From: Takakia lepidozioides
Lineage: Eukaryota; Plantae; Bryophyta
Length of the DNA stretch: 64,000 nucleotides
Assembly (NCBI GenBank): GCA_030704615.1
Contig: CM060731.1
Location: 8,556,001-8,620,000 of the forward strand
Reading direction: 5' to 3'
The position numbers and the translations under genes were made by a program. Position 1 is the stretch's first letter. Each line of letters begins with the position of its first letter. Below the pieces are notes generated by a model. That model saw nothing but the letters and a program-made list of their open reading frames with translations. It was not told the origin of the DNA and did not search any database. Positions 1 through 64,000 of this stretch are shown here, one piece after another.

Positions 1-126
1 GAAGACAGACCTGTAGACCCTACCAAATCATTTACTTATGGTAAGACCGTGACAAAGAAATGTAAACCCTGAATGAATCAGGCACGGAATGTACACTTTC
101 CAACAAGAAAATTGTAAGGAGCTTAC

Positions 127-1451
127 AGCCCGAGCTCTTCAACTGTGAGTTCATCATTGCGATACACTTCAATCTTGCACCCCAGGTCTCCCAAGTACTG
201 CAAGCAGATTACACATTGGTATGTCAAACAGCCAGTAAAAATATACACCTATACCCAGTTTATGAATAGTGGTAGACTACAAACATACTTGCCATGCAGG
301 CAACAGAGAGGAAGCAGAAAGAGTTCAAAATCAGCCAAACACCAGTCGAGATGCAGTTGGGTAGCAGTTCAGAATTTGGCTTCGATACAGAAATGAGGGC
401 CCAGTATGTCCAACTCAAGAGGCCATGCTCATCATCGAGGTACATGCCATTCTCATTATCCACCCCTATACTCCTCATGAATTACTGAGTAGGATACCAA
501 AGGAGCTGTAATGATACTAAGAAAAGATCCGATTATTGTGAACTGCATTGCAGAGATTTGGTTGGTAGGACAGGGGTACTGCTAAGTGGTATCTAATTCA
601 GACAGATGCGTTGATCCAAACCAAGGCTTTACAAACAAATGAAAGCATCCACAAAACATGACCATAGTTCAGGTGAGAGCACCATAACTACTACCAGGGA
701 GAACACAAGAGAAGAATGTCAGGAAAGACATAAGGTCCTCCTAATCTAAAGCCAATGCACCCTAAGCAACCATAAGAATGATGGGAGATGTACCACAGGA
801 AAGGGCAAGTAAGCAGGTAATGATGAACTCGAAAAGTGCCCTTCATTTGAAGGAAATCTTTGTTCGCCAATTTTCAAAGAGACTTATATGAGCGGTCTGC
901 GAATACCCTCTGACTTGGGCTACACACCTTCACCACAAAAAATAAAGAGAAGAAAAGGTCTACACAAAAATCCCAGTTTCCTTTCTACCATAAACAGAAA
1001 ACAATCAATCTCCAACATAAGCAAACACAACAACGTAATGTATCTAGAAACATACCTGGCAGAGGTTGTAAGTGAAGCTGTCGTAGTTATCAATGACCAC
1101 CACAGCCCCGTGTCCCTTTTGTTCCTGCTTACCCGCAGACACCCCTTTGTCGCTAGCTGCTACGTTCACCACTCCCCCGACACCCCGTTGCGTCTGTAGC
1201 AGAGACGCAAATCCTCCAAGCCCTGCAGGCCTGACTGCAAGCATCCATCCATCAAGCAAACACACCGTCAACACCCCCAACAACCAAAATTCGTGTAAGA
1301 AAGATGCACAAAGCATAGTACTGATGAGCATTCACAATGCCTTACCGGCAGCAGATTGCTTTACTGGCTGAGCAACCTTCGAGCCGCCACACAAACAAGT
1401 CACTTTCGTGGCTTTCGCAGCGCCCACAAGACCCATCAGTGCACCCGCCAT
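127..1451 (-). CDS. ASB: Anthranilate synthase beta subunit (glutamine amidotransferase), 5' exons; gene runs off the left edge
   Basis: Exons 1451-1346 (MAGALMGLVGAAK..., transit-peptide-like), 1234(or 1222)-1056 (...VVVIDNYDSFTYNLCQ) and 197-127 (YLGDLGCKIEVYRNDELTVEEL). GT-AG introns with consistent phases. IDNYDSFTYNL is the TrpG/PabA N-terminal signature. Confidence 0.9.
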
Positions 1452-1931
1452 CACCAATTCTCACAATCTCCCACACTTCCCTCAAGTGTCCCACCCGGTA
1501 CCTATCCGCAAGCATGTCCCTGGATGCTCACTTGAAGAATACTTTATACAACTCCGCTCCGCTCCTGCCGAGACGGCGCTATCAGGACCCATCTGTACAA
1601 CTTCACCTCCCGAGGAGATTTAATTATTCCATTGGTAATATGGTTTTTCTCGGGAAAGATGAAGAAAGATTTTACCTTCATGTTTCTCGTAAGTTGTGAC
1701 TATTGGTTCCGTGTTGCGAGCCTTCTGTATCTGAGAAATAAACCCGAGCCCATTATTACACAAGTTCAATTCCTCATCCTCTCTGATCTTCTTGGACCTC
1801 AATACAGAGAACTGTATTGACAACCTACCCATGAATGAAAGTGATGGAGCCTGGAGATTTGTTAGGCTGAATAAGGCTTTCTACACTCTGGCTCAACAGC
1901 ACTCCAGGTGCTTGGAGTCGACTTTGTCTGT

Positions 1932-2248
1932 GCCTATGTCCAGCTTGCATAGGGCGCAGCAAGGAAATTGAAACTGAAGAACACTTCTTCTTCTACTGCC
2001 CTCTATACTACGAGATCCGTGGGAGATTCCACTGTTTATTCAGTGGAACCCAAACTCTCACTGATGTCTTTCACTATGAGGATCAAAAATGCTTGGCAGC
2101 CTACCTACACGAGGCCTTCACCCTTAGACAATCGCTAGAACATTAATTGTGGTTTCTGGATTTGTTCCTCTCTCATGTTCTTCCATTTTGTCCCATAAGC
2201 TCTATGAGCTTTCCGCGGACGTTATAAAGCACCATTTCATTTCATTTC
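1932..2248 (+). mobile_element. LINE 3' end (5'-truncated) with (ATTTC)n tail
   Basis: Encodes the C-terminal zinc-knuckle region (LCPACIG..EIETEEHFFFYCPLY), then a 3' UTR ending in ATTTCATTTCATTTC. A highly similar copy lies inverted at 3010-3314. Confidence 0.8.
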
Positions 2249-2619
2249 TGTGGCATCCAAAAGAATCCTCCCTCTGTGGATTGTAAGAATATTGATTTAT
2301 TTTGCAGAATGACATTATTGTAATCTCTTGTTTACCTCTCTACCAATTCCGATTCGGACAGGGCAAAGAATGAAAGAAAGGAAAAAAAACTTCATATCTT
2401 TCTTGGAAGGCTATGCAAAGAGATAGAACTAAACAATGTCCACTACTGTATTGTTATTCATTAGCCTGTGCTTACGTGCTTACCATAGCACAGTACTAGA
2501 GACCATATGCCAATTTGCGCGGAGCAGATATATGTGGTCGGTGGAGACGAGGTCATGCTTTTTTCAAGGTTTTCAAACTAGCTTTGCATCTTTTACAGTT
2601 ACATGGTGTTTTTGCTCTT

Positions 2620-2860
2620 CGGGCTCTGGCAATGCAGTCTGTTGTCTTCAACTTTCAGATGGGCTGGATTATCTCTTTAAAAGCTTGGCTGCCTCAGAAG
2701 CATGGGCGTGCTTTCATGAGTTCAATCGGATTGATGTTGAGGTGCTGCCTGTGATAGCCCAACAGATTCTCACCATTCAGTGGGCCATAATGGACAATGT
2801 GACACATATTAAGTTCGAAGGGACATATCTGCCACTCATTCCAGCGTGCACATGCCATTT
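2620..2860 (+). pseudogene. Axonemal dynein heavy chain AAA1 exon relic
   Basis: [52 protein letters not shown]...FEGT matches the dynein AAA1 consensus VFNCSDGLDY..MGKFFKGLA.SGAWACFDEFNRI. It has a 1-nt frameshift at NCSD, a ~5-codon deletion and a Walker B D>H change. Confidence 0.85.
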
Positions 2861-3009
2861 CATCCTGTTCATGCAGGCGCTGACCTGCCTAACAATCTCA
2901 TGGCTCTCTCTGGACAGTTGCAATGATGGTTCCGAACTATATAGCATGTAGAACTTCAGCATTTGACCTAGAATAATAGGTCAAAAGGAGACCTTGTGCA
3001 GGTGACTCG

Positions 3010-3525
3010 TGAAATGAAATGGTGCAACGTCCTCATAGAGCTTATGGGACAAAATGGAAGAAAACATGAGAGAGGAAACAAAACCAGAACCCAAGAATAA
3101 GAACTAATGTTCTAGCGATTGTCTAAGGGTGAAGGCCTCGTGCAGGTAGGCTGCCAAGCATTTTTATCCTCATAGTGGAAGACTTCAGTGAGAGATTGGG
3201 TTCCACCGAATAAACAGTGGAAACTCCCAGGGATCTCGTAGTATAGAGGGCAGTAGAAGAAGTGTTCTTCAGTTTCAATTTCCTGGCTGCGCCCTATGCA
3301 AGCTGGACATAGGCGGTCCTCCCGTTGCAGGTTTTCCCATCTGCCAGTCTCTATCCGTAGGTTGTGGGAACCCACCCTGAACCGCCCCAATGCCCTCAGG
3401 AGGGAAGGAGATAAGGATGCTGAAAGGTAATTTGGCCTCAAGATTCTATCATCTTGGAGCACCAAAAATGTCTCTCGATAGAAGTGTAGCTTTGTCATGA
3501 GAAAGCCCAAACTGGGGAACGATCC
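3010..3525 (-). mobile_element. LINE 3' end, same family as 1932-2248
   Basis: RALGRFRVGSHNLRIETGRW...RLCPAC...ETEEHF..CPLY is the typical post-RT C-terminus of RTE/L2-like LINEs. Ends in an ATTTC-type tail at ~3011-3022. Confidence 0.8.
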
Positions 3526-3528
3526 ACT

Positions 3529-4445
3529 GTGGATTATATCATAGTGGACAAGAATATGTTTCCCCAGTGTGCCAATGTATTGATTGACAGAGCTGATATT
3601 GGTACCTCTGACCACTTTCTGGTTTGGACTGAGATCAAATGGTGTTTCCCCAACACCAACGGATCTGTGAAACGTTCAATTCCGAAGTGGCGCATAGAAA
3701 AATTCCAAACTGAAGAGGTCAAGGCTGAGTATGTCCAGGCCTTGCAAAAGGCTCTCTCTCACTTTGTCCATTCGATACAACATCTTCAGTCTTGCTCTGG
3801 TGATGCAAGAAATGAAATCGAAAGGGCGGTGGATTCTTGGAAGAGTTCTGACAACGTTTTCTGAAGAAACAGTAGAAAAAACTGTTTCTGTGATTCAAGA
3901 CAGCCCTGATGAACTGGAGTATATTTCAATGGGTTACGACGCTCCCATTAGTTCTTCTGAGATTGTGGAAGCAATTGACCATTTAAACAGATATACAGCT
4001 GGTGGCCTTGATGGCATAGTCAATGAGCTTATCAAGCATGGTGGCGACCCCATGATAGAGGCCCTTGTTTTTCTCTTTAATCTTATTGGAGAACCGAAAT
4101 GATCGAAAGGTGAAAGAGAAGAGCCCGGGAACTATGGAAGCATCACGCTTCTCAATGCAGTTGGCAAGATATTTTGTGGAGTTATAACTACTCGTGTCAA
4201 GGTTGATCTGGAGTCAAGGTTGTTTCCATGAAGGCCAAGCTGGCTTGTGGAGAAAGAGGGGCTGCGTCGATCAATCTTCACTCTAAGCCAGATTATCCAG
4301 AGAAGGAAAAAAGAAGGAAACCCACTTTTCTTTTTCTTGGATGTCAAAAAGTCGTATGACACTGTGGAGAGATGGTCTATGGCTCTGACTATGGTCATCT
4401 GGGATCAAGGGAAAGATGTGGAGAGTGGTCCATAACTTGTATGCT
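3529..4445 (+). mobile_element. Degenerate LINE ORF2 fragment (AP-endonuclease end plus RT N-terminus)
   Basis: DYIIV...SDHFLV (endonuclease end), AGGLDGIVNELIKHGG, NYGSITLLNAVGKIF and FFFLDVKKSYDTV (RT motifs), with several frameshifts. Confidence 0.8.
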
Positions 4446-5081
4446 CACACCAACCCTGCTGGATATCTGACTTAGAGGCTATAGTGTCCAAAGCCATGTC
4501 TGTTGCCAGGAAATTGTCTGATGCATATGACGTTAGGCAGAAAACTACCCTGAACTTGTTTCCAGTCTGTGTGACATGTGTGAGGCCATCATGGATGACC
4601 TCAAGGGTCTACCTACTGTCAGCACTAGACTGAAATTTGAACTGGGGCCGGGAAGTCTACCTTTGAACAGCAAACCACCACTGCTAAGGTAATAGGAGTA
4701 GTCATTGCCAGTTATCTCGAAATGAACGAGGAAGCTGTTAAAAATGCTGCAGTCGAGACTCCCGACTGAATAACGCCTTGTAGGTTTGAAATTTGCTCTG
4801 TGATGGTGGGGCAACACTTAGAAGCTGTGGCAAAAGGGTGTGAAATAGTCGGAAACCGAGTAGCTATGGCAACCGTATGCATGGCATCCATGTAGAGCTG
4901 GGGTGCTTGTGTGCTATTATGTGGATGGTATAACTTGAAGGTCCTCTGCATTCTCCGAACCGCACTGAAGGTTTGAACATTTCGCTACATAGCAAACATC
5001 CACATTCTAAAATCATTAACAGTGAGTATTGGGTAAGAGGGGGTGGGGAGGATTTCACATGGGCTTTCTAGTTGAGCCGAC

Positions 5082-8000
5082 TTATTGATGTCCTGTCCAC
5101 AGTCCAATGGCTCGATTGTGAATTTTCTCCAAAAGCGATGGAGCGATGAAGTTCCGAGCAGGCGGCCAGAGGAGGATGGTGGTCACCAGGGACGAAAATC
5201 CTAAACATAAACCTAAGAAGAAGCCAGGAACCGACACATCTTCCGAGAAAGTTAGCCGCTGTTTCTTGTGTGTAGGCAGCTCAGAACTATTACCAGCACT
5301 CGGGCACTTCTCCAGAGGGAATCCACAGAGCCCAGAGTTTCCCGGTCTGTACGAGGACTGGTTGAAGGAATTGAGCTGGGTGCTTTGAGGGATGTGACCG
5401 GAAAGGTTGTTGTTGGCCAGATTCAGAGCTGCTAGGTTAGTCAAGTTTGCAAAAGCTTCTGGAATCTCCCCGTCCAGATGATTACCAGACAGGTCCAATG
5501 ATGCTAATGGACCGATGCTAGCAAGCGTTGAAGGAATTTTTCCCATGAAATTGTTGCGGGAGAGATTCAAGTACGCAAGCTGTTGCAGGAGGCGTATGCC
5601 GGGGGGAATGACACTCTGAAATGCATTTCCTGACAGGTCGATGGAAGTGAGGATTGAGAAAACGGTCGTGTATTCAGACCACACCTTTGACAGTCAATTG
5701 CAAGTTCTGATCGTAGAGTGTGCTGACACCATCCTTTGATGCATTCAATGTCCTAGTCGAGTCTGTGATGTCGATGAAGCCAACCAAGTGGCTGAAGTCT
5801 CCGGCAAACCCTCCGGACATGTTGTTGTTTGAGAGGTCTAGCACTTGCAGCCTAGTAAGATTCCAAATCCATGGCGGAATGCAGCCCTCTAACTTGTTGC
5901 TTCCTAGCATGAGCACACGCAACTTGGGAAATGACGAAGTGCTGAAAGATGGCAACGGTCCGGTGAGCTCATTTCTGCTGAAATTGACCACTGTGAGGTT
6001 CACACATGCGGAAAGTGTTGAGGGAACTCTTCCCGTGAAGGCATTTCCAGAGACTGCCAATGTTTGAAGAGACCTGAGCCGGTCGAATTTGAAAACGAAG
6101 TCTCCTCCGAGGGAATTATTTCCAACTTCTAAGAGCTGCAAGTTAGTGCAATTCTCAAGAGTCGATGGTATACCACCAATGAGATGGTTGGCCGTGACGT
6201 CGAAGAATTCCAGAGTCAGACAACTTCCAAGACTCTCTGGGATTGTACCTGTCAAATTATTGTGAGAAAGCACCAACCTCTGCAGCATGCTCAACTTCCC
6301 TAGCTCCTGCGGAATGGGTCCGCCGAAAGTATTGTTTGAAAGAAGCAGTACAGTGAGATTGCGCATCATCCCCAAAGCTGATGGGATCAGCCCATCGAGT
6401 TTGTTGCTCCCTAAGGCGAGGGTTGACAAATTTCTGAGCACACCAAATTCTTGAGGAATGACTCCGGTCAGTTGATTGTTCTAGAGCAGAATCGACCTCA
6501 GATGCTCACACTTGGATAAAGACGCCGGTATGGTTCCAGTGTGACGGTTGTCGTTGAGGACAAGATACTGAAGCTGTGAGCAATTTCCTAGAGAATCGGG
6601 TATGGGTCCAGAAAGGTTGGTGTTGTGGACAACCAGATTGACCAAGATTTGTAGCCTGCCAAGCTCTGGAGGTATGCTCCCGGAAAGACTCGGATTAGTA
6701 TGAAGGTGAAGTTGCAGTAATTGTGTGCAATTTGCCAAAGACGCAGGAATTGAACCATTCAGGTTATTTCCATTCAGGTAGAAAATCGAGAGGCTCGATA
6801 TGTGTCCAATCTCCCTCGGTATAGGGCCCGTCAAAGTGTTGTTGTCGAACTGAAAGCTGCTACCCTGAGCGAGGTTCCCCAGCGACGGTGGAATGGACCC
6901 GGAAATGTTGTTGTTGGTAAGGAAGATGATAGAAAGCTTGGGGCAATTCCCAAGCTCTGACGGAATGGAGCCAGTCAGATTGTTGTTTTGCAATTGAAAC
7001 TGCTCAAGATACTGACATCCGCTTACGAATCCACGAGGAATCGACCCGGTTAACTGATTGCTGTTCAGTTTCAACTGCGACATGGCGCTGCAGTTCCTCA
7101 AAAATGCGATGTCTCCCGTCAATCCATTATTGTGGAGGAAGAGAATACTTAGCGTCTGCATCTTCCCAAACTCCACTGGTATGCTGCCCGTTAAGTTATT
7201 GAAACCAAAAACAAACCCGGTGAGCACACTGCAGTTACTTATCTCCGGAGGAATCTCTCCAGTGAGGTTGTTGCCACTTCCTGCAAAGTTACTGAGTTTG
7301 GAGCAGTTGCCGATGGTCGCGGGAATGGAACCTGTCAGCTGATTCGAATAGAAGTAAAATGTGTAAAGATCTGGGAGCTGACCAAACTCGGGAGGCAGCG
7401 TGCCAGTGAGCTCATTATTACCGACGTCAAATATGACAAGTTTTCTGCACATCGCGAGCTCTGCAGGGATTGTGCCTGTAAGCCTGTTGGAATATAGCTG
7501 CAAAATTGTTAGTCGACTACACTCTGAGAGCTCAGTAGGGATCGATCCTGTGAGATTATTCATTTCCAACTGCAGCACTTGGAGGCACTGGAGTCGCCCA
7601 AGCTCCGAGGGAATAGCGCCATGGAGACGATTGTCTATGAGTGTGAGATTTTTGAGGTACGTGAGGTTGGCAAGCTGAGGGCTGATCGTTCCTTGAAGCC
7701 ATTTGCTTGTCAAGTTGAGTGCAATCACTCGCTTCGTGAGCTTGTCGCATATCACGCCATTCCAGTTACACGAGTCAACATTTGAACTGTTCCAATTTTC
7801 AAACGGCCCATACAGGGCGCTTTTCACTTCTCGTCTAAATGCCAACAATGCTTCCATATCGGTTTTTCTGCTGTTTGACTGGGAGACTAGTTGATCAATC
7901 GACTTCTGCGAATATCGACCACCCCAAATTCTCCACCCTTTCTGCCCTACATCGGATTTATGAATAGTTTGCACTTTTTGGTGAGCTTCTGCACAATGTG

Positions 8001-8370
8001 AAATTTTGTCTTCGTTAACATGACAATTCCATGAACGGCTCAAATAGCGAAGAAAGGGCAAGATCTAGAAGCTACTAGACCAAGAGACACCACGAACTTG
8101 GTAAAGAGGTTCTAGTACTGCACCTTTGCGTTGAATTTTGGCCTCCATGGCGATGTTTTCCCCCTCAACGTCAGTACTTTCGCAGTTGTTCTTGCCAGCG
8201 AGATCAACATCGGGATAAAGGCAGCTCATGCTTTCTTCACCAGTAGCGGAAGAGTCATACAATGTCTTCACTGCTACAGTTGCTTGAAGAGAAACCACCT
8301 CTGATAGCATGAAGTACAACAGGGCCAATGCGGCTGATCTGTAGCTCAAACCCACCAAGGAACGCCTCAT
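5082..8370 (-). pseudogene. LRR receptor-like protein (LRR-RLP), disrupted
   Basis: Signal peptide from ATG 8370, LRRNT (DMEALLAF...CNWNGVIC), ~30 plant LRRs (LxxNxLTGxIP), island domain, final LRRs, GNSGLCGFPL cap, TM segment and short tail with no kinase. In-frame TAG stops at 8065-8067 and 6481-6483 and a frameshift near 5680. Confidence 0.88.
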
Positions 8371-9949
8371 CTTAATGTGCACTGCAGCTCCTCCTTCTGT
8401 CGAGATGATGGCTCTCGAACGAAGGCCTAATATTAACCTAGACGTCGCAATATGTTTGGCATCTCTGTCTGCCTTACGAACTCCAGTCAAACTCCATCAT
8501 GGAGATGTGAGAAAGCATAAATTCTGTGCAAGCTTGCGATGCCGGGCATGCACTCCTTACTAGCTACCTTTCTCACATCTGAGTCGTTTCTAGTTCCAGC
8601 CTCAATCATCCCCTGCTTCCCAACCCATGCCAATCCCTTCCTTCCGAACCTGAAACTCTGTAATGAATATCCAACCTCCGCTGCTTATAGATACTCACAA
8701 AGCAATGATAGAGGAGACACAGAGAGCGCGACCGGACGGACAATATGCCAATGTGTGGGTTTGTGCGCGTGAACTTTCGTTTTTTTTAAAGAAAGGGGAT
8801 GGAAGCCCTTAAACTGTACATCAAGGGGACAAAATTCCAGAGAATACAAAGAGGAAAAAGCGCGTGAACTAGTCACATACAGTCACTAATGCATTCAACG
8901 CTGCTGACGCGCCTCGCGAGTACATATCATTGTCGTCCTCTTCACAAAATTATGTGTGTACGGTCACACAAGAAATGGATTCTCATCCACATTTATGAAC
9001 TACGACTAGCGTAGTACAGCTCAAACACCCCGTGTTTTTGTGTTGATTCAGCGTGCAGGTGCCTGCTGCATCCCTGCTTCACTTTGCTTCCATTTCTTTG
9101 AACTTAGGTTGGGAATCTATTTATGATTCGGATGCATTAGGTGTCAGGGGAGGGGCAGCTGATGAGAAATAAGCACCCCTAAAAAATGAATATTCAGCGA
9201 AGAAGTAGGGGGCCTGCGCCCTGCCTGCATGGCCCCACCTGCAATCGCCACTTTTAGCCTACATTCAATTGTGGGACGCATGTACCATATGAAGCTTCTG
9301 GTTTTGTAGGAGAGTGCACTTGGAAGTATGTAGAGGGATCTGCAAATCTCCAACAACAACAAAAGGCTGCAGACTTATAGAACCAGCGGGGTTGCAAGAC
9401 GATTGTGAAAAGCGGGCAGGGCCGTCCAAAGGAAGATGCAACGAAAGAGACGAGTTCAGAGCGCTAACAAAGTCTATGCACTGTTAGGGCCCTATGTTAC
9501 AGAAATTCATTGGAGAGGAATGTTTGGCAAGGTTGTTTGTAGTAGAGAGTGGGACTCAATGTCGTATTTACATTTTTAAATGGTGATAAATCTCTTTGCC
9601 ACAAGTGTCATTCAGGTGAACAAGCGTATCAAGCCATTCATCAGTTGGGATCTCTATCCACCAACTGGCCATACTATCATGTGCAAAAAATTAAAACAAG
9701 ATGGCTTGCATATTTGGAAAGGGATGTTTAAACTGATGGGGACTTTGGGTATTGCACAGACAACCACATTTCCAATTTGTTTTATTGAAATGTCACTGCC
9801 AAAGAAATGGAGGAGGGGAAGGAACTCTATGCAATGTATGATTGCATCCTTGCAAAAAAGAGACATATATGGTAAGGTAAAATTAAATGTTTATAGTCTT
9901 ATTGGAGCATCCAAGATAACCTACAAATTTCAGAACTTTGTCACCATCA

Positions 9950-11460
9950 AGTGTTAAGCTGCACCACAACAAGAAGCTTGATAAATCTGAGCATCTAAGC
10001 AAATGTTGCAATACATTTCTTATCAGTTCGCCCTTGGCTGATGGCCTCTTGGAATTGAAATGTTGTAGGGCTGTACAAAATCTTGGGCAAACGTTCTCAC
10101 GCTAGTATTCAAGTTACCAGCCAATCGATTGCAAAGTTTGTCTTTGATGAATGCCAAGTCGAAAAATGCACGCTCATCCTCCACGCTCATCCTCCACGCT
10201 GTAAAATAGCCCTTTCAGCCAGCTTAAAAAATTTAGAGATCTTTGAAACCAGTACTGCACTGCTAGAGAGTTGCTGCAACAACTTGGTGACTAGATTGAC
10301 CTCACATGGATCAGCCATCACTTTTTTGGCTTGAGTTCTCATAGTCAACTTAAAGAGAGACTAATCGCCTAATCGCATGTCTAATCGCCAAAAGCTCTGT
10401 CACAGAACAACCCGAAGAAGCCTCATTGTTCACCAAGGTGTAATTTCTCTTCAAAACAGCCATGTGCAAGGGGAAAATGTCATCACTATCTGGCTGCAAC
10501 CAATACTGGGGATACACCACCCCAAGTGCGTTCATCACTTCATGATCAGGAAATCGCCTTTATAACTCCGAAATCAGAAGTTGTGCTGGCTCCTTGCACT
10601 ACAGCTTTACAGAGTTCACCACAATGTCAAAGTCCAATTGATTCACTGATTCTGCAAGGCCAGAGAGGGGAGCGTAAACACGTGGCTCGTGCAGGCTCAG
10701 TAGTGAAGACGTCATGTAACCATGTAACCACGTGGCTCAGCGGAGGTCATGTAACCATGTAACCATGTAAACCATGTAAACCACGTGTTGTTCAGCCGAG
10801 GTCCACGTGGCTCAGCGTCACACAATCTTGTGACCCAATCTTGTGAAATTCGACAGCTTGTATTGTCAACCACATCAGTGAAATCAGCAAATGAAAAGCT
10901 TGGAATGTCGTGGTTAAGTCAAAATACAACCTGTATAAATCATCTTGACAAATCTTGACTGCAGCAATGTAGTCACACACAAAGAGTGCAAACAAATTAC
11001 GGCAAATTCGGTTACATACATGGAAAGACTATTGCTTAAAGGACAACCGCATTTTAAAAGATTTTGTCACAACATCACGGCAAATTATGGAAGGAAAAGA
11101 AATGTACGCATTATATGGTGGTGCACAGCTCAAAAAATCGTGTGTGTTTAATGTCATCAAATATTTTCAAGAGAGCTTTTATCTATCACCTTCAGCTTCA
11201 CCAACGGTCTGGAAAACAATTAACACGTATAATCTTGGATTGTCTGTAAATCGACTAAATTTTATGCATTGGGTATGTTTTTGCGGAATGAAATGAATCT
11301 ACGCCACATGTGTAAAGCTCTATGGTGCACAATGTTGATGTTGAAAAAAATCAATATGGAAACATTGAAAGATATTTTATTCCATAATGAATATGTCAAC
11401 AAGGGTCCGATACTTGGACGAACCCTCATGTACAAAAGAACTGTTCCATCTGAATGTGGC
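9950..11460 (-). mobile_element. Highly degenerate hAT-like (ZNF862-type) transposase relic
   Basis: Fragments LFVCDYIAAVKICQDDLYRLY and MNALGVVYPQYWLQP..IFPLHMAVLK resemble hAT-derived sequences common in seed-free plants. Many stops. Recognised by pattern only. Confidence 0.45.
10677..10816. repeat. Short tandem array of CATGTAAC units and four CACGTG-containing motifs
   Basis: CACGTG at about 10679, 10729, 10782 and 10804, interleaved with repeated CATGTAA(A)C. Confidence 0.7.
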
Positions 11461-14400
11461 ATGTGCTAATTGTGTCACTGAATTAGTTGTTAATTAGGAA
11501 CCGTACATGTATCCCTATCAACTACAAATCTATGAATCTTGACATTTGTATTTACTGACTGCAACGTTATCTTGAATATTACTGATTTTGGAATGTAAAA
11601 TTATCTTTATATCGCATTTGGTTTTATTGGCTTACATGCTTCTGTCTTCACGTTCTGATTTATGAAGATAATGTAGTGAATATGAACGCATATGAGTCCG
11701 ATGCATTATGGAACATAGTATATCTTCCTCTGTTTATATTGTATCCCAAGTCTGTATGGTGCATAACCGTACTGCGATAGGACTGGAGTGTGAAAATTTT
11801 GACAACAATATAAACAGTGTCCTTCCATGTGCCCGGCCCATCTTTAAGGGAGGAGGTGGACAGAAATGGCTAGGTACGCATAATGCTTCTATGTATGGGA
11901 CAGCTGCCCCATCGCCGAGCTAGACAGTAAAGTGCTGAGCTGATATGATATTGATGCTCATACCCAAACCCTGGGATAAGGCTTTGGCGATATTGATATT
12001 GATATTTAAGAGAGCTAAAAACACTAGATTTCCCACATATCAATATCAAACTTGTAAGGGCTTTTTGCCCACCAAAAATATTTCATAATAAAATTAATCA
12101 GGGCTACAATCCCCTTGTTCATTAAAAAAATAAAAATAAAAACAAATATCAAAATTGGGCAAACCCACGTGCTTAGAAATTGCCTTCAGTCCCTATATTG
12201 GGTCTTCACCCGTTTATCTGGGTGCCTAGTTCGAACCTCACCAGTACTAATCTTCGGGATATCCGTCACGGTCTACCGTGTGTTTGTGCCTTATGGGGCC
12301 AAGGGCCATCAAGGGTTCTAATTTTTTTCCCTTCAATAATTATAATAAAGTTAATCCGGCTATTCACCAAAAGAAAAGAAAAAAGAAAAAAAGAAAAATC
12401 AAAAGGTTGGACATGTTGCTTTTTGCCGCCGCCTTGCATGACATTTAGTGCACGCGTTGTGCGCTGCTCTGAAGATTGATAGTATACTTTGAGTGTTATA
12501 GCATGTCGGCGTGATAATCAAGTTTCTGGAAACTTGAATACAAACTATCTAAAGTATTTAGGAATACTAACTAACTTCACAACTCTGGTCATCTAAAAAA
12601 GTACATTAGCGTTAGTATTAGTTAGTGATTAGATAATATTTTGGTTTAGTTAGTCAGTATTCCTCATGACTTTGATAAGTTTGTATAAATTTCACATGGA
12701 CAGGGCGCTCTTCAAAAATGGTTAAAGAACTTCTTTTCAACCCCGACCCCCCATATTGATAACAGTAGATTATCATCCATGTTTGATTGTTATTGATATG
12801 TTGTCTAACAATTTCAATAATGGGCTTGATTGATCACATTAAAGTCCAAAATTATCACCCGGCCCGCTAAGCTCCACAATGTCATGGAAACGCTTGACGA
12901 GACACTATTATTTTCTCCACGTACTCCACGAATGCCTAAACTTGCGGTCGTGCGAGCTCCCCCTACATGGAAGGAGGCTCTAATGGCACCTATCGCTAGT
13001 ACTATGATGCACTTTGTTTTTCTAACAGTAATGAAGACACGCAATTAGTTTCAGAACTGCATCATCAGAAAAAACGTTTGTACCAGTGCTGGACTGGTAT
13101 CGGGTTTTGCTTATACCAGTAGGTTCCTGGTAGGAAGCAATTTTGTTTTTGTGTTCTGGTAGGTTGTTAAAAAAAAAAAATCTTAAATTCTGGTACCAGG
13201 CTGGTATCAACAATGCACTTCACGAAAAAATGGAGGTCGGATGTCAACAATGGTCCTCTAAAATATTCTTTGCAAAATATCAACAACGGTTATCAATACT
13301 TGAAGTGCAGAAACGTGTCACTTTTGTAAACTACTTGAAGAGCCAATCTGCAGATCATAAGGAAGTTCAGCATGTTGTTGCCTAGCTTCAATGCCTAGCT
13401 TCAAATCCACACTACATGGCAATGCTACTCCTACCATATCTGTCGTAGCTGCTACTATATCCCCTCCCACATTGATACCAGGAAGCTCGTACCAGGAGCT
13501 GCAACATAACTATAAACACGGGTAACAACACCGGATCCTATCGCCGTAAGCCCGAGGCAGGTAGGTTCCTGTAGACCTGTTTTCTCTTTTTCTTTTGTAT
13601 ACACAAAAAAACCATGTGCCATGTACCTCTTTTCCTCAATCCAAATACATACATTCCATGTATAGACTCTCTATGGCTAAGGTGGACCTCAAGGACTAGA
13701 AGAAATCATATACCTGACATCACACTACAAACAAATTAAATGGTATTGAAGGGGAGGGCTTTGACGATCTTACATCATACCCATTGGCATATTTTCTGTC
13801 ATGTCTATATCCCCTATTCATTGCAATTGAGATTGACCAGAATTAAACAAGATAGAAAATGGGTGGGCTTTGATGATCAAGCCATTTGACCTTTTATCTG
13901 ATCTCATCAGCTTCCACTGTCCATATCCGAATACATTAAAAACTAAGTTAGACAGAAGTGGAGAGGGTGGGCTTTGATGACCATCCGTCTACTTTTTTTC
14001 CTAGAGACAACCTCATTCCCGGGCCATTTCTTAGTTTCAACGAGGTTGATGCTTTCCTGCGGAAAATAATAGTCTTTAACTAGTCTGACCTTCCGGGAGA
14101 ACATGACTCGTGCTTCAAAGCATTCATATCTATGTCACTAGTCTATGCGACCCTTTTCCCAATCCACACTATAAAAAACGCAATGGGTCCAAGAGTACTT
14201 GCATTATTGGGTTTTATCTTTTAGTAACTATGAGGTCAAATAGTTGGTTGTCTATTCTCTTCCAGATGTTGCTCATAGTCAACCTCATAATTGTTAGGCA
14301 CAAATAATAGGGTGCATCCATCCGTTATACCCTAAACTTCCACACTAAGGCTAGGACGAAACAAGATGTAGAGCCATGATCGGCAAAGATCACGAATATT

Positions 14401-15941
14401 TTGCAACCCCTAGTGATTTGGTGCATTGAGGATATTAGTTTGCAAAGGGATGATCGTCAAGGCCCAACCCCGCCTCCAAAGTATTTCTCGATATTTTAAA
14501 AAATATGGAAAAAGTAAAAATCACATGATGTGGGTGGTCTTTTATGACCTCATTATTTTTCTCAAATATGAATTTCTTTTCATGTCACATTCAATGACCC
14601 TTAGTACCATTCTGCAAATTTGGGGACATTAGAGGGATTTTTCCAACCTGCTATATGGCCCTTTTTGGCTATCCTGGGGTGTTGGCTCCATTTCATCTGC
14701 TATCGATTGTTGCGCTCACTCTTCCCATCTTCCCTTAAGCATGAGCATAGGCTTGATCCTCCACGTTAGCGCACGCCGTAGCTACACTCCAACTCATAAC
14801 AAACATGAGAAATATGTCCCATTTAGCTTCACCCTTAGACAACGCAGCTATCCCCCCCCCCCCGGGCGAATATTGAAAATTCAGATTAGTTTTAGGGACA
14901 GAGTTATCCAGCATCCTAACACTGGTATATATATATATGAGACCCTGAAAGGGCCACTTGGTACCCACATGGGGAGGGCCTCTAATTTACGCTACCTTGG
15001 GTTGGGTTTTTTTAAGAGGATGGATGTTTATGATATGAAAGTAGGATGATTATCTCCACATGTGAGATGGATGAACGTGTGGAACAAGAGGCGCTGCCAT
15101 GGTGCGCCGCGACGGCCAGTCCGCCAAGGGCGTGGCCCCTTGGGTGCCGCTCGATGTAGCGGCCACGGATAATCGGGATTCAGAATCTTATCGCTTGAAC
15201 GGCCACCAACAGTCTCTCTCACTAAAGTCTCGGCAGCCTTGAGAGCACAAGCCGACAAAGTGGTGCCTTGCCTTCTAGTTGCTCTAGTGAAGCAGATTCA
15301 CGGATCCTTGCCTTGATACTGCTGACCAACTGCTGCTACGCCTATTTGCAGTGCATTGCTTCTAATTGGTAGAAGGGAATACCGAGAGGAGGAGGAATTG
15401 TGGGAAGTTTCAGAAAGCAATCCATGTTGCTTTCTGATTCTTAGAGTAGCAATGTAATTTTGACAATCGATATCGCAGTCTCAACTTCCCAATCAGTCTC
15501 TCCGGCATGCGACTCCAATCTGCTGATTCCGCAGTGTCTGTGGCTGGCTTCATAGAAGTGAACGTCAAAGGGCTGAATTTGGGAGAGAGGGAATGGCGCG
15601 CTACTTTTCCCGTTAACATAGAGTAGTGCTGAACAAATGATGAATCAAGCGTCCTCTTTTGTTATCTCCGGCCTCTTATCTCCTGAGCATCTGGAAGACT
15701 ACTCAGTTTCAGTGTCTTGAGTTGCCCCCGTCCTTGCAGGCAAGATCCTTTGCAGTCTTGCTAGTAGAGTGATTTTGTACTGTCTTTCTCACCGGTCGGC
15801 TTCCTTCTCCCATGATATATGGCAGCTTGGATTGCGTGAAATTTCAGGGGATGTAAGAAGTGTCATTGATTGTTCCACAGACTAACTTGTGACTTGATTC
15901 TCAAGAGAGCAAGAGTGTTTGGAGGGCGAGAAAGCACATAG

Positions 15942-17043
15942 ATGGCGGGTAGTTGCGAAATCATGTTCTCCGCGCCCCCTTTAGTAGCGCTATTGCCTTT
16001 GAAGAGCAAGCCCTTGCAAATCGACCCAGAGGCTGGACATCCGAGAGATGGGGCCGTGAGAGGGTACAATTTAGGGAATGCAGATATCAGGGCAGCCAGT
16101 GAGAAGCAAACGTTGACAGATTTGTCACAGGTTAGCACTCCAGGCCGCCTTTCGAATCCCCCCTGCACTCTGGCCTTTGTTTATGGCACATTGAAAAAGG
16201 GGTTCTCGAACTACTGGCTGATGGAGGATGCGATGGGGAAAGGCCATGCCCGCTTTGTCGGGGTCGCGAGAACGAGGCAAAAATTTCCACTGGTGTGCGG
16301 CCCGTTTCAAGTGCCCTTCCTTCTCAACATCCCATCCTGCGGCTGCCATGTTCGCGGGGAATTGTATGAGGTTAGTATTTGAGCAAAGGCTTTCGTCGCT
16401 GAAGCTATTTGAATTTCTGCGCGTTCTCTCTGAATACTGTAGTGGTGTGTTGAAATTGCGGGAGGCTCTGGCTGTAAATTCTTACGGACCTGTGTCTCTT
16501 GAAAGCTTTTCAAAGAGCTATGTAGGAGCCTGGTGAGGCCGTTATGAGGCCTCTTAAGTAGTAAGAGCAGCACGCAGGCGGTGATCTTCAGACTATAGAT
16601 TCTGCCATCAGTGCACTGGGTGCTTTAGCAACGAGGGTAGTCCAGTCTACGCTCGTTCTATTTCTGTCCATTGAACTGTTCACCCAAAAACCTCTCTACA
16701 AATGATGCAGGTTGACCGCTCGGCTGTTGAGCTCCTTGATGAGTTGGAAGGAGTATCAAAGGGACATTATCAGAGGTCTCCCATCGCTCTAACGGGGCTT
16801 CAGTTACAGCAATTTGACTTTCCCCTTGGAGACATTGAAGCGGAGGCTTACTTCGCAGCTTCATCGTTCACCGAAGGCCTTTCCCGTGCTCCCCACCTGG
16901 AATCCTACACAGCTAAAGAAACAGTGACATACGTGAAGAGGAAAGACAGACCCCAGGGTCCTACATTTTTAGAGCTAGTGAGGGCATGGATTGATGCCCA
17001 GGAAAGTGCATTGAATGAGAATAGGGTGCTTCCTATTGGGTAG
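15942..17043 (+). CDS. Gamma-glutamylcyclotransferase / AIG2-like (GGACT) family protein, 2 exons, ~253 aa
   Basis: Exons 15942-16370 and 16711-17043, phase-0 GT-AG intron. Motifs AFVYGTLKKGFSN, VRGELYEV and LDELEG...Y.R. Confidence 0.9.
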
Positions 17044-18024
17044 TTGATCTCAATCACTTCCTCGTGGTCCAACTCTGCTGAATATAGTTATGATAAAGAC
17101 TTTGTGACCAACCACAACGACGTCCTTTCATGCATGTGACTAACCTCACCAATAAGCCCAACACGAACAAAACCAGTCTTCAAAGTGGTATACAAGAAAT
17201 GCTTTGCACAACAGTCCTTGTGATGTACTTTGTGCCAGTGACACACCTCCAAGGTCTTAATGATGCAGATAAGGTCTCTTGGGTGTAGATAAGCCCCAGG
17301 AAAAATGCCTTTTGCTCCTCCTCCACCTCCCACAACATGAAGCGCATCTCACTGCCTGGATCATCTGTCGGAGAATCTTTATCATTGACCACTAGTAAAC
17401 ATCTTCTATGCCGAATTCCTGCTTTGAGAAGTTTGCAGTGACCTGAAGTGAGAAGCAGGTGAGTGCAGCAATATCGTAGTGCTTTCTAAAGCTGAAAGCT
17501 CACAATTCTGATTAGTGTATCAATCACGAGGCTTTCAACATCAATTAAAAAGGAAAGTAAGTGTAAAGTCCAGTCCAGGAGTTCAATGACTGGGCTGTAA
17601 GGTTTCCGAGAAACTCAGATGTTGGTGCCAGCTGCAGGTGCCAACAGAGGAGGGAGAGTCTCAGTTGACAAAGTACCAAAGTGGAACATCAAATGCAAAC
17701 CAATTGAGGTCATTAGATCTCCACATTTTTGGCTTGGGAGGCAGCAAAGTCTTAAATGGATAACTCAAATAACTGCTGACTCCAGTGCATAAAAACGCAC
17801 TGGATGAATTGAATGAAACCTAAGCTCGGAGTTATCAGTTCTGTTCCAGCCACAGCTGGTATCGAATTTTTTTATCTCAACCTGATCTCGTCAGCACAAC
17901 ATCCTAGCCTGAAGAGGGATGAGAAGGTGGACTAATGATGAATGACCTAAGATGAATACCTATCAACCTACAAAATGGATGGAGAGATGGCATGGCTAGC
18001 CTGTAATGTGACCCCTTTGCTATT

Positions 18025-20202
18025 CTAAGCTCTGGTGCCAGCAATATTTGATGATACAATGGACGTCAACCATCGCTTCCAAGGGGCGTCCTCCTGGTGC
18101 TTTACCCATGACAGAAATGCACTGTCAATAAGGCAAAAAAAGTTGACAACGAGTAGCTGGTGCCGGACTGGAACAAAACGGAAGTTGCAAACCTGGAACC
18201 ATATCCACACAAGAGTCAAACAATAAGCTTGGCGAGCTGGACAAGACAATCCCATGTAATGAACAAAAGTCCTCAGTAAGTGGGCAAAGAATGGCAAACC
18301 TGGACACACATCCACATGACTCCCTCAGTCATAAATGAGGGCAGGAAGTCACGTCGCACATCACGTTTCACTTGATCAAACGGCTTCCCCGCAGCCAACC
18401 CCATGTAAGTGAAATATGTCAATAGGTGAACGGGCCCAAAAATGAAGGTGTCCGAAAATAATTTTGTGCCCAAAAAACGCAGAGATTTAGGCTGGAGCTT
18501 GAGCCTCTTGATACATAATGCCTCCAATCCCTCATACCTGCATTGACAACAATGTTCTTATGCGTGTATGAAACAAGAGAGAGCAGAAAGAAGAACACAA
18601 AAGAAAGAAACTGAATAATGTCCGCAGGGCGTCAAGAGCCCATGAGACAAAGTAGAACACCAACAAATGACTTAAAAACACTGACCCTCACCAAGCTGTA
18701 CTTGATTTGTCTGGAACAGGGTACAATGAGTGGTCCAGATTCACACCAGGTACTATTACTCATAGGCTGTACCACCAATATATAGATATACACACCTCTG
18801 CTATAGGGGCGAAGAGCAAAGAAGATATAAAAATGTTTTTGCAACAGCCACACAGCCATAACCCTGAGGCAGTTCAAGTTGTAGGAATAGTGAAGTTTAC
18901 GGAAGTGGGGGGAACCTATGCCATTGCTGCAGACTTGCTCCTCCAGGGCAACTTCTGTTTGCAAACGAGATGAGATCTGACCTTTCAAAGTTTCCCACAA
19001 CAGGTCTGGATGTCTGGACCATATCAGTGGTATCCAAAATGGAATGCTTACACATTCCGTGACTTGAAGATGGAAAAGAATTTCGTACCAGAAATGACCC
19101 ACAGGGCCCACAAAGCCAAAGCCAAATGAGCCAGCAGTTGCGACTCTCCTCCAGTCAATTGTCCCTCCAGTCGGATCCTCCAATTGATGCCTGTCAACAG
19201 CCTGCCAAAATACATAATTATCTTTGGCTTGTGCAACTCTACTGCAACCACTATTTTTGCAAACAAAAGAACACACCATAAGAACAGTGTATACATATTT
19301 GAATGTAATATGTGCATACTAGTAGAAATGGCTGACCAGGTCAGCTTCAAGTCAGGTTAAACCCTTCGCATTTTTTCTGAATTCATGGATGATCTTAGAT
19401 TGAGAACTTGTCGGAATTGGCATTGAACACTCTGTTGAGGTGTACATCTCACAGGACAATCACACCTATAGGGTTGGGAAAGCACTTCCAACTCTCCAAC
19501 GCTTGATTGCTCTCGTATAGGCTTCTTGCTACTGAAAGGCAATAACACCAACAATTATACCATGTCTGGAAAATCCGTCCAAATTTGGCCAAGAACGATG
19601 AACCCTATCAGTTCACAAGCATGACCCCATCAGCAGCTCTGTAAGGCCCATTTTCATGCAATTCACTCCCTTACAGATGTTGCAATTCTTACCTGAATAT
19701 CCCAATCATTTGTTGAGTGAGGTATACTGATGTAGTGTTTTGTCGAAGAAGACCCGAAAAAACCCTAATCCTCTTTTAGGCTGGTTCTCAGGGTCCAGAG
19801 GTTGAGGAGGACAGACACAGAATCAGAGCCCATGGCTCATTTAGCTGGAGGTCGACGAGCTCCGCACAACGACACAAGAAATTTCATCAACAGTATTATG
19901 TGGTTACATGAGGGCATTAGGGATATGAGAGCCTCCATACGTGATTTCCGTAAGACTGATAAGAAGAACGCCACGATACAGGGAGAGGCACGCACCGTGT
20001 TATCCTCAGGTGGTTGATGAATGAGTTTGGGAGAAGCCTTGGGAGCACGAGGACGCTGCAAGCTATGAGTGATGGACTGGGCGGCAGCGTCCCCCAATAC
20101 CCATAACGCGGCGGACGTTATCATCTGTGTGCGCACAGGGTACTTGGCAAGATTTGCCTGATACCGTCCCCACAACCCCTTCATCCCCATTGCCCCTGCC
20201 AT
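18025..20202 (-). CDS. MPV17: Mpv17/PMP22 family membrane protein, 4 exons, ~241 aa
   Basis: Exons 20202-19996, 19201-19089, 18537-18300 and 18192-18025 join in frame. Motifs YPVRTQMITS..GD..AQ, DWRRV...FG.GFVGPVGHFWY and NFRFVPV.HQLLVVN..C..DSAFLSW. Confidence 0.92.
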
Positions 20203-22616
20203 TGCGCAGTGAACAGACGTATTTGTGCGAGGCAGGCGGAGAGCACAGTATTGGTGCAGCGATGTTAAGGCAGAGGGATAACCTTGCGGAATTTGAATTG
20301 ACTGAAAACCTCTTCTTGTACAGATTTCTTTGAAGAACACACAGAACTGTCCCCAGTGCAAAATTAATTCTTCTTCCAACCTATCTGATGTGCCCAAACA
20401 AATGGGGCAATGATAAAACTGGAAGCAAACAAATGCTTATAAGTAATCGGGATGAAACCGCCATGAATTTGCTCTAGGGCGAAAACGTGGAGGAGGTGCG
20501 AGACGACAGGGAGCTGGGATGAGGAAGGTGGATGAAGGATGAAGTGTCGTTATTGCTGTATGGATGCACGCTGAGGGGCGGATGCACAGTGGACGAATGA
20601 ACGTTGACATAGAGGGTACTTGGGCTGGATGGATGAAGTATTACATTGTAATGAGACCTATCTGTACAAGCGTACTGAGACCTATCTACGCCAGACATTA
20701 GATTCCTCAGTTAGATTCCTCAGGCGTGTCTTACCATTGGGATGCTACCCTTCACTCTATTCGGAGTTGCCCTAAGCTACGACGTGGATACTTAGAAGAA
20801 ATACAATTTCTTTTGGTCTGTTGTCTCTGGGATGACCTTGATTCCAGCTCTGTTCCAGCTATGTCAATTCTCCTCCACTTTTGAGTTGAAACTATTATCA
20901 ATAAAATGATGTATGCAGCGTAATTTTGTATCGTCTGTTCATTTTTGTTTTAATACAAACCATTGTCACGGATTGTCACGTGATGATGGGGGATCTCCCT
21001 ATCTGTACTTTATTTAGGGACCTTAATTTTGTTTTGACTTGTTGGTTGGAGTAAATTTAGATCTTCCAGCCGATGTTGCAGGTTGGTACTTTGATTGAGA
21101 CACTGGTCAAGGGGAGATCTCCCTTGCTTCATATATATGCAAGTTATGAAATTTCTCATTGCTCTAGATGTGGACCGTCACTAATAATGTTCTAGGGATA
21201 TGTCCTGGGACCTTTATTACGATAGTGAAAGAAACATGTTAGTGACAAGAAATCTCCTTGTGTCTATGGAGGAGATTTATGCGAAAGAGCAATATTTCGG
21301 TTTGTGCCATTCGTGATGAGGGGTTGAGTGGACAGCTGTCTTCGACCTCCTAGAGTGGTATTCTACACACCCGTCACCATTCAATATTTCACTATTGTAG
21401 TCATGCTTATCAAGATTCTTTGGATTGTCAGCTGAATTGAACCTATCTGTGGTCATTCAAAATCAAGAGTCCATAATGACTTAAATGTGAATATAGTAAA
21501 AACTAGTAGCATGTGAAGATGGCAATTGAAATGTAGAGTAGTTTGAGATCCAATAAGACCTTCGGAGAGAGCCGGTATAAAACATTGGAAATAGTTCTCA
21601 GCCTCCACGGAGATGTGTCAGCGGATGCACTTATTGGGGGTCTTTGTACGTTGTGTTGTCATGTTCATCATCCCCTAATTCCTTGTCTATTACTCCACAA
21701 AGTATGGCCCTAGTTCTATCTTTAGTTTGCGGGCATGTCATGCTTGGAAGACCCCACACATTCTCACTTCATGCATCACATGAGCGTTTGCCAGACCCAG
21801 GAAATGCAGTCTTACTAGCAAATGCAGACCCATGCAAATCCAATTAGTACCAAGTTTATGCAATATAAACTATTGATGGGCCACCACTCCACTAAATGTT
21901 GTATTGGTCTGCCCGGGTATTTGTAAACTATTGGAAGTTGGCCATCAACTTTGGAAGGGTGTCTCTGATGCTAGTCTCTGGTGTCATACAAGAAGACTAT
22001 TTGTGCATTCTTCATACATATATTTTCAATGTCAGGTATGTACTTCTTCTCCGATGCCCTGTCTTAGCAGTGTCTTAGTAGATCAATGAGATTGTTTTAA
22101 TGGACCAGTAGTTTGGTACGTTGATGGATCTCCAAGAGAATGGCACAAATTGGGGAATGAGAACAGTGCAATCTGCCTTGAGGAGTGCAAACTACGCACC
22201 TGTTGGCTGCAACTCCATTATCTTGCTGCAACATCATCACACGTAATCTCATTATTATTTTCCTCTCTACAACACAAGTTTGCTGTATATTTATGTTGCA
22301 TTAAGATGTGAATAATTGCAGCCTCATATCTCATGTTGTCTTACATCTCTCGACGCCAACTTTTAAACTCTCGCCAGGCTGGCCTGGCTCCGTTGGGATT
22401 TAATATTGGACAGCTCACAGAGAGCAAGTTGATACTTGTGTGAAGGGCTTTTCAAAGTAAAATCTAGAAAGCCCAACCAAAAAATTTATTACACCGCTAC
22501 TGGAGTGACCCCATCACAAAAGTAGTATTTATTTGCTTTTGCTCCATCTAAATTGGACGCAAGCTCTATGGCCACAATGCTCAACAAACAACATGTATAA
22601 GTACATTATGAACCAT

Positions 22617-22617
<1 letters not shown>

Positions 22618-22655
<38 letters not shown>

Positions 22656-22755
22656 CCCCTCCATCCCTGCCTCCTCTGCTCACAGCTACCTCCCTTCCTA
22701 CCCCCTCTGTTTTTGTCAAGTTTAACCACCCCTATCCCCCCCCCCCCCCCCCCCC
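22618..22755. repeat. (CT)n microsatellite and poly-C run
   Basis: About 16 CT units at 22618-22650 and a C-run at about 22736-22755. Confidence 0.9.
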
Positions 22756-24256
22756 AATGACCATCATGTTGCTCTCTCCCAAACCCTGCTGACTGCTCAT
22801 CAGTTAACACGGTCCAAGAAAAAACACCAGACCAGCCGAGGGGGAGAAGGGCGTACAAGTGCTCAAACTTGGCACAAGGTTTATGGCCACAAAGCTAGAA
22901 CATCATCATGTTGGACAAGAGCACCTGCAACCAACAATGCACCAGCCTCAGTTACTGTCACATCTGCAGTGAAAATTCCACTTGGCCCAGCATCTAGACT
23001 CCCTTCTTAGTTGCATGCCAACTTGGGGCAATGGCCTGCCACTGCTGCCAATGTACCTGCAATGCGCCTAAACAGAATATTGTGCTCATACACAGAAAAT
23101 TGGGATGGTAACATCACTTCTCAAGCAGTATATTGATATGAAAGTAGACAGTTTAGAGAAATGGAAAGACTGACAGAAAAAAATACGAGATAGGGGAAGG
23201 GTCTTCAGAGAATGCTTACCTCATCTGAAGTATACCTTTGGTCCCTTGCCCCCTTGCTGCTCTCTCTCTCACAGTGCTGATTGGAGATGGGTATACAAAC
23301 CAAGAGATGTCATATACTGCACCCATTAGGAGATTATTATATTTTGCAGTTGTGCTAAACAATACAGGTGTTGTTAGAATGCATACCAACTGAAATACAG
23401 TCAAGCATTACGTGAGGTTTTGAACTAAACAGAACCTGTGATAATCAAGAAGAATATTTCATCCGTTCTTACGTAAAAGTCTCTCAGCTGATCCCCGTCA
23501 TTCGCCTTCGTAACTGACTTGTCATAATAGATGGACACAATTGTGTCTACAAGGTCCCTGCCTGACTGACAATCAACTGATTTTTCGATGGCTTCTGTAG
23601 GAAATGACCAAATGACAACCCAATACTCGAAAAATGTAAGGGAACTCAAATATCCCTCTCCCACAGGATGAAAAGAGACCTCTAAGAATTCACAAGAACC
23701 AGTTAAAGCTCACATAATAGGAAACCCTAGATGGAAGAAAGAGAGAGACAAAAGATAATGAAAGGAATAACCTAAGAGCGCTATGAGAAATTTAATATCA
23801 TAAAAAATTAATGTAAGTTGGTTTGAACTTAAGATCGCATAGTTGTGAACTATAAGCTAGTTTATCTAACCAACAATCCAAAGTGTATGATGTGTATAGA
23901 CTCTAACTTCTTACTGGTTCTTTTTTTTTTTTTTAAAAATTAAATTTTTAATAATTAAATTTAAATATTAATATAATTTTAAAGTCCTAAACTTGCCGAC
24001 ACGTGTCTTTTTCATCCCAAAAAATGAAAAAACAGACATTTTCAGTCTATTTTAACGCATTTCTGCCACCCTTTTGTTTTACATCCTCCTCCGCGGCCAC
24101 CTTTTTCATTTGCTGTGAATTTATTCTTCCAAATTGTCAACCTATTCAAAAATAAGGCGGCTCTTCAGCATAAAGGCTTGATCATACCACCACTTACAGA
24201 AGAATCAACTTCCCTACCAATACACTACATCTGCTATCTTAAAACATAGAGACATG

Positions 24257-24294
<38 letters not shown>

Positions 24295-24869
24295 CTTCTG
24301 CATCATATTGAATGATCTTGACTGCCATTAATGTGCTATTACTGTGTATTTCTTTTTTCATCCTAGTTGTTTACGTGTTCAAAAAGTTGTTTTAGAAGGA
24401 TTCGAACTCCTCACCTTTTCCTCTTGACTGCAATTAATGTGATACACACCTCATTAACTACACGTTTATGGAGCTACTCCATATTATTAACATCCATTGC
24501 TACCTAGAGGTTTATCTACAGCATAAGGCTTATCTGAGGGTGTTGTATCCTTGTTGTAGGTAAGATCGGGTGTAGGTATATCACGATCATCCCACTTTTT
24601 CAAAAGTGATGTGTGGTCTCCTCTTGAGGGAGGAGCCAATAAATGGAGGCGTTGGTACACTGGTACCTTACATTGGAGGTGGTATGGTGGGACAATGCCA
24701 AAGCCTTGGTACGCAGGGACGTTGCACTGAAGGTTGGTACGCTTGATTGAAGGCGCTTGTACGATGATATGTATAATGTTGGTACGATGGTACATGGTGA
24801 TAGCAAGGGAGTTAGCGTTCTTAGGGATACACAAGGAAGAAGAAGAAGATGGCGAATACGCATTACACA

Positions 24870-25250
24870 TTTACCCTCGACTATTATATATTTATCGGCT
24901 GATAAAGGGTATATCTAAACGATTAACCCTTCATATGGGTAAGGGTAAGGATAGTTGAAACTATTTATCTGCTTGAAGGGTAAGGGTAAGGATAAATGAA
25001 AATGGTATATCCGGGTAAATAATTTACCAATACCCTGATTTATCAGCGGAGTAAATCATGATAAGGGTAAATGATTTACCCGGATTGACCCATTTCGTTT
25101 ACCCTTATCCTTGTCCTTCAGACGGTAAATAATCTGAGATACCTGTACCCTTATCCGTCTGAAAGGTAAATAATTTCCATATGTCTTTTACTCGTAGGTA
25201 AATATTTAATAGTTGAAGGTAAATAAAAAAGGATAAATAAAGAAATGTAG
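24870..25250. repeat. hAT-type subterminal repeat region (TTACCC/GGGTAA/GATAAATAAA motifs)
   Basis: Same short motifs as at 25930-25990 and at 39655-39900, next to a CAGTGTT terminal repeat. No TIR is visible here. Confidence 0.5.
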
Positions 25251-26586
25251 GGTATCATGTATCTTGGCGCCTTCTTCTTCCTCGTGGAGTCTTGAAAGCA
25301 CAAGTGAAAACTCTTCTTTTTCTATCATCTCCACCACAAATGTTGTGCATTGAAGTGCTTGAAGACCACCCTGGCTGACTTCCAGTGAAAATGCAGGTGT
25401 CACTTCTTTTTATCTTGGATTACCTCTCGAATTTGAGTCAGAGTTTACTAAGCTCTTATCAGGGACGAGTACATAGTTTGTTGAAATGCATCCTTAACAC
25501 ATTCTAAATAATTGACCACAAGGATGTGGCGATGAGTCTATAAGGTTATGCTTGTCATTTTGGCTTGCCTGCATGAGTAAATCATAGGAAAGAGTTGAGT
25601 ATTGCAGCTTGCCAGCCAATAAGAATAGTCTTTTGTAGTCCAAATCAATGATTTGTCTAGTGACTAAGTAGCGATCTTATGAATAGAAATACCTACCACC
25701 ATGAGCATGTAATCTACCAGGTTTGCAACTGGCTGAATCAGTTTGGGGGACTAAAATGGGTGTCTTTCCATCTACATCCATGTGGGGCCATGGATTCTCC
25801 TTGAGTTGTAGCTATCATTTTTACTGGATAAAACATGAACAAAGAGATGGAGGATGTCATATTTAATTTAGCCTGTCTTACTAATCATAAAATATTTTTA
25901 ATTCGATCTAAGTGTCATATATTTTGAGGATAAATGATTTACCCTTTTATACCCACCGGATAAATAAAGGATATATTGAAGGATATATAGTATTTTTTTG
26001 TTTGTTATGCTCAACTCAAAAAATATAACTAATTAATTTAAGGTAGTCATTTTTTGGTTTAGTATGAGGCTGATAAGTTGTATCATATGTTGTGAATAAT
26101 ATGAGGGATGATCATGTGCGTGTCTCTTCAAACCAAAGATAATAATAAAATAAAGCCAGATGGCTTGAATGTACTTGCAAACCAGACCTCGGCCTCTCAC
26201 AAGCACACGTTGGCCTCCACCTCTCACAACTACCATTTATTTGGCTGACGTGGCAAGGGTTTTTTTTTTTTCATTTTTTCATGCGACGTGGCTGTTTTTT
26301 GTTTTTTTAAACCATATGTGGCTATTTTTACACATTATTGTTTTACTTATACATATATAAAATGATGCCAGCGTCACGTAAGTGTGTAACCCTAAACATC
26401 AGATAGTCCATTGTCATGAGTCAAATAACAAGTTTGGGATTTGCATTACAAGTTTGAAATTGGTTCTTCATATGCTGTCACCACCGTCCATGCTTTCAAC
26501 TCTTCCGGCGGTTTGTCTTCCATGTATTGATGCACATTCAAAACTCTATCAACTTGCAAGAAACCGCAGGAGCAGCAACCAAGCAA

Positions 26587-28065
26587 ATGAGCATCCCCTC
26601 TCAAGAATATAAAGGTAGGTTGTTGTCTCTCTTCTCTCACAACTCATTTCATTTCTGGAAATCTCTCACTCTCACTCGCTCTTTCTTTGTGCTCTTTCTT
26701 CCAAGCTCTTCTTATGGCAGGAATGATCAAGCGTGAACGTCCCATGCTTTTGGTAGACGATTTAGACCTCACTGTGAGAGATGCTGCTTTTGAGGGTCTA
26801 GTGTTGAGTCGCTATGGCAATGTCAACAAACCCAGTGTTCTAGATTCTCCCAGCACCTGTTCCTACTTGCACTGTGATTTGACAGATCGCCTTGGGTTCA
26901 CCACAGTTAGTGTTACAATCTCAGGCTCTCTTGTCCCTGTTCATTCTGACAAGTTCAACAAGGGCTCTTGCGTGCAACTTGAGAACTTTTTAGTGCGTCC
27001 TAAGTTGAAGTTTGAAAAGGGGGATCTGATGTACTGCCTGAAGATCACCTCAGCTACTGTTGTGCAGGTCATCCCGCCGTTTCACAATCCTCCGGTACTG
27101 AATTTCTTGCACAAAGATACCATCAGTGCCTTCTCCAAGCGCTTTCATGAGAAGTTTGAAACACCTACCATTGTTGTGGTTGTCATTGAAGTCCGTGGTC
27201 AGGTGGAGCAACGATTTGAACTGACTATTGCAGATGGAGCATCTCAATTGGATGTCCAGATTGTAAGTAAATTCATATCATGTCTTGGTTGCTTTCTTTT
27301 ATTTCTGGTTTTTCTTTTTTCTTGCTATGTATCTAATATCTAGATACATGCTATTGATACAGGTGAGTTTCTTGCCGGCATTCCATGCTGAATATGATCG
27401 CCTAGTGCAGCAGTTCCGAAGAGGGAAGCTTATTTATGCCCTGTTTAAGAACATTAGAGCCACTCAAAGTGACGATGTGCAGCTGCTCACCCTTCCGTGT
27501 ACCATCTTTGCTCCGGTTCTTGATGATGATGCACGAGCCAATTTGCAGCGGGTACACAATGCTCATACAGCCCATGGAGGCAACGAAATAGCAACTCAGG
27601 TAAAATCTTATTTTCCTCTATGTTTTTCCTTCCTTTCCGTATTCTTTCATGTCTGTTATATAGGTTTAATCTTTTCTCTTTGCTGCTTTTCAGGTCACAG
27701 TGATTTTCCATATCAAGTCACCTTCAACTCCCCCTTTCAAGCATGTTTGTGCTGCTTGCGGGCTTGAAGACATAGCACGTCAAGACGACGGCCTCTTCTA
27801 CTACAATGCTTACAAAGCGGCTGGCCATTGTGCTCTTCAGGTGTACATAATTGGTAATGTGCAGGGTGTGGATGGGGTTGTTCAGGTCCATGTCAATTCG
27901 GACTGGGTAGAAGCGATAGTAGGAATGAATGAACATGATCTGAAGGCTGCTCATAGGGCCGATAGGCTCTCCGTCATCAAGGCCCTCTCCAATGTTTATC
28001 ATGTGAGGCGTTTCTCTTTGAATCTTGTGGGAGACTTAGTTGGTTTCGAAGAGCATGCTGCTTGA
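26587..28065 (+). CDS. RPA70-like multi-OB-fold ssDNA-binding protein associated with the Helentron, 4 exons, ~392 aa
   Basis: Exons 26587-26614, 26721-27262, 27363-27599 and 27694-28065 give an uninterrupted 1179-nt frame. OB-fold-like LHCDLTD...V.VTI.G.......DKFNKGSCVQLENF.V and a C-terminal HVCAACG zinc-ribbon half. Lies directly upstream of RepHel on the same strand. Confidence 0.7.
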
Positions 28066-28669
28066 TTTCCAAGAACATAGCATAGCATAATCTTGCCTTG
28101 CTTTGCTTTGATTGGCTTTCATTTGCTTTCTGGTTTTCCAGGACAGTTTTTGGCTTTACAAGCTTCTCATGTTGTTGTCCACACAACTTACTTGGACTTT
28201 ACAAATCAATTTTTGTTGTATGTGTGTTTTTTGTTTAATACATGAGTGTTTCAAGAAGAAAACAAATGTGTAATCCATGTGAATCAGTTATCAGTTTTCA
28301 GACTTTTGGTTTTCAACAAGTCCTTTAGCTAGTCCCTAGATTATTTAGTCAAGTTTCTCAACGAGTTCATAAGCAAGATCTTCAATTTTCTACCTTGGTT
28401 TCATATACTAAATAATAAATCCTCAACCAATTCTATTTTCTTAATATTGTTGAGAGCATATTAAACATATTCACTCATAATACCATTATTCTACTCATTA
28501 TTTTCTTAGTTTCTTAGAGAGATATTCTATAGTCTTATCAGGTATACTAATTAAATTACATAAATTAATTAATATTTCAAACTTACTCAGGATTTTTAAA
28601 TTTAATTAAATATTGAAAATATACATTTCTACATTTTAACAATTGAAGGTTTTACATGCTACATGTTTC

Positions 28670-28985
28670 AGAGTGTCTACAAGTTTAATTAGGGATATTC
28701 CAGGGTTTCCAATGTATAGTAAGGTTTTTATACATTTAAGCTTTTACAAATTAAACTAAAAACAAGGAATTTAGGGCTTCATGATATTTTAGGATTTCTA
28801 CAATTTATTAGGAATACCTGTTACATTGCCGTTTACATAATAGGGTTTCAAAGAGTCTGAAAATTAAATTAGAGATATTTCAGGGTTTTTCAGTTCAATT
28901 AGGGTTTTATATATTTAAGTTTTATAAAAATAAAAAATAAAACAGGAAATTTACGGCTTCACGATATTTTAGGGTTTCAAAATTT
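28670..28985. repeat. AT-rich ~180-bp direct duplication inside the Helentron
   Basis: 28681-28795 is similar to 28861-28975, and both contain TTAGGG/TTTAGGG-like words. Confidence 0.6.
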
Positions 28986-29100
28986 TAAAATTCACTTCTA
29001 TCTATATGTTTATGGTACTTCAAGTTTATTTTTCAATACTTTTCCTTAGTCGGGCTGTGATTATGCCCTTCAACCAAATTCCCATTGTGTTGGATTTGGC

Positions 29101-32100
29101 TTGGAAGGAATTTGGTCATTGATGCTTCATAAAAAAAAATCTCCTAAATATAAAGTACCTAACAATATTCATCTAAATAATCCTATATATAATGTTCAAA
29201 AACTAAATGCACTAGAAGAAAGATTAATTGCACCATGTATGGCTTTTGCACAAATATATCAATTGAAAGGTTATGCTCAATATGGTATTCGTGGTAGCAT
29301 AATTAATGTTCCAGCAAATATTAATGATACACAAGCGGTTCTACCTCGCATGCCACATGATGATGCTACAATTGGATTACTTTTGAAACGTCGATTAGAA
29401 TATAAAAATCCATATTTATCAGGAACTGTACGTCCAAATTTTATCATGTTAGCTTTACATGATCTTCTAACTACTCCATTATATATGGAAGCTCATGTTA
29501 CTATTCGTCCAGAATGGTCTGGTTTATTTGCAATGTTTCGTCAAACAGAACAAAATAATCAAAAACATTGTCTTAATGAAGAAAGTTCTGAAGAAGTTAT
29601 CGAAAATACTCCAGATAGTTTTGAGGAAGTTACCGAAAATATTACTAGTGATACTTTGGTGAAAAATATTCTCACTTCGGAACAAATCCAAGTATTTCAA
29701 GATGATCTTTTGACGGTAGCTCCTAGTCAAGATTTCAAACCATTAGGTCTATTTCAAGATATTCATAGCGAAGAATTAAATTTTCCTAGCTTGTTTTTTG
29801 GACATCCTCGATCAAATTGTTCGGATTTATCTTATCAAGATATTGCACAGTGGGAATTATTACATAAAGACCATGATTTTGCACGACATATTCCGAATCT
29901 TTTTTTTAAAGCTATAAAAGTATTAATTCATGGTGTTACTTCATCTTCTTGGATTCGTATTCGTAAAGGTAAACTTCATGGTAGACAATTAAAGGCAGGT
30001 GATCTCTTTGAAAAACCAAATTTGGATAAGCTATTGCGCTCAGATCTAGGCTATAGAGATCTAGAACGATTATGAACATCGCCCGATTACTTGGCTCTTC
30101 TTCGAAAAGAAGATTTTGCAATGATTCGACAATTGGGACCCCCTACTTTTTTGTCACATTCACAAGTGCTGAAAGTAAATGGACACCACTATTAGAAACC
30201 ATTCATTCTCTCAACTATGAAAAATTAGAAATTCCGGATAATATACAAAACTTAGAAACTAAACACATTGCCGAGTTAGTCCGATCCGACCCCTTACATG
30301 TGTTCGATATTATGATCATCGAATGGGTGCTTTTAGAAAAAAAAATCATACCATTTTTGGACCCCTACGTGATTTTTTCTATGTTACGGAATTTCAAAGT
30401 AGAGTAGTGAACATGACCATGGAATGTTGTGGATAGCTAATGCACCCATTTATGGAATAGACCAAAATAAGATGATTGAAGATTTTGTGGATAAATATAT
30501 AACATCTGATAGTAATGTTCTTCCACCTAGTCTTCGTGAAGCTCAAATCCATCGACACAAACGGACATGTAAAAAAAAAATCAAGCTATATGTCGTTTTC
30601 ACTATCCATTGCCCCCAATGATTTGTACTACTATTTTGGAACCTTTCACTGAAGAATTAAACAGAAAGGATTTTAAACATTATACATTGATATCAACTCA
30701 AATATTTACTGAGTTAAGTAAAACGGATATGGGTATAGATATTTCATTTGATGACTTCCTTTCATTATTACGTATTGATAAAATAAAAAATAATATATAT
30801 ATATATGTGCATTGCGTATTAGATTGCAAAAACCTACTTTATTTTTAAAAAGAGCATGTAAAGATATCCGTACTAATGCATTTGGTATCCACGCTGGCCC
30901 ATTGTGGCAAGCTAATACTGATGCACAATATATTCTCGATCCTTATGCTGCAACAAGTTATTGTACTTCTTATTTAACTAAGATAGATAAAACTATTATT
31001 AATGAATTTCGTACAATAATAGAAAAATATAAATCAGAACAAGTTGATGCAAATGTTAGAATCCGTAAGATGGGAAATGTGCTCTTGAATGCCCAACAAA
31101 TGTCCGCTCAATTAGCTGCATACGTTGTCTTATCTATACCATTATATCATGCATCCAGAACTTTTAAATTTCTAAACACATCACCGCCTCAAGAACGGGC
31201 ATTTGTGCTAAAAGCTTATAAAGATTTACGACGACTCTCTCCCGAATCTACGGATATAAAGTGTGCATCTGCTATCGATAAATACATAGATCGCCCAACT
31301 ACATTAAATCATTTAAAATATATAGCAGATTATACAATGGAAAAAAATAATATAAAGCGTCGTAAAAAATCTCATATCGTTAGATATGTGCATTACAATG
31401 AGCATCGAGATTCTAAAAATTATTATCGAGAACAACTTCTACTTTTTCATCCATTCATAAAAAGTGAAGAATCTCAAAAAGACAACCGTAAACTTCGCAT
31501 GATGCGTATATGAATCATGAATCAACTATTTCATTAATACGTAATAAATTCATATACAAGTTTTCTATAGAAAATACTAATACATCATCTTGGAATATGT
31601 TAGAGACAAATGCTCACGAATTAGCCAAAATCAATGATACTAGTATATGGATGAATAACTTTCTTGATGCTGATGTTGATGCAGAAACCATTCCACAATC
31701 ATTAATAAGTAGTACTGGGATAGAACCATATGACATAGCTACTGAATTTCATTTGCGCCCTGAAATTGGTTTATCGACAATGCCTGATGCGAATATTTCT
31801 TCTGCGTCTGATAACATTATTTCCACAACAGAATTTTATGCACAAGTACGAAAACTTAATATAGAACAACACACAATTTTCGATGATTGTATGTATAGAA
31901 AATATTTGTTTCCCAATAAACCTTTGCACTTGTTTTTAACAGGGGGGGGCAGGAACCAGAAAAACATTTACTTTGTTGCTTATTATTCAAGGTTTATTGA
32001 GATTTTACAATAGACATCCACAATCTGACCCCCTTAAACAAAAAACAATTCTCATGGCATATACTGGAAAGGCTGCTTTCAAATATAGATGGAACAACAA

Positions 32101-33977
32101 TCCATTCAGAACTAAGCATACCTCTTAATTGCAAAGATTTGTCATCGCTAGGTTCTGAACGATTAGACACATTAGTAAAAAAAAATTAATGAACTACAAC
32201 TTATGGTATTAGATGAAGTATCTCTTGTAGGTAGTAGGATGTTTGCGTTTGCTGATCAACGATTGAGATCAATAAAACAAATTCATAATTCTTACTTTGG
32301 TAATATTGATGTTATTATCACTGGAGATTTCTACCAAACACCGCCAATACGAGATTCATGGGTTTTCAAAAAGAAAAATGAAGGTCTTGATGCTATAGTA
32401 CCCGGTTTTTGGCAAGATTGTATTAAATGTTACGAACTTAATCAAGTAATGCGTCAATTAGACAATGAATTCATTGCCATCTTGAATCGACTGCGAATTG
32501 CAACCGCAACTCAATTTGATATTGATACTATAAATCGACAATGTTGTCGTCCTGCTCCTAACAATCCAACATTTCCACATTTGTATCATACAAACAAATC
32601 TATGTTAGTTCATAATCACAAAGCATTTGAACAAACTAAAGGAAGTATATATATTTTTGAAGCTATTGATAAACATAATGATACGTGTCCATCCACTTTT
32701 AAGCTTTCACATAATGTAGCCAATACAACTGGCTTACATACAATCATTCGTGTAAAAGAAGAAATGTTGGTGGAGTTATGTGCAGGCAACTATGCAACAC
32801 ATGATGGTTTAGTAAACGGAGCAGACGGTATATTTAAACATACTTCAGTGTTAACAGATTCAACACCTTTAATATGGATACAATTTAATAATCCAAAATC
32901 TGGTGTTGCTACACGTGCAAAAAATATTCATTTATATAGCTCAACCATAAATAAGTTATGGACTCCAATTCAACCTATTACAAAAGAAATTCAAATAGGA
33001 TCCAATACATCACATATAATTACAAGAACACAATTTCCTATTCAATTAGCAGCTGCACGAACTATACATTGTTCACAAAGATTAACTTTAGACTATTTGC
33101 CGTTTGATCCAACAGGAGTACATAAACATGGTTTACGTTATACAGCTTTGTCTCGAATACGTAAAAAAGAAAATTTGTATCTCCTATCAAATTTACAATT
33201 ATCAAATTTTCATGTTGATAATGGTGTGGTTGAAGAAATGCAAAGATTGAAAACAACAGCAAAATGGGAGTTGATCATTCCAACTTTAACCATATATACA
33301 CAATCACATGTTCTTATACAACATTTAAATACTAGATCGTTATTATTACATAGAGAAGATGTATGTGCAAATCACAACTTACAAGCAGCTCATATTTTAT
33401 GTTTTAATGAAACACATTTTAATCCAAAAACTTCTGACATAAACTTATTCATAGATACCAAAAAATATTCGCATGTGGCTGTTCATGGTAGCCATGGTAC
33501 AATGCTATTATATGACAAAACAGTATCGTTAACATCGTATGAAATATTTTCATCTTCTGGTGCTGAATATATAATGGCTACTTCAACAAAAATACAAGAA
33601 GAGCTATCCACATTATTGTCATTTACAAATCTCCATCGCTTTCAATACCCACATTTTTATCTTCTTTACAAACAATTGTTGATAAGATGCCAAGTTTTTG
33701 CCCCACCATTATCATGGGTGATTTTAATATTGACATGCTAGAAAATAATTCATCAATGTCAAAGCAACTGTTACAATTTATGAAGACGATTAACATGACA
33801 CTTCAATTTATGCAAGCTACTACAATATATGGTTCACAATTGGATCACATTTGGACAAATACACCAAACCAACAATGCATATCTGGAGTTACAGAAGCAT
33901 ATTGGACAGATCACAAACCTACATATATAGCTTTCAAGTTGCCAAATCACGTTGTTAAATATCATCATTCACATTAG
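29101..33977 (+). mobile_element. Helentron/Helitron2-type RepHel: HUH Rep, PIF1 helicase and C-terminal AP endonuclease; frameshifted
   Basis: EERLIAP..FAQI...QYGIRGSIINVP; EELNFPSLF; MIRQLGP.TFFVTFTSAE.KW; EFQ.R..EHDHGMLW; QIHRHKRTC; FLTGGAGT(R)KT; LDEVSLV; GDFYQ.PP; RTQFPIQLAAARTIH.SQ. Then the endonuclease motifs HLNTRSL, CFNETH, IIMGDFNID, GSQLDHIW and WTDHKP. Confidence 0.92.
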
Positions 33978-34949
33978 TGTTGCCTTATATATTTCATATT
34001 GGAGGGTGGAGCCATTACGCGTCAAGCCGCTTGTTGTATAGTGCATCCTTGGGCTTTCATACTTCATAAAAGCAAGCATACTTGGGCATACCCTATGAAC
34101 ATCTAGAATGCATTGCTCACGGGGGGATCACTATATGCATTTTTTCCATATCACGTGTGTATAAAGGTATATTTATACTAGGCTATATTTTTAAAATTTT
34201 GCATTTTTTTCCACCCTATCTTTAGGTAATATTGTAAAACCCTTTGTTTCCTAATACCCTATTTTTCTTTATAATTTTTTTGTAACAATTAATTAGACCT
34301 TATTTAAATAATTACAAAATTTCAAAGCATGTACACAAACAACATTCCATACATAAGTCAACTGCCGGACCTAAAGAAAAGTTTAATTTTCATTAGCCAC
34401 GAACTCATTCAAAAGCCGTAGCATCACTTGGATCTAAGGAGTACAAGTTTCTAAGATGGTTCAAATGTCATAGTCATTGTTGAGATTACGGTCTCAACAT
34501 CAATCCACTCTGTATCACTAGAACCATATTTGAACTTCAGGTGACCTCTACCTTTGGAGAGCCAATTCAAAAACATCATAATCGAAGGGCCCCCAGATTT
34601 GGGGAGAGCAGGCTTATTCATCAAATAAGCCTAATGAATAAATGAAGTTTTGAGAATATTTCATCCTGATAGATTAGAGTTGGATGAAATATGAGAAACT
34701 TCATAAGGATGGATACATTACATTGTAGATAAAACCCTTTATTACATTAATTTTTTAAGTAAAACTCTGAATTTTTGTGACCATTTTCTTTAAGAAAAAA
34801 ACTGGGTGACAGGATATTGCCTACCATATTTTCTACGTAAAACATTTCTAAAATTTACCTCAAAAAAATAAACTACACCCTATATTTGTTCTCACGTGGT
34901 TTTGAAAATATGGGGAGTGACCCCCCCAACTTGGCATTGCTTCTCAAAT

Positions 34950-35842
34950 TTTGCTTGTTCTTGTTGTTTTTATTTTTGAGCTAAGTGCTTGGCATTGTCT
35001 ATATGGGTGGATGAGTAAGGAAATGGGGCAACGGGGAGGGCTCATGGGTTTTAATCCAGCGCCTTGTCCTTGTGTACCAGTCCTTGTGAGGGCTTTGAGT
35101 GCATTGTCCCACCGTACCAGGGTCTCCAGGGCCTTTAGTGCAAAGTACACCTACAATATATTGTCCAACATCATTGGGCCTTCAAGCATACTTAGACATT
35201 CATTGCATGAAATTGTCACACCATTGTTGTTTTTATTTTTGAGCTAAGTGTTGAGCATTGCCATGGATGCATGAGCACAAAATGGGGCAATGTGGAGACT
35301 TATGGGTTTTGATCCGGTGCCTTGTCCCTGTGTACCAGGGCTTTGAGTGCATTGTCCCACCATACCAGGGTCTTCAAGGGCTGCAAGTGCAAGGTATGCC
35401 TTCAATATATTGTACCAACATCATTGGGCCTTCAAGCCATATTATTAGACATTAATTGCATGGAAATTGTCATACCATGAGTATCTAGTATTGAGCATTA
35501 CCTATATAGGTGGATGAGTAGGAAATGGGGCAATGTGGAGGGCTTATGGGTTTTGATCCCTCGTGCCTTGTCCCTGTGTACTAGGGCTTTGAGTGCATTG
35601 TCCCACCGTACCAGGGTCTTTAGGGTCTCAAGTGCAGGGTACCAACATCCTTCGGCCTTCACACAAGTACAATTAGACATTCATTGCATGGAAATTATCA
35701 CACTATGTCACATCATAAACATCTAGAATGCATTGGTTATTGTTCTTGTTGTTTTTAGTTTTGAGGTAAGTGTTGGGCATTGCCTATATGGGTGGATGAG
35801 TAGGAAATGGGGCAATGAGGAGGGCTTATGGGTTTTGATCCG
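34950..35842. repeat. Tandem repeat, ~245-280-bp unit, ~3.4 copies
   Basis: GAGCTAAGTG..GGCATTG...GGATGAGTAGGAAATGGGGCAATG...GGGTTTTGATCC recurs at about 34978, 35241, 35485 and 35763. Confidence 0.8.
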
Positions 35843-35844
35843 CT

Positions 35845-37390
35845 CAAGACACTTTTGCTCTTGTCATCAATTTTCTCACGAATGATTGGGAGACAAACAT
35901 ATTACAGTGGGATTGTTTGAGGCTATTGATACAACGGGGCCAGTCTAGCAATCCAGCTTCGTTCTTTGCTTGAGAAGTACGGACTAACATATAAAATTAT
36001 TTGATTTGTGAAGGATGAAGGCACAAACCTGAGCACCATGGCAGTCGCCCTTAGGGAAGTGGTGTTATATGAGGCATTAAGGGCCAGACAGTACCATATG
36101 AGGGTGCTTGTTTTGATCATGCCATGTCAAAAGCATGTCAGTATGCTATAACAGACAAGAATGTGAGTCAGGATCTAGGCACTATGAGCATCAAAGTTGC
36201 ACAATCCGCGATACAATCATGTATCACTTGGCCAATGAAGTTAGGTAAAGGTTCAAAGGAGTGCACATATGTTGCATGGATTCCAACTTGAGGCCTCGGA
36301 AATTGAGCACTCCTGTGAAGACTCGTTTTGCATCAAAGGTTATCATGTTTCAGCAGACATTGGAGTTTAGGCCTGCAATCAATCTTTGCTATAGTAGGCT
36401 GTTGAAAGCATGGCAGGGTGGGCCCAAAATGAAAGTCACAGACAGTTTATTTTTTCATTTTGTATATATAGGACTCAATGAAGATATTAAGTTGGAATTT
36501 TTTATGGGTTACGAAGCAAAATCTAGACCATTGTTGAAGTTTCCAACATAATGAAACTTGAATCAGACAAATCTGACAAGATTTGAAAGCCATATAAGTC
36601 CATGAGTGCATGAATCTTGCGCAGTCACAAAGGGTGATATGCCCTTCATGGACTCATGGGGAAATGAATCCAACATCCATTGTAGATGCATTGATCTCCC
36701 TTGTTATATGAAAAATGGTTCAATGGTCAAAATTTCCTCCCCTACAAGTGTTGGACGTAATTAAATATTTACAGATTTGGTGAATGATCACCTTGATTTT
36801 GGACATGCAATCTTTATTATTTTTTATATCTTCTTTCACAATAAGATAAATTGAAAGCTTATGGAGTGAAACTTGCCTACAAAAATTAGATTCGAACCCA
36901 CCTATGAGTACTTGTAAATTTTCAATCTATGAATTGATGTCAATAAAGGGCGAGATTAATAAATAAACTTAGGGAGGTAGCATGATATCATATGTATGTA
37001 GTCTTCAAGGTTTCACAAATAGGTTTGTCTAAAAATACACTGTTCATGAAAATGGACTCGAGGACTCCAGATTCTACGGTTTTTGGCCCACCCTATCCTG
37101 CATTGCAAACTATAGCTTTGCAAAGCCACATTCTAACGACACAAATATGGGCTGTGGCAGAAGCGATTTCTACCATATTGTCTGTAGTTGTCTCTGCTCA
37201 TGTGTTGAACCAACGACGAAGTTACCGGTTGTTGAGTGATGCGCTGATCACCGCAAATTTAGATGAGTGTTCTGATGGTTGGTGAGCGCTTGGAGATGGA
37301 GGCTATAGTGGTAGCAGCCCCCCGCCTTAACTTCGCTACCAAGATTGTGCTTCATAATGCAAAAATGCGAGAGCAGGTGGTAAAGGTCTT
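35845..37390 (+). mobile_element. hAT transposase relic, central part (same family as 60338-62631), interrupted by a MITE
   Basis: DTFALVINF...VKDEGTNL...CF.HAMSKACQYA...RKLSTPVKTRFASKVIMFQQTLEF...CYSR//Q.IALQS.I...QIWAVA...MREQVVKV aligns colinearly with the 62631 ORF. Confidence 0.85.
36400..37107. mobile_element. ~700-bp non-autonomous TIR element (MITE-like) inserted in the hAT relic
   Basis: Inverted AGGGTGGGCC(C)AAAA at 36415-36429 and 37081-37094. The hAT reading frame (CYSR|QTIALQS) resumes after it. Confidence 0.65.
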
Positions 37391-37499
37391 CCACTAGTGG
37401 AGAGGGTCCTTACAAACTCTTGAATGCACAGCTACGCGACGAAAGCATGCTAGCTCTTGCTTCACGGCCTGATGCATACATAAACTTCAATTACTTGTT

Positions 37500-37927
37500 A
37501 CAATAATATGTAAGATCCAGTGTTCAAGACATGTTGAATGTTGCACGTTGGAAAGAAAGAAATGTGACCCAATTAACTAAGCAAATCATTGGATTGAGAG
37601 TTCTTACATGTTCCCTTGTTGTGTCCACTTGTGAATATGACGCTCCAAAAACAACATTATTGTCCTCAAAGACAGCATTCGTGTCTACACTATGGGTTTC
37701 AGTATCCAGATCCACAACTTCTGCTTCGTGTGATTTCCGATAAATTGAAAGTAACTGCGCCGGAATGAGCAACAATGTATCATACTACATCGCAATGTTC
37801 ATGGCAGACATCCGACCAACATAAGCACCAACAAGAGACAAGTCTTTGATGTGTGGGTCAAGCATCACAGCCATCATGTTATGGGTCTTTGTGGGTATGT
37901 AGATTGTCATGAAAGATAGAAATGATG
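37500..37927 (-). mobile_element. hAT transposase relic, downstream part, inverted relative to 35845-37390
   Basis: SFLSFMTIY..KTHNMMAVMLDP..KDLSLVGAYVG matches EPFLSF...KAHNMLALMLDPRYKGLSLVSQYVG of the 60338-62631 copy. Confidence 0.8.
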
Positions 37928-39622
37928 TGTCATACATATCGCTACACAACTACATCACTGTCTAAAACCACACAACACATGTGCGCACCACATACTAGTA
38001 TACCATTAGTCCAGCCACTAGTCCAACCACTAGGCTGTCACTGTGCTGCCCACTATGGCAGTCGCTAGTCCACCACAATGATAAAGAAGAAGAATACAAG
38101 CACAAGCTCATGCGAGCTCACAAAGCTGAAGCATAAACTCATGGATATATAAACTCGTCACTCAAATACAAGTCAAGCCAAGTGCACCCCACGCCATGGG
38201 GAATCCACACTACGACGCCATAACTAGGCGCGGTGAGGCTCAACTCGCTCCATTGATCTGATAGTGACAGGTTGGCCCTGCCAAGGGCATTCATCAGCTG
38301 GGCATGACAATGGATTGCGAGACTCGAGGACGGGTCTGTTTTGGGAGATGGTACGGATTTTGCGCCACTTGCAGCTTCATCAAGCTGTATCGCCAGTATA
38401 CATCTTGGAGAATGTGCCACTGATGGGCGATTCTCGGGCCAGGGTGATGGCCAGTGTGCATCAAGTCCGGTCGTGGTTTGGGTTAGCAGTGCTGCTGGAT
38501 GCAGCTGCAGTGGGATCACGGGCTCATCGTCCACGGCTATGGTGGATTAACTTGATGCCACCCGCACTGCTCAAGCGTGCATTTGATGGGGTGCAGCGGC
38601 CAACACACCTCATAGTGGACAACATTTTGGACACAGGGAGGCAGTCTCAACGTGTGAGACACGATGACCGTTCGCCTTTGGCAGTGGTCAACAGGGTGGG
38701 TCAACCACGAGCAGCATTACCTACACTGCTCAGCTTCCCAGGATCCCATGCTTTTCGGGATGGTGGACCTGGCCTCTTGTGGGATGCTCAGTTGCAACAG
38801 TTAGTGGAGCCTAATGCCGACGAGCGAGAACGGGCTATGGGATTTTCCACTGGGACCACGGCGGTGCCTTCTCTTTCTGAGGCATCACGTCGTCAGGTGT
38901 TGGGGCAAGCAATGGATCTCAATTGCTTGACCTGGATTATCAGCTTGGCTATGGCTGAGCAACGTAGAGTGCGGAGTGCACTTTCCTTGACGGTCTCTCT
39001 GCCTACCGCAGATAAGCCTCCCCTACTTGCCGATAACCACTCCAGGGCCTAAATCTGCATTGACCCCTGGATTGACACTTGGGCCAATCACAAATGTCAA
39101 TATGTAAAAGCTAGCTATTTCATAACTAGTTTCACACTAGTGGTGAAATAACTTGACAGCTGTCGTGCATATATATCGCTACACAACTACATCGCTGTCC
39201 AGAATCACACAACACATGTACACACCACACACTAGTATACCACTAATCCAACCACTAAGCTGCCACTGTGCTGCCCACTATGGCAGTCACTAGTCCACCA
39301 CAATCGCCCCCCTAGCTGGTGCTTAGGTCCCTCTAAGTCCAGGTAGCCACAAGATGTGATAGTGACCATAGCCTCACTAAGTCCTCCACCACTATCCCTA
39401 CTACACCCAAACTCGATAGATAAAGAGGCCGGGTGCAATAGTTGCCCCATCGTTAGTCGCCGTCTTGCAACCTGTGAACTTGAGCCTGGGATCTCGTGTA
39501 TTGACTCCTATGAGCTTGGCCTCCCATGTCTTGTTAGCTGCATCTAGTCATGTCCACTGCCACTATCCCAAGCAATGTGGACACAACCAATCTCCATCAG
39601 GAACCTTCTCAAGAGTTGAGCA
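37928..39622 (-). mobile_element. Rearranged LTR-retrotransposon relic (LTR-like direct repeats, PBS, PPT, PHD-finger end)
   Basis: ~140-150-bp direct repeats 37928-38077 and 39161-39302 (TG...CA). On the minus strand the PPT AGGGGGGCGAT (39313-39303) abuts TG at 39302. PBS TGGCGTCGTAGTGTGGATTC at 38220-38201. ORF end STLEKVPDGDWLCPHCLG* at 39619-39563. Confidence 0.75.
38249..39052 (+). CDS. DNMT3-like DNA (cytosine-5)-methyltransferase catalytic domain, 5'-truncated, intronless
   Basis: IDLIVTGWPCQG.S (motif IV with catalytic PC), GLFWE..RIL, YILENV (motif VI), DAA.VGSRAHRPRLWWINL (motif VIII), ERERAMGF..GTT (IX) and RRQVLGQAMD (X). Motifs I-III are absent because of an upstream TGA at 38234. 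Confidence 0.88.
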   Translation, partial: SIDLIVTGWPCQGHSSAGHDNGLRDSRTGLFWEMVRILRHLQLHQAVSPVYILENVPLMGDSRARVMASVHQVRSWFGLAVLLDAAAVGSRAHRPRLWWINLMPPALLKRAFDGVQRPTHLIVDNILDTGRQSQRVRHDDRSPLAVVNRVGQPRAALPTLLSFPGSHAFRDGGPGLLWDAQLQQLVEPNADERERAMGFSTGTTAVPSLSEASRRQVLGQAMDLNCLTWIISLAMAEQRRVRSALSLTVSLPTADKPPLLADNHSRA

Positions 39623-39624
39623 TA

Positions 39625-39906
39625 AAAAATAGAAAATCTATATATCCTTCTATATACCTTTTATTTATACTTGGATAAATAAAGGGTAGATCATTTATCC
39701 TTATCCGATATTTAACCTTATCTTTTTGAATATATTGGTCTTTACTTTTTATCCGGAGGATAAATAAATCGGAAGTTTTTTATCTATCCTTACCCGTAGG
39801 ATAACATATAAATAATTTACCCTTATCCGGTTGATAAATAAACCTCTTATTTTTATTTATCCTTACCCGGAGGGTAAGCAAAAACCTATTTACCCGCACA
39901 ACACTG
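39625..39906. mobile_element. hAT element end: subterminal repeats plus TIR
   Basis: TACCCGCACAACACTG at 39891-39906 is the reverse complement of CAGTGTTGTGCGGGTA, similar to the CAGTGTTGGGCGG ends at 53945 and 59606. Confidence 0.7.
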
Positions 39907-41023
39907 GTTTGAACCAACGACCCCATGGGATTGGCACAAATCCTAACCATTGACATCTACGCCATAATCATTGTGATGTGGTTTGATAAGAATTTGTAAT
40001 GGATGAAACTGAAAATTTGTTGGGTTTTCATTTTGAAATGGGGGGGGAAAAAAAAAAAATGCTTGAGCAACCCATCGAGTCGATGAGTTCAAAACACTTA
40101 TTTTATATTGAAGGATGAGATTTATATGGATGGACATAAGTCACAAAAATTATAATAAGATAAGTTAAGAATAAGGTTGGTCAAGACAATGTCTCAAACT
40201 AGCTTGCCTCATTGCAATTATCTCAAATGATCTTTTGCAAATTAAAGTCTTAGAGAAACATCGCTCTACCAAATGTTTGGGTCTTACTGCTTCAACAATG
40301 AAGATAGAACTCACAATGGACGGTGATATATGTAACCTTCAAGCTCTTCGCTCATTTCTAGTCCTAGAAAAAACCTAAATATTTCCACCGAGAGTATAAA
40401 ATGAAATTGATAGTCACAACTGTTTAAAGCTCTAATGAATTCAAACTAAAGAAAATCATCGTGGCTAACATGTTGCTTACTATTTTTTCAAAATCTTGGT
40501 GACATATTTTTATGCACAAACAATTATTTTCTAGTACAAAAAAAGACTCATAGATCAGTCATAAAGATCTCATTTGGAAGAAGAAAAAATGTGTATTGTA
40601 GTATTAAATAATAGCATATTGTCATTATGAATCAACCATGTCATAACCAATTTCGGCAATACAATTTAACATTCATAATTTTCTTTAAATAGAGTGAGGA
40701 AAAAATGGAAGATGCCTCAAGCGTATTGTCCATGAAATTTGAAAAGACACTGGACTCATTTCCAATGATTACATGTGCATGCATAGAAAACTATAAAAGA
40801 AAGAGGCTCGTGAGCTATTAGATGGCTCATTTCTACATTGGAAGCAAACCCTCATAATTCCCACCAGAATGCTCTCTGATGGAGAAATTTCATATCTATG
40901 TCCAAGAGCCGTAATCCAATATAAGAGGTAAATTTGAAGAAGGCAGTAAAGTTGGTGGATCGAATAAATATAAGTTTGGCGAGTGAGGAAAGACTGTGAA
41001 GAGGTCTCAATTTTGTAGGAGAT

Positions 41024-44000
41024 ATGGACAATCCAGACTCACATCGAATCCGTACTATTCCATCATTGTCACAAAAAGATGGAATTCAAAATCAATATAA
41101 TGAAAGTAGTACGTCGGAATGGAGAAATGATGGAAGATCGTCTCAAAGTGTCAGAGAAGAATTAGAAGACCACCATGGCTCTACATATGGGGGAGAAGAA
41201 CAAATGAGTACTTCAGATTCTGAAATTAAAATTGTGGATAAACCAAGTTCGCAAAGAATCTCTACAGAAGGCAACATTCGGTACATGAGCATGAAAAACC
41301 ATCTTTTTGTTCTCTAATTCAAAATACCAATATGACAACTACATATCATTTTTTATTATTTCCATTGATGAGTGAAATTACACTATGTGAAGTGAAGTAT
41401 AACATTATAAGTCAAAGAATTTGATAGATATAATGTCAATAAATTAAACAGATATCAAATCAAGAAAATTACTGCAATATAAATACTTGATGGTAATCCA
41501 AGGTCATTCATTCATCTTGTGTATTTTTCTTTAAGAAAATAAAGAAATGAACAAAAGCCCTGAAACTCAAATTAAGGCTGGGAAAAAATAACCTCGGGAA
41601 AGTACAAAGGGGATTTGGGTTGCTTGAAGATGTTTTTTTTTTTTTTTAATTGTTATGTATTCAGATGTCAAACGAAGACAAATTTCTTACTTATTTTCAC
41701 AGTTCAACATTTGGATGTATATGTGTTGCAGCCTAAAAATGAAAGAAAATTCATATAGCATGTCTAGCAAAACATCCTATGCACGTTTTGCAAAGGCCAA
41801 ATTTGCGGTTGGAGCACATTGGAACAAAAAGGAATCCATAGAGAAGCTTATGGAATTCTCATCGGTAAATGTTTGAGAATTTGATGGACAAAATTAGTCA
41901 ACTTATCATCGTGGTAACGTAAGATCAGGAATTAATATATCAAAACACCGTTATTTATTATGAAACAACAAATCATCATTCTATTTTTTTTAAATTGTTA
42001 TTACGTGACAATCAAACAGTCTAAAATTAACTATTGTTTGAAGGAGCCAATCAAAGTTGGATTATTGAAGAGTGTAGGAGCGAAACCTATCGCTGCAATC
42101 GTATTTGCACGTAAATTTCAGCCATTGTCTATCACATACTTTTTTCTACACATGTGATTGTAATACAATAGAAATAGTGAATAAATTAATTATGTTCATT
42201 TCACATTGCCGGAATATTATTCAACCACAATGCTATCGTGTTTTAATGTAGGCTTCTGTAAATAGACCACATTCCAAAAGTAATAAAATGTAGGCATCAT
42301 TATAATTTTTCTCTCATAAAAAACCGCATTGAACACTTCTTAAATATTTTAAATTTGTGAGTAGCTTATGTGTAGCAAATTAACTAGGTACCATTGGATT
42401 TATTTTAAGAGACAGTGGCTAGTTTTAATGAATGTCAACTATCTGTCATATTTTGATACTTCTATTAGAGTTAAGTGGATCAAATTTAGAATTGATGCTA
42501 CTTTTAGAACCAAATGGTTGATAATTAGGATTGTCACTAACTCATGAGTCGTGTAAGTGATACTAATTTTACGTTACATATTGTGGATATTAGTTGTGGA
42601 TAGATCAAGAAGCAATGAATGCAAATAAAGTTACTTCCAGTGCCTCTGTCCCTGTTTCATTAAAAATATTTGAAAATAAAATAAAAATAAAACATTAGTC
42701 ATGTAATCTATTCAATTTGTTCAGCACCAAATTGTAAGAAAGACAGTTCAGTCCAAGGTCATGAATACAAATTTCAAAGTCTCTATGACATAAAGAGAGA
42801 GTCCCGGTGGATGAAACAGATGTGATGGCATACATGGGAACCATAGCTGGTTGTGGCAACAGACTGCACCACGCTTATCAAGTATTGTCAGCAGGAATCC
42901 GTCACTTGGACCTCCGCGATGAAATATACTGTCAATTATGCAAACAGACTTTCAACAACCCTGATAGGTACTTCGACGTGAAGCTTTATTATCCAATTGA
43001 TTTTATTTTATTTTATTTTTATTTTTTAAGAGGAAGGGGAGGTAGCCCTTCGAGCTTTATTGACGATTATTGTTGGGAAAAAAATTAAAACCCACATTTG
43101 CCCGAAGGCTGCCATAAGGCATAGCACACGGATGCCGTGTTGGTGATCCATGAGAGCAATGCACACTCACATGAAGTGACATGTCTAACAGTAGCTATAG
43201 AACTAGGGCAAAGAGCCTATTCTATCATGTGAGTAGAAATGACTTACAAGCATTGATCCCATGACACAGTGTATGCCTAAGGGCTAGTGTATGCTTAAAG
43301 ACTGAGTGAAAGTGTTTGCAAAAGGCACGGAGCACTGGCAGGTGTTGACGAGATAACTGCCAATCTATCTATCAAAGTCTAGGCGAGAATTGAATTCATT
43401 TTCAGTCCGAGTTTCATAAGGACGTAATTTTATAAATATCAGCTACATTTAAATGTTGATAGTCTACAAAGAGAAGTTGCTTAAATAAATGGGCTCTAGA
43501 TGAATCATAGACTGTCATCAAATAAAATAGTGTTAACAGTTTGCTCTTAATTCAATCCATTATTTTTGACATGTTTGACTAGTTATCGATGATGTTGACA
43601 TAGACAAGTTATCAAATAACCATACAAATAAAAGCATGGACTATACTTCTTATTGAAAAAAATTAAAGGATGTAAAACAATATTACTAAACTAATATGTA
43701 AATCTAATTGAAAAAATATTTGATTACTATGCAGAGTTTGAGGAAAACTTGTGTGGCTGCAATTCAGGGAGAGCAATGCGAAGGGATGGCAACTCATGAA
43801 GCTATGTTGTAGCAGCTTCTCTGCAAGAGATTTCTTGACTACTTTGAATTCTCACTTACAACAGGTTGTCTTTGAATCCAACAAGCTAAACCTTGCATGG
43901 ACCATACTATGAAAGAAGTCAAAACAAACTTGCACATGGATGAATGATACATAAGTTGAACTAATACGTTGACTTAACCCTCAATGGTCAACATAATCTT

Positions 44001-47000
44001 GACATATGATATTTTAAATATGACAAGAGAAAGTTAGATAACATTTGAAAGAATGTTCACCTTGTTGCAAACATGAAAAACTGTGAGATTTTTTGAAATG
44101 AGAAAATCATGGTCAGGTAGGGAGTGGAGAATTGAAGGGTTTCAAGGGGGAAACAAGTGCATTGGCTTGTTCATCGAGATTGCATCGCGTATTGAAAATT
44201 GGATCACGCTATTTCCTGCCTTCTCTCGATGAGATCCAAGCCATCGAGGTCTGTTCATTGTTTATTTTGCACCACCTACATTTTTTCTAGTTTAATATGT
44301 CATTATATAATATTTACTGATTAATCAATAATGTGGAAAAAAAAGTAGTGCTAATATTGCTAGAAATTCTTGATGTTTGTTACTATATCAGTTTGAGAAT
44401 TAAAGTGGTATAATGTAACACAGACATTCAGTTTTGCTTTTGAAACCCTTCAGTTTGCTATTGAAATGGGGATTTTGTATTTGGACGTGGATTCAAGAAT
44501 CTGCGCAAAAATATTCTTATTGTTCCAGTTTGTTGTGCATCTCATAGAATGAAACGTTGATACCAGCACAGATTTTTTTACCTGACGGCAATCACCAGGT
44601 CAAACGTTCAACAAAATTATATAAATAGGTGTAATTTATATAGAGAATTTTCACCACAACATTATAAAGACCCATATGAGTACGAAAACACAAATATTTA
44701 TTTCATTTTCTAATGTATTAAATGTAGAACGTTTAAAAAAAAAATTGATTACGTAATCTTCCATATTTTTTTGAAATTATAGAAAATATCGATACATTTA
44801 GATATCTAAGAGATGAACTTGAAATCTATGGACAATATCCTATCTAGATTAAAGTTGACCACAGTACAAAAATTGTGCATTTGCGATTCCCGACATAAGT
44901 TGGATCAGTTTTGATTAAAAAATTACATTATGTTTAATATAATATTTTGAAGTTTAATCTACGTGGAAAAAATAGACTTGATTTTGGGTGACTGATACAA
45001 TTATTTGTTTATGCTTAGTGATGGACCTTCCGCTCTAGCTTTTACAACTGATCAGATAGTGATAGGTGAAATTTTGCTATTAGAAGTTTTTGTTGGTATG
45101 GTGTATAAATTGATATGGAAAAGTGAGCAAGACAAAATACAAAAATATTTAATACTATAAATTAAGTTGTATTGGTAAAATACCAATAGTTCACAAATTT
45201 TACAATTAATAATTTAATTTTTGTGCACAAAGGTGTTGTCTTTGCACACCATGACCACCACGGAAGATGTAGCAACTCATATGGCACTACGACTTCATTT
45301 GCCGAATCCCAACCACTTCGGTGTCTTTCACACTATCGATGGAGGTAAAAATTTGTATGTACACATATTACTGGTCAAGTAAAATATATCAATGACATCT
45401 TATATCATTGTATTCTAGAATTATCAAACATGCACAAACAGACCGGTTGCTAGGGTACAAGATTGTATTATGAGGTGGTAATGTGTTCAAAGTCATGAAG
45501 TATATGTAAGTTAGATCTCATTCATTATAGCCAAACCAACTATAAGAGGGGTCATTGGGCCAACCAAATATCCAATATACGGGTACCTAATAAATAAAAT
45601 GTGAAGAGGGTGCCGATGCTGTAAATTATGTTGTCACTCGACCCCACAAGACTTCCGATGGGAGAGTGAACACTTTTATAACATCTAACATGTAGTTTGA
45701 ACCCACAACCATTGGTGAGGTGACTTGTGCCTTACCCTTGGGCTAAATATTTGGTTGATACCTTAAATTCGAATCCTTAGGATAGATTTTGGCATTTGTA
45801 CTATTGTCATGCTTATGATTGTTATATCCACCTTCCGAATGGAAGATGTGCCATAATAGCTTCACTTATGATGGAGTGGACAAAACCATGTAATTTTTGT
45901 GGTACTTATTTTGACGTGAATTATATGTTTTACAATAATCAATGAGAGTCTGAGTTTCTCAATCGAGATAAATTTAACTTTTCATTAAAACTATCAGATT
46001 TTTGAGCAAATAATACTAATGATCAATATGCTACGAAATAATAAATGTCAATCACAATCTCATAGCGATTTGTATATCTCTTACAAGAGATATAGATCTA
46101 ATATTAAAAGATTGTATGGTTAATTATGAAGCTCAATAATGGGTTCATAAGACTACCCCCTTTCGTTTGGAGGGTTAACACATTCTAATGGCCATAAACG
46201 GGGCAAGGGGGTTACCCATATCTCTCGCAAGGACTCGAAAGTCCACACATACCTGCACATTAAGTGATCGGTTAATCCGATAGTTGGGTTGGCTCTAATG
46301 GGTGACGTCCAACATACAATTATATGTGATTTGGAACCCATGACCACTTGTAAGGCGGCCTTGTGTTCTAACCATAGGGCCATCCGTTGGATGCTTGCAT
46401 AGTATATACATAGATATTGCAAAAGAGAGCGATGTCTCAAAGGACACATAAACAGAAAGAGAGAGTTGCACACTCTTGGAGCTAAGATAAGTACTAATGT
46501 TCAAACGAAACTCTATGATTGGTTTGATTAAACAACATCATCTATTTGATCGATTGTGTGTGGCACAGTTGATAAGCTTCTTGCAAAACATGCTTTTCTA
46601 ATTGATATCCAAGCTGGTTGGAATCCATTGTTGGCAATTCAAAAAGTTAAAGATTGGCGTTTAATATCGAAGTTCAATTTCCTTTGCAGAAAGAAACCTC
46701 CGCCGGATGAGGTAATTATTTGGATACTTTCAAATTATAATTCAAACTCATCTTAAATAAGAGAGTCAAAATCAACATTGTATTGTTTGTAAATTGGTTA
46801 TGATCAATGATCAATTCCCTGGTTCCATTTTGTGTATACTTCATTTTTTAGTTGGCTAGTGTTGAATTTGGAACCTAAAATAGTCTAAAAGACAAAACCG
46901 TAACAATAAGCTACAAGCTTGTAGCAAATTGCGTCTTCATGAATAGAATTACGGTGATATTTTATTGTCTATAATGGCTCATGACGTCCATTGGTCGGAC

Positions 47001-48283
47001 AATTACGTAAATTAAAACGTTGGCCGGTTCTCTTGGCCACACATCTGCTAGGAGGGCGACTACGAAACATAACTCTTGGTTTGGTCTTATACCAAACGAC
47101 CATATATACCCATCTGGTTTATATATGTATAACTAACCAGTGGACATTGTGTATGTGATATTGTTTAGTGAGTATTCGACCTTTGTTTCATCTCTAGTAG
47201 TATTGATGGGAAAACAGTACATTATAATGATGGTTAACAGTCATTTGGGGTGAAGTGACATCATAAGTTGCATATGCTTTAGCAAGAATCTTCATCCCCT
47301 TTATGATGGAAAGACAACCCTTTAGTTGATGTACATGCATGAATAATCGGGTCTAAATATTTATAGTGAATTTTTTTTGTTATAGTGTGCACGTGTAAAA
47401 TTATAAAACTCTTATGTATATCTTATCCCCAAAATGACTTCAATATTAGCTATGTATATATATGTATATATATAATCACCTCATGTATGATTAATGCACT
47501 TATAGTAAATTGCTGTCGCTTCTTTGAATTTGTGATCAGTTAGGTATCGTTGATGAGGCTTCGAGTAACCCCTTTGCGCATCAGTATGAAAAAGGTCGTC
47601 TTATCATCAAAAGAAAATTATTTCTCGATGGTCCTACTTCTACTAGCCAATCACATAAAGATGCAGCATTGACGTTTGATTACTCTCAGGTATACTCTGA
47701 TGTATCTAACACTAATATAATGAAAATTGGGATTATTTTTTATTAGGATTCTTGGTTAGAGGCAAATAAGAGATTATTAAAGAATTGAAAAATAATCAAT
47801 AAGAAATTAGAAATTTGTAGAATTGATATGAAGAGGGTTCAGAATATCTTAGTAGTGGCTTCACACAAAAATGTTAGCATCATCCAGTGGTTAGGGCACC
47901 CGGCACAAGACCGCCACCTTACGAGCGATCATGGGTTCAAACCATATAAGTGTATGTTAGATGTTACCTGTTATACATCCAGCCAACCCACCTGTAAATC
48001 GGGATGTTTTTGGATACCGTTTAATTTATGTGTGGGAACGTGGGAACCTAAGAACTTTCGAGCTTGAGTTCATGGATGGTTTGGCAACCACGTTGCATAG
48101 GATATTGCCATTAGAACGTGTTCACTTCCAACATTTTAAAAGCAACGCATTAGGATTGTAGCTAAGTGGTTTGACCATTTTGTTCGTCTTGTACGTTAGG
48201 TATGGGGTTCTTGTGTCATATAACTTAGAAAATAGATTCTTTTTCCCTCAAGAAAAAAATTTAGCTATTGTTTAAGTTTTTGT

Positions 48284-48320
<37 letters not shown>

Positions 48321-51300
48321 TTGTTCATTATAATATTATTTAATTAGTATGTTTCAAAATCAAGATTGGAGTCTAAATAGGTGTGGTAGGTTTGGAATGA
48401 TGTCTGCTCACGGCTTATGCTAATGGAATGAATATATATAAATTAAAGAGTTGGGAGTTTTATTAATGATTATTGAAGGGAAAAAAAATAGAACCCTTAC
48501 ATGCCCGAAGGCTACCATGAGGCAAATACTTTGTCAATCTCTCTTCAGTGTAAACTAGGGTAGCTTGTGCCGTTGGCCCAAGTGTCTAAGGTCATGTAAG
48601 CCCAAGTGCAATCTCCTATGCGTCCCCTAAAGCTCCAACTATGTCATATATATATGTGCGGGGAAATATTCAAATTTTATGAGTCTAACATGATGAAGTA
48701 ATTACTTAAATAACTCAATTGACGTAATCTACCTATGTTCTATTCGACCATAAACATAAAATATCCTAAATGAGTATTGATCTCAAATGATGTAAATTTG
48801 CAGGCAGTATATGAAATCATGTCAGGGTCTTATACAATCACAGAGATGGATGCACTAATGTTGGGAGCATTGCGCTTGCGCGTTGACCTTGGAACCAATG
48901 AAGGGATTATCCCTCAGAAAATTACAACGTACTGAAATTTCTTTAATAGTCACAACATTTAACATTGATCATTTAGTATATTTAATCTTGCTTGAATGTG
49001 GATATATACACACCCGTAGTTGTAATTAACATCACAAAAGTCTACAAATCTTGTATCCAGCTTGACTAACAATACATAGGCAAATGTACTATTATTGTCC
49101 CAGTAATGAAATACATCCAAATGTCCACTATGGGTACCGGCTAAGGAGTTCCAAGTCCTTTAGTGGAGGGTTGGGCAACCTTGTTGTCTCAATTATGATC
49201 ATTTAGAAGGTGTCCACCAGCTTGAATGTCCACATGAGGAATGTGAGTGTCCACCTTTCCAAAGGAAGTAGCCCTTCGTTGTGAAGTGACACCATAAGTT
49301 ATGCTTGCTTCGGCAAAAGTTTTCTTCCTTCCAAATATTCAGCCTAGCTAGCTTGCCACATTTCTCTTTGTTTTGAGTCTTCAAATTTGTAAGTACCATG
49401 ACCCTTGAAAATTGCATTTTTAAAGAAACTTCCTATTTCAAAAACAAATCAAGGAGTTTCGTTGGTTTACCTCTTAATCAACACATGGATTCTCTAATCT
49501 TGAAAATCAAAATATCATAGTCTAAAACATTGTAAATGAGGGATGCAGTTTAAAATTTGTCAAAGATGACATTTTTTTTTTATATACATCGTCATCTCAA
49601 ACCTTGTCCATTTTTATCTCAAACACTTTTACTAGTACTCCTAAATGATTTTCCTTACAACTAACCATTGGCAGTTGCTTTTGGTTTGGGAGCAGAAAAT
49701 TAGATATTCTTAAATATGGACCGAAAGAGTATGTGAGAGGAAACGAGGATGCTTGGAGAAATGAACTTTCTAAAATTATTGCAACTCTTCCAATACAACC
49801 CAATGTGATGATTTGTAAGAGTGACTACGTGGATTTCTTGAAGAGTCGATGCCCTCTTTATCAATCTTCTTGGTTCTATGTGAAGGTGCTGGATGTAGAA
49901 CCACATTTACTCTCCAATTTCAATTTATCTATAAAACAATTGTTCTTCATAACTATCAATATTTTATTCATTAGGGATATTTTATTTATTTTTCTCTCAA
50001 GAATAATAATTTACAAACCTGTCCAATAATCAAACATTTTAATTGTTTGCAGCAGAAACTAGATCTGCAACTACCAGCCGACATGTTTGTCGCTGTTAAT
50101 GGAACAGGTGTCCATTTTGCTACTTTGAAAACAAAGGTGGGAGGAACTCACATGGTACTATTGCAATGACCATATATATAATCAGTAAAAAAATTCATAT
50201 CCATTCAAAGAAGATGGAGATTAAACAACATATCGCAAGTACATATGTGCCTTGCTTAACACAAATCAGAGAATTACTAGCTTAGAACGTGCACTTAACT
50301 CTCCATTATGCTCATCGGGTTGAACAAATTTTGTAATTGCTAGGGCGTAACAATTCTCGTAAAGCACTGCCAAAAAACTTTCTTTGTGTTTATGGTGCTA
50401 TTAAAAAGCAGAATTCATCCCGGTGCATTCCACCTGGCGGAATGCACCCCATCAGCTCATTCCAGTCCATTCAAAATGCAGAATGCACTGGACATTTTTT
50501 TTTAAACAAAAATTGTGGTAGTGCTTTACGCAAGGTAATGCCCTGGTGTCGGGCATTCCCGGATTTGCGGGCCTTCCCCTGGGGGCCTATACGTATAAAC
50601 ATGGATCCTCGGGGTTAGCAAAGAATTCCTGTTGGTTGTAGGCAGTCTGGATAGTTCCAATTCCCTTGGTTGTTTCCCGACTCATGACTGAGATGCTAAA
50701 TATAGGCTTTGGTTGGTAGATATTACATATGTTTTATACCCGTCGGGTCACATTATGTCAAAATTTCGTAAAATTTTGGTTAAAAATAAACGTAGGTTAT
50801 GGATGATACCAACATATCAAATTGCTAGCTAGCATCCGAGTGTGCATCTGATTATTAACCGTCCGTTCTGGGTACTATTGACATATCAAATAGGTGATTG
50901 GTCCATGTTATACGCATTCCGTTTATTTTGGGCAGACCATGGCCGAATATTACATTGGATACTGATTTTATTTATTTCTCCAATCAGATTCAATATGCCC
51001 ATCGGTTATTATTAATTCATTTTGGAAAACCGATGGGTCATTTTTTTAATACTGGTTGAGACCCGACCTATTAAAACCATGTCCAATATCCGCCCAACAT
51101 TGGTTATTATTTATTATGTATACGTTTATAGGTGTCAGTGGAGGTTCCACAAATAGCCCATTTGGTTTCGATTAACACACTCACATGCACCCTCAGTTTG
51201 AGTGGGCAATTATGGTTAATTGCGGCCCTCTCTATGTGACCCCTTGGGTTTGTAGCGAGTCCCAAAACTCCCCTACATTTCCCACCGCGATCTGCTAGAG

Positions 51301-53002
51301 CCCATAATAAGTCGTACACCACACCCACTTAAATATTCCCCTATTGTAAGACCCCTCACGCCACTTGAAGTCCCACAAACAGCATAATTGAGGGTCATTG
51401 CTTGTTTGAGGGCCTATGTGCTCAAGGGTCCCTCGGCCCCTACGAGTTCCCAATGGTTACCATTGTCATAATACCGCATGATGTTGTTGTCCAATCCTTC
51501 AACAATATTCCGTCAACCATTCGTTATTTGATAGAAAATGTGTTGAGTAGTAGGCTATGTAAATCCATTGCAATCTTATTTGTGCAAATCTTATTTTACT
51601 TCAACATAATGTCAAAGTATCATTTCCCTTGAATTATTATAATTACTTTTTTCTTAGTGCAAGCTTCATCTTCTTGAAAGTTTTAGGGGCTTTGTGATGG
51701 ATGAGCAACGGTAGTGGACTCAAGCAGGAACCAATACTATATATGCGTTATACAGAGATTTGCAGTTGGGGCTACTCAAATTGGATATTCTCCATCATCA
51801 GTGGAAACATGTACTTCATCTCTCTTTTCATAATTTAGAAGTAGCTAGATTTCTTGTTCTATAATGACTCCAGATGCAAATGTCAACATTCATATATTCT
51901 AGAATCAAAATCATACTAGTGTACTAACATACTAGTTCCAAATTTTGACATTAAAATTCGAGGAGGGCCTCTGTTAGAGTTCCATCAGCATGTTGATCAA
52001 TACATGTTAGCATATATCTCAATCACAAAAAACGCGAAAAGAGTTGATAAAAGATATTGTTGTAATTATAGGTATTTTTGTAGATGTCCTTATATAGAGA
52101 CTACTAAAATCAGTAATTAAATGTAATTGACAACATAGGACATTCAACCAAGACCATCGGCTCATCACTGGACAGGTGTGTAGTACCTAATAGCTACCAT
52201 GCTATAATTCAATTAAAATAAATTATATTTCTGATTGCAAAATAGATATAAATGATGGTGTTGGCATTCCATCCAGACTGTAGCACCATTATGTTTTAAA
52301 GTGGACATCTTCTAAGGGTTATAACTTGCAATGACACAAAAGTCCATAAATACCCGTAGAACCCAGTGACCTATTTTTATAAGTGACCTATTTTTATAGC
52401 TGATGTTCGCTACAATGGGTAACAATATCCAATATACGCTTAGGTGGTTTTAAACCCACAGCCATTTATCAACAAAAGAGGGATCAACTCCGGGGTCTAG
52501 TTTAGATACACCACAATATGAAGTGCATGCAATAGATTGATAATTACATATGACACCTCCCAAAGGCAGCATAAATTATGGTGTCTCTCGACCCCAGAGG
52601 GCTACTGCCTTTTGGTGTGACGGTGGACACCTTTCAGACACCAATTGGTGGATTGTGCCCATTACCACTAGGCTATAACTTGCTTGTTGACCTAATTGTG
52701 CCATAAACATTGTCTGCCACGGATGCTGATGCTACATATATAGACACACACACACACACACATCCTAATTTCAATTGCATAAACTTAATTAAATATATGA
52801 CAAAGTCATTATTCATAAATGGGGATAAACTTACATATGGTCGTATTAACAATTCATGTGGTGTTATGTCAATCATAGCAACATGAGCTTTACATTATTC
52901 GGGTTCAAATGCAATATGATTCAAAAACATGTATTTCTTTTAGTGCAGGGTATGGAAATTGCGCAGGTCATTGAAATGTTTGTGAATCAAATGCAAATTT
53001 AA
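41024..53002 (+). CDS. MyTH4-FERM domain protein without a motor domain, 16 exons, ~620 aa (N-terminus may extend upstream)
   Basis: Exons 41024-41280, 41732-41864, 42044-42110, 42820-42967, 43768-43864, 44117-44248, 44548-44598, 45233-45344, 46569-46711, 47540-47689, 48804-48928, 49696-49885, 50053-50136, 51728-51810, 52139-52175 and 52949-53002. All introns are GT-AG with matching phases, giving 1863 nt with no internal stop. MyTH4: LRDEIYCQLCKQT.NNP, GWQLM.LC..SF, G.R.FLPS.DEI.A. FERM: IF.PDG, LIIKRKLF, DYSQA...I.SG.Y, PLY.S.WF.VK, VAVN..GVHF, I.SWG, G.EI...IE.FV. Confidence 0.85.
45655..45765 (-). mobile_element. Short copy of a tRNA-like SINE family (intronic)
   Basis: ...AGGGCACAAG...GGGTTCAAACTACATGTTAGATGTTA is shared with the copies at 46155-46400 and 47872-48130. 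Confidence 0.45.
46155..46400 (-). mobile_element. tRNA-like SINE family copy (intronic)
   Basis: TGGTTAG (A-box-like)...CACAAGGCCGCCTTAC...CATGGGTTCCAAATC (B-box-like)...GCCATTAGAATGTGTTAAC, homologous to 47872-48130. Confidence 0.55.
47872..48130 (+). mobile_element. tRNA-like SINE family copy (intronic)
   Basis: CAGTGGTTAG A-box-like and GGTTCAAACC B-box-like motifs at tRNA-like spacing, followed by a body shared with 46155-46400. Confidence 0.55.
50341..50545. mobile_element. ~205-bp MITE-like palindromic element (intronic)
   Basis: Imperfect terminal inverted repeats AGGGC...CGTAAAGCACTGCCA / TGGTAGTGCTTTACG...GCCCT, plus an internal hairpin GGTGCATTCC...GGAATGCACC. Confidence 0.5.
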
Positions 53003-53944
53003 AAGTTTATTCGGAATGGTCCAACTCAAAAATGCAACATAATTTTTTTTTTAAATTGTGAAAATAAATTCTATCTTCAAAAAAAATTTATCCCTCATGA
53101 GTACATGTGGTTCATATACCACGACTTCCAAGACATACTCATTAAACAAATTAAAGTTGAAGTTGAAGTTGAAAGTGATAAGTGAGTATGATAAGTCATG
53201 AATAAGATATATCGTTTCACAATTTTTCATGAAAAGAAAAGTAACTTATCAAAGACAAAGCTACAGTGGCACCATTATGAAGATACTAAATGCCATGAAA
53301 GAAGATCACTAAGTGTTGGTCTGGTATCTTGAATTGGAAATACTAGAATGGTCATGGTATGTAGTACTATTTTTTCTTTTGGCAGGCAGGTTTTCCAATA
53401 ATTCAGCCCTTGAATTTCAAATATGAATCTGGTATGCATAGGTGGTTTTCGAGAAAAAAAAATCAATCCGGATATGAGCAATGGTATTTTGAATGTCAAC
53501 AACCTAGAAATATGAACTCGGATATGGTTTTTTAAAATAATAATAAAATAAAAACGGTACTTGTATTCAAATTCAAATTCGATATTGAAATGGCCATCTG
53601 AATATAGCCCAAATGACCCATTCTAGTATTGAAATGGCCATTTGAATTATTCAAATATCCATTTCAATAGCCCTCATACATCATAGAGGTTGGGTGATGT
53701 GAGCACAAGGAAACCTCCTCATCTCATATGGTCCTACCCAACGAGGCGCTCATAAACACATGAAAGCCTGCATCCATAATGTCTATATGTGCATATCAAC
53801 ATGATACCTGAACAGATTTGCAGTGACGAGTCGAGCTCTGATATGGGGCAGGGAAAGGAACTCGAGAACCTTCCGGTAAGGTATTGCGAACATTTACGGG
53901 AACAGAGAACAGTAGGTTGGTTTAGGAGATACCCGGGTTGATAC

Positions 53945-54860
53945 CAGTGTTGGGCGGTTATTTATTTATTTTGCTAATAGGCGGTTGCGGTTAGATTGGA
54001 ATTCAATATTGAAAGAACCTTGTAGGCCGGTTACTTCAATTTATTGACTTTCTAATGACCTGCCAGTTGCGGTTAAGAGTGACATGTTTTTTTGGCCGGA
54101 TATCCATAAATCCGGTTATCATTTTCGCTATAACTAAGGGTTATATAACCGGTTTTATTTATTTAAAAATAGAATTGGAACTACAGCTAAAAACATAAAT
54201 ATTTTTTCAAGCCTGCATTAGTACAAATAGATCTGGCCGGCATATATATTTTAACACATGCATCTGTAATTACAAAATGAATTGGGCTCATCCAAGGGTG
54301 ATCTCAAAAAATACCATGCCCTATCATAATATTTCAATGCCCTGGCAAGCTCATTCATGAATATTCTAGGTCAGGAAATTACTCCCGCTCAACAACATCC
54401 TCAAATTCCTCCTCGAATTGTTCCGCTAAGTCAAATTCAACTCTTTCAAATGATTCAAATCCTTGTTGGTAGAACACCCAAGTCTAGGATCATCAGGCCA
54501 ATTTTTCGCCACAAAGATCATCTTGTCCAAATTATCCGTTTGTAAACGACAACGGCGGAGTGCTATAAGAATTCCAGCAATGGAAAAGATTCGTTCTGTC
54601 TCAATTTGAGACCCAACGATAGCAAGAATTTGTCGTGTCTAGTAAGCCAATGTCATTGGTCTTCCACCAAAGCAATGGAGCTTTGCATTGTTCCTCGTCA
54701 AGTGCACAACGCCTGAATAAGGAAACCTCACGATCTACTATCTCTCGGGTAGTTTCAGCACTAGTTTCTGCAGTAGCAAATAGATCATGGTTGCTTCCCA
54801 TCAACTGTGTTGGAACAAGATTCAATAGGTCCGGACAACATACCACTTCAGCAACATGGG
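53945..54860 (-). mobile_element. hAT element 3' end with transposase dimerisation-domain relic
   Basis: TIR CAGTGTTGGGCGGTT at 53945 and CGGTT subterminal motifs. On the minus strand: PLLWWK...LAIVGSQIETERIFSIAG....RRCRL..DNLDKMIFV.KNWP. Confidence 0.85.
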
Positions 54861-57096
54861 CTGTAAAAAATGCTCATCATACTGTCCCACTACACGCATG
54901 GCTACATCCCGACCCACCAAACTTGAGACTAGGCCAAGGCCTTTGAAACATGGATCTAGCATCAAAGCGTGTGTGTGTGTTGTTCAAGTGTGTGATAACC
55001 CATCCATAAGTGTGGTGGCCCTCTTGGCGAGCGTGAAATTTCTAAGCATGGAGCTGGATCTGGCGAAAGAAATCCCCGTGATTTTTTGGGATCAGAGTGG
55101 GTGCTTCCAGCCTCGCTGTTGAATGCACTGGAGGAGCGCTTGTTGTGCGGGCTGAGAGTCAATGGCTGTGCAGGAGGCACCTGAGTGTCATGGAGCTGGG
55201 TCACCCGTTGATTCTGTGTTGATGGTGCTGGGATTGGGGCAGGTTTGTCGTGGACGTGAGCACTGCGAGACTTTGTCTTGTTTTGTGTCGAGTTTGGTAT
55301 GCTTGTGGAGTGGCGAAGAATTATTCGTCAGATAAGTGCATATCACTGACTTCCTCGTCGTCATCAAAGTGATGGGACATTTCTACATCTGCGTCGTTGT
55401 GGTGCCCCATTTTTGCCGAGAGTCGCTGAGCAAGGAAGTTCACTGGAGATTTAGAGCTGAACGTAGCCTTCCATTTGTGCCTTGGCTGTTTTTGGATACT
55501 CCTCGAGCTTTTTTGGATACTACTAGATTTATTGCTAGACATGCGTGGAATTGAAGAGATTGAGTGAGGAGGGGAGATAGGGGCTATGTTGAGCCTACAA
55601 AGTTTGTCACTGCCTGAAGAGTGAAGGTGAGAGTGTGGGGTAGAGATAGAGAGAGGGCAGAGGAGGGGTTGTGAGTGAAGCAGTAGAATATCTATAAGGA
55701 GAGAAATCGTTTGTGGACTAGCTGTGAAGGCGCCAATGTGATAACCACTCTTGATTGTGCCGTTAGAGTGACACCGAATAAGACATGTGTTGGCTGCAGG
55801 CTGGGGCCATGACGGTGGAGGTTTTACGGCGGTGTGTAGGAGGTCATTATGTAGTTCATGGCAGAGTGGGGATGGGGTGACAATGTCATATTGTGTAGGG
55901 GCCGAAAAGAACGGCGGAGGTATGCTCTGAGCGTAGGGTGCTTTGATGAGGAAGGGCAGGAGTATTCGCTGTAGAGGAGGGAGCGTCTGGGGAAGTGAAT
56001 GTTTTTGGTAGATCATGTATATGGGGCTTGCTGCACCGTTTTCCTGGCCGTTGGTGATTATGGTGTGGCAGGGAGGTAAATTAAATGTCGTTGCAGGGAG
56101 CATTGGTGTGGAATCTGAGAGCTCGTAATTAATGGTGTGTGGCTGCTGTGGAGGAGAATCATGATATGTGATGAACGAGGTGAAGTAATGTGGCGGTGGC
56201 CTAGATTTGGGAAAGTGGGGTATAAGGGTGGGGAAGTTTGAGTAATTCCCAGCAGTTCCATGACGCATGTACATTTGTTGTTGTATGTGTGGGTGTGGGT
56301 GGGGCAGGAGAGGTCGTATGATTACTGTGGAGACGTGCCAAATTGTGGTGTAACGCAGGAGCGAGTATCCTAATACATGGTGGGCTACTCGCCTTAGTGG
56401 ATGCGTAGGCGCTAGCAAACTGGCAGAGTTTGTCGGGTAAACGCATGATATAGGGCAAACATTGATTACATAGAGGCAGTAAAATTGAGGGGAGAGATCC
56501 TTGTAGAGTTGGTAAGGCCTGATACAGAAACACCTTTTGTGGGTTATCAGGTAGGGATGTGGGGTGGTTTGTGTCAGTTCGTGATACTTTGGGATAGAAG
56601 GTGTGGTGTTTATAGAAGAATCGATGCAGGTGATACAAGGTAACACGGAATTTGTAGTATGTGTTGGGTGAGCCTAAGCAGTCCAGAGCATGTTAGTCGT
56701 AGACATGAAGTATGATATATTGTAAGGAAAGCATGCGATTGGCTTACAGTGTCTCGTTTTTACTAACACAGATTGTGGTGACTGACGACGCTCTGTAAGT
56801 ATAAAACTGAGGTACCAGGGGAAGGGCTCTTGGTAGACGGCATGTATAATTTGTTAATGAGTATGATGGAGCTTTTTTGGGCACCCTAAGACACAGAGAG
56901 GCAGCTCTCCATCGTGTCCAAACATTATGATTGGGTGGGAGATGATACTTGTGAGGGAGATGATACTTGTGAGGGTTGGATTTAAAAAAGGCTATATTGT
57001 ATTGCCGAGGGCCTTTGGGTGAGGCAATTAGTGAGAGAAAATGTTTGAGACAACAAGAATACAGATTTGACAGAAATTGCATACGAAGAACTTGTT

Positions 57097-57650
57097 GGGA
57101 TAAGTAAATAGTGGCAGTTCTGAGTGCCATGGAGATGAGGATGCCAATGTAAGGGGAGCCAATCTCTGGGGAAAATATAACATTTCCGAGAGCCTTGTGA
57201 GGGGGGTATGTGGAAGCAGGAGCAGACATTAACTAGATAGCGTCGGAGAAAAATATGCGATTGGGACTCAGACTGCATTAGATTATTGTTCCTAGAATCG
57301 TGTGGGGATAAGTATACAATAGCAGTATCGAGTGTCATGATTGAGATAACAGACATACGGGGTGGGACACAAACCACATTCGATTATAGGTCTGATAGCC
57401 ATGTGGGATAAGTAAATAGTGGCAGTTTTGAAAACCATGTAGATGATGATACCAATGTAAGGGGAGCCAATCGCTGGGGAGAGAACAGTGTTTCCGAGAG
57501 CCTTTTGAAGGAAGTCTGTGGGGGCACATGTGTGTAAAATAAAGATAACGTTCGAGAGAGCAATAGAGCGAATGGGACTAAGACTGCAATAGATTGTGAC
57601 TCCGAGAGCCGTGTAGATTAGTATGTGATAGCAGTATCGAGTGTCATGTA
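57097..57650. repeat. ~309-bp tandem duplication
   Basis: GGGATAAGTAAATAGTGGCAGTT...CCAATGTAAGGGGAGCCAATC...TTTCCGAGAGCCTT at 57097 and 57405, and GCAGTATCGAGTGTCATG at about 57322 and 57631. Confidence 0.8.
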
Positions 57651-57749
57651 ATTGGGGGGGACAATGCAAGGGAGAATGGTTAATGGGGAAAGGACTCCAT
57701 GAGATCACAGCAGCCAACATTTGATGTGCATCATTCAATCTCCTATGAG

Positions 57750-59237
57750 AGTAACTTTGGTGCCCTTGTGCTTGTGACACTTGAGCTGGTAGAGATATGG
57801 TGGCGTTCACATTGAGTATACATATCAGAAGCACGCCATGCTTGCCAAAAGTAGTTTTAGGATGGTGTTGATGGCGCTTCCAGTAAAGCTGGAGCTCACG
57901 GAACTGAATCAAGTTTTTGTGTAGCATTTGATGACAGGTTGTTGAAGCCTCCAGCCTGTCCTTCACTGCAACGGCCTCCTTGTCGTACTTGTACCGACGC
58001 TGTTTTTGGGCACTGGCTGGCAGACCTACTGGCAGCTTATTAACAAACTTGGGGCTAAAATCAGTTAAGTGATTGTCATGGATGTAGACCCCACTTCGGG
58101 CCCTAGAAACCACCCATTCATTCAGCCTATCAAGCAATCAATGTAAATCCATGAGACCATAACGCGTTCAGTCAACTGTCAAGCTTTGGCATGTAGCCTT
58201 TGTGCTCCCGCATTCGGCATACACTACAGGAAAAAAAAAAAAAAGGTGGGGGGGGGGGGGGGGGGGGGGGGGGGGCCGGGGGGGGGAACGACGTCGTCGG
58301 CCATCCGCAGCCTCGCCGCTGCGTCGTAAAACATCCATTTTCGGGCGGGGAAAAAAATCAAATTTGCGACGCTCGGGCGTCGCAATCCCGTCGCCAAAAA
58401 AAACGTTGCAAATTTGCGACCAATGAGGGTCGCAAATATGCGAAACCGCGATTTGCGACGCCCGCGCGTCCACAAAAAAAAAAAAAAAAAAAAAAACCTA
58501 CTGCCACTACTCCGCAATGCAGAACTAGCACCCGGCCGGGGGTCGCAAGGTGCGACGCCTGGACGTCACATTTAAGGGGTACATTTGAATTTAGGCGGAA
58601 AAATTTGGATTTGAATTTTGAATTTTAAACTTGTTGACCATTGACTCCCGCGTTGACCAATGGCGATATGTTCATGTTCTACCTTTATATATCATGCAAT
58701 GCATACTTGAACGCTAAGACCTCCACGTTATAATATTTCTAAGATACTACAAACTAAGCAACACACCTACGCTACATCTATGTATCACAAAAGTAATCTA
58801 AATATATATAAATACATATAAAGATTTCCTTCAAGTTCCTTCAAGTTTCTTCTAAGGGGGTCTCTCTTGTGACGTCGGGGAGTTGCAACCTCCACAGCCT
58901 TAGCGCCCAGCCCAGCTCCAGCCCCAGCCCCAGCAACGTCGTCGTTGTTGTACCCCCCACCGCCAGCCCCCCAAGTGACGTCTTTGTGTGGACCTAAGCT
59001 GACCACAACACCATTGCGACCCCCTGTGGTAACGCCGATGCGACCCCTGACGTCGCAACGTTGGCGTCCCAGCGCAGGGCGCCCCTAGCAACGCTTTAAT
59101 GAAGGTGAGGACCGCAAAGCCTAAAAAAAAAAAAAAACTTCCACTATGGTGATGCTGTTGCGACGCCCTGCGTCCGCAGAGGCGCTGGTGCACCCTTAGT
59201 GACGCTTTTGTGACGCCGAGGCGTCACAACGTCCAAA

Positions 59238-59268
<31 letters not shown>

Positions 59269-59605
59269 ATATATATATAATATATATTGGAATTTCCGAC
59301 GCCGGGCGTCGCAAGAAAAAAAATCCGTCGCAGCGAGTGCCCTCTTTCCCCCCTTCGTGCCACCCTACGAACGGCTGGGCATCGTAATGGTGTCGCAGCA
59401 GGGGATTGCGACGCGGGCTCTCGGCGTCGCTGGCTCAGCGCCGCGCGGCGTAGGGGCGCAGTCTGGCGTCGCAAACCCCCCCCCCCCTGTTGCCGTAGTA
59501 ATACGTGGCGGAGGGGCAGTCTTCAGATTGGTATCTTTCATAATGCTGGTTTTAATGATAACATCATGAACCTCTTGCCCCGATTCTCAGAGAATGTGTA
59601 CAAAC
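57750..59605 (-). pseudogene. Degenerate PLS-class PPR relic interrupted by a CACTA MITE and truncated by a hAT
   Basis: With 58222-59500 removed, the minus strand reads (allowing frameshifts) GQEVHDVIIK..IMKD..L.TA...YAECGS....Q..D....VSW, resembling PPR consensus G.EVH..IIK.G...D..V.TALVDMYAKCGS...AR.VFD.M..RDVVSW. Confidence 0.55.
58222..59500. mobile_element. Non-autonomous CACTA (En/Spm) element
   Basis: Starts CACTACAGG and ends CCGTAGTA (degenerate TIR), flanked by a 3-bp TSD ATA (58219-58221 and 59501-59503). Many GCGACGCC/GGCGTCGC subterminal repeats, plus poly-G, poly-A and (TA)n tracts. Confidence 0.85.
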
Positions 59606-62600
59606 CAGTGTTGGGCGGTTCTTGCCTTTGTGAAGGAACCTTCGGTTCCGGTTTCCACAAATTTTTGAAGAGACGGTTCCGGGTCCGGATCCGGTTATTT
59701 TTTATTAGGCGGTTCCGGTCCGGTTCAGGTTCTGACTTTTTAACATGGGGGCGGTTCCGGTTACCGGTTAGTTGCTGGAAAAAAAACGCCGGTTCCCGGT
59801 TAGGTTCCGGTTCTTTTTTAAAAATATATTAAATTCTTTTAATTTTTTATTCTTCTAGAAAATTAGATGAACTAATCTGATTGGTTCATACTGAGAATTT
59901 TCAACTAAAACCAGGGAATTTATTAGTAAAACAGAAGTAAATAAACTTATATGTTTTTTGTGATTGTCTTTTATGGTATATATAACTAGTTATATACGCA
60001 TGGTCTCCATTAAAAACGGAAAACCAGAGATTTTATAAGTTGTTGTATGGTGTAGCAAAGAACAACTAAAACAGACTAACTACATAAGGATCTTAATTCA
60101 AAATACAAAACAAATTAAACATGTGTAATTCTATGGTTACCTTTTATGGTGCAGCAAAAGCACAACTAAAAAAAACTACATAAATTTGTGTTTTATGGAT
60201 GATGCTTTGTCAATATAGCATATAACAAACTAAGTACACGGGATGTCACTGAAATTTTCAATAAAAATGACAAATAAAAACTCCAATCAAAGGAGTATAG
60301 TGTAATATGTTGAACAATTATTTGTCTCTAAGACAAATCAGTCTACCTCAAAGAGGTTTGCCTCTGCAATCAAGTCCTCATTCTCATCTAAGATGACTTC
60401 TTCCCTATCCAAAAACTCTTTCATGGAAGTACTAAAGCAACCAACTCTAGCATCATTTGGCCAATTCTTGACTACACTCACAAGCATATCAAGGTTTTCA
60501 ATATTTAACCTGCACCGTCTCAAGTTTGTTATGACACCTGCAATACTAAAAACCCTCTCAGCTTCAATCTGAGATCCAACTATGCCCAAAATTAGCCGTG
60601 CCAAAAATCCCACATACGGAAAGAGAGACTCGTGTTCTTTCCACCATTTCAAAGGAGCCACGCACTCACCTTCATTTATCTTCGTCCTTCTGAAATGTGA
60701 TAGTTGTTCTCTCACCACTGTCAATGTCATCATTGTGGTCATGCACACCAAATAAGGACATCTCGTCCATTGTGGCAGTGGGCTGTGATTGGGCCGAAGT
60801 ATCCGGATGTAAGACCTTGAAACACTTTACCAAAAGAGGCTCTAACACCATACTATCATATTGGGACACAATATGCAAAGCACGCTCTTTGCCCACATAT
60901 TGTGATACCAATGACAACCCCTTGTAACGTGGGTCAAGCATAAGTGCGAGCATATTGTGAGCTTTGCGCGATTGAAACCCTTCCAAAAAGAAAGAAATGG
61001 TTCCAAGACATATACCACCTCTCGAGCCATCCGCCATTCCAACAATGTCAACTCTGTTGAGAAATCCCCCATGCAATGATCCACAGTTGCAGCCCCCCAG
61101 CACTACTTCCTCGCATGCGAATTGTTGTGGCAATGGCTGCATTAAGAGCATCGGACAACAGCCAAAATCCCCCAGATTGATTCATAATGCACTCATGAAC
61201 CACAGGCCCTAGAACTGTAGAAATTGATTGGGCAATGGCCCACACTTGTGGACTTGGTATGCGAGATTGCAGTGCCAATGAGGTTTGCCTAGAGTAACAA
61301 GTGATTATGGCTTGCCTAAACTCCAAAGTCTCTTGGAAGAGGATCACCTTGGAAGCAAACCGTGTCTTCACCGGAGTCTTCAGTTTGCGGGGATGAATGC
61401 CGCTGTCCACACATGCCTTTGCCCATTCTTGTCTCCCTTTGCCACTTTTTTTGGTCCAAGTAATGGTTTTTTGCAACTCTGATTGGGCATTTTTTATAGA
61501 AACCGATCTCATATCTGCGCATACTTTTGCATCATTTGTTGCATACTGGCAACACTTGGACATTGCATGCCCAAAACAGCTACCCACAAATGGAGAATCC
61601 AACCCCAAACACGCACATGAGACCACCGAATTCAAAGCATTGGTCAAAGTGGCCAAGTTACCTCCCTCATCTTTGACGTAAGCAATAATGCGAGTATTGA
61701 GGTCATACTTCACAAGAAGATTGTTGACTTGATGTGCCATGGCAGCCCCAGATGTGTCAGGTGTCTCAAACATGCCAAGAGTCACATGACATTGCTCCCA
61801 CTGTTCATTAATAAAGTGCGCTATGATGACAAAAGTGTCAGTTCCCCCTCTTGACATCCACAAATCAAAACTCACGGAGCAAGTAGCACAACTTTGAAGA
61901 GATGGGGACATGTAGCGCTCTTTCGTCTTCTCTGCCAAGATTGGAATGGCCTCATTCACAAATGTCCGTCGAGAAGGGAAAACAATCCGAGGATTTTGCC
62001 TCAACACCATCCTTCTTAGCCAAGGGGATTCTACCAAAGACAGTGGAACCAACTCCTTTGCAATGAATAAGACTAAATCCTCATTGAACTGCTTCTGTTG
62101 ATCATCATTTTGGTTGTATGGAGTGGGGCTCCTAAAAAAAGAAGCTATGTTTCCAGGAGTGGGGCCGGGCCTCTTTTTGGCTGGCCTACGGGCCTTCTCA
62201 GGTCCAAGATTTTCCCTCTCAATCCACCTACGCAAAACAATGTCATGTTCTTGATCCACATGCTTTCGAAGGGCAGAGATACCATTGGTTTTATTATAGG
62301 TCACAATGCCCTTCTTGCTTTCAGGAGTGACACCAACAGGATGACATAGAACACACCTCATTTGTTGTGGATTTGTTATGTCCACTGGAGCAGAGTCTTT
62401 TGTTGCATAGAATGCCCATGTCGAAGCAGTGCGATTGTGGGGTTTCCAAAAATCCCGTTGTTTGTCAAGGATTGGGAGCTGCGCCTCCACATCCAACACC
62501 GTGTGTGATGGCGAAACTGTGGAAGATGACATTGCAGCCGAGGCTTGATGAGCTGATGTAAATGAGGCTTCATGATGAGCATCCTCCGCAACATGGCACT

Positions 62601-62631
62601 CCACCAAAGCTCTCTCATTATCAACATTCAT
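59606..62631 (-). mobile_element. hAT DNA transposon with near-complete BED-finger transposase (62631-60338, ~3 frameshifts) and 3' TIR
   Basis: BED finger (W.FY...RC.LC...ALRKHV..EH), SFDLW, KDEG.N, CFGH and TRF motifs, and dimerisation domain PLKWWK...SQIEAERVFS.AG. TIR CAGTGTTGGGCGGTT at 59606 with CGGTTCCGGT subterminal repeats. The 5' TIR was not found. Confidence 0.92.
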
Positions 62632-64000
62632 GTCAAGAACAATTCCTTCTTTCTAGTTCATCGAAAATATTGGGCTCCATGACATAAAAAGCTTGTGGAA
62701 CAACTCCTGTGTAAAAGCAATGCAAACAAAGAATCCAAAAGGCATTTAATAATTGTGCACAACTCATATATTTACAACTAAAAATGTAAACAACTAAAAA
62801 AATAAAGCTCAATGAAAGGGAGTTACAGGCGGGTAATGGTGGCTGGTTGGCAGGTCCCTCCCTACTTTGGGCTCCCTCCCTCTCATGCAGAATCTGCTAT
62901 AAGAGAAGCCAAAGGGGCTATCTCATCAACCCCCAATTGTATCAAGAATTATAAAATTTTAAAGAAAGGGAAGATACTTACCAGTGATGATCAATGTGGG
63001 CTGGTTGGCGGGCCCCTCTTTGCTTGTGCTCCCTCCAATATAAAATCTACCATAGTGGAGCAAGGGCTATCAGCCCCTTGGTATATCATCAAAGAAAACA
63101 GGAAAAGAAAAAGAAAAAAAAGAATGATGATCAATGATTACCATGGACCAAGGGGCCTGGTTGCAGGTGGGCCCTCCTTGCTCGTCCTCCTAAACTTGTG
63201 CACCACATGCCATAGCAGAAAAGGAGGAAGCTGATTAGCTTCATGGTGAACTAAAGCTAAAAACAGTAAATAACCAAAAGTGGTGGATGCTTACCAACGT
63301 CACTAACTCTACTTGCTACAGCATTGACATCCACTCGATTGCTTAGATCATTCTCTTTTGAAAAGCCCTCTTCAGTAGCTGAACAGCACTTGGAGACGAC
63401 TGGATGACTAAATCACTGACAACCAAGACCAGGTTGACTTTCAAGTGAAGACAGCCAGAATGCAGTGCCACGTGGAGTAGCCAGAAACTATGAACGAGAG
63501 AGCCCCTGAAGGAGAGGATGGAAGAGACGGGGGGATGGCTGCTCACATACCTCCTCTCGCCAGTCAACATTGTTCAAGATTCCCTGACACACAGCGAAAA
63601 GAGGAACACCCTCGTACAAAACCTGCATAAGCACCTTATTCAGCTCCACCTGCAGCTGTCCTACCATCCCACAATACAACTTCTTGGAAATGAACAGTGC
63701 GGAGACCCCTCACAACAGGGTGAAAATCAATTCTGCCAATATAATAACCCACAGAATGGTGAACAAAGAAAAGGGGGTTACCTCACTCGCTGCAAAACCT
63801 GGGTAAATCTGGAAGGAGCTCACTGAGTGCCCGTGGTTCAAACACATTTCCCAAAAGTATGTGTGCACCTGCCACATATACAGGAACAGTCAGGCGCCGA
63901 GGTTCTGTATAAATCTCTGTTGCACGATGAACAACATTGATCATGGCAATAGACACTGAGGCAAGGAAGCAACCTACTGTCATTACGCCCCAACCAACTT

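Follow-up and report, generated by a model that had tools for sequence, protein, structure and literature searches.

Takakia lepidozioides encodes a member of a motor-less, stand-alone MyTH4-FERM protein family of streptophytes

The plant MyTH4-FERM protein of the literature is KCBP (ZWICHEL); the tandem is otherwise described from myosins outside the plant kingdom (PMC4574192). Published surveys list none of these myosins for the green lineage and prefer a scenario of late, independent cassette-myosin fusions (PMC3942036, PMC5583752). The Takakia protein described here shares the tandem with KCBP, but whereas KCBP carries its cassette N-terminally and continues into a coiled coil, a kinesin motor, and a calmodulin-binding site, the Takakia protein ends after the third FERM lobe (F3). 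Myosins VIIa/VIIb, XV (MF2), and X and Dictyostelium Myo7 resemble it in fold from end to end and in the C-terminal position of the cassette, and the MF2 cassettes of myosins VII and XV also in their F3 motifs and in nine intron positions; however, the family to which the Takakia protein belongs has no head, IQ, SH3, or PH domain and no second cassette, and identity to these myosins is about 25%. Animal PLEKHH/MAX-1, motor-less MyTH4-FERM proteins with tandem PH domains before the cassette, and the WW-MyTH4-FERM protein P0049 are similar in having a motor-less cassette, presumably in an adaptor, but differ from the family in carrying PH and WW domains, respectively. The Takakia protein is almost certainly a functional-looking member of this streptophyte family of stand-alone MyTH4-FERM proteins, which has no motor.

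The gene occupies positions 41024-53002 on the + strand of the 64-kb stretch of DNA analysed (the window) and is composed of 16 exons joined in phase:

41024..41280, +, exon 1, aa 1-86: disordered N-terminus, Ser/Glu/Asp-rich by composition; start codon provisional; acceptor 5 nt upstream
41732..41864, +, exon 2, aa 86-130: pre-MyTH4 segment; its 3' intron is common to Myo15 and KCBP
42044..42110, +, exon 3, aa 131-153: N-terminal part of MyTH4, from orthologue and intron comparison
42820..42967, +, exon 4, aa 153-202: MyTH4 core with LRDEIYCQ motif; PF00784, E=4e-9; used as search query
43768..43864, +, exon 5, aa 202-234: MyTH4; PF00784, E=2e-5; one codon shorter than in orthologues at a conserved Pro-Ser site
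44117..44248, +, exon 6, aa 235-278: end of MyTH4; PF00784, E=0.004; invariant Arg and Glu at a spacing of 8 residues
44548..44598, +, exon 7, aa 279-295: start of FERM F1; 51 nt, as in Marchantia and Selaginella
45233..45344, +, exon 8, aa 296-333: FERM F1; PF21989 (RA_2), E=0.009
46569..46711, +, exon 9, aa 333-380: F1 and start of the F1 insert of about 50 aa, from orthologue comparison
47540..47689, +, exon 10, aa 381-430: remaining insert, last F1 strand, and start of F2, from orthologue comparison
48804..48928, +, exon 11, aa 431-472: FERM F2; PF00373, E=0.011
49696..49885, +, exon 12, aa 472-535: F2/F3 boundary; 190 nt, as in Marchantia and Selaginella
50056..50136, +, exon 13, aa 536-562: FERM F3; tandem acceptor, possible start 50053
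51728..51810, +, exon 14, aa 563-590: FERM F3; weak PF02174 match; 17-18 of 27 residues as in orthologues
52139..52175, +, exon 15, aa 590-602: FERM F3; 37 nt, as in orthologues
52949..53002, +, exon 16, aa 603-619 and TAA: F3 terminal helix; stop aligned with Marchantia, Calypogeia, Ceratopteris, and Selaginella

All 15 introns (170-1591 nt) have GT-AG borders, and the coding sequence of 1860 nt specifies 619 aa followed by TAA, with no internal stop; among 20,000 control sets of same-length pieces taken from the introns of the gene, none was stop-free. The intact, in-phase 16-exon gene of the original prediction was thereby confirmed, as was its domain content. In the protein, an N-terminus that is acidic and disordered precedes MyTH4 and a FERM domain of three lobes, and the stop follows F3. 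In an exon-wise scan, exons 4, 5, and 6 matched positions 2-31, 33-64, and 76-105 of the Pfam MyTH4 profile, followed by RA_2 (F1) in exon 8, FERM_M in exon 11, and IRS-PTB (F3) in exon 14; the last three matches are individually weak, and all matches appear in the expected order. Independent support for the gene model comes from the Marchantia and Selaginella genes, with which it shares the position and phase of 13 of its 15 introns as well as an aligned stop codon. Intron 9 is private to Takakia, the tandem acceptor of exon 13 gives 81 or 84 nt (84 nt in the orthologues), and the acceptor of exon 6 is backed by the L002 junction. A 43-nt intron within exon 9 was rejected because it would shift the frame. 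Two small same-species RNA-like runs gave coverage of the interval 41000-46800 only at intron repeats, which is no evidence of silence. The locus is a real, intact gene.

The ATG in exon 1 is a provisional start, and an acceptor, TTTTGTAG, lies 5 nt upstream of it. Of the upstream exons proposed in the original prediction, the candidate at 40693-40927 was rejected as coding, since the needed frame is not open; joining the donor at 40331 to the strong acceptor leads to a TGA. An unfixed 5' end, the acceptor ahead of the ATG, and the absence of RNA coverage would accommodate a longer gene of which our model is only the 3' end and whose motor would be encoded further upstream or downstream. Such a gene is extremely improbable, as no kinesin or myosin head was detected in the entire 64 kb, the complete orthologue models are motor-less, and the Selaginella orthologue has an opposite-strand gene 420 nt upstream. 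A downstream motor was rejected because the stop directly follows F3 and is conserved in the orthologues. Heads were likewise absent from the Marchantia and Selaginella loci, the flanking genes of which are unrelated, and from L021; no IQ motif or head remnant was found in any N-terminus of the family or in Pfam scans of the orthologues, and no PH domain in Takakia exons 1-3 or the orthologues. The head and IQ neck of the MyTH4-FERM myosins (VII, X, XV, XXII, and XXV) are both lacking, and the predicted lack of a motor stands.

Further members of the family are Marchantia Mp4g21760 (MARPO_0090s0045), Selaginella SELMODRAFT_414494, Ceratopteris KP509_04G017100, Chara CBR_g11025 (a partial model), Riccia R1sor_014862 and R1sor_027348, and Calypogeia CAM6089862, to which the Takakia protein is 32-39% identical. 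The family including Chara is monophyletic in our tree (clade support 100/99), and its members display a variable acidic disordered N-terminus, one complete cassette, and a stop after F3, with no motor, IQ, PH, or SH3; in the orthologue alignment, the exons of F3 rank with the most highly conserved. While the Takakia protein matches its orthologues in architecture, stop position, and 13 of 15 introns, it is more compact and fast-evolving, its N-terminus is shorter, and one of its introns is private. The Ceratopteris gene spans 107 kb. As the orthologues are already annotated in NCBI, UniRef, and RefSeq, calling the gene "hidden" was an overstatement. They are labelled hypothetical, "unconventional myosin-VIIa", "myosin-I heavy chain", or, in PANTHER, "Myosin VII, XV"; the automatic myosin names are wrong about a motor. 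The description as uncharacterised was correct: we found no functional study or other paper on family members, and their identifiers appeared in no main text. Word-index searches scoring 8000 candidates, in which absences are soft, returned no seed-plant member (Ginkgo and cycads lay outside this test) and no annotated protein of Physcomitrium, Ceratodon, or Sphagnum. The known range of this old, unstudied family is liverworts, one lycophyte, one fern, Chara, and Takakia.

The relationship to KCBP was assessed from identity, tree topology, and intron positions. Identity between the Takakia protein and KCBP is 23%, and grouping the two was rejected in the AU test (p=2.6e-5, three angiosperm KCBPs sampled); a recent truncation of KCBP is ruled out by these values, in agreement with the original prediction. 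A patchy range and the best outside similarity, which is to non-plant proteins, might suggest a recent truncated KCBP duplicate or an animal or protist gene acquired by horizontal transfer, but either is very unlikely given a family extending from Chara to ferns with conserved introns; moreover, the gene unites intron positions of Myo7 with others of Myo15, a combination more in keeping with old vertical descent than with a copy of either. Three of the eight cassette introns of Arabidopsis-type KCBP are exactly shared with the family (p=1.5e-4), with one further near match, and grouping the whole family with KCBP was not rejected (p=0.25). Since both proteins occur within one lineage, the family and the KCBP tail could be sisters by an ancient green-lineage duplication, the free cassette being either the donor to kinesin-14 or an early offshoot, without a motor, of proto-KCBP. 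We consider this doubtful: all three shared introns are also present in Myo15 and are therefore ancestral rather than a shared novelty, identity is just 23%, and the free tree, with angiosperm KCBPs only, does not join the pair. The two also differ in F3 sequence, in the short F1 loop of KCBP, and in forming separate clades.

Of the 14 MyTH4-FERM introns of the Takakia gene, 9 lie exactly at intron sites of the C-terminal cassettes of animal Myo7a or Myo15, whereas Arabidopsis-type KCBP shares three; by cassette, the counts are 6/11 for Myo7a MF2, 7/16 for Myo15 MF2, and 0/11 for Myo7a MF1. These shared introns demonstrate homology between this cassette and the MF2-type cassette at the C-terminus of myosins VII and XV, and they argue for an ancient module that probably descended vertically from an intron-rich gene of early eukaryotes. 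The predicted closeness of the C-terminal lobe to myosin tails was upheld, in both lobe and intron pattern. The closest sequences outside the family are P0049 (top) and myosin VII MF2 cassettes, six introns common to Myo7a or Myo15 MF2 are missing from Arabidopsis-type KCBP, the cassette is C-terminal as in Myo7 and Myo15, and a grouping of the family with Myo7 MF2 is compatible with the data (AU p=0.14). These features would suit a headless remnant of a MyTH4-FERM myosin still present in early green plants. That origin is nevertheless somewhat unlikely, because the N-termini contain no IQ motif or head remnant, the family is nested in no myosin clade, motor-less MyTH4-FERM proteins also exist outside plants, and the surveys favour late, independent fusions (PMC3942036, PMC5583752). 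Survival as the tail of a lost myosin, offered as one reading in the original prediction, is consequently not established; the backbone of the tree, in which Myo10 and Myo22 were not knowingly sampled and PLEKHH was not included, does not separate origins from a myosin tail, a KCBP tail, or a free module.

The predicted model of the Marchantia protein (pLDDT 85, pTM 0.83) features the full cassette and matches myosin VII and X structures end to end (Z 24-30), whereas FERM-only proteins reach at most 20.3; PLEKHH/MAX-1 also appeared among the structural matches. Single-exon PDB searches gave weak matches and no Myo10 alignment for patch mapping. At the centre of the tubulin patch of Myo10 (K1647/K1650), the equivalent residues are neutral or acidic, and across the family the net charge of MyTH4 ranges from -4 to +13. 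Judging from these residues, the patch is kept only in part; the microtubule binding originally envisaged is therefore not assured. The F1 insert of about 50-90 aa distinguishes the family from myosin cassettes. Over the first 35 residues, the insert is net basic in 6/8 members, and its charge is too variable to claim a talin-like basic F1 loop.

As a motor is absent, the Takakia-type protein likely serves as a static adaptor between membrane and cytoskeleton. Through its PTB-like F3 lobe it would attach to acidic lipids or to membrane proteins by their cytoplasmic tails, as do Myo7, Myo10, and KCBP, while contact with microtubules or actin would be made by MyTH4, FERM, or both, interactions of the kind known for MyTH4-FERM cassettes (PMC3155308, PMC4574192, 10.1101/629733). 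A cytoskeletal array would thereby be anchored to the membrane. The setting may be flagellated cells, where, e.g., the spline or basal apparatus would be held to spermatid membranes; that the family acts in sperm or flagellated cells is a tentative proposal, with the chances slightly below even. The hosts named so far include six ciliated genera (Marchantia, Riccia, Calypogeia, Selaginella, Ceratopteris, and Chara); seed plants, but also annotated mosses, are missing from the word-index results. All named host plants have flagellated sperm, and so do Physcomitrium, Ceratodon, and Sphagnum. Thalli with no visible gametangiophores contain detectable Mp4g21760 transcripts, and the gene is present in one table of differential expression. 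Together with the missing annotated moss member and the vegetative action of the KCBP cassette, these transcripts would fit a general adaptor of the gametophyte or of the cell-division cortex that has no connection with flagella and whose loss in seed plants had other causes. Such a role is less probable, though by no means negligible, as the level in whole thalli is very low and the known range is so far one of ciliated lineages. On balance, the combination of a distinct family, a homologous cassette, a static adaptor role, and a flagellated-cell setting is moderately favoured as the best overall explanation.

A second family from Chara to ferns means that KCBP is no longer the sole plant MyTH4-FERM protein, which corrects the literature (PMC4574192). 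The intron pattern shows that the cassette, in intron-rich form, predates the plant-animal split, a point relevant to what the last eukaryotic ancestor possessed, a MyTH4-FERM myosin or a free cassette (PMC3942036, PMC5583752). It bears equally on the source of the tail of the KCBP chimera. A sperm role, if confirmed, would bear on the attachment of the spline and basal apparatus to membranes in plant sperm. A bolder and rather unlikely possibility is that seedless streptophytes retain a second MyTH4-FERM protein, derived from a free early-eukaryote cassette, which would anchor the microtubule skeleton of spermatids to membranes and would have been lost with flagella in seed plants. With Mp4g21760, the function of the family is directly testable in Marchantia.

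The sixteen plus-strand exons at 41024 to 53002, each bounded by AG and GT, splice into a coding sequence of 1860 nt, i.e., 619 residues followed by TAA, without any internal stop; none of 20,000 sets of intron-drawn pieces of the same lengths was stop-free. The GC content is 41% in exons versus 34% in introns. Database searches used one exon at a time, or orthologues under their own identifiers, as queries; the joined protein was used only locally, to check the frame, align sequences, map introns, and build trees. In single-exon scans, Pfam matches in exons 4 to 6 covered three consecutive thirds of MyTH4, and those in exons 8, 11, and 14, all weak, corresponded to FERM lobes F1, F2, and F3. 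Thirteen of the 15 introns share position and phase with the Marchantia and Selaginella genes (one Marchantia intron shifts when the alignment is enlarged, giving 12 matches with Marchantia and 13 with Selaginella), and at the sequence level this agreement validates the predicted splice model without recourse to RNA. The original prediction of an intact 16-exon MyTH4-FERM frame is thus borne out by the lack of internal stops, the Pfam order, and the intron matches.

A search with exon 4 against 1.84 billion representatives returned 43 matches, including P0012, i.e., Marchantia Mp4g21760, which matches seven exons of the window gene in order. Further searches added two genes of Riccia sorocarpa and one of R. 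fluitans; other family members were found in Calypogeia, Selaginella (SELMODRAFT_414494, labeled "unconventional myosin-VIIa" or "myosin-I heavy chain" in RefSeq), Ceratopteris (KP509_04G017100), and Chara (CBR_g11025, a truncated gene model). One R. sorocarpa gene, R1sor_027348 (P0047), is a second, divergent member within a single liverwort and points to an old pair of paralogues. Environmental members also exist: L019 is liverwort-like, and L021 is a full GC-rich gene with several family introns, whose host we infer to be alga-like. The contig L002, sister to the window gene (support 100/99), is spliced at junctions 2/3, 3/4, and 6/7, with exon 5 skipped; over 1-1551 it is partly spliced, with a long Gln-rich N terminus, intron 7 retained, and a premature stop resulting from the exon 5 skip. 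Word searches, with 8000 candidates scored, returned neither a seed-plant member nor an annotated moss protein of the family. The best match outside the family was P0049 (Logan), a WW-WW-MyTH4-FERM protein without a motor.

The window protein is 32 to 39% identical to the family, about 25% to the C-terminal cassette (MF2) of Myo7, and 23% to KCBP, the plant kinesin-14 with a MyTH4-FERM tail. The N termini of family members comprise 95 to 690 residues, are mostly acidic and disorder-prone, and contain no IQ motifs. The same F3 helix ends the window gene and the Marchantia, Calypogeia, Ceratopteris, and Selaginella models, in agreement with the predicted stop right after F3; the 3' ends of the Riccia models are ragged. 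No motor domain was present in any of the family members from named plants. Queries for the kinesin motor and the myosin head (the latter with a positive control) found nothing in the window, in L021, or within 27 kb at the Marchantia locus and 19 kb at the Selaginella locus, in support of a motor-less gene. Neighbors at these loci encode histone H2A, a TPR protein, a mitochondrial ribosomal protein, a dehydrogenase, an aspartyl protease, and LpxB.

The tree comprised 41 cassettes and 539 columns (LG+C20), excluding partial cassettes, near-duplicates, and MyTH4-only proteins; KCBP sequences were obtained via one short motif and verified by kinesin motifs. The family including Chara formed a single clade (support 100/99), and KCBP its own (100/100). 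Grouping of the window gene with KCBP was rejected (p=2.6e-5), so that the gene is not a truncated KCBP duplicate, the alternative named in the original prediction. The tree fixed no backbone order among these cassettes: neither family plus KCBP (p=0.25) nor family plus Myo7 MF2 (p=0.14) was rejected, and each is a candidate deep sister pairing. Under a random model that ignores preferred insertion sites, the cassette introns shared with fish Myo7a MF2 (6/11) and Lottia Myo15 MF2 (7/16) were each matched in 0 of 100,000 draws, and those shared with the one mapped, Arabidopsis-type KCBP gene (3/8) gave p=1.5e-4; the N-terminal Myo7a cassette shared 0 of 11. Of the 14 cassette introns of the window gene, nine coincide in position with animal MF2 introns; those common to KCBP, three in number, all occur in Myo15 too, and the other six are missing from the mapped KCBP. 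The cassette probably descends from an intron-rich gene predating the plant-animal split.

The structure of the Marchantia orthologue cassette was predicted with a pLDDT of 84.7 and a pTM of 0.83. It comprises MyTH4 and three FERM lobes: F1, which carries a disordered insert; F2; and F3, built of seven strands and a terminal helix. Its closest structures were myosin VII and X cassettes, aligned over nearly full length (Z 24-30, 438-472 residues, rmsd 3.2-8.0); the model itself leans toward myosins, because the folding alignment contained myosin rows.

Elsewhere in the window lie a fragment of a dynein heavy chain, frames resembling LRR receptors, and transposons, a set that fits a flagellated land plant.

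Other features of the window
1044-1331, minus strand: anthranilate synthase beta-like fragment (by eye)
2436-2951, plus strand: axonemal-type dynein heavy chain fragment (Pfam AAA_6, E=4.5e-17), apparently intronless, degenerate, adjoining LINE-like sequence
5082-8061, minus strand: LRR receptor-like protein split across three frames
15942-17043, plus strand: gamma-glutamylcyclotransferase-like gene (by eye)
18025-20397, minus strand: Mpv17/PMP22-like gene (by eye)
26687-33977, plus strand: Helitron-like element with RPA-like frames, DUF6570, and PIF1 helicase; several broken frames
38264-39052: C-5 DNA methylase frame (PF00145, E=1.8e-10) within a GC-rich element (37928-39622) just upstream of the window gene
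43052-43121, 48455-48524, 45690-45722, 46280-46396, 47915-47947: short dispersed intron repeats, SINE- or MITE-like, also present in RNA-run contigs
60338-62631, minus strand: relic of a hAT transposase (E=1.8e-12 for the dimerisation domain), with a related fragment near 36261-37285

The MyTH4 and FERM domains, motor-less cassettes in general, and the orthologues as database entries are already known. Reviews describe land-plant myosins as VIII and XI only and place the MyTH4-FERM tandem outside plants, KCBP excepted; no paper naming the orthologues or a second plant MyTH4-FERM family was found in the literature searched, most subscription journals lying outside its coverage. In far-red-induced thalli, Mp4g21760 values (units presumed TPM) are below 1, and two isoforms swap in a swi3 line. 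The range of the family and these low thallus values are the two observations from which we infer a possible link to flagellated cells.

Myo10 binds tubulin tails through MyTH4 and receptor tails through F3 (PMC3155308); in KCBP, microtubules are bound by MyTH4 and actin by FERM (PMC4574192), and moss KCBP depends on F3 for its cargo (10.1101/629733). Invariant across the family is an Arg-Glu pair at the end of MyTH4, the two spaced by eight residues; it resembles the R1682-E1690 bridge of Myo10. The helix presumably equivalent to that of Myo10 K1647/K1650 is neutral or acidic in the family, which renders Myo10-type tubulin binding doubtful as judged from sequence. F3 is well conserved, and the proteins probably serve as static adaptors that would tie membrane-protein tails or lipids to a cytoskeletal array.
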